Shown here: positions 1 through 64,000 of the stretch, piece by piece | Numbering within the stretch: the first letter of the stretch is position 1 | How the letters are laid out: every line of letters starts with the position of its first letter | Assembly (NCBI GenBank): GCA_016214555.1 | Contig: JACROF010000002.1 | Span: 69,416-133,415 of the forward strand | Source: Candidatus Levyibacteriota bacterium | GTDB taxonomy: Bacteria; Patescibacteriota; Microgenomatia; Levybacterales; UBA12049 | Direction: 5' to 3' | Length of the DNA stretch: 64,000 nt | Notes under the pieces: generated by a model | What the model saw: the letters and a program-made list of their open reading frames with translations, nothing else | Databases searched by the model: none | Told to the model about the DNA's origin: nothing | Program-made: the position numbers and the translations under genes

Positions 1-290
1 ACAACAGCGCTCTTGACTCCAAGAGAGCCGTAGCCACCCCCGCGAGTACGAGGCGTGACAGCATCAACCTGATCCTTGAGAATGTTTCTGCAAGATGACG
101 TGTCAATAAAGTTTCTCTGGCTCATGCCAACACCTGGAAGGTGTAGTAGCATTGCGTTGGGGCCTGACGAAAAATTGACTGCAGTGTTTTGATAACCGAG
201 TACATGAATGTGGCCGTCTCTTGGATGATCTGTCACATGTAGTGATAGAATTGTGCCAGAGAAGTCGGCCGGAGCACTCGAGATACACAT
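1..290 (-). CDS. hypothetical protein, N-terminal ~96 aa only (gene continues past window start)
   Basis: Minus-strand frame open to position 1. GGAGG lies 6 nt upstream of the ATG at 290 (alternative ATG at 302). Translation MCISSAPADFSGTILSLHVTDHPRDGHIHVLGYQ... is protein-like but not recognised. Confidence 0.35.
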   Translation of the reverse strand, partial: MCISSAPADFSGTILSLHVTDHPRDGHIHVLGYQNTAVNFSSGPNAMLLHLPGVGMSQRNFIDTSSCRNILKDQVDAVTPRTRGGGYGSLGVKSAV

Positions 291-450
291 GTTATCCTCC
301 ATATCTTACTCAAAGTAGAGCCAAGTGGACTCATACAACACTGAGCTTTCTACCTACTTAACATAAGCAAAAAGCTCAGGGCATGAGATCTTTGTCACAG
401 AAATGGTAAAGAACTGGGAAATTATACCAAAATTGTATAAAAGTATCAAA

Positions 451-1503
451 CTATAGGGCGGACTTGTTCACAAGCGCATCTTCAAGGGGGAATACAGAGG
501 TATCGCTTCCACTTTGATCTACTAAGTTTTGAGTAAATTCAACGTGAGGCTCATCAACTAATAACAACCCTATGCTCTCCCTTGGCACGCCACCCTCTAC
601 GACAAATTCTCTATGAATGTGAGACTGGGGAATCCACATTCTTTCTCTAGCAATATCTTTTGTATGTATCCCCACTACAACGGGAAAATTGCTTTTAATA
701 AGAGACTGAAGGAGTGCTTCATTGCTATTCTGTGGAGGAGTTTGAAGAAATGAAAGAAGTCTTCTTTTTTCATCAATAACCTTTCTGTAATTGTTAACAA
801 ATTTTCCATACGGGTCAGCATTGTGAGCAGCAATAAATTTCAGAATGCCGCTTTCTGACTGGTCAATTTCTTTCTGAATACTTTCTGGAGTAGTTTCTTT
901 TCCTGACCCAAAGTACATGCTTATCTGCTCTAACTCCTGCCACTGAACAAAGCTTGTGGCTATCTCGATGCCTCCTTCATGAAATGCAAAAATTCTCTCA
1001 CCAGCTATTGGTAGCATGTGCTCATCTCTTTGCTGAACAAGTGGAACAAGTCCATGCTCCAAGATCCCAGGAAGTGCTCCAGATACTGTGCCATGAAATC
1101 CATCAATTTCCTCACTCACTATTGTTGCTGCTAATTCTGGGCTCTTAACATAGATTTGAAGAAGTCTCGCTCGCCTGTCATAGTGGTCATAGGAAGCACT
1201 CCTTCCAGGATAACTTCTTGGGTAAACTCTCTTAAAAGTATGCCCTTTCAGGCTGTCTCTGAGTGCAATATCTTCAAGGTCCTGAAATGCAGCACTTCTT
1301 GCTTTTTCATTTCCGCTATGTTGGACACCAACAAGAGGAACTGCTCGAGTGTAGGCAGAAATTACGGAAGAAATATGTGATTGCTCTCTATAGCTGGAGG
1401 AATCAAATAGGGTCTGCAGATGATTGGTAACACTTGGCTGGTTGATGCTAATAGTATCTCTTTCAATCATAGTAATACTATAAATATAGTAAGAATAGGC
1501 CAC
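451..1503 (-). CDS. hypothetical protein (350 aa)
   Basis: Long ORF with no recognisable motifs. Confidence 0.55.
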   Translation of the reverse strand: MAYSYYIYSITMIERDTISINQPSVTNHLQTLFDSSSYREQSHISSVISAYTRAVPLVGVQHSGNEKARSAAFQDLEDIALRDSLKGHTFKRVYPRSYPGRSASYDHYDRRARLLQIYVKSPELAATIVSEEIDGFHGTVSGALPGILEHGLVPLVQQRDEHMLPIAGERIFAFHEGGIEIATSFVQWQELEQISMYFGSGKETTPESIQKEIDQSESGILKFIAAHNADPYGKFVNNYRKVIDEKRRLLSFLQTPPQNSNEALLQSLIKSNFPVVVGIHTKDIARERMWIPQSHIHREFVVEGGVPRESIGLLLVDEPHVEFTQNLVDQSGSDTSVFPLEDALVNKSAL

Positions 1504-1547
1504 CTACGATGAGACGGCCGGTTGTTAGTCAGGACTATGAGTGAGAC

Positions 1548-1724
1548 TTATGGATTCCGACTGGGCGGATCTCCTGGATGAAACGTTTTATTCCGAGGCA
1601 CAGGTTTTCTCGTGCTCCATCCAAGCGGGTCGCCGGGGTGCCCAATCTCTCCGTGAACCACTACTTGAGGCTTTTGGGGCTTTTTGTCCTTCTTGCCAAA
1701 AAGTCCAGACAGAAAACCAAACAT
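1548..1724 (-). CDS. small hypothetical protein (58 aa, MFGFLSGLFGKKDKKPQ...)
   Basis: AAGGAG lies 7 nt upstream of the internal ATG at 1724. The surrounding DNA is locally GC-richer. This could instead be non-coding. Confidence 0.25.
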   Translation of the reverse strand: MFGFLSGLFGKKDKKPQKPQVVVHGEIGHPGDPLGWSTRKPVPRNKTFHPGDPPSRNP

Positions 1725-2041
1725 GTTCCACTCCTTCACTAAAAACTAACGGACTTACTAAATTTTACTCTGTTTTAATTCAAAAGTCAAACTATGGGAC
1801 ATTATTTTGTCTTAGCTTTACAGAAAGTAGCATTTACTTACTATGGTAGAACTTCAACAGCCTGAGCCCCATCCTGCACAAGAAACTGGGTATCAGATGT
1901 ATATTCGCAAGAGAGTAGAGAGCCTCAAAGCAAACCCAGAGTTTCATGGAGTGTACTCATGGTACAAAGAACGTATAGATGGTATGTCTAAGATGGATAT
2001 TGTCACAGGTCCTCTTACTGATGAGGAAAAATGGAAGCATA

Positions 2042-2611
2042 CTAAGACTCCGCGTTTGAAGATTCAAGGAGTCTCCAATTGTGCGAGACATATGGCTCGC
2101 TACAGAGATTGCGATTAAAGCAACAAGGTCTTCTCATACCTTTACGCAGTTTGTCTATGGCAACATCTATATGTTTTTGACGAGTTTGGGGAGTCTTTAC
2201 AGCTCTTATCCATCTGATCCAGTCCCAGCGAGCACTTGGTGTGATATCAAGCCATAGTGCTTTTTCTTTTGGGGCAGCATTTAAAGCTCTTTGCAAATCA
2301 TCTGGGATTTCTGGTTCGATCCATTCTTTGGTAGGCTCAAGTGATACTTGTACGGTACTGCCTACTTTTGCGTGAGCTTCTTTAAGCAATTTGTCATCAG
2401 GGGCAAACCAATGACTAGGTTTAAGCCCTGGGCCGTACTTCCCATCTGGCTCAAGGAGAGTCTTAAAGGGCACATTGTTAACTGTTCCTTTGACCATAAG
2501 CATACTTCTTGTAGGAAGCTTTGCTGAGGCGTCTTCAGGAAGTCTTAAAATAGTCCATCCGTGAATTTTAAATAACGTTGTTTCAAAGTGAATGAGATTG
2601 CCTGTCTTCAC
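2042..2611 (-). CDS. DUF1905 / YdeI-OmpD-associated family protein
   Basis: N-terminal DUF1905-like beta region (LPEDASAKLPTRSMLMVKGTVNNVPFKT) plus a C-terminal W-rich segment (SARWDWIRWIRAVKTPQTR) typical of the YdeI family. Confidence 0.6.
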   Translation of the reverse strand: MKTGNLIHFETTLFKIHGWTILRLPEDASAKLPTRSMLMVKGTVNNVPFKTLLEPDGKYGPGLKPSHWFAPDDKLLKEAHAKVGSTVQVSLEPTKEWIEPEIPDDLQRALNAAPKEKALWLDITPSARWDWIRWIRAVKTPQTRQKHIDVAIDKLRKGMRRPCCFNRNLCSEPYVSHNWRLLESSNAES

Positions 2612-2677
2612 ATCAGTTATTATATCAAAGGGTAAGATCTGAGTTTTTTGATTTTAGCCTTTGAGAACAATCCCAGG

Positions 2678-4006
2678 TCATACATTAGCAAAAAGTGGCC
2701 TAAATTCTTCAGGGATCGACTGAAGAGAACCAACAGATAAAATGCTTTTAAGTGATGAAACGTTAAGTTTTGGTTTGACCTCATCATTAAAGTACCGCAT
2801 AAGGAAATCATTACTGTACTCTCCTTTTTGAGAGGCGAGGACTAAAGCATACTGCATTTCCTCAGGCAGACCTACACATTCAAAAGGTTTAAACTTCTCG
2901 ATCCCTAATAATTCTTTACATATCGGAAGAAGTTCGGCATCTTGGTACATGTTTCCTTCAAAAATAGCAACAAGCTGTGCCTTCTTTATAAATGCTGATA
3001 AGAGAGTAAAGACAAAAAGACACTTGGCACACTTTTTGCACCACTTACTGGCTTGCGTCTTATTATTTGCTCTAAAATTGCCATTGCAACTGGAAAAAAT
3101 TGTAAAGTACTCAGAGTACAGGGAAAACAACTCGACTATTTTAATCTCTTTAAGAGGTCTAAGAAGAGAAAAGTACGTAATATCAGAAGTAATAAATGAT
3201 AAAAGATATTTTCTAAAAAGGACTTCAAATTCGTAGGACTTGCTCCATTGGTGATTTATTTCCTGCCCCAGATAGGTTACATTCCCATAATTTGCACTTT
3301 CCTCATTTGAGACGACAATATAACGAAAATCATAAAGTACTGCTGCTAACAATCCAAAAAATGCATATTGTGTAGATACAGGGTTATGCCCACTATATGC
3401 ATCCTTATCTTCAAGCATAAAAACTTTTGGATCTAGTGCTCGCTCAAATAGTATCTTACTTGACTCAAGAGTCTGAATAATCTCATCTCTTATAGGGTGA
3501 CTATTGATTACAAACGAACAAAATTCTTTTCTGTGCTTTTTTAATAATTCTGCTGAGACTATTGAGTCTTTTCCTCCACCAATTCCCACAAGAGAGCGAT
3601 TTTTTCGGGGGAAAAAGTCACTTTTTTGCTCTACATTTTGGTAGGGGAATTGAACGAGATTTCTATAGTCAATAGCATTTTTAAAAAATAGCTCACCCAA
3701 CCCTTTTTCATATACAGTATTCCAAAAAGTTGCCTGATCCTTATTTAGAGCAATCGATTGCAGCTCAATTTTGGAAGGACAGTAGAGTTTCCAATAGCTG
3801 ATGCCTAAAGCCAGGAAAAGGCTATGTAAAACATTGGTGAGGAGTTGGGGCGGTATATTAGAAATAGTATCTACTGGAGGAATTAAAACTTTCTCAACAA
3901 ATGAAATGGCTTCATTATTTCTTACAATTTGATAGTAAAACTCGAGTCTTCCCTCAGTAAAATCAGTCTCATATCTTTTAAAAATAAATGTATCTTCCGT
4001 TGTCAC
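2678..4006 (-). CDS. PP-loop ATP pyrophosphatase-domain protein (QueC/ExsB-like core with N- and C-terminal extensions)
   Basis: PP-loop motif GIGGGKDS (SGGxDS-type). About 170 aa downstream lies CKKCAKC, matching the CxxCxxC zinc motif of QueC. Total length is 442 aa, versus about 220 aa for canonical QueC. Confidence 0.6.
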   Translation of the reverse strand: MTTEDTFIFKRYETDFTEGRLEFYYQIVRNNEAISFVEKVLIPPVDTISNIPPQLLTNVLHSLFLALGISYWKLYCPSKIELQSIALNKDQATFWNTVYEKGLGELFFKNAIDYRNLVQFPYQNVEQKSDFFPRKNRSLVGIGGGKDSIVSAELLKKHRKEFCSFVINSHPIRDEIIQTLESSKILFERALDPKVFMLEDKDAYSGHNPVSTQYAFFGLLAAVLYDFRYIVVSNEESANYGNVTYLGQEINHQWSKSYEFEVLFRKYLLSFITSDITYFSLLRPLKEIKIVELFSLYSEYFTIFSSCNGNFRANNKTQASKWCKKCAKCLFVFTLLSAFIKKAQLVAIFEGNMYQDAELLPICKELLGIEKFKPFECVGLPEEMQYALVLASQKGEYSNDFLMRYFNDEVKPKLNVSSLKSILSVGSLQSIPEEFRPLFANV

Positions 4007-4104
4007 GCAGTTATTGTATCAAAGATTTGAGTACTGCACTGAATAGTATTGATGAGCAAGTCTCCCTGAGGCTAGAAAAATTGGGCGAAGCCACGTTTGA
4101 CGTG

Positions 4105-4177
4105 GGTGGCTAACGGGGTTCGAACCCGCGACGTCCAGCTCCACAAGCTGGCGCTCTACCACTGAGCTATAGCCACC
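4105..4177 (-). tRNA. tRNA-His (anticodon GTG)
   Basis: Cloverleaf GGTGGCTA-TA-GCTC..GAGC-CCAGC TTGTGGA GCTGG-GCGGG TTCGAAC CCCGT-TAGCCACC. It has the extra 5' G(-1) paired to discriminator C, the His hallmark. A 5-bp hairpin (ccacg/cgtgg, 4091-4105) immediately follows. Confidence 0.85.
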
Positions 4178-4226
4178 ATATTTGGTTATTATAGCATACT
4201 CAGCTTCAAATTTGACTTGTTTTTGA

Positions 4227-4910
4227 TTGGATTTTCAGTATAATCCGTTCATGGAGATCAGAAAACCAAATCCTGCTTTTGAAGTGCATGAATACGGGCA
4301 AGAACTAAGACAAATTTTAGGTGAAAATCTCCCTAGTCATTCGTTTTTGCTCCAATATAGACCAAATAAGAATTGGTTTTACTATGAATATGAAGGTATC
4401 CATGGAATGAGACATATTACTAGAGTACTAATTCTTCAAGAGTTGCTTGCTTCACTAACAGAACGGGCAAGAAGTATGCTACTTAATAGAGAAGCACTTC
4501 GATTTGCAGCGATTACCCACGACCTTCGAAGACAGAGTGATTTAGCAGATGAGTCTCATGGGCAAAGAGCAGGAATATGGATAAAAGAACATTTGCAAGA
4601 CCTATGTGACTCGAAAACTCTCGAAATGACTGCTGAGCTTAATACTAGACATAATGATGGTATAAAACTTCCCTTTGAAGAGTTTCCCGAGTTAGCCCTT
4701 TTTAAGGATGCTGATGCTCTTGATAGATGTAGATTTGGAGAAAGATCATATACAAAGCTCAATGAGAGAGCACTAAGAACGGAAGAGTCAAAAACGCTTA
4801 TCATTCCAGCAAAAGCAATATATCTTCTCTCAGAAGCAAAAGTAAGAGAAGGAGTAGATCACTTTGAGGCTCCTCTTGATGCGGCAGCAGAACTAGGGCT
4901 CATTTCTTGA
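4227..4910 (+). CDS. HD-domain phosphohydrolase-family protein
   Basis: Motifs HGMRHITRV ... ITHDLRR ... FKDADALDR match the H..HD..D metal-binding pattern. The ORF begins with TTG at 4227. An alternative ATG at 4251 sits directly after a TATAAT at 4240-4245, so the mRNA may be leaderless. Confidence 0.6.
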   Translation: MDFQYNPFMEIRKPNPAFEVHEYGQELRQILGENLPSHSFLLQYRPNKNWFYYEYEGIHGMRHITRVLILQELLASLTERARSMLLNREALRFAAITHDLRRQSDLADESHGQRAGIWIKEHLQDLCDSKTLEMTAELNTRHNDGIKLPFEEFPELALFKDADALDRCRFGERSYTKLNERALRTEESKTLIIPAKAIYLLSEAKVREGVDHFEAPLDAAAELGLIS

Positions 4911-5633
4911 GGCTAATAAAGGGTCGTTAAGTTCTCTCACAAATTCACCTGATACTGTGGCCTCGACATCTTCATCTATGCCAAACTCAACAACATTTCT
5001 TACTCTAGTTAGTCCTCTAGGAACTGCAAAAGTACGATACGACCAGGAAGCTTTAGCGCCTTCAGTCATTGTTCGTTCCTCTGCTTCATCATTGGGGACT
5101 CCTTCTGCCAGTAGTCGTGTAAGCTCTGCATTTTTTACGGAAAAATATGCAACAAAATTGTCGCTTGGGTCAGTGTGGCTTACAGACCCATATTTTAAAC
5201 TTTTATAATGTCTGCTTCCTGGAAAATCAAACATTATTGCATTGACTGGTCCATGGATTGTTTCAAAATATGAGAGAGCTGCCTGAGTGAGCTCCTTTGC
5301 GCGGAAATCAGGATTTTTGTACCTTCTACCACCTTTTTCAATGACTGTACTGACATTGATACTCACCCTATTTGTTATTTGCTCAGGATCCTCTTCAACA
5401 CTATCCGGGAAGTCAAAAAAATCAACCTCAAGTCCTACTTGGGGCTCATCTAGATCATGTATCTCAACTCTGTCATTATCCGCATAAATACTTACTCTAT
5501 CTTCGGAGATTGCTGCTTTTACAATAACTTTGTGGTCAGGAAGCATTGCAATTTGAGCAAAGTCAACAGGAATACCCCCAATTTTTGGAAAAGACTCTGG
5601 GTTGACGGGTAAGGGTTTGCCAATTTCTGTCAT
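4893..5633 (-). CDS. hypothetical protein (246 aa)
   Basis: Long ORF. Its 3' end overlaps the convergent HD-domain gene by 18 nt. Confidence 0.55.
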   Translation of the reverse strand: MTEIGKPLPVNPESFPKIGGIPVDFAQIAMLPDHKVIVKAAISEDRVSIYADNDRVEIHDLDEPQVGLEVDFFDFPDSVEEDPEQITNRVSINVSTVIEKGGRRYKNPDFRAKELTQAALSYFETIHGPVNAIMFDFPGSRHYKSLKYGSVSHTDPSDNFVAYFSVKNAELTRLLAEGVPNDEAEERTMTEGAKASWSYRTFAVPRGLTRVRNVVEFGIDEDVEATVSGEFVRELNDPLLASRNEP

Positions 5634-5639
5634 AGTGAG

Positions 5640-5712
5640 TACGCCTGGAGGGATTCGAACCCCCGACCCCGTCGTTAGAACCGAGATGCTCTATCCACTG
5701 AGCTACAGGCGC
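5640..5712 (-). tRNA. tRNA-Arg (anticodon TCT), one C-C mismatch in anticodon stem
   Basis: GCGCCTG-TA-GCTC AGTGGATA GAGC-A-TCTCG GTTCTAA CGACG-GGGTC-GGGGG TTCGAAT CCCTC-CAGGCGT-A. The D, T and acceptor arms fit well. The anticodon assignment is the weakest part of the call. Confidence 0.65.
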
Positions 5713-5996
5713 AAACTTTATATTCTAGTTTTTAGATATCTTTTTCCAAAACCAGTCTTAAAATACTTTTCTCTTTTAATGATTTTTTCTCATCATGGCA
5801 TAAGTAAAATACATACCTATCCACTGAGCCCTGCCCGCAACGACTCGCAAGCTTGTCTTGCGTGGCAGGCGGGTACAGGCGCATTTTAGCGAATAGCTTA
5901 TGGCTAATTACCAAGAGTATTGTATCAATACTATGCTTTGATCGCAAACTGTCTTGATCTCAATTGACAAAAAAACGTGTTCATTATACTATCTAA

Positions 5997-7007
5997 GTGT
6001 TGGATACTAGCGTACATAGCATGTTACATCGATTTTACTCTTATTTATTAAAAAACCAAGTCATATTAGCTCTCTTTTTGATTGCTGCAGGATGGCTATT
6101 GTTGCAGACAAGAGGGATTATTACCTCAATTTTTATCGCGTATATCATCAACGCAGCTCTGCTACCCGTTGTAAAATACCTGAGAAACAAAAAAGTTCCT
6201 CACTTTTTTGCTGTTCTTATCCCATATATTGGCATTGCTATTGTTGTTTTTCTTATTATTTTTCCCCTTGTGCCTTTTCTTATTGACCAAGTAAAGGCAC
6301 TCCTTGGAGGTCTTCCATCCTATATCAAACAAGCAGCCGATGTATCAGGACTTACTGTTGATGCCACACAAATTCAGTCATATGTCACAAGAGAAGTTAA
6401 TTCAATTGGTAGTAATGCATTTAGCGTCACCAGTAAAGTGTTTGGAGGACTTTTTTCAACATTGACGGTACTGGTGGTCAGCTTTTATCTTATTTTGTAC
6501 CATGAAAGATTCAAAGAAAATATTGCACACCTCTTTCATAAAAATGACAGGGAGCGAGTCCTCAGCACACTTTCTCTTATTGATGAGAAGTTAGGAGCAT
6601 GGCTTACAGGACAGGTTCTTCTCTCTCTTTTCATCGGTGTAATTACATGGGCTGCACTTAGTATCATTGGTTTTCCTTATGCGCTTCCTCTTGGAATTCT
6701 TGCTGGCATTCTTGAAATCGTTCCAACAATTGGGCCTATCCTTTCTGCGATTCCTGCAATTGTTGTTGCGCTTACTGTCTCACCACCTTTGGCGATTATT
6801 ATCGCTCTCATATATTTTGGGATTCAGATGATTGAAAATAACGTACTTGTGCCAAAAATTATGCAGAGAGCAGTTGGACTCAATCCTGTGCTTGTAATCG
6901 TAGCTGTCATGATAGGAGCAAATCTTTTAGGAGTCTTGGGCGCTCTTCTGGCAGTACCATTTGTTTCATTTCTTATTGTTCTCTTTAACGGCCTGAGTGA
7001 GGAATAG
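5997..7007 (+). CDS. AI-2E family transporter (PerM/YhhT, UPF0118)
   Basis: 336 aa with 7-8 predicted TM helices. The layout and C-terminal region (VPFVSFLIVLFNG) are typical of AI-2E transporters. Confidence 0.8.
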   Translation: MLDTSVHSMLHRFYSYLLKNQVILALFLIAAGWLLLQTRGIITSIFIAYIINAALLPVVKYLRNKKVPHFFAVLIPYIGIAIVVFLIIFPLVPFLIDQVKALLGGLPSYIKQAADVSGLTVDATQIQSYVTREVNSIGSNAFSVTSKVFGGLFSTLTVLVVSFYLILYHERFKENIAHLFHKNDRERVLSTLSLIDEKLGAWLTGQVLLSLFIGVITWAALSIIGFPYALPLGILAGILEIVPTIGPILSAIPAIVVALTVSPPLAIIIALIYFGIQMIENNVLVPKIMQRAVGLNPVLVIVAVMIGANLLGVLGALLAVPFVSFLIVLFNGLSEE

Positions 7008-7601
7008 CTATTTCTTTTCAGCAACGATAAGTGTCCAGGGGATAGGGTGGAGTGCTTTTTTGACTACTAAATACTTTGAGACAAAATTCCTAAACATAAA
7101 AAATGTCCAGTGATTAATGTGCTCAATATCGTTGCCAAAGCGTGAAAGATTTTTACCTCTTAAAAAATTTCCAAGCATAAAAAATGGCTCATTAGGTACA
7201 GAGAGCAGACAGTACTTTTTACTTACTCTAACCAACTCTTTTAATGCTTTTTCCGGGTCATCGACGTGCTCTAAGACCTCAGAGCAGATAACTAAATCAA
7301 AAGAGTTATCTTTATAATCCAGGTCATAAATGGTGCCCTGCTTGAGCTTTAATTTAGGATGCTCTTTCTTCCCAAGCTCAATTGCTCGATCAAGAAAATC
7401 GACCCCCTCAAGTCTCTCACCGACTCCATTGGTGCGCAATTTCTCAAGAGTAAACCCCTCACCGCACCCGACATCAAGAACCGTTTTTGGTGATAGTTTT
7501 TTTGCCTCTTCCAAAAGAGCAGCATTGAATTGACCTAAAAGTTTTTGTTGAATGGTACTTGAGCTTTTATGTTTGCGATAGTTATCTGTAGTAGCATGCA
7601 T
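7008..7601 (-). CDS. class I SAM-dependent methyltransferase
   Basis: Motif I VLDVGCGEG and motif post-I DLVICSEVLEHV. Confidence 0.8.
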   Translation of the reverse strand: MHATTDNYRKHKSSSTIQQKLLGQFNAALLEEAKKLSPKTVLDVGCGEGFTLEKLRTNGVGERLEGVDFLDRAIELGKKEHPKLKLKQGTIYDLDYKDNSFDLVICSEVLEHVDDPEKALKELVRVSKKYCLLSVPNEPFFMLGNFLRGKNLSRFGNDIEHINHWTFFMFRNFVSKYLVVKKALHPIPWTLIVAEKK

Positions 7602-7604
7602 AGA

Positions 7605-7847
7605 CTATTTATTAAACAATTTTTGCAACTTTCTTCTTCCCGCACCACTTTTCCAATACAACTCTCTTTTCATCGCTTCAGTTGAGGATAAGAACTCCTC
7701 AAAAAATAAGAGCTTAAAAGGTACTCGCTGCTTTGTTGACTTAACAAATCCAGAATTATGTTGCTTTAACCTTCGTTCTAAGTTATCGATATAACCTGTA
7801 TATGTTCTTAGATCTTTCAGGCTCTGAAGAACATAAACATAGAACAT
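7605..7847 (-). CDS. GIY-YIG nuclease-family small protein (UPF0213/YhbQ-like)
   Basis: 80 aa, starting YVYVLQS...YTGYIDNLERRLKQHN, the GIY-YIG signature. It lies directly next to tRNA-Gly. Confidence 0.7.
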   Translation of the reverse strand: MFYVYVLQSLKDLRTYTGYIDNLERRLKQHNSGFVKSTKQRVPFKLLFFEEFLSSTEAMKRELYWKSGAGRRKLQKLFNK

Positions 7848-7858
7848 AATTTTCTAGG

Positions 7859-7929
7859 AGCGGGTGAAGGGAATCGAACCCTCGTATCAACTTTGGAAAA
7901 GTTGTGTTCTACCATTGAACTACACCCGC
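7859..7929 (-). tRNA. tRNA-Gly (anticodon TCC)
   Basis: GCGGGTG-TA-GTTC AATGGTA GAAC-A-CAACT TTTCCAA AGTTG-ATAC-GAGGG TTCGATT CCCTT-CACCCGC-T. The discriminator is U. Confidence 0.85.
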
Positions 7930-8019
7930 AGTGGAAAGATTATATCATTTTACTATTTGAAAAATCCATAAATCAGCTTGTGTGTTACATGACAATTTGT
8001 TTATACTCATGGAAGCCTC

Positions 8020-10281
8020 ATGAGATGCATAAAATTGCTTTTACTTCTTTTGCTTGGTTTCTTAGTTTTTTCTACAAGCTCTAAGTCATTTGCTTCACCT
8101 CCTCAAGACCTACCTGTCATAACTGTGATCAATATGATACGAGGAAATGCATTGGGAAGAGAACATAGCGACCTCCTCCCAAGACTCCAATCACAATGGG
8201 AGGATACAAAAAATCATAACATTGCCGCCACGTGGCTCTGGCAATATGACGCATTAAAGAATGAAAAACTAACTTCTTATGCAAAGTCTGAGCTTAAAAA
8301 TCAAGAATTCGGATTATTTCTTGAGGTTGATAAAAATTTTGCACAAGACTCAATTGTTTTGTACAGAGGAAGGGGGCCGTGGTATTTTTCAGACGGTTTA
8401 TTTACCTTTTCTTATGATCTTCCTGAGAGAAATAGGCTTATTGATACACTTTTTTCCCAATTTAGAAGTGTATTTGGTTATTACCCAAAGACTGTCGGGG
8501 CGTGGTGGGTGGATGCAGACGCTCTTTCTTACATGCAACAAAAATACGGTATAACTTCCGCACTTAGAGCTGCTGACCAATACGATTTAGATGTCTACTC
8601 TATATGGGGAACTCCTTGGGGTGTACCTTATCTATCATCAATAGAAAATGCTGGAATACCCGCGAATTCATTTGATCAGAGTTCTCAGGTTGTAGTAATG
8701 CAATGGGCCCCACGCGATCCGCTCAAGGCGTATGGCAACAAATCAGAAAACGGAACTTTTAGTCTTCAGGATTACGAACTTAAAAAGTACGACCAGAAGT
8801 ATTTTAACTATCTTGCGGCCATGTATTTGAAAAAACCACAAGATCAGATTGTTGTCGGACTTGAAAATGACGGTGACGAGGAGACATTTATTGTAGGTGG
8901 CCATTACAACAACCTATTGCGTGCTGTGTCAGTGCTTGTGAGTGAGAAAAAGGCAAAAGTCATGCTTACAAAGGATTATGCTGACACGTTTTTGAAAAAT
9001 AAGTCTGTTTTCTCTCCAACAAATTATTTTCTCAGCAAGGATTTTGAGGGGGAGAATCAAGCTTTTTGGTATAACGGATCTCATTACAGAATAGGCATTC
9101 AAAAAAAAGGTACAGAAATTTCTGTGATAGATTTGAGAGATTATCGTATAAAAACGCAAGAGGACTTCTCAGTTCTTCCCAACTCACAAGGCATGCTTCG
9201 TATCTATGTACCACCACTTATTGACTCAGCTGCATTTCCTGAAAGAAAAAAACTCTTGTTATCGTCTCATCAGCCACTTTCCATAAAAGAAGAGCTAGGT
9301 CAAATCGTGCTTTTAAGTGGAGATAAAAAGATTGGAGTCTTTAATGATAGATCTTTCACCTTGTCCAATTCTTCAGTCTCACTTCCTACGATTTCCCAAA
9401 ATGGTTATGTTTTGCCATTTTCTTTATCTCTCATATTTTGCATGGCATACATAATTGCTATGCGGAAAAGGATTGCCAAAAGAGATCAGATAATTCTTGC
9501 GACAATCTATTTGATTGCTCTATTTTTTGCTGGAGATTTTCAATTCACAAAAGACACTATCATGTTTGACAAAAAGATGATAATTTTTTCAGTTTTATTT
9601 CCACTTATCCCAGTTTTCTCAGCCAAAATATATCTTTCTTTTTTTGTAGTTCCTTTCTTACTTTTTCTTGCAGCTCATGCCTATATTACAATTCGGTACC
9701 CATTAAGAAAGTTTCTTATTATTTTTCCTTCCCTCATGTTAATCAGCACATATGCACATGTGCCTTATTTTCCACTTGATAAGACTACTTATATAGAAAC
9801 AGCGGTTGGACTTGCATTAGTATTTGCGATCATCTTCCTTGTTGCAGTAGCAATCTATCTTAAGACTAAGAATAAGAAGACACTGATAGTAACCTTATTC
9901 GGAATGCCATTTGCCCTTGCTATAGTTGTAGGTGTAATTTTCCTTTCTCGAACCAGACTTATTATTCCTCCGTTTGAGACCCAGGCGTTGAAGGTTGTTG
10001 AAGAGAGAAAAAAGAACGTATGGTACTTGTATCCTTCCCAAAAACCAATTTATAAAGCCACAAAACCTGCTCTTCTTGACAACTATTATGTTGAGGAGAA
10101 ATTAACAGGAGTGAACTGGACCACGTTTTTAAGAAATGGTGAGAAATTAGATGTGGTAGATTATCAAAACAAGCTTCTGGTAGTTCCTCGATTTTTAGGG
10201 TCAAATGTATCAGATCAGGAAGTGGAAAAACTTGGTCTTAAGAAAATTTTTGACAACTCTCAGATTGCAATATTTGAATAG
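8020..10281 (+). CDS. large integral membrane protein with N-terminal extracytoplasmic domain (hypothetical)
   Basis: 753 aa. A signal or anchor sequence is followed by a ~450 aa soluble domain, then ~10-12 TM helices in the C-terminal 300 aa. Confidence 0.65.
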   Translation: MRCIKLLLLLLLGFLVFSTSSKSFASPPQDLPVITVINMIRGNALGREHSDLLPRLQSQWEDTKNHNIAATWLWQYDALKNEKLTSYAKSELKNQEFGLFLEVDKNFAQDSIVLYRGRGPWYFSDGLFTFSYDLPERNRLIDTLFSQFRSVFGYYPKTVGAWWVDADALSYMQQKYGITSALRAADQYDLDVYSIWGTPWGVPYLSSIENAGIPANSFDQSSQVVVMQWAPRDPLKAYGNKSENGTFSLQDYELKKYDQKYFNYLAAMYLKKPQDQIVVGLENDGDEETFIVGGHYNNLLRAVSVLVSEKKAKVMLTKDYADTFLKNKSVFSPTNYFLSKDFEGENQAFWYNGSHYRIGIQKKGTEISVIDLRDYRIKTQEDFSVLPNSQGMLRIYVPPLIDSAAFPERKKLLLSSHQPLSIKEELGQIVLLSGDKKIGVFNDRSFTLSNSSVSLPTISQNGYVLPFSLSLIFCMAYIIAMRKRIAKRDQIILATIYLIALFFAGDFQFTKDTIMFDKKMIIFSVLFPLIPVFSAKIYLSFFVVPFLLFLAAHAYITIRYPLRKFLIIFPSLMLISTYAHVPYFPLDKTTYIETAVGLALVFAIIFLVAVAIYLKTKNKKTLIVTLFGMPFALAIVVGVIFLSRTRLIIPPFETQALKVVEERKKNVWYLYPSQKPIYKATKPALLDNYYVEEKLTGVNWTTFLRNGEKLDVVDYQNKLLVVPRFLGSNVSDQEVEKLGLKKIFDNSQIAIFE

Positions 10282-10283
10282 TG

Positions 10284-10356
10284 TCGGGGAGACAGGATTC
10301 GAACCTGCGGCCTCACGGTCCCAAACCGCGCGCGCTACCAACTGCGCCACTCCCCG
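10284..10356 (-). tRNA. tRNA-Pro (anticodon TGG)
   Basis: CGGGGAG-TG-GCGC AGTTGGTA GCGC-G-CGCGG TTTGGGA CCGTG-AGGCC-GCAGG TTCGAAT CCTGT-CTCCCCG-A. Confidence 0.85.
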
Positions 10357-10379
10357 AGGAAGCTTATTATACCATTATG

Positions 10380-10463
10380 TGCCGCGGGGGGGACTCGAAC
10401 CCCCACGTCCTTTTAGAACAGGGGCTCTTAAGGCCCCCGTGTATACCATTTCACCACCGCGGC
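10380..10463 (-). tRNA. tRNA-Leu (anticodon TAA)
   Basis: GCCGCGG-TG-GTG AAATGGTATA CAC-GGGGC CTTAAGA GCCCC- long variable arm -GGGGG TTCGAGT CCCCC-CCGCGGC-A. It is a type II tRNA. Confidence 0.85.
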
Positions 10464-10501
10464 AGAATATAACACTCTGTATTTTACTTGAATCTGAGGC
10501 T

Positions 10502-11863
10502 TTATTCAATTGCGCGCAGCATATCTCGTCTCCCAATACCTGTACGGTAGTGCAAATTATCACCCTCAACACTTACATGGGAAATACTAGCATACGCCTG
10601 TGCTCTTGCTTCACCAAGACTTGATCCAGATCCCACCACGTAGAAAAGTCTTCCACCACTAACTCTCCACTCGTCTCCAACTCTTGTCATACCAGCACCT
10701 CTAATAACAGCGCCTTCTTGATATGCATCTTCAAGTCCAAAAATTCTTTTGTTTTTTGCCTTATCATAATTTCCTGGATAACCTCTTGACGCACCAGTTA
10801 CAGCTACTCTATGAAAACGGTCTCTACCAAGCGTCATTCCACCTAAATTCCTAGTGGCAATAGCCATATTGATATCATAATAATTTTGGAGTCCAGGGAC
10901 TATCACTTGAGCTTCGGGGTCTCCTAATCGAGAATTTATCTCAACCACTCTAACATGCGGGTTATTGTCACTATCTCTTGTTACCATCCCGCTTACATAA
11001 ATCACACCCTGGTAGTCAATTCCTTCTCTCATGAGACCCTCCATAAGAGGTTCAACCACTTTGTCATGAGTTAGCCGAGCAATCTGCTCTGACATTAGAT
11101 TTGTGGGACTATTACTCCCCATACTCCCCGTGTTTTCTCCTGCATCGAAGTCGTAGGCTGTTTTGTAATCAACAGCCGTTCCAACCTCCTGGTAGTCACG
11201 ACCATCTGTAAAGATAAAGTGAGAAAATTCATCTCCTGGTGTCCCATCTGCATTTTTCATCCATTCCTCAACGACAATCTTTTGCGCAGCATGCGGATAT
11301 CTCGCTCTTAATTCCGCAAAGCGCTCCAAAACCTGCTCTTTATTCTCAGCGGGCATTGCACCTTTTCCTTCAGCTAAGTACGCTGCTTTAGTGAAATAGG
11401 GGACATCAGGCATGTTTTCTAGAAGCTGCAGCAACTCCTCCTCACTTTCTGCCACTGCATACGCAGGCCCTGGAACAAGTCCTAGGCTTCTCATATATGC
11501 CTTATCCCATTCAAGTTTTCCGGCCATCCTATCTGCGCCTACTACTAATGCGCCCTGACTTCGCAACCTTCCAGCAACATTCCCCGCAATTGCATCGTCC
11601 TGTGCGACATCAATCATGTCAAACTTACCATCTTGGAGCACATCTACAATTGCATCGCTGTTTTTGAGACTGATATTCTTATGAAGAGTCACGGGTATAC
11701 CAAATTCTCTTTCAATATCATATTTTGTGTAATCGTTGCCTGGGACAAGTGTGACATCATTAACTTTGCCGCTTTCTGCCAAAGCGCTGATGATGGCGTG
11801 TCCACGACCACCTCCATCAACCACAGCTACACGACCAGTCTGAGAGAATTCTGTTTTAATCAT
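10502..11863 (-). CDS. purD: phosphoribosylamine--glycine ligase
   Basis: Starts RVAVVDGGGRGHAIISAL, carries an ATP-grasp core and the INSRLGDPE motif. Length 453 aa. Confidence 0.9.
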   Translation of the reverse strand: MIKTEFSQTGRVAVVDGGGRGHAIISALAESGKVNDVTLVPGNDYTKYDIEREFGIPVTLHKNISLKNSDAIVDVLQDGKFDMIDVAQDDAIAGNVAGRLRSQGALVVGADRMAGKLEWDKAYMRSLGLVPGPAYAVAESEEELLQLLENMPDVPYFTKAAYLAEGKGAMPAENKEQVLERFAELRARYPHAAQKIVVEEWMKNADGTPGDEFSHFIFTDGRDYQEVGTAVDYKTAYDFDAGENTGSMGSNSPTNLMSEQIARLTHDKVVEPLMEGLMREGIDYQGVIYVSGMVTRDSDNNPHVRVVEINSRLGDPEAQVIVPGLQNYYDINMAIATRNLGGMTLGRDRFHRVAVTGASRGYPGNYDKAKNKRIFGLEDAYQEGAVIRGAGMTRVGDEWRVSGGRLFYVVGSGSSLGEARAQAYASISHVSVEGDNLHYRTGIGRRDMLRAIE

Positions 11864-11904
11864 CTGAACTTACTATAGTTGCCGTTTTTGCTGAATGCAA
11901 GACC

Positions 11905-12867
11905 TTATTGATGAGATGGGGGAGTAATCTTCAAACTCAGGAGAGAAAAATCAAGAAAATGTTTCATTTCTTCACGCCTATTTTCGCTATTGAGTAAAAT
12001 CCCTACGATACTGTGACCTTTATACTCAAGTAGTGTTATCAGACACATACCAGCTTCTGGTGTATAGCCTGTTTTGACACCTTTTACACCAGGATATGTT
12101 GTTAGAAGATTTGTTTCATTATAAAGCGTGTAAGATTGATGAGTACCTGTTGCGGGCAAGGTGTGTTCATATGTTGAAACAATTTTCCTAAAAACAGGAA
12201 AGTTATCGAGTGCATATTTTGTAATGACCAACAAATCCAAAGCTGTTGTGTATTGCTGCCCATCTCCTTGAAGACCTGAAGGATTACTAAAATGAGTGTC
12301 ATCAAGCCCCATTGCCTTTACCTTATCATTCATCGCATCAATAAAAGCTTTTCTTCCACCAACATAATTTGATGCAATAACCTCAGCTGCATCATTTCCT
12401 GATGGAAGCATCAGTCCATAGAGCAATTCTTCAAGAGAAAATATTTCTCCAGGCAACACTCCCATACTATCCTCGCCAACAAGATTCTCGGCTCGCACGA
12501 CATATCTATCATCATGCCTCTTATTCTCTAAAGCAACAATTGCTGTCATAATTTTTGTGAGAGATGCCATCGGAAGTCTCTTTGAGCTTTGGTAAGAATA
12601 CATTGACTTATTCGTCGACAGATTATAAAGAAGTACTGCTCTTGCAGTGAAAGTTGGCGGTGAAGCTTCTGCCTGAAACTTTTCAACAATAGGTGACCAA
12701 AAGTCTAATAGTGTCACCTGCTTATTAACACCTACCGTCAAAAAATCAGGGAGAGGCGAGAGGTACTTTGACTGGCCAACATGTGAAGGAATAAAGATAT
12801 ACATAATAAGGAGGATGCATAAGGCAAGAAGAGTGATGCTAACAAGATACCCAAAAAATGAGCGCAT
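11905..12867 (-). CDS. D-alanyl-D-alanine carboxypeptidase (serine-type, S11/PBP5 family)
   Basis: N-terminal anchor, then the three serine-peptidase motifs SLTKIMTA (SxxK), SGN and KTG (VKGVKTGYT). Confidence 0.85.
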   Translation of the reverse strand: MRSFFGYLVSITLLALCILLIMYIFIPSHVGQSKYLSPLPDFLTVGVNKQVTLLDFWSPIVEKFQAEASPPTFTARAVLLYNLSTNKSMYSYQSSKRLPMASLTKIMTAIVALENKRHDDRYVVRAENLVGEDSMGVLPGEIFSLEELLYGLMLPSGNDAAEVIASNYVGGRKAFIDAMNDKVKAMGLDDTHFSNPSGLQGDGQQYTTALDLLVITKYALDNFPVFRKIVSTYEHTLPATGTHQSYTLYNETNLLTTYPGVKGVKTGYTPEAGMCLITLLEYKGHSIVGILLNSENRREEMKHFLDFSLLSLKITPPSHQ

Positions 12868-12891
12868 GAAAAAATTGTATCACGGAGTATA

Positions 12892-13734
12892 ATGATGACA
12901 ATGGAAAAAACACTTTCTGTACTATCTTTTAATGTCTACGGAACTCCTTTTGTCCCTCATAAGTTGCTCAAAACACTCATGAGAAATAACATCAGGAAAA
13001 GATTTCGATTGATAGCAAAAGAGATCAATTTATTATCACCTGATGTTGTCCTATTACAGGAAGTTCACGATTACTTTCATCTGCATTATATGATGAAATT
13101 TTTGAGTGAATACCCGCACTCATTTTACCGTCACAGCTACTTTGGACCACGCGGTGGACTTGTGATAATAAGCAAACATCAACTTGGACAAAAACACTAC
13201 ATCGATTTTCATACAAGAGGGAAGTACTTTGACAAGTCAATCACAGGGCACCTCTCTGGTAAAGGAGTGCTCTTGGCTCGTATTAAAAGTACTGATGTAT
13301 ATCTTCTTAATACACACCTTACGCAAAACTCGCTTCACAACTGGGATGTAGAAAGTAATTACGTTCGAATTCTTAAATCACAACTTATTCAACTCGGACA
13401 ATTGGTAAATACGTTCACTACTCGAAAAAAATCTCTCATTTTGGCTGGAGATTTTAATATGCCCAAGAACTCTGTCTATTACCATGAATTTTTGCAGGAG
13501 ACAAAACTTTTGGACTCTTTTAAAAACGATTCATTTACAACGTATCATCAATCATTTCTTCCAAAAGGAGCAAGCGTTGGAAGACTCGATTTCATCTTTT
13601 CTACCTCTTCTTTAAAAACAACAAAAACTGCATATTTTTTAAAAAAACCAGTAATAATTGATGAGAAGGAATGGTATTTATCAGACCATATTGGACTCTA
13701 CTGTATTTTTAAGTTCGAAAAGTTGTTACAATAA
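12892..13734 (+). CDS. endonuclease/exonuclease/phosphatase (EEP) family protein
   Basis: LSFNVYG...VVLLQEV...LAGDFN...SDH, the EEP catalytic pattern. Confidence 0.7.
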   Translation: MMTMEKTLSVLSFNVYGTPFVPHKLLKTLMRNNIRKRFRLIAKEINLLSPDVVLLQEVHDYFHLHYMMKFLSEYPHSFYRHSYFGPRGGLVIISKHQLGQKHYIDFHTRGKYFDKSITGHLSGKGVLLARIKSTDVYLLNTHLTQNSLHNWDVESNYVRILKSQLIQLGQLVNTFTTRKKSLILAGDFNMPKNSVYYHEFLQETKLLDSFKNDSFTTYHQSFLPKGASVGRLDFIFSTSSLKTTKTAYFLKKPVIIDEKEWYLSDHIGLYCIFKFEKLLQ

Positions 13735-13738
13735 TGCA

Positions 13739-14512
13739 ATGGACATTGTTCATGCTGTTATTCTGGGAGCAGTAGAGGGAATTACAGAATTTCTTCCTAT
13801 TTCATCAACAGGTCATCTTATTCTAACCTCTCATTTTCTCAAAATCACACAGACTGAATTTGCTAAAAGTTTTGAGATTATTATTCAACTTGGTGCAATC
13901 TTGGCTATCATAACTCTTTACTGGAGATCTCTTTTTGTTCAAAGGTCCAATTGGCCAAAGCTTTTTTTGGCATTTGCACCAACAGCTTTAGTAGGATTCA
14001 CCCTCTATCCATTTATTAAAGATATTCTTCTTTCAAGTCCTAACGTGACACTTGTATCATTATTTGTCGGTGGAATTGTACTTATAATCATCGAAAAAAC
14101 GCACAAAGAGCGCGATTTCCATACTGACAGCATTTCTCACATCACAAATAGACAGGCTGTACTTATTGGGATGTATCAATCAATCTCTGTTATCCCAGGA
14201 GTCTCAAGAGCAGGAGCGACCATCATTGGTGGCATGCTAACTGGTGCGAAGAGAAAAGTTGCTGTTGAGTTCTCGTTTTTATTAGCAGTTCCAACTATTC
14301 TTGCTGCAACACTTTTAGACCTTTCTCATTCATATCAAACATTTTCAGTACAAGACCTTCATTTGTTACTTGTTGGATTTTGTTCATCATTTGTCGTTGC
14401 ATTTTTCACTGTTAAATTTTTTGTAACATACATTACAAAAAACAATTTTATATTGTTTGGAGTTTATAGAATTTTTATTGCCATATTTTATTGGATATTT
14501 CTTCTTCGCTAG
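13739..14512 (+). CDS. uppP: undecaprenyl-diphosphatase
   Basis: MDIVHAVILGAVEGITEFLPISSTGHLIL is the BacA/UppP signature. The start is taken at ATG 13739 rather than the ORF-track 13658, which overlaps the upstream gene. Confidence 0.85.
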   Translation: MDIVHAVILGAVEGITEFLPISSTGHLILTSHFLKITQTEFAKSFEIIIQLGAILAIITLYWRSLFVQRSNWPKLFLAFAPTALVGFTLYPFIKDILLSSPNVTLVSLFVGGIVLIIIEKTHKERDFHTDSISHITNRQAVLIGMYQSISVIPGVSRAGATIIGGMLTGAKRKVAVEFSFLLAVPTILAATLLDLSHSYQTFSVQDLHLLLVGFCSSFVVAFFTVKFFVTYITKNNFILFGVYRIFIAIFYWIFLLR

Positions 14513-14610
14513 TCTTGACTCTAGGCTTGAAAGAAGCTATACTCGATAACGCACTACATCCACTACGCTCCCTCGTTTTTGGTTAACTCTGCATCCTGTA
14601 GTTATATAAT

Positions 14611-16068
14611 ATGATATCTCGATCTACTCTTATAAAAGAGCTTTCATTTTCTAGACTTAAAACTAAGATCAGTAAATCAAAACGTTACCAACGTACTGTC
14701 AAATTTGTTGAGAAAAAACCGTTTTCTAGCTTTTTGGTTAGTCTTGGCATACTACTTTTTATCCTCATTCTTGGCAACATCATAGGAAATCTCGGGAAGA
14801 AAACAGCAGAACCACACATACCAACTAAAGAAGTAAAAATTTATAGCATTGGCAAAGCACCAACGGTTGCTCTTCAGGCACAAGTTGAGAGAAATGGGAT
14901 TATAAAAATTGTAGCTCAAGCACCTGGAATCGTTCAAAAGGTACATGTCTTAGAGGGGCAGACGGTAAGTAAGGGACAGACTCTTGTCTCTTTCTCCTCA
15001 AATTACCAAGGAGGAAATGCAGCAGGCCTTCAAGTTCAGCTTGCAGGAGTACAACTTAAAAATGTCAACGAAACATACTCACTCCAAAAAAACATATTGA
15101 ACAGGCAAAGAGATATTGCAACTGCCTCAGCTCAAAATACCGACCAGCTAAGACAAATTACCGAGAAATCTCTTGGTGAGACCAGAGATCTGCTCGCTCT
15201 TAATGAAAGCATGTTAACAAGCCTCAATGATCAAATTACACAAAAGGAGCTAGCAAATCCTTCAGACCCTGAACTTCCTGGCCTTCGCGCATCACAAGCA
15301 CAACTTCAAGCAGGAGTTAATCAGCTTCGTGGTAGCGTCCGGTCGATTGAGTACCAAGTTAATACAGAAAAGCCCCCAACTCTTTTAAGTAACCTGCAAA
15401 AAGAGATCACAGTTAAACAACTCGAAATCCAAGATAAAGCTCTTGAGCTTAATAAGACAGTAAGTAAGATACAGTACAATCTTGCACTCGTACAGGAGGG
15501 AATTATGCACCCCGCATCTCCTTTTTCTGGCGTCGTGCAGAGAGTACATGTACACGAGGGTGAAAATGTAAGTCCAGGTACTGTTGTTGCTGTTGTTGCA
15601 AGCAATCAAGGTAGCTCAACAATTATTCTTAGAGCTCCTCGAGAAATAGCAGAGTCTGTCTCTCGCATAGAAGCAAGTGGATTGTTGATTGGAAATAAAG
15701 TTATTGCGGCAACCCCGTCATACGTCTCAACTGTCGCAACAGATGGGCAACTTTACTCTATTATCTACACACTTCCTGATGGGGTTGAGGAGTCACTAAA
15801 TGACGGTGAATACATTCAAATTTCTGTTCCTGTTGGCTATGCTGACACCAACAGTGTTGTTCCTTTCGTTCCTATCGATTCTGTTTACGAATCTCAATCT
15901 GAATCAAACATCTTTGTTGCTAAAAATGGAAAAGTTATTTCCAAAAAAGTTGTGGTAGGAGATGTCTTTGGACAATATGTTCAAGTAATGAGTGGTCTTC
16001 AAAATGGCGACCAAGTTATTCTTAGCCGCAATGTTATTGCAGGAGATAAAGTAGTTATCAAGCAATAG
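14611..16068 (+). CDS. efflux transporter periplasmic adaptor subunit (HlyD/membrane-fusion family)
   Basis: N-terminal TM anchor, a biotin-lipoyl-like segment (KIVAQAPGIVQKVHVLEGQTVSKGQTLV), a coiled-coil middle and a C-terminal beta domain. Sits immediately upstream of the RND permease. Confidence 0.7.
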   Translation: MISRSTLIKELSFSRLKTKISKSKRYQRTVKFVEKKPFSSFLVSLGILLFILILGNIIGNLGKKTAEPHIPTKEVKIYSIGKAPTVALQAQVERNGIIKIVAQAPGIVQKVHVLEGQTVSKGQTLVSFSSNYQGGNAAGLQVQLAGVQLKNVNETYSLQKNILNRQRDIATASAQNTDQLRQITEKSLGETRDLLALNESMLTSLNDQITQKELANPSDPELPGLRASQAQLQAGVNQLRGSVRSIEYQVNTEKPPTLLSNLQKEITVKQLEIQDKALELNKTVSKIQYNLALVQEGIMHPASPFSGVVQRVHVHEGENVSPGTVVAVVASNQGSSTIILRAPREIAESVSRIEASGLLIGNKVIAATPSYVSTVATDGQLYSIIYTLPDGVEESLNDGEYIQISVPVGYADTNSVVPFVPIDSVYESQSESNIFVAKNGKVISKKVVVGDVFGQYVQVMSGLQNGDQVILSRNVIAGDKVVIKQ

Positions 16069-16075
16069 TATATGT

Positions 16076-19000
16076 ATGAAAACAGAAACATCCTATCTTC
16101 ATCATCTCAGGTTTGATTCAAGGCTTAAGAACTCCTTTGTTGCAAAATACCTTTCAAATCCTCGCCTTGTCATACTATTGCTACTCACAATCATCGGTAT
16201 TGGAGCAACAAGTTACGCCTCTCTCCCCAGAAGAGTTAATCCTGAGATTAACATTCCAATTATTGTTGTTAGCACTGTTCTTCCGGGAGCAAATCCACAA
16301 GATGTTGAGTCACTTGTTAGTCAACCGATAGAGGACGGTATTGATAGTGTCGCAAATATCAAAACAGTCTCATCAACTTCTCAAGAAAATGTCTCTATTG
16401 TGCAAATAGAATTCAATTCAGGAATAGATCCAGATAAGGCTCGAGGCGACATTCAGTCTGCGATAGACCAAGTTGAGTTGCCAACAGACGCTCTTTCTCC
16501 AAAAGTCATTAAGATTGACTTTGAAAACCAACCCGTCTGGACGTTTACTCTTATTGGCAAAGGAGATGTGGCGAGCCTGTCCCGATTTGCGATAAAACTT
16601 AAAAATGATTTGGAAAATAAGTCTAGTATTGACAACGCTACCACAAATGGACTTGAAGAGAGAGAAATCAGCGTCATCATCGATCCTTCTCGCATTGCAA
16701 CTTACGGCATTACTCCGTTTCAACTTTCATCACTTGTGAAAGCATCTGTTGGATCATTTCCTGCAGGAACAGTCCTTACTCAAAATTCAAGCTTTGCACT
16801 TAGTATTGATCCAGCGGTTACCTCAGTTGAAGATGTCAGAAATCTCCAGCTAAATATCCAAGGAACTATTGTCCCACTTTCGTCTATTGCAACCATTACA
16901 GAACGGTCAAAACCAAATCAGTCTCCCTCATACTTTGCATCTCATACGCGAGAGCCCGAAAGATCAATAACTTTTAATGTGTACAAAACATCAACAGCAA
17001 ACATTGACCAAGCCACCAAGGATGCAGAAAAAATTGTTCATGAAAATATTGCATCGTATAAAGGGCAGTTTGAAACACTTACTATTGTCAATTCTGGAGA
17101 ACTGATTAACGAACAATTTAATGAGCTTATTCGAGACTTTAGCATCACTACTATTCTTGTATTTATCGTATTATTTGTTTTTCTAGGAGCGAGACAAGCT
17201 TTTGTCTCATTTTTTGCAGTTCCACTAACATTTCTTATTAGCTTTTCTGTCATGAAATTTACCGGAATATCGCTTAACTTTTTATCGATGTTTTCTCTAC
17301 TCTTATCTCTTGGGCTTCTCGTAGACGACACCATTGTAGTTATCTCAGCAATGACTTCTTATTATCGGTCAAAGAAGTTTACTCCGCTTGAAACCGGGCT
17401 ATTAGTATGGAAAGACTTTCTTACACCAATTCTAACAACCACACTCACAACTGTTTGGGCATTTTTGCCTCTTCTTTTGTCAACGGGAATTATTGGTGAA
17501 TTTATTAAGGCTATCCCTATTGTCGTCTCGAGCACTCTTCTTGCATCACTTGCTGTCGCATTGCTAGTAACACTACCCCTTATGATTATTCTTCTAAAAC
17601 CTGCTATCCCCTCACGTGTTGTAGTGCTTTTTAGAATACTTTTTGTAATGTTTCTCCTCTCGATTTTTGCTTTCATCGTCCCGAAAGGAATTTTTCTACC
17701 ATTTGCATTCCTTGCTCTCTTTGTCTTTCTTTTTGTCACAGCCAAGGCTAGACTTGGTCTTGTTCGGAAATCAAAAATCTTTATTGAAAAAACAAAAAGA
17801 AATCACCAATCCCTCAAAGTTGCACCATCATTTATTGACAACGGAGTTTTTGATTTTGGAAGATTTAGCATAAAGTATCGAAGAGCACTCGCTAAAATTC
17901 TTGCAACAAAAGAAAACAGGAGAAGAGCGGTTTTTATGGTGATCACTTTCTCTCTATTTTCTTACCTTCTTGTTCCATTCGGCTTTGTAAAGAGTGAATT
18001 CTTTCCAAAAAGCGACCAGGATTTTGTCTATGTTTCCGTAGAACTTCCTGCTGGAACAAATACTGATACAGCAGAGAAGGAGTCTCTCTATTTACTCAAA
18101 ACACTGAGAAATACAAAAGATGTCTCCTACGTGATCGTAGATATTGGTCAGGCATTTTCACAAAGTGGTGGCCAGGCAAGCTCAGGCAGCAATAACATCC
18201 TCTATTCACTTGTATTGCCAAAAAATCGCTCATCATCATCAATTGACATTGCACAAAACCTCAGAGACACTCTGAGTGGCTACACACCTGGAAAACTAAC
18301 AGTAACAGAGGAAAGCGGTGGCCCTCCTGCTGGTGCGGATGTGCAGATAAAATTGTTTGGTGATGACATTCCAACCATTGATAGCTACGCCAATAATGTT
18401 GTCTCGTACCTAGAAAAGCAAAAAGGTACGACAGACATTTCAAAGTCAATCAAGCCTGGAACGAGTAAGATTGTCTTTGTACCAAATCAGACAAAACTTT
18501 TACAAAACAATCTAACACAAGATCAAGTAGGAATATGGCTTCGAAGTTTTGCGAGTGGATTTACTCTTGACTCGGTCAAGTTTGGCAACGAAGCAGTACC
18601 TGGCAACAAGAAGCAAGACATTACTTTTCGAATGAGCCCCAAGCTTGAAAGCGTTTCAGACATTTCAACACTAAGTATTCCAACACAATCAGGACCAGTT
18701 GCCATCAGTAGTCTAGGAAAGCTAAAGCTAGAATCAAATCCTACTCTTATCACAAGGGAAGACGGCAAAAGAACGATCTCGATTACTGCAACTGTGACAA
18801 AAGGATATCAAGCATCAGAGATTAATAAAAATCTAGAGAGCTATGCAGATAACAACCTCAATCTACCAGATGGGTATAGCTGGAAAACAGGAGGAGCAAA
18901 TGAAGAAAATCAAAATTCAGTTACCTCAATTCTTGCTGCCATGCTTCTATCATTTCTTCTTATCGTCGTCACTATGGTAATTCAATTTGGATCTTTCAGA

Positions 19001-19423
19001 AAGGCTATTATCGTAATGTTAGTTATCCCTCTATCAATCTCTGGCGTATTTATTGTCTTTGCACTCACAAAAACACCTCTGTCATTCCCAGCACTTATTG
19101 GTATTCTTGCGCTCTTTGGCATTGTAGTAAAAAATGCTATTCTTGTTGTCGACAAAATCAATGCAAATGTAGCAATCGGCATGAAATTTGCCGACAGTAT
19201 CGTTGATGCATCAGAGAGTAGACTTGAGCCAATTGCGCTGACCTCTCTTGCAACAATTTGTGGATTGATCCCTATTACAGTCTCTGATCCACTCTGGAGA
19301 GGACTTGGCGGAGCGATCATTGCAGGACTTCTTTTTTCAGGAACCATAATGCTCTTCTTTATTCCTGTTGTCTACTACAACTGGTTCAATCCAGTAAAAA
19401 AGACAAGGATAAAACGATCATGA
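16076..19423 (+). CDS. efflux RND transporter permease subunit (AcrB/MMPL superfamily)
   Basis: 1115 aa with two 6-TM bundles and large periplasmic loops. Organisation is typical of RND transporters. Confidence 0.85.
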   Translation: MKTETSYLHHLRFDSRLKNSFVAKYLSNPRLVILLLLTIIGIGATSYASLPRRVNPEINIPIIVVSTVLPGANPQDVESLVSQPIEDGIDSVANIKTVSSTSQENVSIVQIEFNSGIDPDKARGDIQSAIDQVELPTDALSPKVIKIDFENQPVWTFTLIGKGDVASLSRFAIKLKNDLENKSSIDNATTNGLEEREISVIIDPSRIATYGITPFQLSSLVKASVGSFPAGTVLTQNSSFALSIDPAVTSVEDVRNLQLNIQGTIVPLSSIATITERSKPNQSPSYFASHTREPERSITFNVYKTSTANIDQATKDAEKIVHENIASYKGQFETLTIVNSGELINEQFNELIRDFSITTILVFIVLFVFLGARQAFVSFFAVPLTFLISFSVMKFTGISLNFLSMFSLLLSLGLLVDDTIVVISAMTSYYRSKKFTPLETGLLVWKDFLTPILTTTLTTVWAFLPLLLSTGIIGEFIKAIPIVVSSTLLASLAVALLVTLPLMIILLKPAIPSRVVVLFRILFVMFLLSIFAFIVPKGIFLPFAFLALFVFLFVTAKARLGLVRKSKIFIEKTKRNHQSLKVAPSFIDNGVFDFGRFSIKYRRALAKILATKENRRRAVFMVITFSLFSYLLVPFGFVKSEFFPKSDQDFVYVSVELPAGTNTDTAEKESLYLLKTLRNTKDVSYVIVDIGQAFSQSGGQASSGSNNILYSLVLPKNRSSSSIDIAQNLRDTLSGYTPGKLTVTEESGGPPAGADVQIKLFGDDIPTIDSYANNVVSYLEKQKGTTDISKSIKPGTSKIVFVPNQTKLLQNNLTQDQVGIWLRSFASGFTLDSVKFGNEAVPGNKKQDITFRMSPKLESVSDISTLSIPTQSGPVAISSLGKLKLESNPTLITREDGKRTISITATVTKGYQASEINKNLESYADNNLNLPDGYSWKTGGANEENQNSVTSILAAMLLSFLLIVVTMVIQFGSFRKAIIVMLVIPLSISGVFIVFALTKTPLSFPALIGILALFGIVVKNAILVVDKINANVAIGMKFADSIVDASESRLEPIALTSLATICGLIPITVSDPLWRGLGGAIIAGLLFSGTIMLFFIPVVYYNWFNPVKKTRIKRS

Positions 19424-19974
19424 ACGAGAGACAAAAAAGAGCCTCTGTTGAAATGCACTTAGTAGGCAGAGAGGATCAGTCTCCAGAAGAGTTTTTGTCT
19501 GAAAGGCAGAGAATGAAGATACACTATTCTCAGCCTGCATTTCCTCAATCTCCTGAGGTGATAAAAAAGAGAGCATCACAAATCATATATGAGAGTCCAC
19601 TCACAGTAACAATCCCTGGCTATAAACCTTCCCCAGTTAGTGACGTGTCTGAAGACGCTATCGTAGAGTATGACAAGACAGGCAGAGCAGTGAAGGTCAC
19701 TGGGTCGACACTTGAATACACGCGCGAATACAGTCCCAATGGATATATCACTCATGAAGTGATTAGGAAAACAGATGCAGAAGGAATTGTCACTGAGGAA
19801 TTCTGTGAATTTAGCTACGGTATGCAGCGAGGGAATTATTGTGTCCAAAGAATATCAGTTACTCCATACAGAGTAACAGGTGAGCAAAAAACACAGATCA
19901 AGTCGACATTCCTCATAGATCTTACGGATCTTTATCCACACGTGCCACTTAAAAAGTCAGCTCCATCTTTTTAA
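19420..19974 (+). CDS. hypothetical protein (184 aa)
   Basis: ATGA start/stop overlap with the RND gene. No motif recognised. Confidence 0.5.
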   Translation: MNERQKRASVEMHLVGREDQSPEEFLSERQRMKIHYSQPAFPQSPEVIKKRASQIIYESPLTVTIPGYKPSPVSDVSEDAIVEYDKTGRAVKVTGSTLEYTREYSPNGYITHEVIRKTDAEGIVTEEFCEFSYGMQRGNYCVQRISVTPYRVTGEQKTQIKSTFLIDLTDLYPHVPLKKSAPSF

Positions 19975-20097
19975 ATCAAGTCTAGAGTCATAGTAATTTC
20001 TAATTATAGTGCTGTCGTGAAAAATCACGATTCCTCAACATAATTTTCACCAAAAGATTGACAGTGTTAGGATATAGTTTGTGTCTGTTTATCATAA

Positions 20098-20126
20098 TTG
20101 ACAGAAAAATCATCCTCCGGTAGTAT
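20098..20126 (+). promoter_or_regulatory. sigma70-like promoter (TTGACA-17-TAGTAT)
   Basis: ttgaca at 20098-20103, a 17 nt spacer, then tagtat at 20121-20126. It lies 290 nt upstream of the first secreted-protein gene. Confidence 0.4.
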
Positions 20127-20287
20127 GTTTGTTATGGGTAATACGCCGGCCGTCAACGGAGGCGAGGTGTTGAAGACATAATTGTCTTAACATATCAGGA
20201 AGTTTCCCTAGAAGTGCGACTCATACAATAATTTATGAATACTACCTGCCTGGTATCGTATACTTTATTATACTGTAAAAATCGCCA

Positions 20288-20327
20288 CCCCTTACATCCA
20301 AGGTTGGAAGGATGTGAGGGGTTTTTT
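20288..20327 (+). terminator. intrinsic terminator-like hairpin + U tract (leader terminator 1)
   Basis: ccccttacatcc ... ggatgtgagggg (11/12 bp) followed by tttttg. Confidence 0.5.
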
Positions 20328-20332
20328 GTGGA

Positions 20333-20383
20333 TCCCACTCTCACTGTGTCTAAATTCAGGTGAACTGTAAGAGTGGGTGTTTT
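20333..20383 (+). terminator. second terminator-like hairpin + U tract
   Basis: cccactct ... agagtggg (8 bp) followed by tgttttt. It lies 37 nt upstream of the RBS of the 20421 gene. Confidence 0.45.
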
Positions 20384-20420
20384 TATTAAAAGTACCCTAC
20401 CTATGAAAGGAGGTGAATGT

Positions 20421-21509
20421 ATGAAAAAATTTTTAACACTTTTTTTTACCCTTACACTTTTTGTTCTAGTCAAACCAACCTTCGCAGATACTGTAAACGT
20501 TAATTTTGAGAACCCACCATATAATCTTGGGGTCATTAATGCCCAAGACGGGTGGAGCAGTCTAGGATCAGCAGGATCAGGATGCGCAGTATATGATCAC
20601 GCTGTAAATAGTGCTCTAGGAACAACAGGATTTGGATCACAATCTCTTCGTATCTCAAATGCTATAACAAGCGGGTGTTTTGGAGATCAAACATTCTCAA
20701 AGTCACTCATAAATGAAGCAGGTGAATCATCAGCTGTAAACAATGGTTTGTCTGGCGGGACAAGACAGACACATTTTGAAGGCTCGTTTGACCTATCCTC
20801 CACAGTACCTGGGGCAGAACAACCTGGACTGTTTATGTCTGTTTCACCAGATAGAGGAGATGGAGCCCGTATGAGTTACCTTAAGCTCGAAGATCAAGCT
20901 GACGGAGTTCATGTTTTTTTCGATGACTATGTAGACGCAGCTCCTCTTGGAGGACCTGTTGGCGACAGTAATGGATGCAGTGCCGAGGATGATTTTGTTG
21001 AAAGTGATGTCGCTACACTCAGTCGCGCACCACATTCAATCAAATTTAGTATGGACTTCGTTGATGGCCCAAGAAACGACGTTGTAAAAATCTATATTGA
21101 TGGTACTTTAGTCCATACTGGAACAAGCTGGGAGGATTACTTTAGATATTGTGAATCAAACCCAACTAGACCCGTTGATAGTATTTTGTTTAGAACAGGA
21201 GGAGGAGGCTTGCCAAGTGCCCCTGCAACAGCTGGAAATGGATTCTTAGTTGACAACCTTTCACTTCGCTCTGGTCCATCAACAGTGAAAGTAATTCTTG
21301 ACAAATATATTGATGGGGTGATGGCTACATCTGTCACTGCAAATAGTTCCGCATTCCCAATGAACGCAACATGGAGCGCAGATAATATCGGCGCAGGAAG
21401 TGGATCATACAACTTGAGTACAGTAGGATTTAATAGCCCAAATCCCTATGAGGCTGTTACATCCGATATGACCTTTGGTGCTGATTACACTACAAATGAA
21501 GTCACCTGA
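20421..21509 (+). CDS. secreted protein, N-terminal part of an RTX-repeat protein interrupted by in-frame TGA
   Basis: GAAAGGAGGTGAAT RBS, then signal peptide MKKFLTLFFTLTLFVLVKPTFA. The stop TGA at 21507-21509 is followed in the same frame by 34 sense codons and then the RTX-repeat ORF. Confidence 0.6.
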   Translation: MKKFLTLFFTLTLFVLVKPTFADTVNVNFENPPYNLGVINAQDGWSSLGSAGSGCAVYDHAVNSALGTTGFGSQSLRISNAITSGCFGDQTFSKSLINEAGESSAVNNGLSGGTRQTHFEGSFDLSSTVPGAEQPGLFMSVSPDRGDGARMSYLKLEDQADGVHVFFDDYVDAAPLGGPVGDSNGCSAEDDFVESDVATLSRAPHSIKFSMDFVDGPRNDVVKIYIDGTLVHTGTSWEDYFRYCESNPTRPVDSILFRTGGGGLPSAPATAGNGFLVDNLSLRSGPSTVKVILDKYIDGVMATSVTANSSAFPMNATWSADNIGAGSGSYNLSTVGFNSPNPYEAVTSDMTFGADYTTNEVT

Positions 21510-21611
21510 GGTCCAGTAGTTGGAGCAACATGCTCAACTGGTCAACCATTTGCACTTGTTGGTTATACGACAGGAGACACGCTGTCTGCTGCTGAGGGAG
21601 CAACACCAACG

Positions 21612-22157
21612 GTGGCTGTTCCAAACTTCACTGACCTTGAGTCAAACAAGTATGTAATCGTCTGGAATCAGACATGCCCACCACCTGACCCATATGCAGT
21701 ACCAGCAGAGTGCGTAGCAACAGGCTTTACGTATGGCGCACCTATTGTTGGCACAGGAGGCAATAACTCTATCAATGGAACTGGCGGAAATGATCTCATA
21801 TTTGGACTTGGTGGCAACGATAAAATTGATGGAAGAGGTGGTAACGACTGTATCGTTGGAGGAGATGGAAATGACAAGCTATCTGGAGGCACAGGTCTAG
21901 ATGTGTTGCTTGGAGGCATTGGAAATGACGCACTTAGTGGAGACAGCGGCAATGATGTCCTCTATGGCAATGAAGACAATGACAGTCTCAAAGGCGGGTC
22001 AGACAATGACAGGCTTTACGGTGGCACTGGAAATGACGCTCTAGATGGAGGAAGCGATGACGACATCCTCAATGGAGAAGCAAATAGTGATGCTGCTAAA
22101 GGAGGATCTGGAATTGACGCATGTACTGCTGAATCAGTTAAGCAGTGCGAGGTCTAA
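21612..22157 (+). CDS. RTX calcium-binding nonapeptide-repeat domain (C-terminal part of the interrupted gene; same frame as 20421..21509)
   Basis: Tandem GGxGxDxL-type repeats (GTGGNDLIFGLGGNDKIDGRGGNDCIVGGDGNDKL...). The C-terminus CTAESVKQCEV is homologous to the C-terminus of the 24126..25073 protein. The track start is GTG. The frame is open back to 21510. Confidence 0.6.
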   Translation: MAVPNFTDLESNKYVIVWNQTCPPPDPYAVPAECVATGFTYGAPIVGTGGNNSINGTGGNDLIFGLGGNDKIDGRGGNDCIVGGDGNDKLSGGTGLDVLLGGIGNDALSGDSGNDVLYGNEDNDSLKGGSDNDRLYGGTGNDALDGGSDDDILNGEANSDAAKGGSGIDACTAESVKQCEV

Positions 22158-22167
22158 TGGTAATTTG

Positions 22168-22197
22168 TAGTAGTCAATCTTACCCTTGACTACTACC
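22168..22197 (+). terminator. perfect 11-bp hairpin downstream of RTX gene (no U tract)
   Basis: gtagtagtcaa-tcttaccc-ttgactactac. Confidence 0.3.
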
Positions 22198-22242
22198 TAA
22201 TACTTACTTAGAAAACAAATAAAGAAAGGAGGTGAATCACAC

Positions 22243-22827
22243 ATGATCAACCGAAAAATTGCATTAAGTAGTATGTCTATCTTCGCATCTCTTGCGCTGA
22301 TGGGCGGTGCTACTTTCGCATTCTTCAGCGACTCAGCAACAAGTACTGGAAATTCATTTGCAGCAGGAAGTTTTGATCTTAAGATTGGAACCTCAGCTCC
22401 AGCAGCATCTGATTCAATAGGAGCAGTATTTGCAAGCGCAAACATGATCCCAGGTGCAACTCCCGAAACAGCAACAATATTTTTACGAAACACTGGAACA
22501 GTGGCAGGCAACAAGGCTTACTTAAAAATAGAGAACGTTGGGGGAATTGACAACAACGCCAATCAGCCCACTCCAATGACTCGACAAGTTGATATTACTG
22601 TCTCATTAGACGGCACGCCCGTTCTCATTCCAGATACAAATGGGAATGCAAGGCAAGACCTTGAAGACCTTCAGCTATCAGGTAATGGTCTTCAAATTGG
22701 TACTATAACTGACACCGGAGTAGACCATACTTTAGTTGTTACAGCAGGATTAAATTCTGGCGCTGGCAACGAGTATCAAGGAGACTCAGTCACAGCAGAC
22801 TTGAGAGCAACTCTTACTCAAGACTAA
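22243..22827 (+). CDS. TasA/camelysin-family (peptidase M73-like) secreted protein with SipW-cognate signal
   Basis: N-terminus GGATFAFFSDSATSTGNSFAAGSFDL matches the TasA motif AAFND..ATFASGTLDL. This is followed by beta-rich IPGATPE / FLRNTGTV segments. The GAAAGGAGGTGAAT RBS precedes it. Confidence 0.65.
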   Translation: MINRKIALSSMSIFASLALMGGATFAFFSDSATSTGNSFAAGSFDLKIGTSAPAASDSIGAVFASANMIPGATPETATIFLRNTGTVAGNKAYLKIENVGGIDNNANQPTPMTRQVDITVSLDGTPVLIPDTNGNARQDLEDLQLSGNGLQIGTITDTGVDHTLVVTAGLNSGAGNEYQGDSVTADLRATLTQD

Positions 22828-22889
22828 TTCAGGCAGGTGGTGGGGGAGCGTATACACCCCCACTACCTCTGAGGAAAGGATAAGTACGT

Positions 22890-23495
22890 ATGAAAAATAA
22901 ATTGAAAAAAATTAGCAATCACAAGGTTGCAAAACACACCAAGACTGTATTGAAGTGGAAATTTAGTGTGATTTCATTTATATTTCTGCCTCTAGCTATT
23001 TTCACCCTTCTTACAGCCAAAACGACAATAATTCCAACAATCCAATCATTTGTCGTACTAACAGGTAGCATGAAACCCACCCTACCAATTGGCGCTGTTG
23101 TTTACACCCAAAAAGGAAGCGCCATACAAAAAGGTGATGTCATCACTTTCTCAAATAACAAAGGGCAAATTATCACACACCGTGTTGTAGATATTAAAAA
23201 AGCAACGAGCGGACTATCCTACCAAACAAAAGGAGACGCCAACAACACCACAGACCAATCTCTTGTCCCTTCAACCAGTATCAAAGGGAAAGTTCTTTTT
23301 TCACTGCCATACCTTGGTTATCTTATTAATGCTTTAAGAAGTCCTGTTGGGTTTCTGATGTTTGTTATCTTGCCAATTTTGATTTTTATTGCGCTTGAGC
23401 TATGGAATATCAAAGGAGAGATTGAAAAATCAATTGAGAGAAAGCTGAGGCAAGAATTAAGTATCAAAAAATATGAAAAAATTGATATTTCTTAA
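22890..23495 (+). CDS. sipW: signal peptidase I, SipW-type (S26B)
   Basis: N-terminal TM, the VVLTGSMKPTL catalytic-Ser box, GDVITF and ITHRVVDI boxes, and a C-terminal TM. This is the archaeal/SipW-like architecture. Confidence 0.7.
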   Translation: MKNKLKKISNHKVAKHTKTVLKWKFSVISFIFLPLAIFTLLTAKTTIIPTIQSFVVLTGSMKPTLPIGAVVYTQKGSAIQKGDVITFSNNKGQIITHRVVDIKKATSGLSYQTKGDANNTTDQSLVPSTSIKGKVLFSLPYLGYLINALRSPVGFLMFVILPILIFIALELWNIKGEIEKSIERKLRQELSIKKYEKIDIS

Positions 23496-24129
23496 TCTTA
23501 TTACGATGACTGTTTTGTTTGGATTATCATATTCGGTAACACGTGCATTATTTGCTGATAGTGCTACAAGCACCAGCAATTCTTTTACAGCAGCAGCCGA
23601 ATTTCCATCACCTACTCCTACACCAAGTTCATCAGTAGGATCAGTGGTCATCAACGAGCTCATGTGGTCGGGCAGCACAAATACAGATGATGAATGGCTT
23701 GAGCTTCGCAACATGACAAGCTCACCAATTGATCTTACTAACTGGAAATTGGAAGGAAACACTACTCTCACAATCGCATCAGGGACTATTCCAGCAAATG
23801 GTTATTTCCTAGTATCACACTTTGCTGAGACTGATGAAAATTCAATTCTCGGCATCACGCCAGATATCGTTTCTCCATCCGTTCAACTTAATAACACAAA
23901 TCTACAATTAACTTTACGAGATGCTTCTAGCAATATAGTTGACCAAGCAGATGATGCAATTAACCCTCCCTTTGCTGGGAGCAACACTACTCCTAAAAAG
24001 TCAATGGAAAGAAACCTTGTGCCTGGAGATGGAACTGTGTCATCAAACTGGCATACAGCATCTACACAACTTAATCTTGACAGCGGAGCACTCGAGTCTG
24101 CTACTCCAAAAGGAGCAAATAGCTTATGA
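23473..24129 (+). CDS. lamin-tail-domain (LTD) protein with SipW-cognate signal peptide
   Basis: N-terminus TRALFADSATSTSNSFTA, then a Pro/Thr linker, then VVINELMWSGSTNTDDEWLELRNMTSSPIDLTNWKL (the LTD signature). Confidence 0.6.
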   Translation: MKKLIFLNLITMTVLFGLSYSVTRALFADSATSTSNSFTAAAEFPSPTPTPSSSVGSVVINELMWSGSTNTDDEWLELRNMTSSPIDLTNWKLEGNTTLTIASGTIPANGYFLVSHFAETDENSILGITPDIVSPSVQLNNTNLQLTLRDASSNIVDQADDAINPPFAGSNTTPKKSMERNLVPGDGTVSSNWHTASTQLNLDSGALESATPKGANSL

Positions 24130-25073
24130 GAATTTTAAAGAATAAATTGATTCACGTTGGCATACTATTAATTGCAGTGACCCTTATTGCTTTTCATACT
24201 CATGCTATTCAGAAAATTTTCTGGCCGGAAAGAGTCGAAGCGGTTGGGGATCTGACCATTAACTGGGGAATTGGCACTGGCAATGTAGGGCCTATCTTTA
24301 CTCTCAACGATATGGCCCCAGGCCAATCTGAGCAAAAAACGGTAAGCGTTAGCAATGGAAGCCTCAATCCGCTCACCATTAGCGTAAGAGGAGTAAAAGC
24401 TTTAGAGACTGCAAGCCTAGCTAATGTAATGAACATTGCCATTTCCCACAATGGTGTGGATCTATATGGAGGTTCTAGTCCTACTGGATTTAAAACATTG
24501 GCAGACTTTTTTTCAGATAGCTCAAACATCCTGGGAATCTCACTTAAAACACAGAGCCCAAACACAACAGAAAATTATCAATTTACCATAACTTTTAACG
24601 AATCTGCAGGCAACACATACCAAAACGCATCACTATCTTTTGATATTCATATGGGAATAGCTATTGACATCCCAATTGCTTGCCAATCAATTAATTTTGG
24701 CACTCATGAGCCAATTATTGGATCTAAGAAAAGCGAGAAACTAACTGGTACAGCTCAAAATGACCTGATACTTGGAATGGGTGGCAGTGACAAAATTGAT
24801 GGCAAAGGAGGCCATGACTGCATTCTGGGTGGAGACGGTAGTGACTCAATTACAGGAGACACCGGCGATGATGTCCTAGTAGGTGAGGGCGGAAGCGATA
24901 CTATTCGAGCAGGAAGTGGAAACGACACCATTACTGGAGGCAACGGAGCAGATAGCATGTACGGAGACGCAGATAATGACACAATTGTTGGAGATGGTGG
25001 ATCAGACAAAGCGGTTGGTGGAACAGGGACTGATACTTGCAGCGCAGAATCAAAATCACAGTGTGAATTATAA
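24126..25073 (+). CDS. TasA-like domain fused to C-terminal RTX calcium-binding repeats
   Basis: N-terminal anchor, then FTLNDMAPGQSEQKTVSVSNGSLNPLTISV (TasA-like beta-sandwich). The C-terminal 100 aa are GGxGxD repeats ending CSAESKSQCEL. Confidence 0.6.
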   Translation: MRILKNKLIHVGILLIAVTLIAFHTHAIQKIFWPERVEAVGDLTINWGIGTGNVGPIFTLNDMAPGQSEQKTVSVSNGSLNPLTISVRGVKALETASLANVMNIAISHNGVDLYGGSSPTGFKTLADFFSDSSNILGISLKTQSPNTTENYQFTITFNESAGNTYQNASLSFDIHMGIAIDIPIACQSINFGTHEPIIGSKKSEKLTGTAQNDLILGMGGSDKIDGKGGHDCILGGDGSDSITGDTGDDVLVGEGGSDTIRAGSGNDTITGGNGADSMYGDADNDTIVGDGGSDKAVGGTGTDTCSAESKSQCEL

Positions 25074-25143
25074 AAAGATCTTTTCACTTCATGGGTAGAG
25101 ATTTCCTAAACATGAAGTATCAAATATCTTTTTTTGAAAGGAG

Positions 25144-25761
25144 GTGAATACAAAAATGACAAATCTAAAAACAAAAATTACAACCGGTCTCGTGACTGCT
25201 GGTATTATTGCCAATTTTGTTGCTCCAGCAGCTTTTGCGGATACAGATGTTACTGTTAAAGAAAACGGCGATAGTTCAACTAACAAAGTTAAGGTTAAGA
25301 ACAAACACGTCGTCAAGGTTAAGCAAAAAAACACAACAAATATAACAAATTCTGTTGGCTTGACTCAAAGCACTGGCGGTAACAACGCCAAGAAAAATAC
25401 CGGTGGCGATGTCACCCTTACAAGCGGGGACGCTACAGCTAATGTAACCATCGACAACACAACAGATGGCAATACAGCTACAGTTGATGGGTGTGGCTGC
25501 GCTGGTGGAGACACAACAGTAAATGTTGAAGGCAATGGAGCCGACTCAACAAATAAAGTTAAAGTCTCCAACGTTAATGTCACAAAGGCTACTCAAAAGA
25601 ACACAACAACTGTGATCAACGGAGTAAGTATTGGACAGACAACGGGTGGCAATTCAGCAAATAGCAACACAGGTGGATCAGTTGATGTTACATCTGGTGA
25701 TGCTGATGCTACTGTAGGCATTGCCAACTCAGTTGGTGAAAACTCTTTAACTATTAACTAA
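25144..25761 (+). CDS. secreted Asn/Thr/Gly-rich repeat protein (2 modules), novel repeat family
   Basis: GAAAGGAGGTGAAT RBS and a signal peptide. Two ~85 aa modules have the form V.V..NG..S.N.V.V.N...V...Q.N.T.I.N.V...Q.TGGN.A..NTGG.V..TSGDA.A.V.I.N, separated by VDGCGCAGG. Confidence 0.6.
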   Translation: MNTKMTNLKTKITTGLVTAGIIANFVAPAAFADTDVTVKENGDSSTNKVKVKNKHVVKVKQKNTTNITNSVGLTQSTGGNNAKKNTGGDVTLTSGDATANVTIDNTTDGNTATVDGCGCAGGDTTVNVEGNGADSTNKVKVSNVNVTKATQKNTTTVINGVSIGQTTGGNSANSNTGGSVDVTSGDADATVGIANSVGENSLTIN

Positions 25762-25791
25762 TAGTTTGAGTAAATCTTCTAGAAGGACAAG

Positions 25792-25828
25792 GCCCTGCCC
25801 AGGCTGACGAGCCCAGGCAGGGTTTTTG
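25792..25828 (+). terminator. intrinsic terminator
   Basis: ccctgcc ... ggcaggg (7 bp perfect) followed by ttttt. Confidence 0.6.
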
Positions 25829-25877
25829 TTGAGAAAACTCTTACACAAAATATACAAATATGGTATAAACTATAGGT

Positions 25878-26309
25878 ATGCGATTTATCCTCCTTTTCCT
25901 CTCAATTCTTTCCTTTATTGGACTTAAAAAAACTTTTGCCGAGACAAATGTTGTAGTAAAGTCAAATGGTGGTTCAAGTCACGTAAATGTTGTTTCTAAA
26001 ACGAGCTCAGGCGACAGCACAACCTCAGAGAGTCATGTAACAATTGAGAACAATGGGGAAGTTAAGACCTTTGATGTTACAGGGGATGAGTCAATTGATT
26101 GGACCTCAGATGATGGCAAATCTACAGTCAAAATTAACGCTCAGACAATTACGCCATCACCCAAAGCCTCCATGTCACCAACAGTTACAAAAAATGAGGA
26201 ATCAAAATCCACAGTGTCTTTGAGTCAAGACCAACCCAAAAAGTCAGTTTCTCTTTATGAGCTTGTTAAGAAAGTACTTCAGGACATCTTTTCCTCTTTT
26301 GGTAGATAA
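25878..26309 (+). CDS. short secreted paralog of the repeat family (1 partial module)
   Basis: Signal peptide, then VVVKSNGGSSHVNVVSK..., the same opening as the module. Confidence 0.45.
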   Translation: MRFILLFLSILSFIGLKKTFAETNVVVKSNGGSSHVNVVSKTSSGDSTTSESHVTIENNGEVKTFDVTGDESIDWTSDDGKSTVKINAQTITPSPKASMSPTVTKNEESKSTVSLSQDQPKKSVSLYELVKKVLQDIFSSFGR

Positions 26310-26450
26310 ACCATATTTGTCTTACTTGACAAACAGCGCAATATTTTTCAAACTATATATGTGGCTAGTAAATCTGTCAAAAAAACATCGCAAAAAAGCC
26401 GTCTTGAAAACCCTGTTCACAACTTGATAGGATATGGGGCACTTCTTGTC

Positions 26451-27080
26451 TTATCTTTTGTCGTTCTTGCTATTGTCTACAGTCTCCAGTGGTACATCAT
26501 TCCCTGATTCCTTCGCAAAAATCAAAAGCCTTTTCCAATCAGTCCCAATAGGTGTGCAGGTTTGTAGTATAAGAACATCATCTTTTCTCTGAGTAACTTC
26601 ATTAACTTGCCTTGGGCTGACCTCTTTTTTATCAACAACAGCATAGTGGTACTCTTTACTTTGCTTCCACACAACAATACTATCTCCTTTTTCAAGCTCT
26701 CCCAATCGAAGAAAGATGCTATTGTATCTTGTAAGTTCCCAAGGTGAGCTAGATGAGTGTGCAAAAAGATATATTGGTCCACTTTCTCCTGGCAGGGCAA
26801 ATCCCTTTGCGTGTGCAATTCCTTTTTTTAAAGCAGGTATGTATTCATTTTTATTCCAGGGATCAACTTGTGCAATGATATTGCCTGAAGCACGTATTTT
26901 TGGAATCCAAATTGAAAATTCTCTTTCATATACCGAGGGCATTGATGTAGGGAAAAAGTATGCGTGGAATACGGGAAAAAATATATATAAAAATCCTAAA
27001 AAAGACAACAATACTAAGCCATTCCCAATTCCTCTTACAAGTCTATTTTTCATCTGAGTATTGTAGCTAATTCGACTCAC
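26451..27080 (-). CDS. sortase-family transpeptidase
   Basis: N-terminal TM, His box LFAHSS, the TLxTC-like LILQTCTP motif with the catalytic Cys, and an Arg in TDWKRLLIF. Confidence 0.65.
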   Translation of the reverse strand: MSRISYNTQMKNRLVRGIGNGLVLLSFLGFLYIFFPVFHAYFFPTSMPSVYEREFSIWIPKIRASGNIIAQVDPWNKNEYIPALKKGIAHAKGFALPGESGPIYLFAHSSSSPWELTRYNSIFLRLGELEKGDSIVVWKQSKEYHYAVVDKKEVSPRQVNEVTQRKDDVLILQTCTPIGTDWKRLLIFAKESGNDVPLETVDNSKNDKR

Positions 27081-27085
27081 AAGGT

Positions 27086-27116
27086 CAAAAAAAATCCCCT
27101 TGCGGGGATGTTTTTA
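27086..27116 (-). terminator. bidirectional intrinsic terminator (A-run, atcccc-ttgc-ggggat, T-run)
   Basis: Hairpin flanked by A7 and T5. It lies immediately downstream of the 27114..28250 minus-strand gene. Confidence 0.6.
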
Positions 27117-28250
27117 GATTGCAAATGCACCAGGAGACCTGCCGGATCTCAGTCTTAACAGCACACCGAAAAATAACATCAAGAGATTTCCAAGAATGGC
27201 AAGTAATATCCAAGGATTTCCTGTTGCTGGCAACACCTCGCCTGTTGTTGTACCGAGTACAGAATTAGATGTCCCACCACCATTTCCACCTGATGATGGA
27301 GGGTTACCACCATTTCCTGAAGGTGGAGGTGGGGGAGGAGGATTGCATCCATCTCCTTCACATGGTGGTGGAGGAGGTGGTTCTTTGCATCCACAATCCA
27401 CAGTAACTTCACTCTGATTTGCTTGGTTGTCGACATCGATTGAGACATGAATATCACCAGTTTTTATCGCGACATCTCCATTGTTACCATTTGCGTTATT
27501 ATTCCCAGTGATCAAATTCCAAATGCTGTGATTAAAGATGTCTGAAACATTTGAAATAGCAATCGTAGTGCTGGTGTCTTCTCTTAGAGTTATGGTGTTA
27601 ACACTGCCTTCACCATTTCCTGAAATTTTGATTTGAAATCCACCGTTTCCACCTGTTAAAGCGTTAACAATTGCGAGATTTGTTTTATTTTTGATGCTTT
27701 CTTCTACAGTAATATTTCCTGTTGTGATTGCTACATTTCCGTTGTTATTGTTAGCGTTATTGTTACCTGTAATAGCTGTTCCAGATATGTTATTTGTGAT
27801 AGTTGCTTGCTGATTAATACTTATTGCGCTTGTAGTAATACTTGTATAACCAACAGTGTTTATGGAGTTAGCGCCATTTCCAGAAATGATAGCCTGACTG
27901 TCATGATTGTCGCAACATGCACCAGCTGTTATGTCACTATTATTCATACTGTTAGCGATGGTTGTGTCTGTACTGATATTTCCCGTGGTAACAGCGGTAT
28001 CTCCTCCAGTATTGTTACTTGCTGAATTGTCTCCTGTGTTAGCCAAGACATTTACATCATTGTTAACCTCAGCATTATTTTCCTGAGAAACATGTACATC
28101 ATGGGACTGACTTATAGATACATCACTCGAAGATCCATCGCCATTACCAGTAATTGTCAGCGTCTCTGCATGAGCAGTACTCACTGCAAAAGGCAGGAGA
28201 GTCGCACTAAAAACGGTCAAAATAATTTTATCTTTTTTCATCACTAACAT
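27114..28250 (-). CDS. secreted repeat-family protein with PPPPPP linker and C-terminal LPATG sorting signal
   Basis: Signal peptide, repeat modules (NTGGDTAVTTGN..., AGACCDNHD) and two Pro-rich runs. The C-terminus has VLPATG, a hydrophobic stretch and RLRSGR, the classic sortase substrate signature. Confidence 0.65.
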   Translation of the reverse strand: MLVMKKDKIILTVFSATLLPFAVSTAHAETLTITGNGDGSSSDVSISQSHDVHVSQENNAEVNNDVNVLANTGDNSASNNTGGDTAVTTGNISTDTTIANSMNNSDITAGACCDNHDSQAIISGNGANSINTVGYTSITTSAISINQQATITNNISGTAITGNNNANNNNGNVAITTGNITVEESIKNKTNLAIVNALTGGNGGFQIKISGNGEGSVNTITLREDTSTTIAISNVSDIFNHSIWNLITGNNNANGNNGDVAIKTGDIHVSIDVDNQANQSEVTVDCGCKEPPPPPPCEGDGCNPPPPPPPSGNGGNPPSSGGNGGGTSNSVLGTTTGEVLPATGNPWILLAILGNLLMLFFGVLLRLRSGRSPGAFAI

Positions 28251-28290
28251 AATGTATGTTTGGGGGCAGAGGACTATTTGGTTGGCAGAC

Positions 28291-30534
28291 CTAGACTAAT
28301 TTGCGGGCAAGTAATTTTTTCCTTTTCACAATAATTATTCCAACAATTGGTAGCACAAGTAGTAGCCATGCAAGATTGATGCTCATAGCTCCTTTTGCTG
28401 TATCTGCTCCAAGAACTGATGTATCAAGACTCGCACCTTTGACCAAAGAGCTATTTTCATCCTCAGTACTACCAGATCCAACAGATCCTGCACTTGCATG
28501 TGATCCTCCTGATGTTACCTCAGTTGTACCATTGCTATTACTTTTAGTAGATGAGCCTGTTGACTTTGTATTTGATGACTGGTTGCTGGATTTATTCGAG
28601 CCGTTATCATCGTCATGACTGTCTGTTGTGTTACTTGCAGCACTTTCAGTATGAGTATCAAGAGCTGTCTTCTCCTCTTTCTTCTGACCAGGAGAGACAA
28701 AATCTCCAAGCCAAGTTCCAAATACATTAACAACGGTGACAAAAACTTTTCCATTTCCTTTAATATTGTTGTTAACAAAATTGATCATGTTAGCTACGAT
28801 TGTAGCGTCTCCTGTTTTAATATTTGAGTTGCCACCAGTATTGTCACTTGTTGCATTGTTGCCAGTATTTGCAGACAAATTAAGAGTATTATTGATGTCT
28901 GCATTGTTGGTTTGATTTGTAGTATTAGTATTTGTTGTCGATACAGCTGTATCGTTGGTACTATTGGTTCCATTTTTGTTATTTTTTGCTGTGACGTATC
29001 CATTTTCATCGACTTCGAAGTCTGATCCCTCTGATCCTGCAAAGAACGCGTCATCTGGAGCACCCATGATTTTCCCAATCCATCCCTTTGTAACATCATT
29101 AACTAACACAATCCACCAATTTCCACCGACAATATTGTTGTTGGCTATATTAAGGAGATTGACATCAATCGTTGTGTCACCAGTGCTGATTGAAGAATCT
29201 CCGCCTGTGTTTCGACTGGCTGTGTTGTCTCCAGTATTAGCATCAAAGACAAGGTCATTTGTGATATCTGCTGTGTTTGATTGAAACGTATTATCAGTAT
29301 CAACGATGTCTATGTCTGAAGTGTTGGTACTATTACTTCCGTTGCCTGTATTGGTAGCTGCGACATTTCCTCCGCAGCACGCATTCAACTGATCCTCAGG
29401 AAATATGATATCTCCAATAAAATAAAAAAAAATGTTGACAATGCCATAGATGACATTCCCAGCTATATTATTGTTAGCAAAGGTTACAATATTTGCTGCA
29501 ACATTCGCATCGCCGGTTGTGATGCTTGAGTCCCCACCGGTATTTCGACTTGCAGTATTATTTCCAGTATCAGCAGACAGTACGAGATCATTTCCAATTT
29601 GAGCATCGTTTTCTTGTGTTGTTGTAGTTGTATTTGTGGTATCAACACTACCTTGATTGGTTGAATTTGATCCATTTGCCGTATTTGCAACATTTGTTGT
29701 GCCTCCGCATCCTACAATACAGTTGGCAGCAAAATCCAGAACAACATCTCCAATCTGATCATCAAGAACATTAAACTCAGAGACCATTACTCCTTCTGCA
29801 TTCGTATTCACCATAGTAATTACCGTTCCTGTTGAATTTGCATCACCTGTCTTAATGGATGCATCTCCTACATTGTCTGATGCTGTGTTGTCGCCAGTAA
29901 CCGTTGATGAGTTGAGGTTGGTATTTACTGATGCGCTATTTGTTTGAGTCGTATTATTATTGTTGTCAACAACAGCTGAACCACTGTTGGTCGATCCTGT
30001 ACCATTTGCGGTATTTGCAACTACAGCACCACTACCACCTGAACCTGCTCCGACTCCAGCGAGGTTGTTGTTGCCACTATTCACAACGCTTGTCGTACTT
30101 GCAGCATCGCCTGTATCTATTTCAATATCACCAACACCATCTGGTGTCGAATCCGAAGTTTGAGAAAGATTTGTTGGAGTTGGGGTAGGGGAAACTCTAT
30201 TTCTTTCAGGTGGAGTAATGCCCTGACTGATCAAATAAGCATCAACTTGATCTTGAATTTCCTTCTGAAGCTGCTCTCTGTATAGTCTTGCTGCCTTGTC
30301 TGTTTCATCCTCAACATAAGGAGTTGGAGTGGGGGTAGGAGTTGCCTGCTCTTGAGTTGGAGTAGGCTCAGTTGTTTGAGATGCCTCCTGAGTCTGCTCG
30401 CCTGGCGTCGTTTGTTCTGTTGTTGTACTACCTTGATCTACTACTTCGTCAGCATACACAGCCGGTGCGACCTGTGTCGCAACTTGTATAGTCAAGAGTG
30501 TGATTACTAATAATTTTTTAATTATATTTGTCAT
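28291..30534 (-). CDS. large secreted repeat-family protein (747 aa, 4 modules) with C-terminal TM anchor
   Basis: Signal peptide, PT-rich linker, four modules (NTASRNTGGDSSITTGDANVAANIV...), CC/CGG spacers (NACCGG, CIVGCGG), and a C-terminal hydrophobic segment plus a KRKK tail. Confidence 0.65.
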   Translation of the reverse strand: MTNIIKKLLVITLLTIQVATQVAPAVYADEVVDQGSTTTEQTTPGEQTQEASQTTEPTPTQEQATPTPTPTPYVEDETDKAARLYREQLQKEIQDQVDAYLISQGITPPERNRVSPTPTPTNLSQTSDSTPDGVGDIEIDTGDAASTTSVVNSGNNNLAGVGAGSGGSGAVVANTANGTGSTNSGSAVVDNNNNTTQTNSASVNTNLNSSTVTGDNTASDNVGDASIKTGDANSTGTVITMVNTNAEGVMVSEFNVLDDQIGDVVLDFAANCIVGCGGTTNVANTANGSNSTNQGSVDTTNTTTTTQENDAQIGNDLVLSADTGNNTASRNTGGDSSITTGDANVAANIVTFANNNIAGNVIYGIVNIFFYFIGDIIFPEDQLNACCGGNVAATNTGNGSNSTNTSDIDIVDTDNTFQSNTADITNDLVFDANTGDNTASRNTGGDSSISTGDTTIDVNLLNIANNNIVGGNWWIVLVNDVTKGWIGKIMGAPDDAFFAGSEGSDFEVDENGYVTAKNNKNGTNSTNDTAVSTTNTNTTNQTNNADINNTLNLSANTGNNATSDNTGGNSNIKTGDATIVANMINFVNNNIKGNGKVFVTVVNVFGTWLGDFVSPGQKKEEKTALDTHTESAASNTTDSHDDDNGSNKSSNQSSNTKSTGSSTKSNSNGTTEVTSGGSHASAGSVGSGSTEDENSSLVKGASLDTSVLGADTAKGAMSINLAWLLLVLPIVGIIIVKRKKLLARKLV

Positions 30535-30621
30535 ATTTGTTAATTGTTAATTTTCTATTCTCCTTGTATTCGTGGGGCTTACGGAAGTGCTCGTAACACC
30601 CCACGAATCAAGAGAGTTTGA

Positions 30622-31854
30622 TTAGTTGTGGCTTAGTAGCCAATCAACCAAATCTCCAAGATCAAAAGAAAGATCTAAGTGGAGATCGCTAAGATCAACA
30701 TCAGCATCTGGACCATAAAGGTTCATATTGCCGGTGTTTGAAGCATCTACGTTTACATCAGATTCACCAGTTGTGATGGAAGGATCAGATCCTGCCCAAC
30801 CTGTGTTATCGTCTGCATCGTTGTCGCCTGTATCACTATCTGCGTCGACATCATTGTCAACATCAGCATCGTTGTCCTGATCTACATCGAGATCTGCATC
30901 ACTTTCGTAATCGATTTCGTTGTCTGAATCAGTACCGTTACCTGCGATTTTTGCTTCTAGATCTGATAGACAGCCACAAGCTTCTACATCTGCTGCGTTG
31001 AAGTTAGCCATATTGTCTAACGTTACATCAACATTTGAGTCGCCTGTTTCGATAGAAACATCTCCGCCGGTGTTATCCTCTGCGTCGTTGTCTCCAGTAT
31101 CAGAGTCGACGTCGACATCATTGTCGAAGTCTGCATCGTTGTCTTGATCGACATCGACATCACTGTCGAAGTCTAGATCAATATCATTATCTGAATCTGA
31201 TCCATTACCAAGAATCTTTGCACTGAGTGAGCCGCCATCACCAGAGCCACCACCAACAGTTGCACTGTTAGAGTTAGCCTGATTTTTGATCATTACGTTA
31301 ACTTTACTGTCGCCTGTTTTTACCTCGACATCTCCGCCGGTGTTGTCATCAGCATCGTTGTCTCCAGTTTCAGAATCGACATCGACATCGTTATCGAAGT
31401 CTGCATCGTTGTCTTGATCGACATCAACGTCAGTATCGTAATCGAGATCTACATCATTATCTGAATCAGTACCATTACCTGATACCTCAACTGTCGTGTT
31501 ACCATTTTGGCAACATGGGTCTACGTTAGCGTAATTAGCATTTGCTTTGTTTTTGATTGTTACATCAACATTTGAATCACCGGTTTCGACTTTTACATCT
31601 CCACCTGTGTTATCACTTGCAGAGTTGCCACCAGTACTTGAATCGACATCAATATCATTATCGAAGTCTGCATCGTTGTTCTGATTTACGTCAACATCTG
31701 TGTCATGATCGACATTGATACTACTATCACTATTAGAACCGTTTCCGGTAATAGTAAATGATTGAGTAGAAGCGAATGTCATTCCTGCTAGTGCGTGGAG
31801 TAAGACTGATCCGGTTGCAATAGCTGTTGTAATTCGTGTTTTATAGTTTGTCAT
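30622..31854 (-). CDS. secreted Asp-rich repeat-family protein (410 aa, 4 modules)
   Basis: Signal peptide and modules of the form ITGNGSNSDSS..DVDVDQDNDADFDNDVDVDSxTGDNDADDNTGGDVxVxTGDSxVNV, separated by PCCQNG / ACGCLS. Confidence 0.65.
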   Translation of the reverse strand: MTNYKTRITTAIATGSVLLHALAGMTFASTQSFTITGNGSNSDSSINVDHDTDVDVNQNNDADFDNDIDVDSSTGGNSASDNTGGDVKVETGDSNVDVTIKNKANANYANVDPCCQNGNTTVEVSGNGTDSDNDVDLDYDTDVDVDQDNDADFDNDVDVDSETGDNDADDNTGGDVEVKTGDSKVNVMIKNQANSNSATVGGGSGDGGSLSAKILGNGSDSDNDIDLDFDSDVDVDQDNDADFDNDVDVDSDTGDNDAEDNTGGDVSIETGDSNVDVTLDNMANFNAADVEACGCLSDLEAKIAGNGTDSDNEIDYESDADLDVDQDNDADVDNDVDADSDTGDNDADDNTGWAGSDPSITTGESDVNVDASNTGNMNLYGPDADVDLSDLHLDLSFDLGDLVDWLLSHN

Positions 31855-32165
31855 AATATATTCACCCCCTTTCTTGACGATAATTTCCAGACCACCTGGT
31901 CAAGAGCACTTCATCCCGCTTTATCTTGTCTACTGCCTGAGCTTTGACAAAAAAAACGGAAACTCCACAGCCTTAAAGACAATAAGGTTGCAAGGTTTCC
32001 GTTTTAAAAAGCATCTTTGTTACCATAATTTTGTAGTCGTAAGGTTTTGCAACAAAAAAAGCACCACACATAATTGTGAGGTGCCTCCGTGTACGGTCAG
32101 CAAGCCTTTGCGACGTTCGAATATTTTTCTGTTAACCAAACTATAGATGAGTACCTAAAGTCTTG

Positions 32166-32360
32166 TCAAGAGCCAATTTTCACAGTCCTTCCAAGAGAAG
32201 AATCTTGGTTAGTTTTTTTGATATTTCTTTCGGTGATTTGTACAACTTTATAATTTTGAACATAGATTTCAACACTACCCCAACCTCTCACATTTTTCAA
32301 TGCTTCTGTAACTTCATCAATGAGTTCTTTACTTACTTCTTTTGTTGAATAATCATTCAT
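32166..32360 (-). CDS. DUF2292 (YezD-like) small protein
   Basis: 64 aa. GWGSVEIYVQNYKVVQITERNIKKT resembles the YezD family. Confidence 0.5.
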   Translation of the reverse strand: MNDYSTKEVSKELIDEVTEALKNVRGWGSVEIYVQNYKVVQITERNIKKTNQDSSLGRTVKIGS

Positions 32361-32385
32361 AGCACTTCACCCAAACGGTAGATTA

Positions 32386-32985
32386 TTACTGCAGTTTTAA
32401 CTTGAATTCTTCCTTACTACCATTCAACTCTCCGATAAACAAGGTAAGATTTTTATCGTCTTCATTAATAGGGAATGCGAGCCGTGATTGTTTTGTTGAA
32501 TCAGGCTGAATCTCAACAGGGTCACTATGAATATCAGCTGCAAATTTGTCTTTTCCCCCATTAACAGTGAGTCTAATATAATCTCTTGCAGAAACCTGAA
32601 TGCTTGCTTTATAGGTATTAATAATTTTAAGTTTTATCACAAGAAATGTTCTTCCATCAACTGCTCGCGCTTTTTTTCCTTTGACAATAAGTTCATCTCG
32701 AATTTCTGCTGATTCGATTAAGTAACGAATTTTGCTCACTTCTTTGCCACTAGAATCTTTAAGGGGGAATCGAACTTCCTTGTTAATTTCCTGAGTTGCT
32801 TTTGCCTTTTGAAGAGTGATCTTCCCACCACTTGATAATGAATCTGAAAGTCCCGATGATTTTCTAAGAGCGAAAAAACCAAGAAGTAGTAATATAACTC
32901 CGACAATTACTGCAGGAATAAGCAAAGAGTTTTTAGAGAATTTTCGTGATGTAAATGATTTTCTGACACCGTCCATATTAATCAA
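32386..32985 (-). CDS. membrane-anchored DUF4352-like protein
   Basis: N-terminal TM plus a beta-rich domain (RTFLVIKLKIINTYKASIQVSARDYIRLTV). Confidence 0.45.
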   Translation of the reverse strand: MINMDGVRKSFTSRKFSKNSLLIPAVIVGVILLLLGFFALRKSSGLSDSLSSGGKITLQKAKATQEINKEVRFPLKDSSGKEVSKIRYLIESAEIRDELIVKGKKARAVDGRTFLVIKLKIINTYKASIQVSARDYIRLTVNGGKDKFAADIHSDPVEIQPDSTKQSRLAFPINEDDKNLTLFIGELNGSKEEFKLKLQ

Positions 32986-33074
32986 TAAAAAAGCCCTGTT
33001 GTGGCAGAGCAGATGAACAGGATAGTATCAAATAGTTTAAAATAATGTCAAGTGGCAATAACGATAAAAATCAA

Positions 33075-33428
33075 CTATTTATGGAGACGAGGGTGACGAA
33101 AGCGAAATCTATCAGGATATCGGAGCCCTTGAATAATACCACCAATTGATGCTCCAGCTGCTGCCTTTGCAGTGGTGTAATGCATAATATTATCATAAAG
33201 CAAAAGAGCTCCAACGACTATCACAGAAAGATAAAACCAGTGATGAAACCAAATTGTTTTGCTCTTGGTATGAATTCGTACACAAGGAAGGATTTCAATG
33301 TTTCTAAACTTCACATGGGGGAGTCGATTGGGAAGACTTCTCCCATTCTTCTTAACAGGCTTTGACACGTATACTGAAAGATAATAACCCACTAAAAGCG
33401 CAACGGCAAAAAGTAAGAGTGATTGCAT
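33075..33428 (-). CDS. hypothetical membrane protein (117 aa)
   Basis: Three predicted TM segments. Confidence 0.4.
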   Translation of the reverse strand: MQSLLLFAVALLVGYYLSVYVSKPVKKNGRSLPNRLPHVKFRNIEILPCVRIHTKSKTIWFHHWFYLSVIVVGALLLYDNIMHYTTAKAAAGASIGGIIQGLRYPDRFRFRHPRLHK

Positions 33429-33500
33429 ATAAGATAAAAATCAATGATTCCAAATTCATCGTAGAAAATTCAGACACTCTTGTCAAGTCTTATAATTTTC

Positions 33501-34211
33501 TTACTTGTTTCTAATGACTTTTTGCTTAACAGGTGGTGGCCGTCTCAGCCAAATCGTATACACATATCCCAAACCATACTCATAGATTGTTTTAAGAAGG
33601 CCAGATTTAAACCTTCTCATATTAGGAACAACGACCATATCTCTGATAAAAACAACTTTCCCCAACTCTTTCAACCGCAGTCCCACTTCAACATCAGGAC
33701 TCATAGTATACCTCTCATTCATTCCTCCTATTTTTTCGAATGTGTCTTTTCTCACAGCAAAATTAAATCCAATAAGGTGAGGCTTAGCAATTTTTTCGTG
33801 TATGATAAGAAATACGTTGTAGAAAAAACTTCCCAGTATGCGGTAAAGAAGTGGCCCTTCTAGCTTAATCGATCCTGTGGCACCAACAATTCTATTGTCT
33901 TCAAATCTTTTTCTTATACTGGCAACCCAATTTGATAAGACAGTAGTGTCCGCATCTGTCATAGCGATAACATCAGACTTTGCCTCATGCATACCTGCAT
34001 TTAATGCAAAAACAACACCTTGTCGTTCTTCTTTAATAACTTTTGCTCCGTACTTTTTAGCAATTGCTGCAGTTTGATCGGTTGAATTATTGTCGACGAC
34101 AATGACAGAAAAATCTTTGTCTGTTTGGTTTTCTAGACTCTCTAGCGTCTTTGGAAGATACTTTTCTTCGTTATAAGCAGCAATCACAACACAGATAGTT
34201 GGTGTAGTCAT
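33501..34211 (-). CDS. family 2 glycosyltransferase
   Basis: ICVVIAAYNEE...VIVVDNNSTDQT...DADT (DxD) pattern. Confidence 0.8.
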   Translation of the reverse strand: MTTPTICVVIAAYNEEKYLPKTLESLENQTDKDFSVIVVDNNSTDQTAAIAKKYGAKVIKEERQGVVFALNAGMHEAKSDVIAMTDADTTVLSNWVASIRKRFEDNRIVGATGSIKLEGPLLYRILGSFFYNVFLIIHEKIAKPHLIGFNFAVRKDTFEKIGGMNERYTMSPDVEVGLRLKELGKVVFIRDMVVVPNMRRFKSGLLKTIYEYGLGYVYTIWLRRPPPVKQKVIRNK

Positions 34212-34240
34212 GTAGTAATTATAGTGGAAATAACAATGAA

Positions 34241-35479
34241 TTACTCAAATATTTTATTAAGGAGTTCTGTTGCCCTGTACAGCCTCTTAAGAGTTGCTTT
34301 GTTAATATTGCGGATACGAAACCTACCACTATTTTTTTTAAGAAGTACTCTTTTATACACCTCAAGAGTTTCGTTGGCTAACGCTGTTGGCAAAAAATTT
34401 GCTCTTATAAGCTCACGTGATTTTTTTGAAAAGTTTTCTCTTTTTTTTGCATCATCAAGAAGTTCAAGCACCTTTTGAGCAAATAGCATAGGCTTATGAC
34501 TGACCATATAGCCATTTTCTCCATCTATGATGCAGCCAGCATATGCATCATCTTTCACCACCACAAAAGGTAATCCAGCAGCAGCAGCTTCAAGCACAAC
34601 TATACCTTGCGTCTCTGTCCGTGATGAATAAACAAAAATCTCTGCATCAGCATACACTGATGGTATTTCCTTAGGATGAACTTTCCCTGGAAAATGGACC
34701 CTACCCCCAAGCCCAAGTTTTTTAACCAGAGACTTAAGCGATTTGGCCTCCTCGCCATCTCCAACCATAACAAGATGAACGTTGGGATTCTGGTTTGCTA
34801 TAACTTTAAAAGATCTAAGTAGAAATGAACAGTCTTTTTCTTTTCCAAGTCTCCCTACGCTAAGAAGAATGGGGGAGGAAGGAGGAATATTGCATAAATC
34901 ATGTAAATAATTTTTTTTAGCGCTTCTAAATCGTGCTGTATAAATAAAATTTGAAATGACCGTAATTGGCTTAGTAACACCGTAGGACTTAAGATCTTTT
35001 TTCATTTTGAGTGAGGGTGTGATGACCTCATCACACATATTGCTAATAACACGAAGTCCTGTTGCAGCAATACGAGGGGTAATCAATTTTCCATTAAATA
35101 CATAGTGCGTGTAGCGCGTATGTTGCGTATGCACAGTCAGGACATAAGGAATGCCCTTGAGCTTAGCAACTTGATATCCTAAAAAGGAAAAGAAGCCATT
35201 ACCGTGGGCATGTACGATATCAAAATCTCTTGGACTGATTTCCTTAAAAAGGTTGTGAGGGAGAACAAAAGGCATATGAACTTCAGGTTCGGTCGACAGT
35301 AACTTTACAGCACTTAGTCTATATACATCCTTTTCTGTGTCTTTGTACCCGTCAAATTTCGGCGCAAAAATATAAACAGTATGGCCATGCGACCTAAGCT
35401 CGTGAGCAAAATTTTCAACTGAAATAGTTACTCCGTTGAGCATGGGATAATAACTATCAGTAAAAAAGGCTATTTTCAT
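34241..35479 (-). CDS. family 4 glycosyltransferase (GT-B)
   Basis: MKIAFFTDSYYPMLNGV... N-terminal domain and an EAAAAGLPFV C-terminal domain (the E-x7-E region). Confidence 0.85.
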   Translation of the reverse strand: MKIAFFTDSYYPMLNGVTISVENFAHELRSHGHTVYIFAPKFDGYKDTEKDVYRLSAVKLLSTEPEVHMPFVLPHNLFKEISPRDFDIVHAHGNGFFSFLGYQVAKLKGIPYVLTVHTQHTRYTHYVFNGKLITPRIAATGLRVISNMCDEVITPSLKMKKDLKSYGVTKPITVISNFIYTARFRSAKKNYLHDLCNIPPSSPILLSVGRLGKEKDCSFLLRSFKVIANQNPNVHLVMVGDGEEAKSLKSLVKKLGLGGRVHFPGKVHPKEIPSVYADAEIFVYSSRTETQGIVVLEAAAAGLPFVVVKDDAYAGCIIDGENGYMVSHKPMLFAQKVLELLDDAKKRENFSKKSRELIRANFLPTALANETLEVYKRVLLKKNSGRFRIRNINKATLKRLYRATELLNKIFE

Positions 35480-35567
35480 ATATGCATTCTAACAAAATTC
35501 ATTGCTATTTCAAGTTAATCACCTTTCTATAAAAATATGCCATTTAATGGCGATCATATGATCTTTA

Positions 35568-36380
35568 TTGTACAATATACGCATGACATCTCCAAAAAAA
35601 TCTGTATTGATTACTGGTGCATCATCTGGCATAGGAAAAGAATTTGCAAGAGTTTTTGCAGAAAATGGATATGACCTACTACTAACAGGAAGAGCGGAAA
35701 GTGAGCTTAAAAAGATAGCATATGACATTCAGGAATCATACGGTGTCGAAGTGGCCATTAAAGCTATAGATCTTACCACAAATAACGCAGCAGAGAAGCT
35801 TTTTGATTGGGCAATCACCATCGAGCCTCGTATTACCTGCCTTGTCAATAATGCAGGAATTGGTAACTACGGTAAATTTAGTAAAATCCCCTGGGAAAAA
35901 GAAAACGAATTGCTACAGCTTAATATCACAGTCCTCACAAGGCTTTGTCATCTTTTTATCCCTTACTTTAAGGAGAAAAGGGAGGGTTACATCCTTAATG
36001 TAGCATCAATGGCTGGATTTCAACCTGGACCATATTTCTCAACGTACTATGCAAGTAAATCCTATGTGCTTCTTTTCACTGAGGCACTCGCATTGGAGCA
36101 CAAGAATGACAATATTCACATCAGCGCACTTTGCCCAGGACCTTCTCCAACAAATTTCTTCAAAAGAGCGAATTTCCCCAACTCTTCGTTTGTTCTGAAA
36201 TTCTCGATGCTTTCTCCAGCAAAAGTAGCAAGGATCGGATACAAAGGGCTCATGCAAGGAAAAACAATTATTATCCCCTCATTTAAATATCACGCAATTC
36301 CTTTAGGATCGAGATTTTTCCCAAGAAAAACTACGGCAAAAATCAGTAAGAAATTTGTGGAAATTGCCTCAAGAGGATAA
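35568..36380 (+). CDS. SDR-family oxidoreductase
   Basis: TGASSGIG cofactor motif, NNAG, and the YxxxK catalytic pair (YYASKSY). Confidence 0.85.
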   Translation: MYNIRMTSPKKSVLITGASSGIGKEFARVFAENGYDLLLTGRAESELKKIAYDIQESYGVEVAIKAIDLTTNNAAEKLFDWAITIEPRITCLVNNAGIGNYGKFSKIPWEKENELLQLNITVLTRLCHLFIPYFKEKREGYILNVASMAGFQPGPYFSTYYASKSYVLLFTEALALEHKNDNIHISALCPGPSPTNFFKRANFPNSSFVLKFSMLSPAKVARIGYKGLMQGKTIIIPSFKYHAIPLGSRFFPRKTTAKISKKFVEIASRG

Positions 36381-36382
36381 TA

Positions 36383-36628
36383 TTATCTTTCTTTTTTGTA
36401 AAAATACCAAAACAACCCAATAGGAAACACTGACAATAAAAGAGACAAGCCTGGTGTGTACTCAACTCCTGGCATAATGAATTTAAGATCTAATATATTT
36501 CCTAAATTCAGATATACATACTCTTTTGTTGTGAGAGCATAAATAGCAATAATGACTAGGTGAAAGGATGCCATCCAAAACAACATTTTTTGGAGTGCGG
36601 GGAAAAGAGCACTTTTACGTATTTTCAT
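36383..36628 (-). CDS. small membrane protein (hypothetical, 81 aa)
   Basis: Two predicted TM helices. Sits between glycosyltransferase genes. Confidence 0.4.
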   Translation of the reverse strand: MKIRKSALFPALQKMLFWMASFHLVIIAIYALTTKEYVYLNLGNILDLKFIMPGVEYTPGLSLLLSVFPIGLFWYFYKKER

Positions 36629-36665
36629 AATATTTATTCTAATAAAAAATTGCGCGTAAGTAAAA

Positions 36666-37190
36666 CTATTTTTTAGACTTTATGTATGTTTCCAGTGCTT
36701 TCACATGAGATGGAAATGCCATCTCGGCACCAAGCACGTCACTTTTTGAAAAAAATTGATAGCCTCCTACATCATCTCCAGCATTGAATGAGCTAATATC
36801 TGTCTTTGCACACCCATAGAGACAGAGTACAGGCACATTTATTCCTTGATACAAATAATCATCAGCAAAAGCATAAAGAAGCGTTATTTCTCTCAATTCA
36901 ATCCCTAACTCTTCTTTAACCTCTCTTGTTGTTGAAGCTACAAAATCCTCGTTTGGCTTGATAAATCCTCCAGGAAAATCCCAATACCCTTTCATCGGAT
37001 CAAATTTTCTCTTAACGAGCAAAATTTCACCCTTATCATTTTCAATAATAAGGGCATTTGACGGTGCTGGATTGAGGTAAAACACAAAGCGGCAATTGGT
37101 ACACTGCAAAGCAAAGTCAGTTGAGAGAAAAGGATTTTGGTATCTCTCTCCGCACTTTGGACAATATGCGTATGCTTCTTCAGGCTTCAT
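36666..37190 (-). CDS. NUDIX hydrolase with N-terminal zinc ribbon
   Basis: CPKCGERY...CTNCRF, then the Nudix box GGFIKPNEDFVASTTREVKEELGI. Confidence 0.75.
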   Translation of the reverse strand: MKPEEAYAYCPKCGERYQNPFLSTDFALQCTNCRFVFYLNPAPSNALIIENDKGEILLVKRKFDPMKGYWDFPGGFIKPNEDFVASTTREVKEELGIELREITLLYAFADDYLYQGINVPVLCLYGCAKTDISSFNAGDDVGGYQFFSKSDVLGAEMAFPSHVKALETYIKSKK

Positions 37191-38104
37191 TATACTTTTG
37201 ACGTGAGACTAAATTTGGCTAAACGGTACTGCTTAAGACACCAAATACCAAATAAAATGCACCCTGTGACAATGCTTGGGTAACGATTTTTGAGTCTTTT
37301 ATTGTAAAAAATCTTCATTGCATCGCTTCCCGCAACAATTACTTTTTTCTTTGTCTCTTTGTTAACCACAACTTTTTCACCTGACTTTTGCACTTTTCCT
37401 TTTGTCGCTCCTTTATAGTGATTAATGGTAATTGATGGCACATACATGATCTTATAACCTGCTTCCTTTATTTTCCAACAAAGATCGATATCTTCACCGT
37501 TGAGGAAATAATCCTCGTCATACCACTCGATCTTATCCATCACTTCACGCCTGACAAGACAATATGCCCCCTCTAATACATCAACTTCTGACTCAATCTC
37601 AGGCGAAAGATAACCATACCAATACCTTGCAAACAACCGAGAAGTTGGAAATAGCCTGTCAAGCATTGTCATATGGGTAAATGCGACCCAAGGAGTAGGG
37701 AAAGACCGCCTTGCATCCTTGTCCAAAGACCCATCATGCATAACAATCTTACATGTCATAGCGCCAACATCTGGATGTTCTTTCATGTAATCAAGAGAGA
37801 GAGGCAATGAGTCTTCTTCAACCTGTGTATCAGGATTAAGCATCAATATATAGTCTCCCTTACAGAGATGCCTGACGATGTTATTACCCTTTGCAAATCC
37901 TACATTGTCATTTTTTTGATAGAGCACGCTTGGGAAATCTTTTTTAATCATCTCACCTGTATCATCTGAACCATTATCAGAGACTATCACCTGCATCGAA
38001 TAACCAGCTTTTTTGAGTGGAGGTTCAGCTTTTTTGAGTGAGGAAATACATGCAGCAACAAAATCCCTCGTGTTGTATGCAACAATAATGATTGAAAGCG
38101 TCAT
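37190..38104 (-). CDS. family 2 glycosyltransferase
   Basis: LSIIIVAYNTRDF...VIVSDNGSDDT...NPDT. Confidence 0.8.
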   Translation of the reverse strand: MTLSIIIVAYNTRDFVAACISSLKKAEPPLKKAGYSMQVIVSDNGSDDTGEMIKKDFPSVLYQKNDNVGFAKGNNIVRHLCKGDYILMLNPDTQVEEDSLPLSLDYMKEHPDVGAMTCKIVMHDGSLDKDARRSFPTPWVAFTHMTMLDRLFPTSRLFARYWYGYLSPEIESEVDVLEGAYCLVRREVMDKIEWYDEDYFLNGEDIDLCWKIKEAGYKIMYVPSITINHYKGATKGKVQKSGEKVVVNKETKKKVIVAGSDAMKIFYNKRLKNRYPSIVTGCILFGIWCLKQYRLAKFSLTSKV

Positions 38105-38142
38105 AAAACAAGTATAGTCAAGTAAGGTAAAGAATGAAAGAA

Positions 38143-38337
38143 TTATTTCTTCGTTTTCCTCAGTTCTTTACCAAGTAGCTTGTAGGTCTCTTCCATAGCC
38201 TCATAAAGAGTCATACCTTGAGAATCTGCAGCTACCTGAAACGTCTTGGTTGTAATTGATTTACCATCTACATCAAAACCAGCGCTCTTCAAACCCATAT
38301 CATCATCGGGCATATCACACCCACAGTTGTAGCACAT
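38143..38337 (-). CDS. small Cys-rich protein (MCYNCGCDMPDDD..., 64 aa)
   Basis: AAAGGAGG RBS lies 5 nt upstream of the ATG at 38337. CxxCxC motif at the N-terminus. Confidence 0.4.
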   Translation of the reverse strand: MCYNCGCDMPDDDMGLKSAGFDVDGKSITTKTFQVAADSQGMTLYEAMEETYKLLGKELRKTKK

Positions 38338-38358
38338 ACTTCCTCCTTTCATTTTTCA

Positions 38359-39030
38359 TTATATCCTTAATCCTTCATAGGCATAGTAATTCCCATGTTT
38401 TGCCACACAGACAAACGGCGTATCTTTTCTCATGTTCTCAGCGTGTCCTGGTGAGTTGATCCAGATTGCAACGACTTGTTTGTAATCAGGAGTCATCACT
38501 ATATTTTCCGTAATCTCATGGTAGCTAGGGTAGGGAAGAGTGTGGCTATGTATTCTATTGGTAAAACCGTCGTGGTTAAAATTAGAAGAAATCTCATCGG
38601 CCCTCGTCTTTGCAAAAGCACAGGTTAGTGGATCTTCAGATACTTTTGAGAGCCCATTTGAAGCTCTGTATGCATTGATCGCATCCATAATAAAATTTCC
38701 CTCAACTCCCTGACTACTTGCTCGTGTAGGCTCAGGCGTTGAAATTGGCGTTGATGTTGCTGTTGGTGTAGGTGTAGGAGCTTTTGTTGGAGTAGAGGTA
38801 GGTATGGCAGTAGGTGTAGATGTTGGGGGTGCTGATTTCAACTGGGATGTGATAGGAGAAGCTGCTTTATAATTTGAAATTTTTATCGTTTTTTTAACAA
38901 CCTTTTTTGAGGTGGTTTTAGCCCCAAGCACTGAAGGGGATGCTAAAGACTCAAGGAGAAAAAATGAGAGAAAGAGAATGAATACACTACAGACAGGAAG
39001 AGTAAACAGCAACACTTTTCGCATTAACAA
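38359..39030 (-). CDS. CAP/SCP (PR-1-like, YkwD-type) domain secreted protein
   Basis: Signal peptide and a PT-rich linker. AINAYRASNGL...HDGFTNR...GHAENM...FVCVAKHGNYYA matches the CAP signature regions. Confidence 0.65.
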   Translation of the reverse strand: MLMRKVLLFTLPVCSVFILFLSFFLLESLASPSVLGAKTTSKKVVKKTIKISNYKAASPITSQLKSAPPTSTPTAIPTSTPTKAPTPTPTATSTPISTPEPTRASSQGVEGNFIMDAINAYRASNGLSKVSEDPLTCAFAKTRADEISSNFNHDGFTNRIHSHTLPYPSYHEITENIVMTPDYKQVVAIWINSPGHAENMRKDTPFVCVAKHGNYYAYEGLRI

Positions 39031-39080
39031 ATACAGTAATGCACTTTTGCTGTCTTGTCAACCTAAGCTCGCACAAAAGA

Positions 39081-39641
39081 CTAATAGATATGCTCAAAAA
39101 ATACTTTAAGTCCCAAGAGAATAAGAGCGGTTCCACCAATAGCATCGAGCTTTCCTTCAAAATGTTTGTTCAGGTGAAATCCAAAAAGAAATGCCGGAAG
39201 ACATAGGGCAAAAGTAACAATACCAATCATCCCAACAGACAGTAATAAAGGAACATTAATTAATCCAAGAGTAATCCCGACGGTAAATGCATCGATACTT
39301 GTAGCTATCGCAAGTAAAAAAAGGGTTTTGTGAGAAAGAACTCTTTTTTTCCCCTTCTTTTTCCTCGTTGATGCAGCTTCTTTTAACATAAATACTCCAA
39401 TACCTACCAAAAGTAGCATTGCAATCCATGGAGCATACAGCGCAACAACACTCTTGATCGATGACCCAACAACCCATCCTATAAGAGGCATTATTGCTTG
39501 TGCGCCACCAAAAGCAAGAGCAACTCTTAATGCGTGCTTAATTTTCTCCTCTTTTACCTCTATTCCCTCAGCTATGCTAACACTCACTGCATCAAGCGCA
39601 AGAGAAATCGAGATAATGAGAACTTGAACAAATGAACTCAT
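39081..39641 (-). CDS. mntP: manganese efflux pump MntP family
   Basis: Two DUF204 halves (SISLALDAVSVSIAEG / AIATSIDAFTVGITLG) and 6 TM helices. Confidence 0.8.
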   Translation of the reverse strand: MSSFVQVLIISISLALDAVSVSIAEGIEVKEEKIKHALRVALAFGGAQAIMPLIGWVVGSSIKSVVALYAPWIAMLLLVGIGVFMLKEAASTRKKKGKKRVLSHKTLFLLAIATSIDAFTVGITLGLINVPLLLSVGMIGIVTFALCLPAFLFGFHLNKHFEGKLDAIGGTALILLGLKVFFEHIY

Positions 39642-39722
39642 ACTATGAGTGTATGCAATACGTTTTCGTATGTCAAACTGAAATTTTAGACCTATAGACT
39701 TAAAATATGGTACAATGAAGGA

Positions 39723-40943
39723 ATGACTAAGGACACAAATCGCTACTTTTTTGTTTTAGGCAGATATCCAGACCTCTCCACTAAAGAAATTAGGTCAGTT
39801 CTTACTAAAATTGGCTATTTCTGGAGTATTTTCTACCATACCAATGAAATTCTTATCATAGATATGGCAGGAGAGGTTGATGTCCTATCTCTTAACAAGA
39901 TATTAGGCGGAACCGTAAAAATAGGTGTGATTCTCAAAGAACTTAGCCTAACCCAAACATTTGATGATATCCAAGAATATCTTACATCGGATGCTCTATT
40001 CACCGACATTCTCGCCATTAAAAATGAAAAAGTAGCTTTTGGAATCAGTTATTACAGTGAAAACAACAGCTCATACAAAATATTTGTTCCTCAACTCTTG
40101 CGAACCATCAAAGAACATCTAAAAATACAAGGTTTTAAGCCTCATTTCCCAAGACAAACAACAAAAACTCTTTCAAGTGCTTCTGTTGAAAAAAATAACC
40201 TCCTCACCACAGGCGCTGAGGTTGTTCTTGTTGAAACAAAAGATGCATTGCTTCTTGGGAAGACGGTGAGCGTTCAAGACTTTGAACTTTTTAGCAAAAG
40301 AGACTATGGGAGACCAGTTAGAGATATGGAATCAGGAGTAATGCCGCCAAAACTCGCTCGGATGATGCTTAATCTTTCTCAAAAAAACATTGATGCAGCT
40401 CTTCTTGATCCTTTTTGTGGAAGTGGAACTGTTCTTCAGGAAGCATTACTCCTTGATTTTACTGACATTACGGGAGCTGACAAATCTGAAAAGGCGGTTT
40501 CAGACACACAACAAAACATTGAGTGGCTTATCATGGAAGAAAAACTTACACACAAGCCTGAAATTGTTCACTCTGATGTAGAAGAGCTTGCAAAGACAAC
40601 TAAAAAAACCTTTGATCTTATTGTGACAGAGCCCTATATGGGTCCAAATAGCAAAGGTCTTCGAAATTTTGATGACATGAAAAAAAATAAAGAAGAACTA
40701 GAAAATCTCTACCTTACATCATGGAAAGCTTTTGCAAAACTTCTTAAAAAAGATGGGGAGGTAGTCATGATACTCCCTATTTTTCATTACAAAAACACCT
40801 ATCTTAAGATGGATATAATCGAAAAAATCCCATCACTAGGGTTTGAGCACATAGCACTCAGCGAAAAAAGAAGAAAATCTCTTATTATTGGTAATAGATA
40901 TGATTTTGTACTTCGTGAGATAATACACTTTAGAAAAATATGA
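39723..40943 (+). CDS. putative RNA (N2-guanine or N6-adenine) methyltransferase, UPF0020/THUMP-associated type
   Basis: LDPFCGSGTV SAM motif I and DLIVTEPY motif IV (the NPPY-like DPPY/EPY variant). Confidence 0.6.
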   Translation: MTKDTNRYFFVLGRYPDLSTKEIRSVLTKIGYFWSIFYHTNEILIIDMAGEVDVLSLNKILGGTVKIGVILKELSLTQTFDDIQEYLTSDALFTDILAIKNEKVAFGISYYSENNSSYKIFVPQLLRTIKEHLKIQGFKPHFPRQTTKTLSSASVEKNNLLTTGAEVVLVETKDALLLGKTVSVQDFELFSKRDYGRPVRDMESGVMPPKLARMMLNLSQKNIDAALLDPFCGSGTVLQEALLLDFTDITGADKSEKAVSDTQQNIEWLIMEEKLTHKPEIVHSDVEELAKTTKKTFDLIVTEPYMGPNSKGLRNFDDMKKNKEELENLYLTSWKAFAKLLKKDGEVVMILPIFHYKNTYLKMDIIEKIPSLGFEHIALSEKRRKSLIIGNRYDFVLREIIHFRKI

Positions 40944-41707
40944 GACAAGAGCACGTAATGATTGTTGGGCGCAATATGGTTCATGACACATTGCTATCCC
41001 AAAAAAAGATCCAAAATATATTTATTGGCAAAAATAGCAGACTTGATCCAAAAGTTCTGGAAATAGTCCGATTGGCTCAACAAAAGAATGTACAAGTAAC
41101 TTTTGTTCCACCTGAAAAGATAAGAGCTTTGAGTGGATCTGAAAATACCCAAAATATTGTTGCGTACCTTCAGAGATTTGAGGAAAATTCTCTTAAGCAA
41201 ATTATTGAAAAATGTCAAAAAGAAGGCAGGGATCCTTGTATTTTGCTTTTTCATCACATGGATTACGAGCAAAATTTGGGAGCAATTATTAGAACGGCAT
41301 GGGGTGCACAAATTGATGCGATTGTTCTTTCACCCTCAGGCGTTCATGAAGTCACACCAATTGTAGCCAAAATTTCTCAAGGTGGAGCAGCGTACATTCC
41401 TGTTATTGGGCAATCTCTATTCCAAGCCATTGCAACTCTGAAAGATTTTGGTATTCCTGTTGCAGGAGTGGAAGTTGGTATGGGACAGCCTTATGACCAA
41501 GTGCCTCTGAGTGGCCCTGTTGCATTTCTTTTTGGAGGAGAGCTCACAGGTATTAGTCAACCACTTCAAAAACAGTGTGATATTTTTATTCATATCCCCA
41601 TCAACAACGAGCTTACATCGCTCAACGTCAGCGTGGCAACAGCTCTGATAATATTTGAAAAAAGAAGACAAGAAAGATTGCTTGAAAAAAGCTCTGATCA
41701 AAATTGA
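40940..41707 (+). CDS. SpoU/TrmH-family RNA 2'-O-methyltransferase (RlmB-like)
   Basis: N-terminal substrate-binding domain, SpoU motifs NLGAIIRTA, LFGGELTGI and the knot region SLNVSVA. Confidence 0.8.
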   Translation: MRQEHVMIVGRNMVHDTLLSQKKIQNIFIGKNSRLDPKVLEIVRLAQQKNVQVTFVPPEKIRALSGSENTQNIVAYLQRFEENSLKQIIEKCQKEGRDPCILLFHHMDYEQNLGAIIRTAWGAQIDAIVLSPSGVHEVTPIVAKISQGGAAYIPVIGQSLFQAIATLKDFGIPVAGVEVGMGQPYDQVPLSGPVAFLFGGELTGISQPLQKQCDIFIHIPINNELTSLNVSVATALIIFEKRRQERLLEKSSDQN

Positions 41708-42802
41708 TCAGGGGGAAAGAAGATCTATTACATTTGTCACGAAGGATTTTTCTACTCCAACAACTTGACCAGTTTCTGCTGAAACAACTGCCTTTACTTT
41801 TTGTGAAACTGGCAACAGAGCAAAAAGCTTGTATTCTTTGCTTCCTGAGACTACATAGACAGGCTTATCATTGATCACCTTTAATGCAACACTTGCTTCA
41901 CCATCATCCTCAGGTGTGCCAGAGTTCTCTGAGTCAAAAAATGTTACAATCTTCTGCGTCATAATAGTCTTAAGAGCCTCATCCGGGAGTATTGCTATAG
42001 TTTTTACTCCGTTACTTGTTGTCACCAAAAGCTCGTTTGTTCCAACATCAACAGAAAGAGGAAATTCAGTCAAAGCCGCTACATTGTTATGCTTAAAGCT
42101 GGGCCTACCACTTCTTGATGACAATTCAATGCCTTGATCTTCAAGCTCTTGCTCTACTTCATCCTCAAGCTCGTTAAGCTGATCATCTTCAAGTTCGACT
42201 TCATCTCCATTATCATCTTCAACTTTTTTAACTATTTCACCATTGATAATTTTGTATCTTATTTTTAATTCACCATGCTCCAACTCAACCTTTGTTGTAC
42301 CGTCATCTTCTGTTTTTGTTTTAATTTTTTGCCCATCTGAGGTCTCGATTTCAACCTCCTGTTTAGCACCTTCTTTCTGCAATCTTATCTGCACTGACTT
42401 GGTAGGAGTAACGGTTTTTGAAGTATTAGACCTGCTTGTCCTAGATTGCTTTTTTTCTGACTCCTTTTGAGCCTTTTGTCTTTCTTTCTCTTGCTCTTTC
42501 TGCAGCTCATCTTCCTTTTTTTGCTCTTCAACTACAGAATTACTACTTGTTTTATCTTCATCTTGTTCATCGTTTTCATCGTTTTCCTTCTCGTCTTCAG
42601 ACTCATTCCCACTACTATCATCACCTAAAACAGAAGCCCCTAGCACTTTGGTAGGATCATCAAAATGGAGGGTGGCTTTCTGTACAAGTGTTTGCGCAAA
42701 TGCAAGAAGTAAAACAGAGCCCAAAGCTACAAGAGTAACTCTTGTTAGCAAAACTGAAGGAGCATTTTTTTGAAGACTTTTTCTCTTTTGAGACTTTTTC
42801 AT
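41708..42802 (-). CDS. secreted acidic protein with Glu/Lys-rich low-complexity region (hypothetical)
   Basis: Signal anchor, an EDE/KEK-rich stretch, and a C-terminal beta-rich domain. Confidence 0.5.
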   Translation of the reverse strand: MKKSQKRKSLQKNAPSVLLTRVTLVALGSVLLLAFAQTLVQKATLHFDDPTKVLGASVLGDDSSGNESEDEKENDENDEQDEDKTSSNSVVEEQKKEDELQKEQEKERQKAQKESEKKQSRTSRSNTSKTVTPTKSVQIRLQKEGAKQEVEIETSDGQKIKTKTEDDGTTKVELEHGELKIRYKIINGEIVKKVEDDNGDEVELEDDQLNELEDEVEQELEDQGIELSSRSGRPSFKHNNVAALTEFPLSVDVGTNELLVTTSNGVKTIAILPDEALKTIMTQKIVTFFDSENSGTPEDDGEASVALKVINDKPVYVVSGSKEYKLFALLPVSQKVKAVVSAETGQVVGVEKSFVTNVIDLLSP

Positions 42803-42846
42803 GACTAATTTAGTTAATCACACATACAATATAGTGTCAAATTCTG

Positions 42847-43386
42847 TTAAATTAACTTAGTAGAAATTGCGGTATCAGAAAAAATGCCCGTCTCCCACTT
42901 TTTTCTGTCCAACAATGCTTTAAGATATTTTCCACCTTTCTCATCTCGTAAAAATAAATTTGTGGTGACTAAGATCCCATCTTTTCTTAAAAGTTTCTCA
43001 AATTGTAACAACATTTTCATCTGAGGCACATACCCATCGAAAAAAATGAGGTCAAATTGCTCAGAAAGCCTAGACAGGACATCTTCTGCTTTTTCAACAT
43101 AAGTGGTAATTTGTTTTTCATAACCATGCTGCTCCCAAATCTTTTTTGCAGTTGCTACGTGCGTTGCATCCTGGTCGATTGTTACAATTTCACCAAGAGG
43201 ATTACTCTCCAAAAGACAAAGGGTGCTATAGCCAAGTCCTGTTCCCACCTCAAGGATCTTTCTTGCAGAAATTGCTTTTGAGAGAGGAGAAAGTATTTCC
43301 CCTGATGCGTAAGGGTACGCTCCACACAAGTGAGACGATCGATGCTTAATACACTCTTGAAAAACATCTGGAAAAGGCTGATTCAT
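42847..43386 (-). CDS. class I SAM-dependent O-methyltransferase (family 3-like)
   Basis: ILEVGTGLGYSTL motif I and DLIFFDG motif. Confidence 0.7.
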   Translation of the reverse strand: MNQPFPDVFQECIKHRSSHLCGAYPYASGEILSPLSKAISARKILEVGTGLGYSTLCLLESNPLGEIVTIDQDATHVATAKKIWEQHGYEKQITTYVEKAEDVLSRLSEQFDLIFFDGYVPQMKMLLQFEKLLRKDGILVTTNLFLRDEKGGKYLKALLDRKKWETGIFSDTAISTKLI

Positions 43387-43640
43387 AGAGGGATTATACT
43401 ACGTGAGACGAGAAGTTCTTTTTCTCTTCTAGACAATTTCTTAAGAACAGCCTCTCTTGAACGAGCAGTGCTAATTGAGTCTACCTGCTCTTGATAAACA
43501 AGCGCTACAGGTCTTCTGGCTTTAGTATATTTTGCCCCACTTTTGAGATTATTGTGTTCATTTACCCTACGAGAGATATCAGTTGTTGAGCCAATATAAA
43601 AAGTATTATCAGAACAGAGAAGGATATAAACAACGTACAT
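43383..43640 (-). CDS. GIY-YIG nuclease-family small protein
   Basis: YVVYILLCSDNTFYIGSTTDISRRVNEHN. Confidence 0.7.
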   Translation of the reverse strand: MYVVYILLCSDNTFYIGSTTDISRRVNEHNNLKSGAKYTKARRPVALVYQEQVDSISTARSREAVLKKLSRREKELLVSRSIIPL

Positions 43641-43648
43641 ATGAGGGT

Positions 43649-44257
43649 CTACTTAAGAGCTTGATCAAGCCTGAGTGAAACATTCTCCCAATTCACTACA
43701 TTCCACCATGCCTCAACATAGTCAGGTCTTTTATTGTAATACTGCAAATAATAGGCATGCTCCCACACATCAAGTCCCAAAAGGGGAATTTTTCCTTGAG
43801 TTAGGGGAGAATCTTGATTGGGTGTCGAGACTAGCGATACCTCGTTATTATCCCAAACTAACCATTGCCAACCACTGCCAAAAACTTTCACTGCTGCTTC
43901 TGAGAATTGTTTTTTAAAAGTCTCTACATCCCCAAAGCTATGCTGAATTTTATCAAGGAGTGTTCCTGCAGGCTCTTGACCTTTATGAGGAGCCATCATT
44001 TCCCAAAACATTGAGTGATTGAGGTGGCCTCCACCATGATTCCGAACGACCATTTTGATGTCATCAGGAATAGTGTCTAAAGAAACAACTAAATCTTCGA
44101 CTGATTTGTTACTAAGCTCTGGATGTTTTTCTATCGCTTTATTGAGGTTATCTACATACGTTCTATGATGCTTATCGTGATGAAGGTGTTGAATGTCTGA
44201 GGAGATAAAGGGTGCGAGGGAGTCATAGGAGTAGGGGAGGTCTGGGAGACTAAACAT
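43649..44257 (-). CDS. sodA: superoxide dismutase (Fe/Mn family)
   Basis: HHDKHH near the N-terminus and the DVWEHAYY signature. Confidence 0.9.
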   Translation of the reverse strand: MFSLPDLPYSYDSLAPFISSDIQHLHHDKHHRTYVDNLNKAIEKHPELSNKSVEDLVVSLDTIPDDIKMVVRNHGGGHLNHSMFWEMMAPHKGQEPAGTLLDKIQHSFGDVETFKKQFSEAAVKVFGSGWQWLVWDNNEVSLVSTPNQDSPLTQGKIPLLGLDVWEHAYYLQYYNKRPDYVEAWWNVVNWENVSLRLDQALK

Positions 44258-44398
44258 ATGTTCATGTTATATCACATTTATCATCAAACAACTAGAGATA
44301 TCAGTTTTTTTGGGGATGAGATTTTCACTTATATTTTGCAGTTAACAGCAAAACAGCCCTTGATAATTCAAGGGCTGTTAGGAGGGGAAGGAAAAGCC

Positions 44399-44881
44399 TT
44401 AGTTCATTGCTTTTGGCATTCTCCCAAATCCTTTATGTCCAAATGGCATAAGGTATTTAAGGTCAATACCATTTTCCTTTGCCCAGTTCTCAAGAGCTGT
44501 TTTTTGCTCCTGCATTTTTGCTTTTCTCTCATCAGCGCTCAAGTCTTTGAAAGAATCTTTACTAGCTTCTCGCCGATCTTGAAGTTCTTTCATCTTGTTT
44601 AAAATAAGAGTCTTTTGTTCTACGGTTATTTTACCCTCAGTTACAAGCTGAGAGAGACGCTCTTCATTTTTATCCTGCATCTTGTCTACCATTTCTTTCT
44701 TGTGTTCATCAAAAACTGCTTTGACATCAGATTTATTAAGTCCAAACCTGTCAGCTAGTTTCTGAACAAGTGATGAAACAGGATCTATCGCTGTATCGTC
44801 AGCAAATACCGGCCTTGAGAGAAATAACCCTGTACCCAAGATCGTTATTACTGCAATCACAATTGCTGGCTTTTTATACAT
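44399..44881 (-). CDS. secreted coiled-coil protein (hypothetical)
   Basis: GAAAGGAGGTGAAGAT RBS before the ATG at 44881. Signal anchor, then a Lys/Glu/Asp-rich helical region. Confidence 0.5.
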   Translation of the reverse strand: MYKKPAIVIAVITILGTGLFLSRPVFADDTAIDPVSSLVQKLADRFGLNKSDVKAVFDEHKKEMVDKMQDKNEERLSQLVTEGKITVEQKTLILNKMKELQDRREASKDSFKDLSADERKAKMQEQKTALENWAKENGIDLKYLMPFGHKGFGRMPKAMN

Positions 44882-44935
44882 ATCTTCACCTCCTTTCATG
44901 TATAACAACACTAAAGGATCAAACTTAAAAAATGC

Positions 44936-45961
44936 TTAAGAACTCGAGGTATTAAGAAGTATAGTAAATGTCGTTCCTTTTCCTAACTCGCTTTTTACTG
45001 AAATCTCTCCGCCGTGTGAAGAGACAATCTTTTTTGCAATTGAGAGCCCCAGGCCATACCCTTTGACATCGGAACGAGAGCTATCGACTCGATAAAACCG
45101 ATCAAAAATGTGAAAGAGGCTTTCCTTAGAAATTCCTACCCCTTGATCAACAACCTGTATCAAAACGTGATCCTTTATTTTCTTTGAGTTGATTATGACT
45201 GTCGTTCCACCTTTTGAATATTTAATTGCATTATCAAGAAGGATAATAAAAACCTCAACAAGTCTATCTGAAACACATATAAGAGGGATATTTTTTACGT
45301 TCTGTTTGATGTTAATTTTTTTAACGTCTGCAAGAGGTTGGACTTTTTTAACAGCTTGCTCAACAAGAAATGAAAGTGAGGTCTTAGTCATAAGAGCAGG
45401 ATCCACTAGGTATCCATTCTGAGCTAGTTCTAGTAAACGTTCTGATAACGACTGAAGTCCGATGACATCCTCAAGTGCATTTTCCAACAATTTCTTAGTT
45501 CTTTGAGGTGATATTTTTTTCTCTCTCAATTCCACCTCAAGACCGGTCCGTAAAGAGGTGAGGGGTGTTCGAAGTTCATGAGAGGCATCAGTAATAAATC
45601 TATGTTGTTCATCAACCATTTTCTTAATGGGCCTCAATGTTTTCCCGGCTAAGAAATAACCAGCAGCTCCTGAGAAAAGAAAAATTGCGATATTTATTCC
45701 AGCAAGTGCAACTACAATGCGCTTCCTTGCATCTTGGATGATTGCTGGATCGGGTCTTCCTACACGAAATACTAAATTACGGTTAGGGATAGAAGGAACT
45801 TTTTCCTCTTTCAACTCATCTTGAATTCTGACCTGCATTCTTTCAAATCTTCCGAATTCTGATGTCACTCTCGTGTAAATTGCGATACTAAACAAAAGAC
45901 TAATCGCCATAATGATGGCGAGATATTGCGCAGTGAGTTTTAGTCGTGCAGATTCAAACAT
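44936..45961 (-). CDS. sensor histidine kinase
   Basis: Two TM helices, HAMP-like region, H-box ASHELRTPL, and N/G1/G2 boxes (DQGVGI, GYGLGLSI). Confidence 0.85.
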   Translation of the reverse strand: MFESARLKLTAQYLAIIMAISLLFSIAIYTRVTSEFGRFERMQVRIQDELKEEKVPSIPNRNLVFRVGRPDPAIIQDARKRIVVALAGINIAIFLFSGAAGYFLAGKTLRPIKKMVDEQHRFITDASHELRTPLTSLRTGLEVELREKKISPQRTKKLLENALEDVIGLQSLSERLLELAQNGYLVDPALMTKTSLSFLVEQAVKKVQPLADVKKINIKQNVKNIPLICVSDRLVEVFIILLDNAIKYSKGGTTVIINSKKIKDHVLIQVVDQGVGISKESLFHIFDRFYRVDSSRSDVKGYGLGLSIAKKIVSSHGGEISVKSELGKGTTFTILLNTSSS

Positions 45962-45963
45962 AA

Positions 45964-46635
45964 TTATCCATCAATCCTATAACCAAATCCTCTGATCGTA
46001 TGAAGCAGTGGGGAAGATGAAAAAGGCTTCTCTATCTTACTTCGAAGATATCCCATAAAAACTTCAACAGTATTTGGCAACACATCGGCATCATAATTCC
46101 ATACATGTGCAATCAGCTGATCTTTTGTAACAATGTGTCCTTTATGAAGCATGAGGTAGAGAAGGATACCAAATTCTTTTTGAGAAAGCTGAATTGTTTT
46201 CCCCTGCCGTTTAACTTCACAAGAAAGCGTATCAAGCGTCAAATCTGAGACCTGAAGCACACTCTTCGTTGTTTTTTCAGGTCGCCTAGATAGAGCACGA
46301 ATTCGGGCCAAAAGCTCTGAAAATGCAAATGGCTTTGAGAGATAATCATCAGCACCACTGTTAAGACCTTCTACCTTATCTTTAATTTGTCCTTTGGCAG
46401 TAAGAAGAAGAATAGGGGTGTGATTGCCGGAATCTCGTATTTTCTTTACCAAGACAACTCCTTCGATTCGAGGGAGCATTCGATCCATAATAATCACGTC
46501 ATATTTCTCACCAATGGCAAGATCAAACCCTGACTCACCATCAAATGAAAGATCTACGGTGTATCGCTCCTGCTCAAGGCCTTTTTTAATAGCTTGAGCA
46601 ATTTTATGTTCGTCTTCGATCACGAGAATACGCAT
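45964..46635 (-). CDS. OmpR-family response regulator
   Basis: MRILVIEDE receiver domain and a winged-helix C-terminus. The start is taken at internal ATG 46635; the 43-codon upstream extension has no RBS. Confidence 0.85.
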   Translation of the reverse strand: MRILVIEDEHKIAQAIKKGLEQERYTVDLSFDGESGFDLAIGEKYDVIIMDRMLPRIEGVVLVKKIRDSGNHTPILLLTAKGQIKDKVEGLNSGADDYLSKPFAFSELLARIRALSRRPEKTTKSVLQVSDLTLDTLSCEVKRQGKTIQLSQKEFGILLYLMLHKGHIVTKDQLIAHVWNYDADVLPNTVEVFMGYLRSKIEKPFSSSPLLHTIRGFGYRIDG

Positions 46636-46724
46636 TGGACAAAGATTATAGCAGTTAGCTGAAGTTAAACTGAAAAAACAAAAAAAATGCGGCCTGCCAT
46701 TGAGGCGGGCCGCAAAAAAAATCA

Positions 46725-47114
46725 TCAATACATCGGGGAGGGAATCAAGCCAAGTTCTCTCCAATGCGTAATGAGATCATCAACGCAAAAGAAAAATTGC
46801 TTGTTTCCTTTATCCTCGTAGTGCTCCATCAGGCATGCATGCTTCAAAGGATTCGTGCCTTTGTTTGTAGCATGCGTATAGACAATCGCAAATGGTGACT
46901 CTAAAGATTGCGCCTGAACAAACGCTTCAAGATGACGCATTGCGATCGTGTCAGGATCAGCAACGATCGGCTGGTGGATCACAATTACCCTCACATCAGC
47001 AAGAGCAGGATCCAAGCAGACGTTGATCCCCTGCATTCTCGAAAGTAGACCTCTCACGCCGTCGACGCTAATTGCAGGAAGCTTGTCTGTTGCAGGAGTA
47101 ATTGAAACGTTCAT
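46725..47114 (-). CDS. hypothetical protein (129 aa)
   Basis: ORF with no recognised motif. Confidence 0.45.
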   Translation of the reverse strand: MNVSITPATDKLPAISVDGVRGLLSRMQGINVCLDPALADVRVIVIHQPIVADPDTIAMRHLEAFVQAQSLESPFAIVYTHATNKGTNPLKHACLMEHYEDKGNKQFFFCVDDLITHWRELGLIPSPMY

Positions 47115-47363
47115 AATTCCTCCTATGGTAAGGTTCTCTGAACAAGCTGTTCAGACTACAAGTATATCAAGAAATACATTAAAACTCAAACTATAAGATG
47201 TATTTTCTTTAAAAATCTGCGTAGCGTATGCAATAAAATAGTCAGACACAAAAAATCAAAAGCAGAAATTTATATCATCCAAAAAAATAACACCTCTTGC
47301 TTTTCTCATAATATGATCCTATAGTTTGATTTTGAGTTCAAAATCCGCTATAATACCTCCTCT

Positions 47364-49115
47364 ATGTCAGAACTACTCTCACACATTCCTCCTGAGGCTA
47401 GCGTTGCTGTTCGAAATCAGCTTGATCTTGCCAATGAGCACCGTGATTACAGCATTTACGCTCGGCTCATGGATGCGGGACTTGAGGCAAAAGCACGCTC
47501 TATTTTTCCTCATTTTGGTCCTCTTTATGAAGGAGCAATTATTGTTGATGCTGGTTCAGGCACGGCAAAGCTCAGCGAGCTTGCGGCACAAGTATTTGAC
47601 AGAGCACACGTTGTTGCTCTTGATAAATCACACGAGCTTTTGGAAATGTCTCGCGATAACCAATCTCTTGTTAGACTTAAATACGGCGACATAGCAGAAC
47701 AAAACTTTCCCGACAACTCAGTTGCTGTAAAGTATTTTTCTACATCACTCCATGAAGTAGGCTCGTTTTTGGGACTTGAGGCAATACATGCTGCAATAAG
47801 AGCAAGTTATCGTGAAAACGAGCCAGGTGGAAGAAATATTATTCGTGACTTTGTCAAACCAACAACCACTGAACCTATCTACATGCATATCGAAAGCAAG
47901 GCTGGGTTTGATGATGTAGCTTGCGCATCACGTGGAGGAATTATTGATTACAATCTTCTTTCACCCAGAGCTCTTTTTGAACGATTCCATACCGAATTCA
48001 GAGGAGGAAATGCATTTGAATATGAAATTGTGAGTATTGAGGGACAAGAATATATCAAAATTGCTCCAGAATGGGCATATGAATATTACATGCGAAAAGA
48101 CTATACGGCCAACTGGAGACAGGAGATCAATGAAAAATACTCTTTCTGGACTCCAGAGGAAGCCGTAACAACTCTTAGTGCTGCAGGATATGAAAATGTC
48201 AGAGTAATTCCAGACCCAAATGACTTCATTCTTACCAATCGTCTTATTGACAAAATTGGTCTATTTGAAATGGATCAAGAAGGCAACCTTACTCCAATTC
48301 CTTTTCCTATGACACACTTAGTCGTCGTTGGTGAAAAGCCAAAAGGTAAAGAAGATAAAGTAAGTCAATCACCAGACCAAGCGCCTATTGAGACAGTTGA
48401 TTATGAAAAACTCAAGCAAACTATTTCAAGAGAAGGAGAAGTAGTCAAAGTAGGAGATCAAACCTTTGAAGTAGATCTCACAAAAGGAATTCACACTGGC
48501 AGTAAGAAAAATGTTTATTGGCTCAAAGGAGAGCCCAAGCAAGTACTTAAAGTCGTGAGGACTGATGGGTACAATGACCACACGTATTTTAAATCAATGT
48601 ACCAATCAATCGAGCATGAATATGTCCTTGATCAATACAAGGTGCCACACGCTCATATTAGCGGTGTTGATCCCCACGGTCCGCCTTTTAGATACTTTAT
48701 CCAAGAAGCTGCTCCAGAAGGAGCAATCTCTGTCTCAGATCTTATTCGAAATGGCGAGTTGACCGAAAGAGACATTGAGCAGATGGCTACACTTGTTAAT
48801 ATGTTTGAGCTGCAAAAAAAGTGGCAGCTTGATACCAATCCTTTTAACTGGCACAGAATAACACAGGAAGATGGAACAACGCAGATGTATTATGTCGATG
48901 GAAAAGTCTATAGATATGATGAAGCGTGGGAATTCAGACGCATCGGACTTTTGCAATGGATCAATGCTTCTTATGTGACTGGGACCGATGTTAGAACTGC
49001 TTTTATTCCCAAGACAAAAGAGTATGAAGAATTAGTAAAAGAATGGGAAAGTCAAACAGACCAAGTAGCTGTTTGGTGGAAAAAATACCTCCACCCCTTC
49101 ATCCAGCCTCAATAG
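47364..49115 (+). CDS. SAM-dependent methyltransferase domain fused to a ~350 aa C-terminal domain of unknown function
   Basis: IIVDAGSGTAKLSEL motif I and VVALDKS. The C-terminal half is not recognised. Confidence 0.6.
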   Translation: MSELLSHIPPEASVAVRNQLDLANEHRDYSIYARLMDAGLEAKARSIFPHFGPLYEGAIIVDAGSGTAKLSELAAQVFDRAHVVALDKSHELLEMSRDNQSLVRLKYGDIAEQNFPDNSVAVKYFSTSLHEVGSFLGLEAIHAAIRASYRENEPGGRNIIRDFVKPTTTEPIYMHIESKAGFDDVACASRGGIIDYNLLSPRALFERFHTEFRGGNAFEYEIVSIEGQEYIKIAPEWAYEYYMRKDYTANWRQEINEKYSFWTPEEAVTTLSAAGYENVRVIPDPNDFILTNRLIDKIGLFEMDQEGNLTPIPFPMTHLVVVGEKPKGKEDKVSQSPDQAPIETVDYEKLKQTISREGEVVKVGDQTFEVDLTKGIHTGSKKNVYWLKGEPKQVLKVVRTDGYNDHTYFKSMYQSIEHEYVLDQYKVPHAHISGVDPHGPPFRYFIQEAAPEGAISVSDLIRNGELTERDIEQMATLVNMFELQKKWQLDTNPFNWHRITQEDGTTQMYYVDGKVYRYDEAWEFRRIGLLQWINASYVTGTDVRTAFIPKTKEYEELVKEWESQTDQVAVWWKKYLHPFIQPQ

Positions 49116-49119
49116 ACAA

Positions 49120-49596
49120 CTACTGAGCTAATTTTTCTATAGCTTTAAGTGCATAAAACTTTACTCCTGGCAATATCTCATTATTTTGCAAAAGATCTTC
49201 TTTGCTAAACCACTTTATCTCTTCACTTTTTTCTCGATCACTTGTTTCTAATATAACATCGGTGGTTGCTCTTGCAAAATAGACCATGCTGATATGTTCA
49301 TGATTATTATTACCAATAATGTAATGTCTATTGAGAAAATAGGGAGGGATTAGCTGCCTCCCATCAAGTATCTCTACTGACCTATCAAGAAGACTGTCGT
49401 CCAAAACTATGTCAAGACCGACTTCTTCTTTGGCTTCCCTAATTGCAGCCTCATTCGGGTCTTCATTGAGCTCAATATGTCCACCTGGGCTCATCCATGT
49501 CTTGTATTTGTCATGCTTTCGCAGTAATACATTATTATTAAAAACGATAAAAACATCAGCTATGAAGTCAATTTCTCTATGAATATGCGACACCAC
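49120..49596 (-). CDS. NUDIX hydrolase
   Basis: Nudix box GGHIELNEDPNEAAIREAKEEVGL. Confidence 0.8.
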   Translation of the reverse strand: MVSHIHREIDFIADVFIVFNNNVLLRKHDKYKTWMSPGGHIELNEDPNEAAIREAKEEVGLDIVLDDSLLDRSVEILDGRQLIPPYFLNRHYIIGNNNHEHISMVYFARATTDVILETSDREKSEEIKWFSKEDLLQNNEILPGVKFYALKAIEKLAQ

Positions 49597-49791
49597 TGAA
49601 GTATATATAAATCATCAGGAAAAGGACAAGGGGCATCCCCTCAATAAAAAATTGTGCCATAATTGTGCGGATGAAACTTTGGATTTTGTTTAACGAGTGT
49701 CTTTAATGACATTACTTTATAACATGGCATACAAAAACCCTATTGCAGATACTGTTTTGTTGGAGTATTATGCCAGTGAAGTTCGTTTTTT

Positions 49792-50241
49792 ATGAAAGTC
49801 GCAGATATAGCCAAAAAAGATGTCGACTTTGTCAATAAGACCCAGTCTGTTCTTGAAGCAGCAAAGGTCATCTTCAAACATGGTCACACAGGCATACCCG
49901 TGGTCTCAGGAAAAAATAAAAAGCTTATCGGTTTTATCACAGATCAAGACATCCTTTCCCAATGTTTCCCTTCCCTTAAAGAATATATCGACGATGTAGT
50001 AAAGTCACGCGACTTTGACAGCATGGAAGCAAAGCTAAAAGAGATCATGAAAATGAAAGTAAAAGATGTGATGAATCATGAGCTTATCTGTATACAAGAT
50101 GACGCACCACTACTAAAAGCTGAATCTTTAATGAAAGTAAAACATATCGCAAGACTTTCAGTCGTCGACAATAAAGGAAATTTAGTCGGAATCCTTACCA
50201 AAAGAGATATATTCAGAGCCCTCGTTGGAAAACTTCTATAG
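49792..50241 (+). CDS. CBS domain pair protein
   Basis: Two CBS motifs (GIPVVSG..., LSVVDNKGNLVGILTKRDI). Confidence 0.8.
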   Translation: MKVADIAKKDVDFVNKTQSVLEAAKVIFKHGHTGIPVVSGKNKKLIGFITDQDILSQCFPSLKEYIDDVVKSRDFDSMEAKLKEIMKMKVKDVMNHELICIQDDAPLLKAESLMKVKHIARLSVVDNKGNLVGILTKRDIFRALVGKLL

Positions 50242-50442
50242 ACCTCATCATTTCATCAGTGCAAATATAAGAAATAATATCCTATAGAAATTAAAGGACA
50301 GGTGTGATAAAATAACAATCGCACTTTAACAAGTGATTACTACTCAACGTAAGGTTACCCCCCGCAATGTGCGGGGAAAGAAAGGACGAAGTTTGTCAAC
50401 AGTTCGTTGACTAGTGGCTCATAGCACGAAAGGAAGGAGATC

Positions 50443-51480
50443 ATGTTTAAAACGAGATTTCTCGTTTTAGTCGCAATTTTGGCGCTTTCTGCGCCAAGAC
50501 TAGCCTTCGCTGGAAACTACATCGACAACGCAGCAAGTGTCTTGAAGAACTCAGGAGCCTATGTGGTTCCTGGTACGGAAGGCACGGATAGCTCAACTGT
50601 CCTCAAACTGCAGTCAGTATTAACCGATGGCGACAAAATCGCATTGGTTATGCTTCCAGCATCTGCCGAAGATGAGCTTGGCATGGATATCAATACCATT
50701 GCAGCAACACTTTCTGATAAGCTTGGCAACAAGCGCATTATCGGACTCTCAGTTGGCAATATGGTACTTGAGTACGCGCCGACCCTGCCATCAGGTGTCG
50801 CCAGTGATCAAATGAGGCGTGCAAAAAACGTCTCAAACAACAACCCTGTCACTATCTTGATTACTTACGCACAGAACATCCGCGATTGGCAAAAAGCTCA
50901 TCCAGAGCCACAGACATCACCGCTTGACCCAACAGGGGAGGGTGGTATGTCCTGGGCCGTGTGGATCAGCACTGGGTTTATAGTTTTGCTCGCTGTGTCT
51001 TTTCTGTATATCTTCCTTGGCGGTTCAACCGAAGAGGAGGAGCAACAGAAGCTGGCCCGCAGAACGCGCTTCAACGCTCATGACCAGATCAATGATCTTC
51101 TATCAAAAATCGCGGTTCAACGCGATGATATCAAAGACATTGACCTGCAAGCCACCATTACAAAACTTTGCGCGGACGTCGAGAAGTACTTCCAAACATG
51201 TAGCAAGGACAAAATGGCAGATGCCATCACTTTCCAAGGCTACCTGCAGGGGGTAACTTCTGTTCTATCCGACTACATCAAGGTGCAAGGCTCTAAAGAC
51301 AATTACCGCAAACCTGCTGATATTTTGCAGCGCGGAAAATCGTCTATTATCAGCTTTGCAGACTACGTTCGAGATGCGGTCATTCGTGGCCATGAAGCGG
51401 ATCTTCTTGACTTCAACATCAATACAAAGATTCTCGAAGCTCAAGGATACCGCTCAGGGCAAGAAAGGAGAAGTATGTAG
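50443..51480 (+). CDS. membrane protein (signal peptide, central TM helix, cytoplasmic C-terminal domain), hypothetical
   Basis: GC-richer than the flanking DNA. Topology inferred from hydrophobic segments. Confidence 0.5.
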   Translation: MFKTRFLVLVAILALSAPRLAFAGNYIDNAASVLKNSGAYVVPGTEGTDSSTVLKLQSVLTDGDKIALVMLPASAEDELGMDINTIAATLSDKLGNKRIIGLSVGNMVLEYAPTLPSGVASDQMRRAKNVSNNNPVTILITYAQNIRDWQKAHPEPQTSPLDPTGEGGMSWAVWISTGFIVLLAVSFLYIFLGGSTEEEEQQKLARRTRFNAHDQINDLLSKIAVQRDDIKDIDLQATITKLCADVEKYFQTCSKDKMADAITFQGYLQGVTSVLSDYIKVQGSKDNYRKPADILQRGKSSIISFADYVRDAVIRGHEADLLDFNINTKILEAQGYRSGQERRSM

Positions 51481-51554
51481 GAGATACATACAAGAAACAG
51501 ATCGTCGTAGTGCCAGGCTGCATTTGTAGCCTGGCATCATGTATGGAGGGAACC

Positions 51555-52577
51555 ATGCAAAATAAGTCAAAAACCAAAAAGATTTCTCTGGTTGCATCTG
51601 CTCTGGTCGTTGCATTTGTGGGGTTACTCCTCGCTGCGTGCAATGAGACCGGAGCGACGTCATCCGCCTCGTGTGGCTACGTCATCGGCACCGGAAAAGA
51701 CGGTCATGATGCCAACGTCCATGAGGTCGTCTATCAAGGTCAAAAACTGACGGCTGGAAGCTACGAGACGGTTCGGTACATTCCGTGCAACTCACGAAAC
51801 TACATCATCAACGACGGGAGCGTCTACAACCCCAATATCATTGATGACGCCGGAAATCAGCAACATGTTGGCGACCGATTCAATTTGATCGTCGCTTACA
51901 CGAAGACCGGTACACCGATCACGATCGCTGCATCAGCCTATTGGACTCTCAATCAGTCCAAGCCGTCAATGCTCGTATTTGCCCCAATTTGTCACAAGTA
52001 CAACTGCTGGACCTCCTCAGACCAAGCAGGCACAGCCAACTTCTCAACAGAGGGTTGGAATGGCATGCTGGCTGAAAACTTCGGACCCGCCATGGACAGA
52101 GCAGCGCTTATCGCTGCAGCATCCGTGGACGACTCGATTTGGAAAAGCCACTCAGTCGAACAGACTAAATTGCTGGCCGACGGCATGTCGGCGGCCTTTA
52201 ACGACGTCGTCCAGGGCATGTTCGGCTACTCAGAACAGATTTTCTGCGGTTCTGGCAACTCTAAGTGGCCAAATCCTGACGAACCTGGTAAAGGTGAGTT
52301 CATCTGCACTCCGGTTCGCATTGCCATTGACGATGTGCAACTTGCACCGGTAACCCAGGCGAGTCAAACCGGCGAGGGTCTCTTGGCAATCAACCAGCAG
52401 CGCCTCACAAACGCGCAGGCGCTCTACGGGGATGATGCCGGATTCTTCCTGGGCATGCAGGACACGGTCGCAGCGTGCAAGGATGCCGGTGTAACCTGCG
52501 TCTTCAACATTGGAGGCGCAAACTCTCCGACGATTTCGGTTCCGAGCAACGCGTCGGAACCCGACACTGGTCAATAG
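51555..52577 (+). CDS. lipoprotein (lipobox LLAAC), hypothetical
   Basis: GGAGGG RBS before the ATG at 51555, then MQNKSKTKKISLVASALVVAFVGLLLAAC. GC-richer than the flanks. Confidence 0.5.
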   Translation: MQNKSKTKKISLVASALVVAFVGLLLAACNETGATSSASCGYVIGTGKDGHDANVHEVVYQGQKLTAGSYETVRYIPCNSRNYIINDGSVYNPNIIDDAGNQQHVGDRFNLIVAYTKTGTPITIAASAYWTLNQSKPSMLVFAPICHKYNCWTSSDQAGTANFSTEGWNGMLAENFGPAMDRAALIAAASVDDSIWKSHSVEQTKLLADGMSAAFNDVVQGMFGYSEQIFCGSGNSKWPNPDEPGKGEFICTPVRIAIDDVQLAPVTQASQTGEGLLAINQQRLTNAQALYGDDAGFFLGMQDTVAACKDAGVTCVFNIGGANSPTISVPSNASEPDTGQ

Positions 52578-52741
52578 TTCGAGATTATCGTGTGAGTAGT
52601 AATTTCTCAATCATGTAACGATTGAGATCACACTGGATTCGAGATCCATTTATCTCGAAAAACGGGAGTTCCGATTCATCGGAACTCCCAGACTCCATAG
52701 ATGCAAAGCTATGCTGATGAGCCGTAAACGGCGAAAGTCTC

Positions 52742-52767
52742 AAACCCGCAACAAAGCGGGTTTTTTG
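52742..52767 (+). terminator. intrinsic terminator (acccgc-aacaaa-gcgggt + T6)
   Basis: Classic hairpin plus U tract at the end of a ~170 nt highly structured region. Confidence 0.65.
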
Positions 52768-52885
52768 ATGAAAATTACTAGTTGCAAATTATAATTACGT
52801 CCTATAGCTTGACTTAGGCTATTATTTTTACTATAATTCGTAGGCTCATTTACAGTTCGGTAGCAATTCTCTGAAGGGAGAAAAA

Positions 52886-53431
52886 ATGTTAGAGCCCAAC
52901 GAATTTATTCGACAATTGGACCATCTTTTTGATGATGATCCGGTCAATATCCACTTGATCGATGGTGTCCTCATGACCCTCACTAGGGGAGCCATGCAGG
53001 CAACTCTCGAACAACGAATCGAAGGACTGATCCCGTATATGGCGGGTGTCAACTTCATCCTCAATGAGATTGGCTGGAGATGTGAGGAAAATCCAACAAA
53101 TGGAACTCTTCACTACATCAAGGGTCGTCTGACACAACTCATCGACATGATCGATGCAGCAGACGACACGAGTCTCTCAGAGCGGGTGATTGACACTGTC
53201 ATCGCAACTCCTTTGTACTTGAAAGTTCTTCAAGGACTTGAAGCCCGCAGCGGACGAACGATCTGGATCGGCGGACTCGCTGAAAACAAAGCTGAGCTGG
53301 ACTCGATCATGAACTGGATGGAACCACATCAGCTTATCGAGGTTACCAACTTCATTGCCAGCTTTGGCCCCAAGGGTCAACGCACGCTTGAGGCTGTCCT
53401 GGAGAAAATGGGGGATCAACAATCGAACTAA
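52886..53431 (+). CDS. hypothetical protein (181 aa)
   Basis: GGGAG RBS before the ATG. No recognised motif. Confidence 0.5.
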   Translation: MLEPNEFIRQLDHLFDDDPVNIHLIDGVLMTLTRGAMQATLEQRIEGLIPYMAGVNFILNEIGWRCEENPTNGTLHYIKGRLTQLIDMIDAADDTSLSERVIDTVIATPLYLKVLQGLEARSGRTIWIGGLAENKAELDSIMNWMEPHQLIEVTNFIASFGPKGQRTLEAVLEKMGDQQSN

Positions 53432-53594
53432 TATGACAAGCACCAACTGGTGCACAATAACAACTGCACCTTGGGATCGCACTGCGATTCCAAGGTGTTT
53501 TTTTATGGGTAAGTGAGAACATTCTACAAACAACTCATTCTAAAGAGTGGGTTGGAAGTGTTATTTTTTTTACACATCATGATAAAATAAATCA

Positions 53595-53960
53595 ATGAAG
53601 CAAGACGAAAAGACAAAACAAAGGATCTATACCTTGAGTATTGCCGATGTCTATCCTCACTATATCGCTAAAGTAGAAAGAAAAGGCCATACCAAAAAAG
53701 AAGTTGATGAAGTCACGTGTTGGCTGACAGGATATAGTCAAAAACAGTTAGAAGAACAATTAAAAAAAGGGACTGACTTTGAGACTTTTTTTGTTAAAGC
53801 TCCTCATCTCAATCCTTCAAGAAAGCTCATTAAAGGCGTTATCTGCGGAATTCGTGTTGAGGATATCAAAGATCCTATCATCCAAGCAGTTCGTTATCTT
53901 GATAAGTTAGTTGATGAAGTAGCTCATGGAAGACCCATGGAGAAAATCCTACGAAAATGA
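53595..53960 (+). CDS. DUF2200 family protein
   Basis: IADVYPHYIAKVERKGHTKKEVDEVTCWLTGY...GVICGIRVEDIKDPIIQAVRYLDKLVDE matches the conserved DUF2200 core. Confidence 0.6.
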   Translation: MKQDEKTKQRIYTLSIADVYPHYIAKVERKGHTKKEVDEVTCWLTGYSQKQLEEQLKKGTDFETFFVKAPHLNPSRKLIKGVICGIRVEDIKDPIIQAVRYLDKLVDEVAHGRPMEKILRK

Positions 53961-54034
53961 TCCTGTTTTGACTTTTCTTGCACGTTTGTACGAAGCAAAA
54001 AGAGTGAGGGGTACCATCGCTGGTACCCCTTTTT

Positions 54035-54385
54035 TTATTCGTGGTATCCATCGGATATTTCAACCAGCTCCAAAGGAGCAAAGTCGTTCATCCGACGAAA
54101 AAGATCGTTCAGATATGCAGACAAGCCAGGATCATTTCCGGAAGTATCGATGAATAGCCAACAAGAGACTTTTCGTCCTTTTTTGAAGCGAAAGTCATCA
54201 ATGTAGGCTGGTTGATACTCCTCTGGAATACCAGCATGCCACTTATTAATCAACTGATTGATTGGCCGGGTATTTCCGGGTTGTAAGGCTTCCAGAAAAG
54301 TGAAACGGAGTAGTAAGTCGTCGCCGCCGACCTCCATGTCGTCGGGCTGCGTTACTTGAAAAGGAAAGTTATCCAGTTCAAACAC
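54035..54385 (-). CDS. hypothetical protein (~116 aa)
   Basis: AGGAGGTG RBS lies 5 nt before the GTG at 54385. The ORF-track 5' extension to 54541 has no RBS. Confidence 0.45.
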   Translation of the reverse strand: MFELDNFPFQVTQPDDMEVGGDDLLLRFTFLEALQPGNTRPINQLINKWHAGIPEEYQPAYIDDFRFKKGRKVSCWLFIDTSGNDPGLSAYLNDLFRRMNDFAPLELVEISDGYHE

Positions 54386-54576
54386 GATCCACCTCCTAAA
54401 CGTTGGATGCCACAAGTTGCATTGCAGCTGATTTTCGATTATGAAATTATAACAGAATAAGCATCCAAAATCAACTATAGGCTTATTTCTATATATTGCA
54501 GGACATGCCCTCAAACGAGGATTTCGCTCTGCGGAGCTCAAGATTCAAAACAAGTCAATATCTAACACAAACTCAT

Positions 54577-54607
54577 AAAAAAATCCCGACTTGCGGGATT
54601 TTTTTTA
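54577..54607 (-). terminator. bidirectional intrinsic terminator (A7-atcccg-acttg-cgggat-T8)
   Basis: Immediately downstream of the tRNA-Gln 3' end. Confidence 0.65.
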
Positions 54608-54611
54608 TGAG

Positions 54612-54682
54612 CTGCGGGACATGGATTCGAACCATGATAGCAGGATCCAAAGTCCTGAGTCCTACCATTAGACGATCCCGCA
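54612..54682 (-). tRNA. tRNA-Gln (anticodon TTG)
   Basis: TGCGGGA-TC-GTCT AATGGTA GGAC-T-CAGGA CTTTGGA TCCTG-CTAT-CATGG TTCGAAT CCATG-TCCCGCA-G. It has the U1-A72 pair typical of bacterial tRNA-Gln. Confidence 0.8.
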
Positions 54683-54820
54683 GTGTAAAGAAAAATGTGC
54701 TCACAGAACACGTGCTTATTTTATCATACGCACAAGCTTAAATCACTACTTACTCGAAATTTAGAAATTGCAATCTTAGATCGTGTTATATTCGAAGACG
54801 ATATCTACATGGTGGATAAT

Positions 54821-55369
54821 TTACTGAGAACGAGAATAGATGCCAACGAGTTCGGCTTTTACAACCACATGATTTTGGATTGCGTTCTCAATCTCATTAA
54901 AAGTAGGCTTTTCGGGAAGGTCAAGCATGATATCAAGCGCATAGAGCTTAAAAAAGTAACGGTGGCTACCACTGGGAGGACATGGGCCTCCGTAGCCAAC
55001 AGTGCCAAAGTCTGTAATGCCCTCCGCACCGCTCTCAGGCTTACTACCCTCAGGAATGCCATTCGTAGTCGGAGGCATGTTGTAGACGCTCCAGTGCCTC
55101 CACGTACCATGCGGAGCATCGGGATCATCAACGAGTAATAGGAGGCTTTTGGCAGTTTTGGGGATATCGTGGAAAGAAAGAGGAGGATTGATATTGGCTC
55201 CATCACAGGTATATTTAGAAGACATTAGTGTGTTGCTCTCAAATGCTGTGCTTGTAATAGTCATACCAGGTGATTTTTCGTTCTTAGTTATTGTACCATG
55301 AGGGGACAAGAAGACCCAAAAAAGAGAGATGATAAGGCTAACCAGCAGAACATAGACAATCCACTTCAT
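54821..55369 (-). CDS. YbhB/YbcL-family Raf-kinase-inhibitor-like (PEBP) protein
   Basis: Signal anchor plus DPDAPHGTWRHWSVYNMP...GYGGPCPPSGSHRYFFKLYALD, the PEBP signature. Confidence 0.8.
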   Translation of the reverse strand: MKWIVYVLLVSLIISLFWVFLSPHGTITKNEKSPGMTITSTAFESNTLMSSKYTCDGANINPPLSFHDIPKTAKSLLLLVDDPDAPHGTWRHWSVYNMPPTTNGIPEGSKPESGAEGITDFGTVGYGGPCPPSGSHRYFFKLYALDIMLDLPEKPTFNEIENAIQNHVVVKAELVGIYSRSQ

Positions 55370-55397
55370 AACTGATTCAAAATCATAAGAAAATGGG

Positions 55398-55469
55398 AGC
55401 GGGGAACGGGAATCAAACCCGCGACCTCTTCCTTGGCAAGGAAGCGTTCTATCGCTGAACTACCCCCGC
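55398..55469 (-). tRNA. tRNA-Gly (anticodon GCC)
   Basis: GCGGGGG-TA-GTTC AGCGATA GAAC-G-CTTCC TTGCCAA GGAAG-AGGTC-GCGGG TTTGATT CCCGT-TCCCCGC-T. Confidence 0.85.
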
Positions 55470-55524
55470 TTCCATTTTCTTAATTAAAAAACTTGCGATC
55501 TGTCCGACGTACACCGGACCGTTC

Positions 55525-55557
55525 TCCTGCTGAACTACCCCCGCAGCTTCATACAGA
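55525..55557 (-). pseudogene. pseudo-tRNA fragment: copy of the first ~22 nt of tRNA-Gly(GCC)
   Basis: GCGGGGGTAGTTCAGCAGGAGAAC has no T arm and no valid anticodon arm. It lies ~60 nt upstream of the intact tRNA-Gly 5' end. Confidence 0.5.
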
Positions 55558-55636
55558 AGTAAGAGTGATTATAGCAAATTGCTGTAAACTTACAAAGATA
55601 AAGAAAAAGCGCCAGGCAATGCCTGGCGCAAAATAA

Positions 55637-55927
55637 TTAGAAATCACATATGTCATCTTCGCTGGATTTGACATATGACTGATTTATAAAACTATCGATT
55701 ACAGCTCTCTTTCGTATCATCGACTCTGTACAGTAGGAACACAAAGCGATTCCCTGAGATTCATCACCATACATATGCACAAATACCTCCTCGAGACTGT
55801 CTGCCGATCCTGCGACCCTACACGTGACGTATGTACTAACAAATTGAGGAAAAAGACCTTTTAACTCTGGGTGTTGACTCAAAAATGCTTCTTCTTCTGC
55901 AATAGAAAGTCTAGGAAATTTACCCAT
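55637..55927 (-). CDS. hypothetical protein (96 aa)
   Basis: AAAGGAG RBS before the ATG at 55927. No recognised motif. Confidence 0.45.
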   Translation of the reverse strand: MGKFPRLSIAEEEAFLSQHPELKGLFPQFVSTYVTCRVAGSADSLEEVFVHMYGDESQGIALCSYCTESMIRKRAVIDSFINQSYVKSSEDDICDF

Positions 55928-56068
55928 GTCTTTCTCCTTTTCCTGCGCAGTAAAGCAATCTTTTTTCTTTACGGACAATAACACATAAACGAAGAAGAAG
56001 TCAAAAGTGGAGTAAGTAGGGGATAAAAAAGAAAAAGGGCCGAGGGAAATTCCCTCGGCCCACTTGGC

Positions 56069-56749
56069 CTAGAGCTGCGGAAGCAGCTGATAGAGCTCCG
56101 ACGGCACATAGCCGTTGAGCATGTCGATGTCGCCGAGGATATCCTCGAGCAACTCCTCCAGATCGTCCACCACGATGGTGAGCGAGAGATTGTCTGTGTG
56201 CATCCCGTGAACGGGACACGACATGCTGGACACGATCACCACGTGAATCTCGTGGATCCGGCCGCACCCGGGGCATCGGTGTGCGGACGCGACGATTGAG
56301 GTGATGGTAACACCATTCGTGTCACCCTGCATGAGGGTGAGCGACAACTTGATCGCCGGAGAGAGCTGATCGTCCAGCAGCGAGCTGAGATCACCGAGAC
56401 TTTCTCCGAGGAAGTCGCCCATGATGGACGACGAATCGAAGTCTTGGCCCCAGTCGGAACCATCGAGTGAAAACGGGGCCATCCCCATCATCACGATGTC
56501 CGACAGGTTGTCGTAGAACGGGATGGAACCATTTCGGGAAGATCCCAAAGGCCCACCCAGCCCTCGAGTGAAATCCTCCTGATGATCGACGGGCTTGATC
56601 CACCTTGGCGCCTTGCCAAGACGATCGGCCATGTCTAGATCAGCCAGACTCACGGGCAAACGCCGCCGAGTGCCGAACGCACCGGAATCCGAACGAATTC
56701 CGCCGAGTTTCGAATCGTATCGACCATTGGAACTGAACGGAGTATCCAT
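56069..56749 (-). CDS. hypothetical protein with C-terminal HxCxxC...CPVHG zinc-ribbon-like motif; high-GC codon usage
   Basis: AAAGGAG RBS before the ATG at 56749. GC3 is strongly G/C-biased, unlike the rest of the window. Confidence 0.5.
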   Translation of the reverse strand: MDTPFSSNGRYDSKLGGIRSDSGAFGTRRRLPVSLADLDMADRLGKAPRWIKPVDHQEDFTRGLGGPLGSSRNGSIPFYDNLSDIVMMGMAPFSLDGSDWGQDFDSSSIMGDFLGESLGDLSSLLDDQLSPAIKLSLTLMQGDTNGVTITSIVASAHRCPGCGRIHEIHVVIVSSMSCPVHGMHTDNLSLTIVVDDLEELLEDILGDIDMLNGYVPSELYQLLPQL

Positions 56750-56896
56750 TTCATGCTCCTTTTGTAATTTGTCAATCTCCACTGCTGATGAGAGCAAAAT
56801 CGCTCCTATCATGCGAAGTGAGTAATTATAACAAGTATCGAATGAAAAGTCAATATTATAGGACAATATTATTGAGAAGAGATTAATTGCATATAT

Positions 56897-57122
56897 GCTG
56901 AGGGTCAGATGATTCTATCCGAAGGATAGGTTCGCCCTCGCAGAGGAGTCGAATTGAGACGAAGATCTCAAACTTGCCCTGAGCGAGCAAAGCGAGTCGA
57001 ATGGGTGCTGAGGATCAGATCTAGGAGTGAAATGACGAAGACTCTGAGGCAACGAAGAGTTCGAACTCGCGAAGCGTCAAGCCTAAAAAGAAAAACGACG
57101 CTGAAAACAAAAATGCCGTTAT
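56897..57122 (-). repeat. two degenerate tandem copies (~110-118 bp period) of the tRNA-Phe 3' end (gctgagg[g/a]tcaga...) plus scattered T-arm-like fragments
   Basis: gctgagggtcagat at 56897, gctgaggatcagat at 57007, and the genuine tRNA 3' end at 57125. gagtcgaat / gagttcgaac fragments resemble the reverse-complement of the T loop. Confidence 0.55.
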
Positions 57123-57123
57123 G

Positions 57124-57196
57124 TGCTGAGGGTCAGAGTCGAACTGACATGGCCTGTTCTTCAGACAGGTGCCTTGACCACCTTGGCTACCTCAGC
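57124..57196 (-). tRNA. tRNA-Phe (anticodon GAA)
   Basis: GCTGAGG-TA-GCC AAGGTGGTCA AGGC-A-CCTGT CTGAAGA ACAGG-CCAT-GTCAG TTCGACT CTGAC-CCTCAGC-A. The D stem has only 3 bp plus a mismatch. Confidence 0.65.
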
Positions 57197-57312
57197 CTGT
57201 ACTAACGGTGCAACTATGAAGATACTGCCTAAGAAACTCAACGAACACCCGAAACAAGTACTATCGTCAAAAAACCGTTAGTACAGGCCTCAGCTTATGC
57301 GTTTCATAAAAT

Positions 57313-57573
57313 TTAGGCTCGGTTAGTATACCAGTTTTTAAGTCTCTTTCTCAAGTAAGTTTTTCCTAGCCTACTTTTTAAATATTTTTCTCTCTTGTAT
57401 GCATCCTCCCTTTCTACACATGCTTCGTAATAAATAAGATCGAAGGGCAGATAAGGTTTTGTTGAGGTTACTTTACCAGCATTATGCTCGATAAATCTGA
57501 TTTTTAAGTCCTGGGTACATCCTGTATAAAAATAGCTTCGCACTCTACTTGAAAGAATATAGACATAGTGCAT
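57313..57573 (-). CDS. GIY-YIG nuclease-family small protein
   Basis: HYVYILSSRVRSYFYTGCTQDLKIRFIEHN. Third paralog in the window; adjacent to tRNA-Phe. Confidence 0.7.
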   Translation of the reverse strand: MHYVYILSSRVRSYFYTGCTQDLKIRFIEHNAGKVTSTKPYLPFDLIYYEACVEREDAYKREKYLKSRLGKTYLRKRLKNWYTNRA

Positions 57574-57816
57574 AGCTTATGTTTAGTAAAGCATACTATC
57601 AAAGTCAGATCAAACTAGGCAAAGAAAAACCCCCTGGCGAACCAGGGGGCAAATTCAGTTGTTCTGTAACCTTTCGGGTCACATCGCAGAAAGCCTTCCG
57701 CGAACCCCATACGGGGTGAGATTGTCCTTAGAAACATTTGGAGCCGCATGGCTCCGAAACTGAGAACATGAGAAGTATATCATACTATCTCATGAAAGTC
57801 AAGACTATAGGGCAAT

Positions 57817-58182
57817 TTAACCCAATTGTGTTGTCATGTTGTACCAGAGGCTAAGCTCGTCCCCGTACTTCCAGCAGTCAATAAGCACGCCGACTGCCTT
57901 GTCAAAATGCACACCAGCCACGCCATCGATATCAGCTTCAATCATCAGCTGATATGCAACATCTTTTAGATGATAGCCTTTTTGTATTTCAGCCTGGATA
58001 AGCCGTGCCCACCTCTCAACAAAATCCCTAAAGACTCGACCTTCATCCTGAATACTCGTATTCCAGGCATCTTGGTCAGAAATTGCAAAGGCAGGTGCAT
58101 GCTCAAGTCTAATTTCCATAGCCCGAGCTTTAAGCTCATGATCGACAACCCAACGTCTTGTTGCAGTATCATCTGACAACAT
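57817..58182 (-). CDS. hypothetical protein (121 aa)
   Basis: GAAAGGAGTG RBS before the ATG at 58182. The ORF-track 5' extension overlaps tRNA-Val and is rejected. Confidence 0.5.
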   Translation of the reverse strand: MLSDDTATRRWVVDHELKARAMEIRLEHAPAFAISDQDAWNTSIQDEGRVFRDFVERWARLIQAEIQKGYHLKDVAYQLMIEADIDGVAGVHFDKAVGVLIDCWKYGDELSLWYNMTTQLG

Positions 58183-58263
58183 TTCAGACACTCCTTTCAA
58201 TGTGCTAGGGAACGTAGGGCAATTGTATGAAAGGGGATAGAGGGAGTCAAGTGGAGGAGATTG

Positions 58264-58336
58264 TGGACCCTGCAAGGCTCGAACTCGCGACATCTTCAGT
58301 GTAAATGAAGCGCTCTACCAACTGAGCTAAGGGTCC
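58264..58336 (-). tRNA. tRNA-Val (anticodon TAC)
   Basis: GGACCCT-TA-GCTC AGTTGGTA GAGC-G-CTTCA TTTACAC TGAAG-ATGTC-GCGAG TTCGAGC CTTGC-AGGGTCC-A. Confidence 0.85.
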
Positions 58337-58439
58337 AGGTAGTGTCGGGCGGATCTAATCGTCCGAAAACAAGTCTGTCTATTATATACAAATCATAGAA
58401 GAATTATCAATAAAAAGGGGAGGCATTGCCTCCCCAGAA

Positions 58440-58736
58440 TTAGATTCTCATGTCTTTATCGCAATCAGGACAGTTGGTTGCGCCACTTGGCGTCAGTTTA
58501 TGCGGACATTTTGCAACAAGCTCCTCAATACGTCTTGTCAGTCTTCGCTCTTGTGCGTCCATAATGCGTTTTTCACTTCTTATTTTTTTGAGTCGAACTC
58601 TCGCATCAAGAAGCTCATTTCGCTCACGGACTGTTAGCCGTGGTCTCTTACGAAGTTTATTTCGTCGCTTTATTTCACTATACCCTGAGTCATACATCGT
58701 ATTACTCCGACTAAACCAACGCGACATTTCGCACAA
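58440..58736 (-). CDS. hypothetical basic protein with C-terminal CxxC...CxxC zinc ribbon
   Basis: Arg/Lys-rich. The start is uncertain; there is an internal ATG at MYDSGY. Confidence 0.35.
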   Translation of the reverse strand: MCEMSRWFSRSNTMYDSGYSEIKRRNKLRKRPRLTVRERNELLDARVRLKKIRSEKRIMDAQERRLTRRIEELVAKCPHKLTPSGATNCPDCDKDMRI

Positions 58737-58870
58737 GGATTATAACACAGGGGAAGATCTCACCAAAAAACCATAAGAAATTAATAACTATAAAAATTAG
58801 TACACAGAAAGAGTCTTACGAAGCTTAGAAATTTTTGAAAGTGTTTAGGAGAGATATACAGAAAATAGTG

Positions 58871-58910
58871 TTTTATATAAATATTCCCGCTCGCCACATG
58901 GGCGAGCGGG
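58871..58910 (-). terminator. intrinsic terminator (10-bp stem cccgctcgcc/ggcgagcggg)
   Basis: Downstream of the 58937..59599 minus-strand gene. An A/T-rich run follows on the transcribed strand. Confidence 0.55.
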
Positions 58911-58936
58911 ACGAAGCAGCGATTGCTGCTGAATAA

Positions 58937-59599
58937 CTACTGGTCAGGAAAATCGTCAGTGGGAGCGCCTTTTGCATCGGACTCCGCATTGATCGCATCG
59001 ACATCGATGACGCCATTATCTGACGTATCGGTGTTGAGGTGGTGCACGTAATAGAATCCATTTGCTGGATTTTGAACAAGCTCCACCGGGTCGCTGTACA
59101 CGTGAGCGTACTCTTCGACCTGCTCGACGTGATATTTACCGTTTCTGAGGCAGACCACATCAGTTTGTGAGGACACTACGAGATCTTTGTAAAGACCGTC
59201 TGTGTCCGGCTGTCCCATAGCAAGTGTCTCATTGGCATCATGGCCGTTGTCGACCTGCTTTGGGTACTGGTTGTTGGTCGGCGATACACCAAATGGTAGT
59301 CCATACCCCCGGCTTTCGCACATGTCAACAGCACCCACTCCTTCGAGATAAAAGACCGTCCAGGTCGTTGACAACTTGGAGATCTTCATATCGTCGATTT
59401 GCTGCTTCAGAGCCCTTGGGGCGCTGAAAGGGTAGAAGTGGAATCGTTGATTCTCGAAGTACCACTTGTTCTGGATGCCAACGAGATCGTTGACATCATC
59501 GTCCACGCCGGCCGCCGCAGTGAGCGTTGGCAGCATGACGATCGTCAATAGGATCACGAACGCATTTCTCCAGGAGAAAATCTTTGCTTTCACTGTCAC
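58937..59599 (-). CDS. secreted hypothetical protein (220 aa), GC-rich
   Basis: Signal peptide MTVKAKIFSWRNAFVILLTIVMLPTLTAAA. Confidence 0.5.
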   Translation of the reverse strand: MTVKAKIFSWRNAFVILLTIVMLPTLTAAAGVDDDVNDLVGIQNKWYFENQRFHFYPFSAPRALKQQIDDMKISKLSTTWTVFYLEGVGAVDMCESRGYGLPFGVSPTNNQYPKQVDNGHDANETLAMGQPDTDGLYKDLVVSSQTDVVCLRNGKYHVEQVEEYAHVYSDPVELVQNPANGFYYVHHLNTDTSDNGVIDVDAINAESDAKGAPTDDFPDQ

Positions 59600-59634
59600 T
59601 CCTTCTTTTGTTGAAGCGTCCGTTCAGGATGTCG

Positions 59635-60075
59635 CTACTTGCGACATCCGTGCAGATTCATGAGCGTAATCGCTCGAGGCGAAACGTACTGGTGAAGATC
59701 TTCATCATCGAGAGTCACAGCAGCAGCGCACATGTACTCAACGTCGTATTTTTGTGACGTTGACCACGTCGCTGGCTCGGACTCATCGAATCCCTGAACA
59801 GTCGGCGCGAGAAGGTCAAAGTCTTGGAGGAATCCATCAATTTCAGCCTTGCGGGCCAAAACCCAGTCAAGCTGCTTGATGATGCCCTCTGTTCTGACGT
59901 CTTCTCGTTCATTTCTGGCTCCTTGAAGCCAGGTGTCGATCTTGATCACACCGAATGCCTGAAGGCCTCCGAGACCAAGAGCGAATACGGATAGAATGAT
60001 CAAGATGATCATCCATCCAGCAATGCCTGGTGTATCTTTTACACCCGGCCCAAAGACTACTCTGTCCTGACGCAC
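59635..60075 (-). CDS. membrane hypothetical protein (146 aa), GC-rich
   Basis: One TM helix near the N-terminus. Confidence 0.45.
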   Translation of the reverse strand: MRQDRVVFGPGVKDTPGIAGWMIILIILSVFALGLGGLQAFGVIKIDTWLQGARNEREDVRTEGIIKQLDWVLARKAEIDGFLQDFDLLAPTVQGFDESEPATWSTSQKYDVEYMCAAAVTLDDEDLHQYVSPRAITLMNLHGCRK

Positions 60076-60360
60076 ACCGTTCTCCTAACTACTGACCCTA
60101 TGGTTTACGCCCATGCGAAAACCTAGAGACCAGATACCACTCGACAAAATATTATCAAGTCGGATCTGGTCATAGAGACGCAGCTGAAGGAGAAGTTCTG
60201 TATATCTTATTAAAGATCGCACTGTAAATAACAATGCACTTAATATTATACAGTATTTTTATCTTTTTTGCAATATTATAGGCTATTTGTAATAAAAGGA
60301 GTATGGCTGGGAAAGGTGCGAAATCCCCGTAGAGAAAACCCTCAGGAAGCGAAAGACTTG

Positions 60361-60443
60361 TGCGGATGAGAGGAGTTGAACCTCCACACCCTTGCGGGCA
60401 CTACCACCTCAAGGTAGCGTGTATACCATTTCACCACATCCGC
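60361..60443 (-). tRNA. tRNA-Leu (anticodon GAG)
   Basis: GCGGATG-TG-GTG AAATGGTATA CAC-G-CTACC TTGAGGT GGTAG- long variable arm -GGAGG TTCAACT CCTCT-CATCCGC-A. Confidence 0.85.
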
Positions 60444-60589
60444 TCGTCAAAGCTCGATTTTACCCCTTCATCCCGATCTAATCGGGATTTTGGATGCCAA
60501 TCGGCTTCTCCTCTCAAAATGCTTTGCATTTTGGAATAAAAAACAATTACTGAATTATAACAAACTTGATCGCTATTGACTAGAAAGCC

Positions 60590-60621
60590 AAAAAAAATCC
60601 CGCGTACGTTAGTACGCGGGA
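60590..60621 (-). terminator. intrinsic terminator (tcccgcgtac-gtta-gtacgcggga) with A/T run
   Basis: Immediately downstream of the 60632..61039 minus-strand gene. Confidence 0.6.
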
Positions 60622-60631
60622 ATGGTAAGTC

Positions 60632-61039
60632 TCAAGTCCGTTGAGGCCGAGTGATAGGGTAAATATCAACGAAATCAACCCAAAACTCTGTAGTCAATTT
60701 TTTCTTAAGAGCTGCCAACTTCTCGCTGGCCTCTTCGTTTCGAGGGTCATTCTCAATAAGTGCCCACGGGCCATGCTCAGGTGACAGTGTAAAAGAGAGC
60801 CACCCTGCAAAAACCTGAGGGAGTCTCACATCATGCCTCCTAAGCCAAAACCACCGAGGATTTCTCCTCGAGACGTATTTGGCAGGACCAAAACAAAAAG
60901 GAAACCAAAAAGAGCCATCTGCCATCACACGATAAAATGCTTTTTCTTTCTCAGGAACTTGATCGTATCCCTGCTCGCGCATGAAATCCACTACATCCTG
61001 AGGAGTAAAATCCTTTTGCGGCAAAATAAGCTTGTCCAC
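60632..61039 (-). CDS. hypothetical protein (135 aa)
   Basis: ORF followed by a terminator. No recognised motif. Confidence 0.5.
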   Translation of the reverse strand: MDKLILPQKDFTPQDVVDFMREQGYDQVPEKEKAFYRVMADGSFWFPFCFGPAKYVSRRNPRWFWLRRHDVRLPQVFAGWLSFTLSPEHGPWALIENDPRNEEASEKLAALKKKLTTEFWVDFVDIYPITRPQRT

Positions 61040-61108
61040 TTTTTCCTCCGTTTTTTAACGTGCTAATTGACTGTGGGGATTATATCCTTATAGGATAGGA
61101 GAGTCAAC

Positions 61109-61207
61109 TGTGCCCAGAAGGAGACTCGAACTCCTCGTCTTGCAGCACTGACACCCGAGCCAGCGTGTCAATCCACCTCGGCTTAAGGTGTAGCCGAGTC
61201 GAGACAG
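61109..61207 (-). other. tRNA-like fragment: T arm + 3' acceptor strand without a matching 5' half
   Basis: Minus strand reads ...GAGGAG TTCGAGT CTCCT TCTGGGC A. The upstream region begins GCCGAGGTGG like a tRNA-Leu but cannot be folded into a cloverleaf. Confidence 0.3.
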
Positions 61208-61308
61208 GATACTTCACTATATGGGCTTATCAAGAATATTTCACGACTGAAACAAAGTTGAGGCTAACTTGACAACAAAATCATAATTTGTCATGATAAA
61301 AAATACTC

Positions 61309-61710
61309 ATGAGAAAGTTACTACTGCTCTCAACTTTCTTTTCGATTACACCTCTTTTCCTTGTCGTTCTTCTGACATCGCTTGTTTTTGTCACCAAAAA
61401 TGCAGATCGAAAAGAGATAGCAAATGCAAAAAAAACCAAAGTAGCTTTCGCTGCACTTCCAACCGCACAAAATGTCTTTGAAGATACTATAAAAGCATCT
61501 GATGCCCGCGTAGAAATACTTACGCAGTTTTTTTTTTTTTTTTTTGACAACTATCCACAGGCTATAGCGACCATCTCCAAAACCCTTGCTGAAAAATATC
61601 GTGATGCAAATGGCCTAGTAACACCCGATCAAATTCAAAAAATGTACACACCTTCTAGTAATGGCTCATGGGCAAACGGTGTAAATCACTTTATTGAAGT
61701 ACTTCAGTAA
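61309..61710 (+). CDS. small secreted protein containing a (T)18 tract encoding Phe6
   Basis: Signal peptide MRKLLLLSTFFSITPLFLVVLLTSLVFV. The homopolymer at 61528-61545 lies in frame. Confidence 0.45.
   Translation: MRKLLLLSTFFSITPLFLVVLLTSLVFVTKNADRKEIANAKKTKVAFAALPTAQNVFEDTIKASDARVEILTQFFFFFFDNYPQAIATISKTLAEKYRDANGLVTPDQIQKMYTPSSNGSWANGVNHFIEVLQ
61528..61545 (+). repeat. homopolymeric T18 tract
   Basis: Read directly from the sequence. Both the plus-strand ORF (FFFFFF) and an antisense ORF (KKKKK) cross it. Confidence 0.9.
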
Positions 61711-61993
61711 AAAATTGATCATAAAAAATGTTCATATAGCCTCAGCACTCACACTTTAATCACATAATTATCTCAATACCTCTTGACAAACCTATAGTCA
61801 TTTGCTATACTACCACACAGATCCTGAGGTTTGTTTTCCAACACAGACGTCAGGATACAAAAGGATCCTAATGATATAACTCGTTAGGATTTTTTTTATC
61901 TTCAATTTCCTTTTAAATCTTCAGGAATATTCTCCTATACTTCGTATTTTTTGTAAGCGAGGAAGACTTATAACATCCTCACTCACAAAATTT

Positions 61994-62560
61994 ATGAGAA
62001 AGACAGAAGCTATGAAAAAAATAATTGTAACAATCACGGTAGCAATCCTTTTACTCCTTGCTGCTCCAACGTCTTATGCTAAAGACGAAATAGCGGCTTC
62101 TTCTGCTGCGCTTATCAGCCATGTTGAAGGAGATACAGAGGATAATCGCGTGACTCATCTTACTGAATATCTTAAGACCAAAAATTCACCTTTGGTGGAT
62201 TCAGCTGCAACGTTTGTTCAGGAAGCCGATAAATACCAGCTTGACTGGAAATTCGTCGCGGCTATCTCAGGACTTGAGTCAAGCTTTGGAAAGCATATTC
62301 CTGCTTATTCGTATAACGGATGGGGTTGGGGAGTGTATGGTGATAATGTCATGCGATTTTCTTCGTGGGATGAAGCTATTAGTACTATCTCACAGGGTCT
62401 TCGTGAGAATTATATCAACAAGGGCGCAACTGATATTGATAGTATAGGTAAAAGATATGCTGCAAGTCCTACATGGGCACAGCGAGTTAGTTATTTTATG
62501 AGAGAGATTGAGCGATTTGAAAAAAAGATCACAACTAACACTCTTTCCCTTTCTATCTAA
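61994..62560 (+). CDS. secreted protein, possible peptidoglycan hydrolase (lysozyme-like / glucosaminidase-like motif)
   Basis: Signal peptide. FVAAISGLESSFGK...NGWGWGVYG resembles the catalytic-Glu region of GH73/SLT-type muramidases. The call is tentative. There is an alternative start at 62012. Confidence 0.4.
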   Translation: MRKTEAMKKIIVTITVAILLLLAAPTSYAKDEIAASSAALISHVEGDTEDNRVTHLTEYLKTKNSPLVDSAATFVQEADKYQLDWKFVAAISGLESSFGKHIPAYSYNGWGWGVYGDNVMRFSSWDEAISTISQGLRENYINKGATDIDSIGKRYAASPTWAQRVSYFMREIERFEKKITTNTLSLSI

Positions 62561-62685
62561 TTGCCGTATAATTAACAACACTTTATAGTTGCGCGCCGCG
62601 AGGCTCGCTTGGGAATTACCCGAGCAGCGCAACCTTAAAGGGAAATCGTTGGGAAAAACCGCGAGGTTTGTCCCACGCAGCGCGC

Positions 62686-62770
62686 GCGGATGTGGTGAAA
62701 TGGTAGACACGCTGGTTTTAGGAACCAGTGCCTAAACAGCATGGGGGTTCGAGTCCCTTCATCCGCACCA
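62686..62770 (+). tRNA. tRNA-Leu (anticodon TAG), CCA encoded
   Basis: GCGGATG-TG-GTG AAATGGTAGA CAC-G-CTGGT TTTAGGA ACCAG- long variable arm -GGGGG TTCGAGT CCCTT-CATCCGC-ACCA. The only plus-strand tRNA in the window. Confidence 0.85.
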
Positions 62771-62862
62771 ATACCTCCTCTAATCCACTAACATCCTGTA
62801 ATATGTTATAATTCCCGGATCGCACACGATGTGTGTGCACTAGCACCTTAAGGAGGAATAAC

Positions 62863-63495
62863 ATGCTCGTAACACGTAATGAAGCTCAAGCTACATTTAC
62901 CCTTATTCCGCAATCAGCGGATGAGGATAGGAAAGTAGAAAGAGTTTTAAGAAGTGTTGCCCCTAAAAGTAGACTTACATATGGAGGCAGGGATTCTGAC
63001 GCAAGTGGACGAAGTACCAGAGTTACATTTTCTGGCTTCGATATTACTGTCCCACCCGCTGAAAATGAGCCTTTCATCGATCAAATTCGAAATATAGCCT
63101 ATTTTGGAGCTGGCCTTCACCTTCTTGGAGAAACCACCACAGATAATGGCCGCATAGCGCTTCTTGTCACTGGTGGATTTTGCAAAGTTTGCGGTGGCAA
63201 TATCATTGAGTGGGGACGTTCCGAGTGGGCTACCTGCTCTGCATGCGTTCAGAAATGCCAGCACCAGTATGAAAAAGGTGCAGTGCATGGAGGAAATGTA
63301 GATATTGGAGTAGGTTTGTTTTGTGGAATTTGTGGCGTTGCAAAACCACGTGACCCAGACGAGGCTGTGATGATGCAAGCAGATCGTCATCAGGCCGTTT
63401 CAGACGAGCTGGGAATCCTAGTCGCAACGGAGCTAACAGAAGAGGTTCTTCTGGAGGCTATTGCGCTCGCAAAGGAGCATGCGCGAGCAGCATGA
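62863..63495 (+). CDS. hypothetical Cys-rich protein (CKVCGG...CSACVQKC...CGICG)
   Basis: AGGAGG RBS 6 nt before the ATG at 62863. The ORF-track upstream extension is rejected. Confidence 0.5.
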   Translation: MLVTRNEAQATFTLIPQSADEDRKVERVLRSVAPKSRLTYGGRDSDASGRSTRVTFSGFDITVPPAENEPFIDQIRNIAYFGAGLHLLGETTTDNGRIALLVTGGFCKVCGGNIIEWGRSEWATCSACVQKCQHQYEKGAVHGGNVDIGVGLFCGICGVAKPRDPDEAVMMQADRHQAVSDELGILVATELTEEVLLEAIALAKEHARAA

Positions 63496-63566
63496 TCATC
63501 TGGGGACACGACGAAAGTACGGTCCCCACTTTCTCTTAACCTTATTTCTATGGTATACTACTCCTC

Positions 63567-64000
63567 ATGAAATCAGTCTTAACACGCCACGAAGACGGCA
63601 CTATAGATCTTCACATCACCATCCCACATACAAAAATCAAAGAAACTTTAGAAAAATCACTCCAGCACATGATAAAGACTGCAAAAATTCCAGGCTTTCG
63701 CCCTGGTAAGGCTCCTAAGAAAGTCGTTGAGGAGTCAATCAACAAATCAAAATTACAAGAAGAAGTACTCAAAGAGCTTATCCCATCAGCATATATTGAT
63801 GCCGTCAAAGAGCATGACCTCAAGCCAATCATCAATCCAAGAGTCAATGTTGAAAAAGTAGAAGAAGGAAAAGATTGGGAATTTGTCGCAACAACTTGTG
63901 AATTGCCGAAAGTCACTATGGGAGATTACAAAAAGAAAGTTGCCGCATTTACAGCAAAAAATAAAATTGCTATTCCTGGAAAAGAACAAGAAAAACCATC
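63567..64000 (+). CDS. tig: trigger factor, N-terminal part (runs off window end)
   Basis: MKSVLTRHEDGTIDLHITIPHTKIKETLEKSLQHMIKTAKIPGFRPGKAPKKVVE matches the ribosome-binding domain signature GFRPGKxP. Confidence 0.8.
   Translation, partial: MKSVLTRHEDGTIDLHITIPHTKIKETLEKSLQHMIKTAKIPGFRPGKAPKKVVEESINKSKLQEEVLKELIPSAYIDAVKEHDLKPIINPRVNVEKVEEGKDWEFVATTCELPKVTMGDYKKKVAAFTAKNKIAIPGKEQEKP

Follow-up and report, generated by a model that had tools for sequence, protein, structure and literature searches.

Genes for secreted proteins and for the enzymes that process them form a contiguous block at positions 20421–31854 of the window, by which we mean the whole 64-kb stretch of DNA analysed. One of the encoded proteins, g10, is 100% identical to a protein from a MAG of Candidatus Levybacteria, ultra-small, uncultured CPR bacteria of the Microgenomates. 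Profile searches placed TasA-like, SipW, lamin-tail-domain (LTD), sortase and two RTX proteins in the locus, along with one LPATG substrate. The features are as follows.

20098–20126, + strand: promoter-like TTGACA-17-TAGTAT upstream of the first gene (consensus match only)
20405–20418, + strand: GAAAGGAGGTGAAT, extended Shine–Dalgarno site of g1/2
20421–22157, + strand: g1/2, signal peptide, N-terminal region of ~400 aa (no assignment), RTX repeats, C-terminus Cys-x-AE-x4-CE-V
22224–22237, + strand: extended Shine–Dalgarno site of g3
22243–22827, + strand: g3, TasA/camelysin-like fibre subunit with SipW-type signal peptide (PF12389, TIGR04088)
22890–23495, + strand: g4, SipW-type (archaeal/ER-type) signal peptidase I with C-terminal transmembrane segment
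23473–24129, + strand: g5, SipW-type signal peptide, TasA-donor-strand-like motif, Pro/Thr linker, lamin tail domain
24126–25073, + strand: g6, signal peptide, TasA-like jelly-roll domain, RTX repeats, Cys-capped C-terminus of the g1/2 type
25136–25149, + strand: extended Shine–Dalgarno site of g7
25156–25761, + strand: g7, secreted, 201 aa, two ~85-aa repeats (repeat HMM), no anchor
25793–25822, + strand: GC-rich 13-bp hairpin then TTTTTG after g7, likely terminator
25878–26309, + strand: g8, small secreted Ser/Thr-rich protein, 143 aa
26451–27080, − strand: g9, sortase (PF04203, TIGR01076)
27094–27109, − strand: short hairpin then T-run in the gap from g10 stop to sortase start, terminator/attenuator-like
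27114–28250, − strand: g10, sortase substrate with signal peptide, three repeats, Pro-rich then Gly/Ser-rich stalk, LPATG
28291–30534, − strand: g11, 747 aa, four ~85-aa repeats and one partial, C-terminal membrane anchor
30622–31854, − strand: g12, 410 aa, four ~85-aa repeats, no anchor
31860–31873, − strand: GAAAGGGGGTGAAT (one mismatch), extended Shine–Dalgarno site of g12
32140–32169, − strand: promoter-like TTGACA-18-TATAGT, 11/12, upstream of g12 (consensus match only)
32166–32985, − strand: conserved flanking pair, DUF2292 small protein (32166–32360) and membrane-anchored DUF4352-like protein (32386–32985)

The earlier note had described twelve consecutive genes of this kind. The uninterrupted run was borne out, and its count falls to eleven: the first two ORFs (20421–21509 and 21612–22157) share a frame, with a TGA codon at 21507–21509 as their sole separator, and contig L001, which differs at 6 of 18,264 bases, carries GGA at this codon and encodes a single 578-aa protein; hence they are one gene, g1/2. 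In this genome TGA serves as an ordinary stop codon. The gene caller starts g9 at ATG 27053, yielding 200 aa. The g7 start is ATG 25156 rather than GTG 25144, matching the 201-aa gene call in L001.

The g3 protein matched PF12389 (E 4e-10; 40.2 bits, cutoff 22.5) and the cognate_SipW model TIGR04088 (28.1 bits, cutoff 19). Its family profile aligned with solved TasA (5of1, 8aur; E 3e-6) over residues 33–194, the whole mature domain, whose predicted N-terminus is FFSDSATSTGNSFAAGSFDL. The TasA-like assignment thus holds at the profile level, solved structures included. TasA homologues in Patescibacteria have been reported before (PMC9245690). The adjacent g4 exceeds the TIGR02228 cutoff (100.8 bits versus 51.85), confirming a SipW-type peptidase among SipW-cognate genes, and its catalytic motifs GSMxP (Ser), THR (His) and GDAN (Asp) are kept in orthologues. 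The g5 gene overlaps g4 by 23 nt and encodes an N-terminus resembling that of g3 (phmmer E ~1e-6), with the TasA-donor-strand-like motif LFADSATSTSNSFTAA, ahead of a lamin tail domain (PF00932, E 2e-15). Its orthologues keep the N-terminal motif while the C-terminal domain varies, a logic that, by analogy, is TapA-like. The g6 gene overlaps g5 by 4 nt, and its product aligned with the g3 family over 167 columns (hhalign probability 97.2%, E 3.9e-11). Three SipW-cognate motifs had been claimed. That of g3 is supported by the profile and that of g5 by sequence and orthologues, with no TIGR04088 match at E ≤ 0.1; the third is not clear, as g6 does not match TIGR04088 and its N-terminal segment is shorter and divergent. 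This segment may nevertheless provide a usable donor strand.

Both RTX proteins, g1/2 and g6, matched PF00353 (E 1e-30 and 1e-20, respectively), and the RTX region of g1/2 matched CyaA and serralysin structures (PDB matches down to E 7e-27). As in these Gram-negative proteins, the repeats are true RTX nonapeptides of the beta-roll type, and we take the domains to be calcium-binding beta-roll modules. The proteins differ from the Gram-negative ones in ending in a conserved two-cysteine cap, D.C.AE....CE[ILVM], which is kept in orthologues of both families, so that the pairing of two RTX proteins with a common C-terminus stands. RTX-toxin-type export was rejected, given their N-terminal Sec signal peptides and the lack of type I secretion genes, including any adjacent ABC exporter.

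The most novel component of the locus is a family of repeat proteins, on which the earlier note touched briefly. An Asn/Gly/Thr-rich repeat of ~85 aa is common to g7 (2 copies), g10 (3), g11 (4 plus the partial one) and g12 (4), and is confined to these proteins within the window save for a weak half-repeat at the N-terminus of g8 (repeat HMM iE 0.13). The repeat units matched no Pfam family. Against NCBIfam, g10 and g7 matched no family, and g11 and g12 gave weak or far-below-cutoff matches only; the g10 family profile found no relative among solved structures. About 3,300 cluster representatives carry the repeat, and those that are named all belong to the CPR. Judged from these sequence comparisons, the repeat appears to be a new, undescribed domain family. 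Among the paralogues g12 is the best conserved (at least 856 homologues); its composition is strongly acidic (23% Asp, pI 4.05) and its acidic/aromatic C-terminal tail is conserved, as is the C-terminal membrane anchor of g11 (INLAWLLLVLP…KRKK). The g8 gene is lineage-restricted and missing from Daviesbacteria-type loci.

The pairing of a sortase with an LPATG protein was likewise confirmed. The g9 protein matched PF04203 (67.6 bits) and TIGR01076 (51.8 bits, cutoff 39.35) and retains the conserved motifs FAHSS (His), LILQTCTP (Cys) and KRLL (Arg). After LPATG, g10 continues with a hydrophobic segment and finishes in the tail RLRSGRSPG. Across 111 homologous sequences P341, T343 and G344 are invariant, L340 is at least 90% conserved, and a hydrophobic segment and basic tail follow LPxTG. 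Sortase and substrate co-vary: the g10-like protein of Gottesmanbacteria has LSQTAG at its end, and the sortase beside it is divergent, with a TLFTC motif. A sortase adjoining several paralogous secreted proteins could evoke a pilus of the Gram-positive type, with subunits polymerised covalently by a pilus-specific sortase, and the best class-specific NCBIfam score of g9 is indeed to class C sortases. This score (52.7 bits) is however far under the cutoff of 160, all class-specific models remaining below theirs; there is a single sortase, not a pilin-specific and housekeeping pair, and profile searches found no pilin-type Ig (CnaB) domains. Moreover, g10 is the sole LPXTG protein in the window. 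With three of the four paralogues (g7, g11 and g12) lacking sorting signals, a sortase-polymerised pilus is largely refuted and we consider it highly improbable.

Several genes had been said to share a strong upstream element. The recurrence is real: GAAAGGAGGTGAAT occurs in the locus as three exact copies and one with one mismatch, and within two mismatches it has 5 sites in the window against 0.72 expected by chance. It lies 2–6 nt upstream of ATG and includes AGGAGGTGA; it is an extended ribosome-binding (Shine–Dalgarno) site and no regulatory element in its own right. Such sites precede only the unanchored structural genes g1/2, g3, g7 and g12; the enzyme, anchored and accessory genes have weak or no Shine–Dalgarno sequences or overlapping starts. 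Promoter-like sites in the region are no more numerous than in shuffled sequence.

Gene order was conserved in related Microgenomates loci with enough flank, so that the homologues are not scattered. The core, read as DUF4352-like gene, DUF2292 gene, g12 (~410 aa), g11 (~740 aa), g10 (LPXTG), sortase and convergent g7 (~200 aa), was found as far as the loci extend in L002, L004, L006–L012, L015–L018 and two further contigs, Daviesbacteria and Gottesmanbacteria included. Synteny of the DUF4352-like gene holds wherever the flank is long enough; a DUF2292 match occurs in most loci with enough flank, but not in L002–L005. Every related locus also has g7, facing the sortase in convergent orientation. 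The RTX protein of 578 aa is variable: L006, L008, L009, L010, L014 and L018 have orthologues, 297–549 aa long, and the core-bearing L004, L012 and L017 have no RTX protein. Of 12 lineages sampled from the core side, 4 have the TasA–SipW–LTD–RTX cassette as well. The other 8 carry the sortase and repeat proteins without TasA/SipW, which makes TasA/SipW an accessory cassette, always on the same side of the core. Hence a dedicated, co-localised surface-protein system, as proposed earlier, is supported, though not as one indivisible system.

These distributions bear on whether the genes are merely neighbours: a housekeeping sortase with its one substrate, next to an independent TasA operon and RTX adhesins that have nothing to do with either. 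That the core dispenses with TasA/SipW in so many lineages, and with any RTX protein in three, would fit this explanation, as would the core and TasA modules being distinct transcription units that converge and have hairpins resembling terminators. Yet all eight lineages seen to have the cassette carry it beside g7, even where g3 identity falls to 36%, the four repeat paralogues and the sortase are never apart, and both RTX proteins end in the same unusual Cys-capped C-terminus. Independent co-location is therefore quite unlikely; given that the core occurs mostly without the cassette, and given the separate convergent units, the two modules nonetheless may, but need not, be coupled in function.

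The reading that we favour, and think probable, is that the cluster specifies a cell-envelope or surface-structure system of Microgenomates made of two linked modules, a coat or fibre core and an accessory TasA-type fibre. The accessory module resembles the tapA–sipW–tasA operon of Bacillus subtilis in placing a TasA-family subunit with a SipW-type signal peptide beside a dedicated peptidase, in having an accessory gene that overlaps sipW and in the use, by g5 as by TapA, of a donor-strand-mimicking N-terminus on an unrelated domain. It differs in gene order (tasA–sipW–accessory), in the accessory domain (a lamin tail domain instead of the TapA fold), in the additional TasA-domain–RTX fusion (g6) and in g4, which scores 103.6 bits against the Bacillus SipW equivalog model, below the cutoff of 190; the host is a CPR bacterium and the cassette is always docked to the sortase/repeat-protein cluster. 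In this genome it would work as a donor-strand fibre cassette in which g4 cuts the special signal peptide of the major subunit g3, g5 acts as a TapA-like initiator or tip, and g6, through its TasA-like domain and calcium-binding beta-roll, serves as minor subunit or adaptor. The g1/2 protein, with its g6-type cap, would be a further RTX component, inactivated in this assembly.

In the core module, the sortase would link g10 covalently to peptidoglycan through its LPXTG signal, the Pro/Gly stalk spanning the wall, and the C-terminal anchor would hold g11 in the membrane. The anchor-free g12 and g7, having the strongest ribosome-binding sites, are presumably abundant. The ~85-aa repeat is predicted to be all-beta, and the free paralogues may assemble on the anchored ones by like-with-like repeat contacts to produce a coat or fibre. 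A base with free subunits has precedents in curli (CsgB and CsgA) and in Streptomyces chaplins, whose sortase-anchored long forms coexist with secreted short forms. Like the chaplins, the paralogues here share what may be one assembly domain, some sortase-signalled and some free, an analogy pointing to an anchored base on which a surface polymer could be built. The sequences are unrelated, and Pfam searches gave no chaplin-domain match; the repeat is ~85 aa and hydrophilic (Asn/Gly/Thr/Asp-rich) versus ~40 aa and hydrophobic in chaplins, and one paralogue has a membrane anchor. As for curli and Fap, a fold model of moderate confidence (pTM 0.51) showed a weak, local resemblance to curli and FapC. 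Foldseek searches with the model gave nothing significant (best E 4e-3, TM-scores < 0.2), the repeat is four times longer, has no clear short internal period of the beta-solenoid type and does not match Curlin_rpt; the CsgG/E/F and FapF secretion genes are lacking and the host, a monoderm, uses Sec export and a sortase.

Alternatively, the repeat proteins could form a two-dimensional S-layer-type lattice in which calcium organises g12 and the RTX proteins, and g10 and g11 tether it to wall and membrane. The acidity of g12, the two RTX proteins, the strong translation signals of g12 and g7 and the retention of the core in every sampled lineage, as for an envelope component, all agree with this; Luef et al. 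(2015) reportedly saw, by cryo-EM of ultra-small groundwater bacteria, S-layers of unknown composition. Against it, profile searches found no likeness to known S-layer proteins or SLH anchoring domains, the RTX proteins are missing from three core-bearing loci, and an S-layer usually consists of one large, non-covalently bound subunit rather than four paralogues with a sortase. A lattice is a possibility to which we give a minor share of the probability, above that of independent neighbours. The comparisons establish the domain identities, catalytic residues, sorting signal, paralogy and synteny. Under the two-module reading, the assembly and shape of the structure and the involvement of calcium are what we infer from the gene products; a part in attachment would be a further step, and attachment to host cells is speculation. 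The conserved cluster constitutes a concrete candidate for the outer coat or attachment structure of these cells.

The locus was mapped from an ORF listing combined with profile searches against Pfam and NCBIfam. It comprises eleven genes rather than the twelve counted in the earlier note, as its first two ORFs lie in the same frame with only a TGA codon (21507–21509) between them; they are treated here as one gene, g1/2.

Genes of the locus (window coordinates, strand, product)
g1/2, 20421–22157, +, signal peptide, unknown region of ~400 aa, RTX repeats
g3, 22243–22827, +, TasA/camelysin-like protein; PF12389 40.2 bits (curated cutoff 22.5) and TIGR04088 28.1 bits (cutoff 19), both over cutoff
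g4, 22890–23495, +, SipW-type signal peptidase; TIGR02228 (archaeal/ER-type S26) 100.8 bits (cutoff 51.85)
g5, 23473–24129, +, SipW-type leader and lamin tail domain (LTD); PF00932 57.5 bits (cutoff 34.3), E 2e-15
g6, 24126–25073, +, N-terminal domain and RTX repeats
g7, 25156–25761, +, secreted repeat protein
g8, 25878–26309, +, small secreted protein, Ser/Thr-rich
g9, 26451–27080, −, sortase; PF04203 67.6 bits (cutoff 26.6)
g10, 27114–28250, −, repeat protein; C-terminal LPATG, then hydrophobic segment and basic tail
g11, 28291–30534, −, repeat protein with C-terminal membrane anchor
g12, 30622–31854, −, repeat protein, 23% Asp

Sec-type N-terminal signal peptides are present in all of the non-enzyme proteins (9/9). 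Those of g7, g11 and g12 (window 25156, 30534 and 31854) have a common start, MTN(L/Y/I)K…, a leader shared among these paralogues.

An alternative genetic code was considered as the source of the in-frame TGA in g1/2 and rejected. TGA is a normal stop codon here, terminating 9 of the 57 long ORFs, and a near-identical contig (L001, Logan SRR12113407; 6 differences from the window in 18,264 positions) has GGA (Gly) in its place and codes for one continuous protein of 578 aa. Thus, the break is either a nonsense variant, knocking out the gene at strain level, or an error in assembling the source genome. Of the six differences, five fall within 29404–29427, at codons 370–372 of g11, which read FYF in the window (an A-rich run read through) and GDL in L001. 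The GDL version resembles the N.FG..GD pattern that follows the last g11 repeat and is seen in g11 orthologues; the window is probably mis-assembled or mis-polished at this spot.

RTX nonapeptide repeats were identified in both g1/2 (PF00353, E 1e-30) and g6 (E 1e-20). The same repeats characterize RTX substrates of type I secretion, but here the two proteins have N-terminal signal peptides of the Sec type, and no type I ABC/MFP exporter adjoins their genes. The genes directly upstream encode an AcrB-type RND transporter (16076–19423) and its YknX/CzcB-like membrane-fusion protein (14611–16068), unusual equipment in a monoderm CPR cell. Their inclusion in the system was contemplated and dropped: they are adjacent in no more than some of the Levybacteria-like loci and are absent from the loci found through TasA.

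The sortase encoded by g9 also exceeds the cutoff of TIGR01076 (51.8 bits vs 39.35) and retains the His (FAHSS), Cys (QTC) and Arg (KRLL) of the catalytic triad. All NCBIfam models for classes A–F gave scores under their cutoffs, the best being class C (52.7 bits vs 160). The neighboring g10 product ends in LPATG-NPWILLAILGNLLMLFFGVLL-RLRSGRSPG, a sorting signal conserved in 111 homologues; within the LP.TG motif of the family, the P, T and G are invariant and the L is at least 90% conserved. Members of this family are ~375 aa long and have conserved Cys pairs (CC, C.C) and a stalk that is first Pro-rich, then Gly-rich. No other LPXTG protein is encoded in the locus or anywhere else in the 64 kb window. 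With just one such protein, and with g9 falling outside class C by cutoff, a sortase-polymerised pilus was discarded as a candidate. In Gottesmanbacteria, a shorter g10-like protein ending in LSQTAG adjoins a sortase that is more divergent and has a TLFTC motif. This co-variation of the two sequences supports the predicted enzyme–substrate pairing of sortase and g10.

Four of the proteins share an Asn/Gly/Thr-rich repeat of ~85 aa. An HMM derived from the three g10 repeats detected the unit twice in g7, three times in g10 and four times in both g11 and g12, with an additional partial copy in g11; elsewhere in the window its sole match was a questionable half-unit in g8. All 13 units can be aligned cleanly and follow the pattern GNG..S.N … Q.N.A … TG.N.A..N.GG … TGD, in which N7, G8, S11, T43, G44, N46, N51 and G60 are invariant. 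Searches of each unit against Pfam, of g10 and g7 against NCBIfam, and of PDB sequences with the g10 family profile returned no match; g12 produced only far-below-cutoff NCBIfam matches, to Asp/Ser-rich MSCRAMM adhesins. A profile search of 1.84 billion cluster representatives recovered 3,322 proteins at E ≤ 1e-3; with the threshold at E ≤ 1e-10 there were 2,304. These fall into discrete architectures of ~400–440 aa with 4–5 repeats, ~700–800 aa with 5 repeats and up to 1,183 aa with 9–10 repeats. Named members come in every case from CPR bacteria (Levy-, Davies-, Roizman-, Woese- and Gottesmanbacteria, the Microgenomates group and the Parcubacteria group) and are annotated as hypothetical. 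Orthologues of g11 have in common a membrane anchor (INLAW…LP) that is followed by a basic tail, and those of g12 an acidic/aromatic C-terminal tail.

AlphaFold2 run with 111 sequences gave an all-beta model (pLDDT 72, pTM 0.51; a 22-sequence run reached pLDDT 59). Since these scores are moderate, Foldseek with the model returned nothing significant and no clear peak was seen for a short internal period (a solenoid coil of 17–22 aa), the predicted fold is described as a previously undescribed all-beta repeat, with a weak likeness to beta-solenoid amyloids. No repeat unit had a Pfam match to curli or Fap, and secretion genes dedicated to such systems are absent from the locus. The main rival explanation, in which the repeat proteins form a calcium-organised S-layer-type lattice, is to be set beside the finding that S-layer and SLH profiles (Pfam, NCBIfam) likewise gave no match.

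Downstream of g1/2 lies a four-gene cassette (g3–g6) centered on a TasA homologue. PF12389 was found in 47/47 homologues of g3, and a g3 family profile (40 sequences) matched B. subtilis TasA as monomer (5of1) and fibre (8aur) with E 3e-6. The match spans the entire jelly-roll domain, aligning g3 residues 33–194 with TasA 5–203 and including the C-terminal YQG.S…Q motif; hence, the assignment does not derive from the signal peptide alone. The occurrence of PF12389 proteins in Patescibacteria was previously noted by Wang et al. 2022 (PMC9245690). The peptidase gene g4 begins 63 nt downstream from g3, and its catalytic residues, Ser in GSMxP, His in THR and Asp in GDAN, are kept in orthologues. 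Its score against the Bacillus SipW equivalog NF046067 (103.6 bits) is under the cutoff of 190, making g4 SipW-type but not that Bacillus equivalog.

SipW-cognate N-terminal motifs had been proposed for g3, g5 and g6; only the first two are clear. In g5 the motif is common to g3 (phmmer E ~1e-6) and kept in orthologues, and is recognized by alignment only, TIGR04088 giving no match at E ≤ 0.1. In g6, TIGR04088 did not match and the N-terminal segment is shorter and divergent. The N-terminal domain of g6 is itself TasA-like (hhalign probability 97.2%, E 3.9e-11, 167 columns). An early idea that g6 might be a fibre terminator without a donor strand was softened on finding that orthologues keep an N-terminal segment of ~11 residues, motif-like in Daviesbacteria. 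Orthologues of g5 preserve the motif A[LF]F.D.A.S..N.F and, behind it, a Pro/Thr linker; their C-terminal domain varies, being mostly LTD and something else in Daviesbacteria. When B. subtilis TasA polymerises, residues 28–38, directly past the SipW cleavage site, enter the next subunit; TapA, whose N-terminus resembles the TasA donor strand, nucleates the fibres (PMC9674648, PMC10151520). g5 shows the same pattern as TapA, a conserved N-terminal motif with a varying C-terminal domain. The gene overlaps (23 nt for g5/g4, 4 nt for g6/g5) fit low-abundance accessory proteins produced along with the peptidase.

Related loci were taken from contigs with homologues of g10, g3 or g12, and their ORFs were scored by phmmer against the window proteins (the genome-contig scan for g10 homologues yielded only 8 loci). 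Within sequence extent, all loci have the core order DUF4352-like membrane protein, DUF2292, g12, g11, g10, sortase and convergent g7, with a DUF2292 match in most of those reaching the flanks, L002–L005 excepted. The order extends to Daviesbacteria (GCA_000991895) and Gottesmanbacteria. Twelve lineages were sampled from the core side for content beyond g7.

Content beyond g7
TasA–SipW–accessory–RTX cassette: window, L002/3, L007, L011
Only g1/2-type RTX protein: L006, L008, L009, L010, L014, L018
Neither cassette nor RTX protein: L004/5, L012, L017

The cassette was present in 4 of these 12 lineages. Further g3 homologues (36–44% identity) were in 4/4 cases found in the same layout, TasA–SipW–LTD–RTX–g7 and then sortase–g10–g11–g12, so that the cassette is attached to the core in 8/8 lineages having it. 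Both figures bear on the second rival explanation, namely that the neighbors in this locus are functionally independent: the core occurs with or without the cassette, and the cassette was found each time with the core.

The comparison also yielded some incidental observations. L002 and L003 (Daviesbacteria, locus at ~12000–17600) are near-identical contigs that differ in how intact their genes are: in L003, a single lipase-like gene encodes 842 aa (PGAP1/LCAT matches), SipW has 183 aa and the RTX C-terminus is complete, whereas all of these are fragmented or truncated in L002, the NCBI assembly. This suggests frameshift errors in GCA_000991895.1. Just past the TasA gene, L002 (18297–21152) contains a second sortase and three unannotated genes (203, 329 and 540 aa), which may be another sortase and substrate set. 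In L004 (3281–3934 and 12030–21072), a lineage with a duplicated g10-type gene in its core, the flanks include a gene for a DsbA-like thioredoxin and a run of large genes for glycosyltransferases, pyruvyl-transferases and deacetylases, hinting at disulfide formation in the conserved Cys pairs of the repeat proteins and at a link to cell-wall polysaccharide. In the window itself, G+C rises to 0.43–0.48 at 50000–60000 (~0.38 elsewhere), with several tRNA genes in or just past this segment (54612–62767).

Several genes had been said to share a strong upstream element. A 14-nt element, GAAAGGAGGTGAAT, does recur: g1/2, g3 and g7 are each preceded by an exact copy and g12 by one with a single mismatch; allowing two mismatches, the window contains 5 sites vs 0.72 expected. 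The element includes AGGAGGTGA and lies 2–6 nt ahead of each ATG, a position and sequence that fit a Shine–Dalgarno site instead of a regulatory motif. We read it as an extended Shine–Dalgarno site, presumably complementary to the 16S rRNA tail (the window holds no 16S rRNA gene). It occurs only upstream of unanchored structural genes; for enzymes and for anchored or accessory proteins, the Shine–Dalgarno sequence is weak or absent, or the starts overlap. Weak candidates for transcription signals are promoter-like sites at 20098–20126 (+) and 32169–32140 (−), a 13-bp GC-rich hairpin followed by T5 after g7, and, between g10 and the sortase gene, a short hairpin with a T7 tract after it; counts of such promoter and hairpin sites show no excess over shuffle expectation.

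Domain identities, catalytic residues, the sorting signal, paralogy, conservation and linkage are established for this locus. As a working scheme, g9 would fix g10 to peptidoglycan and g11 would sit in the membrane; g12 and g7 would be made in larger amounts and assemble on these anchored paralogues via the shared repeat. Where present, the cassette would produce a fibre of the TasA type, with g5 as its initiator or tip and g6 as the link to a calcium-binding RTX module. The assembly logic proposed for the core is like that of chaplins and curli, although homology to either is absent. Beyond this, we offer as a speculation, more apt to be wrong than right, that the ~85-aa repeat proteins make up the long unassigned outer coat of Microgenomates, an S-layer-like or amyloid-like sheath nucleated on sortase-anchored and membrane-anchored paralogues, to which some lineages would add a polar TasA fibre, with its ends set by an LTD protein offering only a donor strand and by a TasA–RTX fusion, for host or surface contact.

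Sortase anchoring, TasA/SipW fibres, RTX beta-rolls and LTD domains are already known, and TasA homologues in Patescibacteria have been reported. In the literature searched on sortase, S-layer, amyloid or TasA in CPR, Levybacteria or Microgenomates, PF12389 in Patescibacteria was the sole relevant mention. We found no description of the repeat-domain family, of the conserved organisation of its proteins with a dedicated sortase across Microgenomates, or of a TasA cassette that is docked in a fixed position and has LTD and TasA–RTX proteins as accessories. We rate the locus as a variation on known kinds, plus a new domain family.

CPR bacteria account for much of the diversity of bacteria and appear to live attached to other cells, yet their envelope proteins are almost entirely unknown. 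The cluster supplies candidates that can be tested: the sortase, which is conserved, together with its cognate substrate; a TasA cassette whose accessory proteins are unusual; and a new repeat-domain family with about 3,300 representative clusters. Even if the repeat proteins form neither coat nor fibres, the locus is still a clean case of sortase anchoring and TasA fibres beyond Firmicutes and Actinobacteria. Its interest would be higher if they prove to be the envelope coat or an attachment organelle of these bacteria: as coat or attachment fibres, they could be targeted in Microgenomates with antibodies, by cryo-ET labelling and in host-range studies, and the coat reading, if true, would mean a CPR envelope architecture not described before, used to contact hosts or surfaces.

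Follow-up and report, generated by a model that had tools for sequence, protein, structure and literature searches.

The gene under study lies on the plus strand, at positions 20421-22157, of the 64,000-nucleotide stretch of DNA that was analysed as a whole (the window). An ATG at 20421 opens an ORF of 362 codons that is closed by a TGA at 21507-21509, and the 362-aa product is recorded at NCBI as protein MBI5044396.1 (HZC02_00540) from a Candidatus Levybacteria MAG, in which the contig measures 232,526 bp. Past this TGA the frame goes on unchanged for 215 sense codons up to a TAA at 22155-22157, with zero further stops, as had been described in a first-pass annotation of the window, whose coordinates were confirmed. 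In a six-frame scan of the 64 kb, this TGA was the only one with at least 100 stop-free codons on each side, so the continuity of the frame is far beyond that expected by chance. The features of the gene are listed below.

20405-20418, plus strand: strong Shine-Dalgarno sequence (SD), GAAAGGAGGTGAAT, serving the ATG at 20421 and the sole such site for the 20421-22157 frame
20421-20489, plus strand: Sec-type signal peptide, MKKFLTLFFTLTLFVLVKPTFA/D, as read from the sequence, with a putative cleavage site
20490-21275, plus strand: N-terminal beta-sandwich (jelly-roll) domain, residues ~24-285, with a predicted concanavalin A-like / L-type lectin fold (AlphaFold and Foldseek)
21276-21677, plus strand: middle beta-sandwich module, STVKV...VIVWNQTC, residues 286-419, interrupted by the stop codon
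21507-21509, plus strand: in-frame TGA (codon 363), with a T at base 21507 where a Logan assembly has a G (GGA, Gly)
21510-22157, plus strand: part beyond the TGA, with the remainder of the middle module, a linker rich in Pro, an RTX beta-roll (~21744-22130), a Cys...Cys-Glu-Val motif at the C-terminus and the TAA
21612-21614, plus strand: GTG, the first in-frame start past the TGA, with a weak SD-like GAGGGAG 11 nt upstream
22160-22203, plus strand: inverted repeat with 18-nt arms and an 8-nt loop, a hairpin right behind the TAA, at the end of the whole gene

The 14-mer SD of this gene is found again, in identical form, in front of the next gene, at 22224-22237 (repeat D3). The hairpin at 22160-22203 was not called by a simple terminator scan, as it has no T-run. 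The signal peptide is confined to the N-terminal piece, and a hydrophobic N-terminus is conserved across all homologues of an alignment of the family (alignment A1).

The architecture of the protein was deduced from an AlphaFold model of an uninterrupted orthologue, P0002 (mean pLDDT 89), in which a signal peptide is followed by a jelly-roll domain (residues 23-273), a second beta-sandwich (279-406) and an RTX beta-roll (438-557). The stop site corresponds to residue 351 of P0002, behind the fifth of the eight strands that make up the middle domain, and according to this model it would lie inside a folded beta-sandwich and not at a domain boundary. The N-terminal domain matched no Pfam or NCBIfam family, sequence searches recognising the RTX part alone, and its Foldseek matches in the PDB were YwfG, the lectin module of SraP, legume lectins, Emp46p/47p and GH16 glucanases (E 4e-6 to 1e-3). 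The predicted jelly roll is similar to modules of the L-type lectin adhesins YwfG (Lactococcus) and SraP (Staphylococcus), but, unlike known lectin adhesins, it matches no family at the sequence level, and any binding of sugars would be putative.

The C-terminal part contains the GGxGxD nonapeptide repeats of RTX proteins (Pfam HemolysinCabind, PF00353; E 7e-30, 103 bits against a cut-off of 23). With the family profile, RTX relatives were found in the PDB down to E 5.5e-28, and the beta-roll, also predicted by AlphaFold, is related to the RTX blocks of CyaA and of lipases. In contrast to RTX proteins that carry a type I C-terminal signal, this one uses an N-terminal Sec signal and has no adjacent T1SS genes, its neighbours being an RND pump and TasA-like, SipW-like, LTD and sortase genes, so that it does not have the properties of a type I-secreted RTX toxin or adhesin; scores with the NCBIfam RTX-toxin models were also far under their cut-offs. 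The protein is probably secreted through Sec, stabilised by Ca and located at the cell surface or outside the cell, with a head resembling a lectin, and its function may be adhesin-like.

The gene belongs to a cell-surface locus, which contains the following genes downstream of it.

22243-22827: TasA/camelysin-like protein
22890-23495: SipW-like signal peptidase
23473-24129: lamin-tail-domain (LTD) protein
24126-25073, plus strand: second RTX protein, which has only the C-terminal RTX/Cys tail in common with the interrupted gene
26451-27080: sortase
27114-28250: protein with a sortase-type LPATG motif

The whole locus could plausibly serve as attachment machinery for an episymbiotic CPR bacterium. 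The first-pass annotation had taken the protein at 24126-25073 as an intact paralogue, its C-terminus being collinear with the C-terminal domain of the interrupted gene, and had used it to argue that the two pieces belong together. The similarity of the RTX tails is real (42% identity over 152 aa, E 1e-36) but is limited to this C-terminal region, and the N-terminal parts of both proteins are unrelated; therefore, the second protein is a paralogue of one domain and not of the whole gene, and the argument is weaker than had been claimed.

A protein search with the read-through sequence revealed 1,651 relatives at E <= 0.001, mostly from CPR bacteria and some from other phyla, and the interrupted gene is an ordinary member of this large family of secreted lectin-RTX surface proteins. 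Its closest full-length relatives (P0002, P0006, P0007, P0008, P0012 and P0018, 566-593 aa) are single polypeptides that span both halves. One of them, P0002, is encoded on a Logan contig, L001, whose gene order matches that of the window (BacA, RND adaptor, AcrB-like, a 185-aa gene, the orthologue of the interrupted gene, TasA/camelysin-like, S26 signal peptidase) and is thus a positional orthologue, present there as a single ORF of 566 aa. The syntenic gene and the other aligned full-length orthologues, all of them single ORFs, bear out the proposal that the two pieces had once been one gene. Therefore, both pieces are one gene, which codes for a secreted protein of 578 residues.

A comparison of orthologues at the stop position had also been proposed in the first-pass annotation. 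In the orthologues of L001 and of a second contig (L002), the codon at this site is GGT (Gly), and Gly is the majority residue in the corresponding column of alignment A1, within 'NEVTGGPVVGA'. A scan of the GTDB representative genomes, among which this MAG is not included and the closest loci are ~70% identical to the window, yielded 75 loci. When 23 homologous modules from the fetched loci that cover the stop site were examined, 22 of them showed a sense codon and the remaining one a gap, with no stop in any; the residues found were Gly, Ser, Asn, Asp, Thr, Leu or Pro, and never Cys. Relatives with two separate genes, which would have spoken against an original single gene, did not appear either, as every relative examined has one gene. 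There are relatives consisting of the N-terminal domain only (e.g. that of contig L004, 354 aa), which end in a conserved Cys-rich tail of their own and have no RTX gene behind them.

Selection on both sides of the TGA was compared with the L001 orthologue as reference. The dN/dS values were 0.13 upstream and 0.05 downstream of the TGA, with amino acid identities of 72% and 79%, respectively, and neither a second stop nor a frameshift was found downstream of the TGA in this comparison. As the downstream part shows no decay (dN/dS 0.05, no second lesion), the nonsense event should be either very recent or not real.

Two explanations would make the interruption a functional property of the locus without any decoding of the TGA. 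According to the first, there are truly two genes, with the RTX part translated from an internal start, for which the in-frame GTG at 21612 with its weak GAGGGAG could be invoked. However, the product from this GTG would have no signal peptide and would begin inside a beta-sandwich, and no strong SD precedes the C-terminal part, unlike the neighbouring genes. As this GTG is a weak site and the only candidate, its 181-aa product is absent from a collection of 15 billion proteins and no relative examined is split, an internal restart was rejected. The second explanation is a phase-variable switch based on a repeat or an invertible element, also among the options listed in the first-pass annotation. 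The change is a same-frame substitution, not a frameshift, and it lies in unique sequence that contains neither a simple-sequence repeat nor inverted repeats on its flanks. Indeed, no direct or inverted repeats were found at 21507, and the sole hairpin-like inverted repeat is that of 22160-22203, behind the final TAA. Between them, the two-gene arrangement and the phase switch deserve very little credence.

An independent assembly of the same population was available for comparison. The 90%-identity cluster of the 362-aa product holds a 578-aa protein, P0121, from the Logan assembly of run SRR12113407, which is exactly the read-through translation of the window, with Gly at residue 363. The contig involved, SRR12113407_996 (L077), gives a gap-free match of 20,733 bases to window positions 10421-31153, in which six bases differ (99.971% identity). 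At base 21507, this contig has a G (its position 11087; GGA, Gly) where the window has a T, and its ORF is intact, with 578 aa. When the comparison was extended to four Logan contigs of SRR12113407 (L077-L081), with 48,479 shared bases, a total of eight mismatches in four places was detected.

21507: T in the window, G in Logan; Gly to stop
29404: T in the window, G in Logan; synonymous (Ile)
29421: A in the window, G in Logan; part of an FGDL to FFYF change
29424, 29426 and 29427: A in the window, C in Logan; part of the same FGDL to FFYF change
38047: T in the window, G in Logan; Leu to Ile in the window, conservative
51435: C in the window, T in Logan; synonymous, an ordinary transition

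G:C to T:A changes account for six of these eight mismatches, and in seven of the eight the window has a T on either strand. Part of the difference between the assemblies is likely to be real polymorphism, as exemplified by the synonymous transition at 51435. The truncated 362-aa product was found in the NCBI record only and never in Logan assemblies, JGI metagenome contigs gave no match to a 39-base pattern in which the variable base was set to N, and look-ups of the exact products P0001 and the TasA-like neighbour gave zero matches, so that no second assembly with the T was found. Thus, among the assemblies found, the stop is private to the deposited MAG, and an intact allele exists. At this base, the MAG disagrees with an independent assembly of its own population (G versus T) and departs from the conserved state, which is Gly.

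In a third explanation, the UGA is recoded (by readthrough, as selenocysteine, or as Gly) and the full-length protein is made from the TGA allele. Some CPR bacteria (Gracilibacteria/Absconditabacteria) read UGA as Gly under genetic code 25, and the present case is similar in that a CPR bacterium has UGA where its relatives have Gly: the TGA aligns exactly with the conserved Gly, and the frame beyond it is perfectly intact. Unlike in code 25, TGA is a normal stop in this genome, and no other such in-frame TGA is found in the window. Levybacteria (Microgenomates) are not known as a recoded lineage. The window has a G+C content of 40.7% and follows the standard code, and codes 25 and 4 were rejected on the basis of stop-codon usage, as TGA ends nine of the 57 long ORFs, and of the six-frame scan, as no other gene had an internal TGA flanked on either side by long open frames. 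Internal TGAs are absent from long genes such as the 1,115-aa AcrB-like gene, which itself ends in TGA at the length of its orthologue.

Signals for programmed readthrough or selenocysteine insertion were also searched for, the former having been one of the options of the first-pass annotation, together with an analysis of mRNA structure downstream of the TGA. The RNA of positions 21495-21620 folds no better than shuffled sequences (z = -0.85; 34 of 200 shuffles fold as well), Rfam gave nothing relevant near the TGA even at E values up to 10, and none of the 11 tRNAs in the window has a UCA anticodon or is a tRNA-Sec. The stop itself is not conserved: the closest orthologues have GGT, the same population has GGA, and the homologues show Gly, Ser, Asn or Asp at this position, never Cys or a stop. 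Both mechanisms were rejected given the lack of structure and of Rfam matches, the presence of Gly and not Cys in relatives, and the lack of a suitable tRNA in the window; moreover, the change from GGA to TGA is a trivial one-step event. Recoding is, therefore, highly improbable. Fainter still is the chance that the T allele is real and tolerated by partial decoding of UGA as Gly, through near-cognate reading or a minor tRNA; if this were true, a CPR lineage with the standard code would be at an early step toward the reassignment of UGA to Gly known from Gracilibacteria and Absconditabacteria. Even when recoding, phase variation and a true two-gene arrangement are taken jointly, their probability is very small.

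The other private states of the deposited contig have a bearing on the nature of the T. At 29404-29427, a cluster of substitutions within 24 bp changes the 'NIFGDLIGDII' of the Logan assembly to 'NIFFYFIGDII' in a minus-strand gene for a 747-aa surface protein, creating an A9 run (A-rich cluster at 29421-29432). The Logan version is identical to that of L050, a homologue from Levybacteria, and it fits F-G-x-[LWF]-x-G-[DN], the motif common to the paralogous repeats. At 61528-61545 there is a run of 18 T, and here the window has 8 bp in place of the 182 bp found in the Logan contig L081, which are ordinary coding sequence, so that 174 bp are deleted and 58 codons are removed in frame. The protein encoded by L081 at this site has 191 aa. 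Of its 2,576 homologues, the best 120 are for the most part 190-196 aa long, typically about 191-193 aa, with 100% coverage, whereas the version of the window (P0152, HZC02_00820) has 133 aa and covers only 39% of the 191-aa query. Sequence searches of Pfam, NCBIfam and the PDB assigned no family to the 191-aa protein. The window contains just two A/T homopolymers of at least 9 nt, and both are at these private sites, the A9 cluster and the T18 junction. Anomalies similar to that of 21507 are thus present elsewhere on the same contig, and the deposited MAG carries an aberrant, T/A-enriched state at each of the three sites whose ancestral state can be deduced.

The above results suggest that the TGA is an artefact of the consensus of the deposited MAG, a reading to which we give a probability of roughly 0.6. 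The TGA differs from the conserved Gly codon (GGA) by one G-to-T change at the first base, present in the deposited MAG alone. On this reading, the T at 21507 would be a non-representative consensus base produced by sequencing or assembly, of the same T-biased kind as those seen elsewhere on the contig. The organism would then most likely make the full-length protein of 578 residues, and no recoding mechanism would be involved. An artefact is favoured because the other private states of the contig are grossly aberrant and T-biased, which points to data quality. G-to-T miscalls and T-rich artefacts are known error modes of Illumina sequencing or of oxidative damage. As in established base errors and misassemblies of draft MAGs, a single-base conflict is accompanied here by private anomalies (the A9 cluster and the 18-T junction), and all of them break conserved protein features; unlike in those established cases, the assembler may here have picked up a minority allele that is real.

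The main competitor of the artefact is a real nonsense allele that segregates in the groundwater Levybacteria population or has become fixed in one of its sub-lineages, and we regard it as possible rather than probable. Cells with this allele would secrete a truncated protein of 362 aa, with the lectin domain and a broken middle module but no RTX tail, as a very recent loss of function of an adhesin. As a rule, a k-mer must occur two or more times before a de Bruijn assembler emits it, and unsupported k-mers are rarely invented, so the T that stands in the deposited consensus was probably present in some reads, which is also compatible with a real minority allele. The synonymous variant at 51435 and the conservative I/L change at 38047 are differences such as separate real strains would show, the existence of natural relatives with the N-terminal domain only (L004) suggests that loss of the tail need not be lethal, and the lack of downstream decay suits a very recent event. 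In its in-frame stop, its intact orthologues and its perfect downstream frame, the gene resembles recent nonsense pseudogenes and segregating loss-of-function alleles of bacterial surface proteins.

Against a nonsense allele, the same population contains the intact allele at 99.97% identity, and there is no sign that the stop at 21507 is fixed or common. The stop is premature when compared with intact orthologues, but a stop common to the lineage, together with relaxed constraint or further lesions, as would be expected for a fixed nonsense pseudogene, was not observed, since the 99.97%-identical assembly is intact and dN/dS is 0.05. Furthermore, the 362-aa product appears in the NCBI record and not in Logan assemblies, and the stop cuts the protein in the middle of a domain, unlike the natural short relatives with their own conserved Cys-rich tail. 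The gross, T-biased aberrations at the other private sites also speak for data quality and not for biology. Both a sequencing or assembly error and a recent nonsense mutation had been among the options of the first-pass annotation, and the finding of an assembly from the same population with GGA and an intact 578-aa ORF favours these two over the rest; of the two, we prefer an error to a minority allele that is real.

The origin of the two assemblies is relevant to this choice. From its locus-tag series and the naming of contig L014, the MAG would appear to stem from the groundwater study of He et al. (2021), in which filters were assembled one by one with MEGAHIT plus IDBA-UD scaffolding (PMC7906910); the BioProject of the MAG is probably PRJNA640378. 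If the MAG and the Logan contig came from different samples, the G/T difference could be true strain variation.

The biological weight of the artefact, as the preferred reading, is small, and its practical value lies in a caution regarding lone in-frame stops in draft MAGs. Such a stop can mimic recoding, especially in CPR bacteria, in which codes with UGA as Gly occur, and a comparison with an independent assembly resolves the matter quickly. On the deposited contig, at least three probable local defects would make protein records erroneous: HZC02_00540 is cut to 362 aa, HZC02_00820 has lost codons and is left with 133 aa, and the 747-aa surface protein has the FFYF substitution.

When the window was compared with the Logan assembly, an independent assembly of run SRR12113407, an 18-nt poly-T run (61528-61545) was found inside the plus-strand gene 61309-61710 at a site where the Logan contig carries a 182-bp stretch instead (L081, 1121-1302). 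This replacement results in an in-frame loss of 58 codons and in the junction peptide QFFFFFFDN. The product, HZC02_00820, is a length outlier with 133 aa, compared to about 191-193 aa in most of the best 120 of its 2,576 homologues. At the poly-T junction, the MAG appears to be locally misassembled.

Five differences from the Logan assembly were clustered at 29404-29432, within the minus-strand gene 28291-30534, which encodes a 747-aa surface protein with Asn/Thr/Gly-rich repeats. From these clustered differences arises an A9 run in the window, and through them the conserved repeat motif reads FFYF in the window versus FGDL in Logan. The homologue from Levybacteria RIFCSPHIGHO2_02_FULL_40_18 (locus L050) matches the Logan version at this motif. 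The last two single-base differences between both assemblies were the following:

38047, window T, Logan G, codon 20 of the minus-strand gene 37190-38104, Ile (window) versus Leu (Logan)
51435, window C, Logan T, in 50443-51480, synonymous

Overall, six of the eight base differences from the Logan assembly are G:C to T:A in the window.

The N-terminal lectin-like domain of the split gene (20490-21275) had no family match in either Pfam or NCBIfam. The domain has a broad distribution, with 1,651 hits at E <= 0.001, and, outside CPR bacteria, was detected in MAGs with the labels Acidobacteriota, Chloroflexota, Gemmatimonadota and Actinomycetota. Among the related loci L004-L058, it is followed by interchangeable C-terminal ends, these being an RTX beta-roll, a Cys-rich tail (CKNGGW...NQGxCVS), extra beta-sandwich modules or beta-helix domains. 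Ten loci encoding relatives of the split-gene protein with 51-73% identity (L002, L004-L006, L013, L020, L022, L038, L043 and L053) come from records labelled Gammaproteobacteria, apart from one labelled Bordetella parapertussis; as the closest hits of the split-gene protein have CPR affinity, these labels look questionable.

Upstream of the split gene, positions 20280-20325 contain a GC-rich hairpin with a T-run after it (CCCCTTACATCC...GGATGTGAGGGGTTTTTTG), which looks like an intrinsic terminator of the preceding unit; a simple terminator scan did not call it because its loop is of 10 nt. Downstream, positions 22243-28250 are occupied by a cell-surface gene cluster, which includes:

TasA/camelysin-like protein with a SipW-type signal (Peptidase_M73)
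SipW-like S26 signal peptidase
lamin-tail-domain protein
RTX protein
two small repeat proteins
26451-27080, sortase
27114-28250, 378-aa protein ending at its C-terminus in an LPATG motif and a hydrophobic tail

Synteny with L001, the Logan contig carrying the positional orthologue of the split gene, holds for the first genes of this cluster.

Follow-up and report, generated by a model that had tools for sequence, protein, structure and literature searches.

Gram-positive adhesins classically combine tandem all-β modules, a wall-spanning stalk and an LPxTG motif. The chaplins of Streptomyces comprise long, sortase-anchored forms (ChpA-C) and short secreted ones with conserved Cys pairs, and curli fibres comprise CsgB and CsgA, with Asn/Gln/Gly-rich motifs. 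TasA fibres are no longer regarded as amyloid; their globular subunits are described as linked by donor strands (PMC9245690). Sortase is near-ubiquitous in Microgenomates, and an MdbA-like oxidoreductase and VKOR, a disulfide pathway tied to pilus assembly in Actinomyces, are enriched in CPR bacteria, in which oxidizing machinery is commonly encoded and scavenging of DNA is thought likely (PMC6744442). Here we describe a family of repeat proteins encoded by four neighbouring genes in a 64-kb window (the whole stretch of DNA analysed, from a Candidatus Levybacteria genome of the CPR/Patescibacteria). We propose, with a probability of roughly 0.6, that their genes encode a CPR-specific, sortase-anchored surface assembly of four paralogue classes, a coat or a fibre.

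Results

A repeat module shared by four paralogues

A family HMM identifies 13 full copies of a ~75-residue module (~73-79 aa) in the window, spread over proteins that we call A (2), C (3), D (4 and a fragment) and E (4), with per-copy E-values of about 1e-16 to 1e-29; it matches none of the other ORFs of the 64 kb (Table 1). An earlier note, made from the sequence alone, had the ORF coordinates and the recurring consensus right, but its count of ~14 copies falls to 13 and its five paralogues to four. The protein at 25878-26309, taken there for a partial member, is rejected by its HMM score and is a separate small secreted protein: profile-profile comparison of its orthologue alignment with the module (hhalign) gives a probability of 0.3%. 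In certain related loci (L001, L005, L021, L030 and L041), its orthologues lie beside the gene for the A-type protein.

Table 1 Features of the module locus and its neighbours, in order of position
Feature	Position (nt)	Strand	Details
Variable cluster upstream of A	22243-25073	+	Profile matches
Camelysin/TasA-like gene	22243-22827	+	Peptidase_M73 E 4e-10; TIGR04088 E 1.6e-6
SipW signal peptidase	22890-23495	+	
Lamin-tail-domain protein	23473-24129	+	
RTX-repeat protein	24126-25073	+	
A-type protein	25156-25761	+	201 aa from NCBI start; 205 aa from GTG 25144
A modules	25255-25473, 25525-25743	+	aa 38-110, 128-200 (205-aa numbering); HMM E 4e-21, 1e-20
Small secreted protein, non-module	25878-26309	+	143 aa; HMM E 0.56
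Sortase	26451-27080	-	209 aa; catalytic motif LILQTC; Pfam Sortase E 1.1e-18
Terminator-like hairpin with T-run	27094-27109	-	Consensus scan only
C-type protein	27114-28250	-	378 aa (NCBI start 28241, 375 aa); ORF and HMM
C sorting signal	27117-27233	-	LPATG (aa 340-344), hydrophobic helix, RLRSGRSP tail
C modules	27939-28154, 27678-27887, 27414-27626	-	HMM E 5e-22, 2e-16, 2e-19
D-type protein	28291-30534	-	747 aa; ORF and HMM
D C-terminus	28294-28380	-	INLAW motif, membrane helix, KRKK tail; kept in about 45 orthologues
D modules	29800-30012, 29467-29682, 29134-29349, 28765-28980	-	HMM E 7e-16 to 4e-22
E-type protein	30622-31854	-	410 aa; ORF and HMM
E modules, Asp-rich	31534-31752, 31267-31485, 30997-31215, 30721-30948	-	HMM E 4e-23 to 5e-29
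p199, membrane-anchored	32386-32985	-	Weak DUF4352-like domain, PF11611 E 1.3e-4, sub-cutoff

The family extends well beyond this locus, with 94 close homologues and 3140 remote representative clusters at E ≤ 1e-3 (770 at E ≤ 1e-30), among which architectures of ~200, ~410 and ~750 aa recur; the number of modules per protein ranges from 1 to 10. These clusters, together with the conserved synteny described below, establish that the ORFs are conserved genes and dispose of the concern that they are low-complexity artefacts. The module repeat is real. As the earlier note had found, it fits no family described so far: searches of Pfam and NCBIfam, of PDB sequences and of known folds were all negative, and no sequence or fold relation was detectable to G5/E, Cna-B, Rib, Big or other Pfam repeats. 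The module is a widespread, undescribed all-β repeat of CPR/Patescibacteria.

Fold of the module

The alternation of polar and apolar residues noticed earlier is genuine, with charges almost confined to odd positions of the module and hydrophobic residues, Asn and Gln at even ones. One strand face (Val/Ala/Asn/Gln) is conserved and common to all four classes; the opposite, exposed face is charged and hypervariable. AlphaFold, run with 79 sequences, returns an all-β model of moderate confidence (pLDDT 71, pTM 0.47). Direct-coupling analysis of 1347 modules yields an unbroken antiparallel ladder from (24,73) to (45,53), G41-G58 included, which a two-module alignment recovers in each of its halves and which matches the AlphaFold strand breaks at TGG, NTGGD and SGD; strand 11-23 has few couplings. 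These data show that each module contains a long two-stranded antiparallel ribbon, with the NTGGD turn at its tip and a kink at the conserved Gly-Gly pair. Of the β-solenoid or β-sandwich suggested before, the all-β character stands, whereas the solenoid is contradicted by the single antiparallel ladder, which is accompanied by neither parallel nor constant-separation bands, and by the lack of an internal sub-repeat.

The same data weigh on the idea that the proteins form a functional amyloid, that is, a β-solenoid fibre of parallel rungs like curli or Fap, with C or D as nucleator and E or A as polymerizing subunit. Asn/Gln/Gly-rich motifs that place Asn and Gln on the conserved face would suit such a fibre, anchored long and secreted short forms recall CsgB/CsgA and the chaplins, and the strong i-to-i couplings that link tandem modules would fit in-register stacking. 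Those couplings, however, are also an expected artefact of tandem repeats, a confound from which inter-module and inter-subunit contacts are inseparable in these data, and both the antiparallel ladder and the missing sub-repeat argue against parallel rungs. Searches point the same way. No Curlin_rpt match (PF07012) at E ≤ 1 was obtained with the four proteins and 10 diverse family members, nor any chaplin (PF03777) or Fap match at E ≤ 1, and the module profile retrieved nothing at E ≤ 10 from PDB sequences, CsgA and FapC included. Foldseek against the CsgA fibril 8enq gave an E-value of 5.1 and a TM-score of 0.08, no sequence or fold similarity to FapC was found, and the fold matches had TM-scores <0.1 and a probability of 0.02. 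We consider an amyloid fibre highly improbable. The data give no support for homology to either curli or TasA, and the earlier caution that the likeness to curli is only a resemblance was well placed.

A conserved operon with one predicted sortase substrate

We compared gene order in 67 loci of related genomes. The order p199-E-D-C-sortase is complete in 29 of these, p199-E-D occurs in 45, E-D adjacency in 46 and E-D-C-sortase in 30; p199 is conserved as the gene that heads the series. E-D-C-sortase is a conserved operon, with C as its only predicted sortase substrate, the main point that the earlier note had missed. The sortase gene comes last, beginning 33 nt past the C stop codon. The hairpin between the C stop and the sortase start comes from a consensus scan whose site counts did not exceed those of shuffles; it could attenuate transcription, so that less of the sortase would be made than of the structural proteins. 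That the four-class gene order and the fixed module numbers persist in CPR lineages that have diverged widely speaks for a structure of several components in set stoichiometry.

All four paralogues carry a Sec-type signal peptide, as read from their sequences, and their anchors and tails are conserved class by class. In C, the signal peptide is followed by three modules, a Pro/Gly-rich stalk and the sorting signal, to which anchor HMMs align at aa 335-368 below their cutoffs (10.2 versus 20 and 13.2 versus 15.9). C alone combines a signal peptide with LPxTG, a hydrophobic helix and a basic tail; the sorting motif is missing from A, D and E. The sortase exceeds the TIGR01076 cutoff (51.8 bits versus 39.35) and lies below the cutoffs of all named classes (class C model, 52.7 versus 160). 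In loci with an LILQTC-type sortase, C has LPxTG in 25 of 26 cases, and with the divergent LTLYTC-type sortase it has an LGLSxTS-like motif instead (11/11). Because the sorting signal switches exactly with the sortase type, we predict that C is the cognate substrate of the operon sortase and hence that it is covalently joined to peptidoglycan. The cell-surface location and sortase connection suspected earlier are thus borne out by a conserved signal that covaries with its enzyme.

D runs from its signal peptide through a Thr/Pro/Gln-rich N-terminal region, a module fragment (aa 135-157, the last third of a fifth module), four modules and a Ser/Thr/Asn-rich spacer to a C-terminal segment that we read as a membrane anchor. 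Modules 2-4, not module 1, are followed by a hydrophobic NNNIxGN...FGxWxGD extension. E has four modules and a conserved acidic/hydrophobic C-terminal tail, and A has two modules separated by a C-G-C linker (nt 25492-25500); both are secreted and have no anchor.

This layout invites the reading that the paralogues are independent beads-on-string adhesins or stalks, with rod-like modules that attach to the host cell on which the bacterium lives and do not co-assemble. The modules, stalk and LPxTG of C are in the classic adhesin arrangement, module number varies across the family as given above, and a hypervariable exposed face is what selection would be expected to produce. Independent adhesins are nevertheless an unlikely account of a four-class order with fixed module numbers in divergent lineages, of two classes with no anchor at all, and of complementary charges together with a conserved face that every class shares.

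Charged faces and variable neighbours

In E modules 2-4, Asp or Glu occupies 16/16 odd positions of strands 9-39, making one face polyanionic. This extreme Asp content is particular to the E of the window, as acidic occupancy of the exposed E positions is 0.35 family-wide. Acidity is mild in C and D. A is the sole cationic paralogue, with a net positive charge in 88% of A-types.

Asp- and Lys-rich faces could be functional in themselves, giving a cation-, mineral-, ice- or polymer-binding matrix (for Ca2+ or metal sequestration or DNA capture) and not a structural coat. The acidic E modules, the Ca2+-binding RTX-repeat proteins encoded next to the cluster, the presence of ice-binding and antifreeze β-helices among the weak fold matches, and a cationic A in bacteria thought to scavenge DNA all lend themselves to this account. 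Yet the extreme acidity belongs to one E, C and D share little of it, the fold matches are insignificant, and a binding matrix is compatible with a structural coat rather than an alternative to it; we regard it as very unlikely to be the whole explanation.

The TasA-like gene and the sortase do both adjoin the module genes here, as had been pointed out, but TasA is a variable neighbour: TasA/SipW lie within 10 kb in 15 of the 67 loci and are absent from the neighbourhood in 52, and in roughly a dozen loci the whole 22243-25073-type cluster lies beside a gene of the A type. Since TasA fibres consist of donor-strand-linked globular subunits (PMC9245690), this neighbourhood is also a weak argument for an amyloid context.

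Cysteine pairs in the linkers

The Cys pair described earlier as invariant is merely frequent, occurring in 6/9 linkers of the window. Among 411 linkers of 204 family proteins, 223 (about 55%) contain exactly two Cys and 159 lack the residue; where Cys is present, 94% lies outside module cores. In A, for which 94 homologues were found, C117 and C119 are nearly invariant. The CC/CxC/CxxC spacing is too tight for ordinary intradomain disulfides, so the junction pairs probably cross-link subunits or bind metal. Given the 159 linkers lacking Cys, not every junction can depend on cross-linking. Moreover, the groundwater that many CPR organisms inhabit is anoxic, and disulfides outside the cell may not last there.

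Discussion

In the proposed assembly, the conserved module faces would pack together, with C and D, each anchored in its own way, forming the base onto which secreted E and A could assemble. Exposed faces would be polyanionic in E and polycationic in A, so that A may bind E, C, D or other anionic polymers electrostatically, while divalent cations may bridge acidic faces and Cys pairs at the junctions would probably supply subunit cross-links or metal ligands. Outside the wall, the result would be a coat or fibre with a possible role in envelope protection or in attachment to hosts or surfaces. We infer co-assembly of the paralogues solely from their synteny, the conserved face that they share and their complementary charges.

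A more ambitious version, conceivable although we would not favour it, is that the module represents a new protein fold, an antiparallel β-ribbon that is elongated and has two faces, and that E-D-C-sortase and A jointly produce the principal structure on the outer surface of Microgenomates and related CPR bacteria. The regular surface layer, the filaments or both that cryo-EM has revealed on ultra-small cells from groundwater would then be this structure, held together by complementary charges and intermolecular Cys-pair cross-links. If true, the sortase found almost throughout CPR bacteria would gain its long-missing substrate, and the lineage a defining component of its envelope.

The module proteins can be compared with several known systems. 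In Pfam they match neither SLH nor any further domain known from S-layers. They show no RTX β-roll (HemolysinCabind, GGxGxD nonapeptides) and no match to the TasA/camelysin models (PF12389, NF046066, TIGR04088), which among these genes only the neighbour at 22243-22827 matches. Like the TasA/TapA/SipW system and the archaeal AbpA bundling pili, the window has camelysin/TasA-like and SipW genes, 2-3 kb upstream; unlike them, the module proteins lack a Peptidase_M73 or SipW-type signal peptide match, and TasA-type fibres are jelly rolls, another fold (PMC9245690). As in Gram-positive pili, three structural paralogues precede a dedicated sortase in an operon. Sortase-assembled pili are nonetheless rejected: there are no CnaA/CnaB domains and no pilin-domain Pfam match, the sortase is far under the class C cutoff, and the sorting signal is on one structural protein only, which makes canonical sortase polymerization of subunits impossible here.

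Chaplins and curli share with this family the derivation of paralogues from one small β-rich domain, with long forms anchored to the envelope and short ones secreted. There is no sequence similarity, however, and the module is a hydrophilic antiparallel hairpin, as opposed to the hydrophobic chaplin domain and the parallel curli solenoid; CsgE/F/G-type secretion machinery is absent here. LPXTG surface proteins such as the SasG/Aap rods differ in their repeats, to which the module has no detectable sequence or fold relation, in that the anchored C is one of four co-conserved classes, of which two are unanchored and one is membrane-anchored, and in host, which here is a CPR bacterium. They resemble the family in having a signal peptide, tandem all-β repeats and a Pro/Gly-rich wall-spanning stalk, and the C-type extends the likeness to LPxTG with helix and basic tail, an adjoining sortase gene and covariation of signal and sortase.

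Four window proteins share a module found across CPR genomes

The ORFs that the earlier note had placed in this region are all present, and its description of the repeat proteins is largely right. A phmmer search seeded with one module of protein A recovered copies in A, C, D and E (table), and the alignment of 13 copies (A1) has the invariant positions N-G..S...T-G.N....N...G. We rebuilt the HMM on 587 family modules and recounted the copies in the window: it finds 13 full modules with per-copy E-values of 1e-16 to 1e-29, together with the last third of one more copy at residues 135–157 of D, and it matches no other ORF of the 64 kb. The family consensus reads V.IsGNGa.S.N.v.v...n...v.Q.N.A.v.N.V...anTG.N.An.NTGGdv.I.TGDA.v.v.v.N..N.N. 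ORF B, which had been counted as a fifth paralog carrying a partial module, is rejected as a member, as it scores an E-value of 0.56 against the HMM and its ortholog profile matches the module profile with a probability of only 0.3%. The NCBI records of a Candidatus Levybacteria MAG list A, B, C, D and p199, the gene upstream of E, as hypothetical proteins; the exact E sequence was absent from the same look-up.

Features in the window and in related loci of other genomes (L-numbers)
Feature	Location	Coordinates	Strand	Description
A	window	25144-25761	+	2 module copies by phmmer; HZC02_00570
A signal-peptide start	window	25156-25200	+	MTN(L/Y)KT(K/R)ITT...
B	window	25878-26309	+	non-member; HZC02_00575
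Sortase	window	26451-27080	-	LILQTC type
C	window	27114-28250	-	3 module copies by phmmer; HZC02_00585
D	window	28291-30534	-	3-5 module copies by phmmer; HZC02_00590
D C-terminal signal	window	28294-28380	-	(I/V)NLAW, helix, basic tail
E	window	30622-31854	-	4 module copies by phmmer
E C-terminal tail	window	30622-30720	-	acidic, then W/F-rich
E signal-peptide start	window	31810-31854	-	MTN(L/Y)KT(K/R)ITT...
Small ORF	window	32166-32360	-	DUF2292 family, 64 aa
p199	window	32386-32985	-	HZC02_00605
RTX-repeat protein 1	window	21612-22157	+	HemolysinCabind
RTX-repeat protein 2	window	24126-25073	+	HemolysinCabind
Envelope-related flank	window	11905-19974
Envelope-related flank	window	33501-35479
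B ortholog	L001	3241-3684
B ortholog	L005	10744-11232
B ortholog	L021	2195-2644
B ortholog	L030	18582-18989
B ortholog	L041	6183-6617
Single-module protein	L054	8527-9447
Single-module protein	L054	10001-10729

Homologs of A fall into 94 clusters, whose named organisms are Levybacteria, Woesebacteria, Saccharibacteria or 'Patescibacteria group'. An exhaustive profile search extended the family to 3140 representative clusters (50% identity) at E ≤ 1e-3, 770 of them at E ≤ 1e-30, with recurring protein lengths of about 200, 410 and 750 aa. Species-representative genomes contain 67 related loci, most of them in Microgenomates (Levy-, Davies-, Gottesman-, Woese-, Chisholm-, Curtiss- and Woykebacteria) and others in Saccharimonadales, Doudnabacteria and Parcubacteria. 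These homologs and loci identify the ORFs as real genes, and not as artefacts of low-complexity DNA. At the extremes of size are proteins with up to 10 modules (P0095 and P0096, of 926 and 1183 aa) and free-standing single-module proteins of about 100–150 aa from metagenomes (P0244–P0258); the 15 short single-module proteins that a diverse module alignment, used as a profile, retrieved from a word-indexed database carry neither informative names nor co-occurring domains.

Some contig labels lie outside the CPR. Many TPA_asm loci, including L002–L006 and L008–L011, are titled 'uncultured Gammaproteobacteria' or 'Pseudomonadales'; because the CPR-type operon on these contigs is the same, sortase, TasA and SipW included, the titles are probably placeholders or errors. 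L054, labeled Candidatus Limnocylindrales (Chloroflexota), encodes two single-module proteins and represents either an occurrence of the family outside the CPR or a binning error.

No described family accommodates the module, as the earlier note had proposed. Neither Pfam-A nor NCBIfam gave anything meaningful for the module in the window proteins or in ten diverse relatives (up to 1183 aa and 10 modules); the Asp-rich protein E drew compositional matches to the Ser-Asp repeat regions of MSCRAMM models, with low scores far under the cutoff. The module profile matched no PDB sequence at E ≤ 10, and a literature search found no description of the module or family. AlphaFold2 modeled A, with 79 homologs, as an all-beta protein (pLDDT 71, pTM 0.47; pLDDT 39.6 from the single sequence). 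The weak fold matches of this protein are mostly to beta-helical proteins or amyloids, and none is significant: the best Foldseek match in the PDB is FapC (E 0.07, probability 0.02, TM below 0.1), and viral models gave TM values below 0.2.

The module is predicted to contain a hairpin with one conserved face

Mean-field direct-coupling analysis of 1347 non-identical modules (effective number 1233) revealed a clear antiparallel ladder, in which i+j is about 98–100, comprising the pairs (24,73), (26,71), (28,70/71), (30,68/70), (32,68), (34,64/66), (36,62/64), (38,60/62), (41,58) and (45,53/55). It follows that the module contains a hairpin whose arms span about 20 residues each and whose tip is NTGGD; G41 and G58 pair at a kink. 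The same ladder emerges independently in each half of a two-module alignment, whose inter-module signal is dominated by i-to-i and mirrored intramodule pairs, a known tandem-repeat artefact. The ladder is also consistent with AlphaFold strand breaks at TGG, NTGGD and SGD, and the N-terminal GNGxxSxN motif is coupled to positions 41–58. A true amyloid or solenoid fibre is a rival reading of these proteins, and the earlier note had suggested a beta-solenoid as one possible fold. We saw no constant-separation bands in the module couplings, and hhalign self-comparison found no sub-repeat inside the module, so a beta-solenoid is not supported; the amyloid framing likewise needs correcting.

Between positions 9 and 39, even positions hold conserved Val, Ala, Asn or Gln (hydrophobic fraction 0.43–0.54), and charged residues occur almost only at odd positions. 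The acidic fraction in E-type modules is 0.35 at odd versus 0.01 at even positions, and the basic fraction in A-type modules is 0.24 versus 0.03; in the window, modules 2–4 of E have Asp or Glu at 16 of 16 odd positions, and the two A modules have 7 and 4 Lys. All classes thus have one conserved face in common, which is presumably buried or interface-forming, and differ in the exposed face. Taken per protein, the module charge of C, D and E is net negative in 99–100% of cases (medians −17, −23 and −25), and A, net positive in 88% (median +3), is the sole cationic class. Such charged surfaces also bring to mind a rival role as a cation- or polymer-binding matrix.

The Cys pairs between modules, previously described as invariant, are common but not universal. 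Across 204 proteins, 666 of the 709 Cys residues that follow the first module lie outside module cores, and the 411 inter-module linkers contain exactly two Cys in 223 cases and none in 159. CC (83), CxC (70), CxxxC (42) and CxxC (32) are the commonest spacings, and C-G-C between two A-type modules is nearly invariant. Cys this close together are unlikely to form ordinary disulfides within a domain; the linker Cys may plausibly serve in intermolecular cross-links or metal sites.

Module proteins are encoded in a conserved operon

The module HMM and the window's neighboring proteins served as queries against every stop-to-stop ORF in the 67 loci. The recurring order is p199, E-type (4–5 modules, about 410–460 aa), D-type (4–5 modules, about 710–810 aa), C-type (3 modules, about 370–420 aa) and sortase, with the two-module A-type gene usually just past the operon on the opposite strand. 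Although contig ends cut many loci, E->D occurs in 46 of the 67, p199->E->D in 45, E->D->C in 42, E->D->C->sortase in 30 and the full order in 29. From E to the sortase, the genes of the window lie 87, 40 and 33 nt apart, and a consensus scan places a terminator-like hairpin between C and the sortase. Because promoter and terminator site counts did not exceed those in shuffled sequence, it is gene spacing and synteny that define the operon boundaries. p199 matches DUF4352 below threshold only and has no relatives among solved structures; a DUF2292-family ORF (Pfam E 2e-5) lies between it and a promoter-like site upstream of E.

The surroundings are more variable. A TasA-like/SipW/LTD/RTX cluster occurs within 10 kb of only 15 of the 67 loci, and the TasA context in which the earlier note had set these genes needs correcting. 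Two RTX-repeat proteins of the window have the same Cys-containing tail (...DACTAESVKQCEV and ...DTCSAESKSQCEL), and orthologs of the second lie, in other loci, between a lamin-tail-domain gene and the A-type gene. B-type genes often directly follow A-type genes; they encode secreted proteins of about 140–160 aa, unrelated to the module and without a Pfam match, with a conserved core (V.IE.NGE.KTF...G.E.I.W.S.DGK..VKI) and an amphipathic C terminus. The envelope-related flanks include genes for a D-Ala-D-Ala carboxypeptidase, BacA/UppP, an HlyD-like and RND transporter pair, and GT2 and GT4 glycosyltransferases, which could glycosylate Ser/Thr-rich spacers. A and E have in common an unusually conserved signal-peptide start that is retained in A-type homologs and could mean that a signal peptidase is dedicated to it, for instance the SipW encoded nearby; the SipW-type signal model did not match it.

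Sorting signals covary with sortase type

C-terminal tails are conserved within each class. C-type proteins end in LP[AVIQSD][TS]G, a hydrophobic helix and YLRLRSGRSP, and D-type proteins in (I/V)NLAW, a helix and a basic cluster, lacking LPxTG. The tripartite D-type ending, found in the window and in about 45 orthologs with the motif directly before the membrane helix, looks like a sorting signal; it showed no covariation with sortase type. The E-type tail follows the last module, runs from its W/F-rich part into ...F.LS.LL..LGL, is conserved in orthologs and contains no anchor; it might act as a docking element or amphipathic helix. In A-type proteins, the second module is the protein end.

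The upstream module protein carries LPxTG in 25 of 26 loci with a window-like sortase (145–230 bits, catalytic LILQTC), and (I/V)LGLSxTS or a closely similar motif, along with a different tail, in all 11 loci with a divergent sortase (23–39 bits, LTLYTC or LTLFTC; L013, L015, L019, L023, L024, L029, L030, L036, L039, L044 and L047). On genomic grounds, this covariation argues strongly for C as the cognate substrate of the operon's sortase, which passes the generic sortase model and falls under the cutoff of every named class. We know of no described sortase signal of the form (I/V)LGLSxTS; together with the divergent sortase, it makes up a second sortase/sorting-signal pair, which may represent a new specificity. 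Sortase is near-ubiquitous in Microgenomates, and many families enriched in this group are hypothetical membrane or surface proteins; that survey named no sortase substrates (Méheust et al. 2019, PMC6744442).

A candidate surface assembly

The best-supported reading of these data, with function inferred from sequence, is a CPR-specific surface assembly. C would be covalently bound to the wall by the operon's sortase, and D would sit in the membrane on its long Ser/Thr spacer. Secreted E and A would associate through the common conserved face and charge complementarity, perhaps aided by Cys cross-links, to yield a coat or fibre. A rival view is that the proteins act as independent adhesins.

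CPR/Patescibacteria make up a large share of bacterial diversity and are mostly uncultured; to our knowledge, the molecular make-up of their envelopes and of the structures by which they attach to hosts is almost undescribed. The conserved operon, the sortase–substrate covariation and the size of the family make the finding more interesting than first proposed. The near-ubiquitous Microgenomates sortase is now linked to one particular conserved operon and to one putative substrate, the LGLSxTS pair points to a possible further specificity, and a family of more than 3000 clusters with no Pfam or NCBIfam model is defined. Its predicted features (NTGGD-tipped hairpin, conserved versus charged face and junctional Cys pairs) are testable, and the family offers a handle for antibodies, interpretation of cryo-ET images and recombinant assembly studies.

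The proteins belong to none of the chaplin, curli or LPXTG-repeat-protein families; every sequence- or fold-based membership test failed. The likeness to these systems is one of logic: as in chaplins and curli, anchored long forms and secreted short forms of one beta domain would work together, and C resembles LPXTG repeat proteins.
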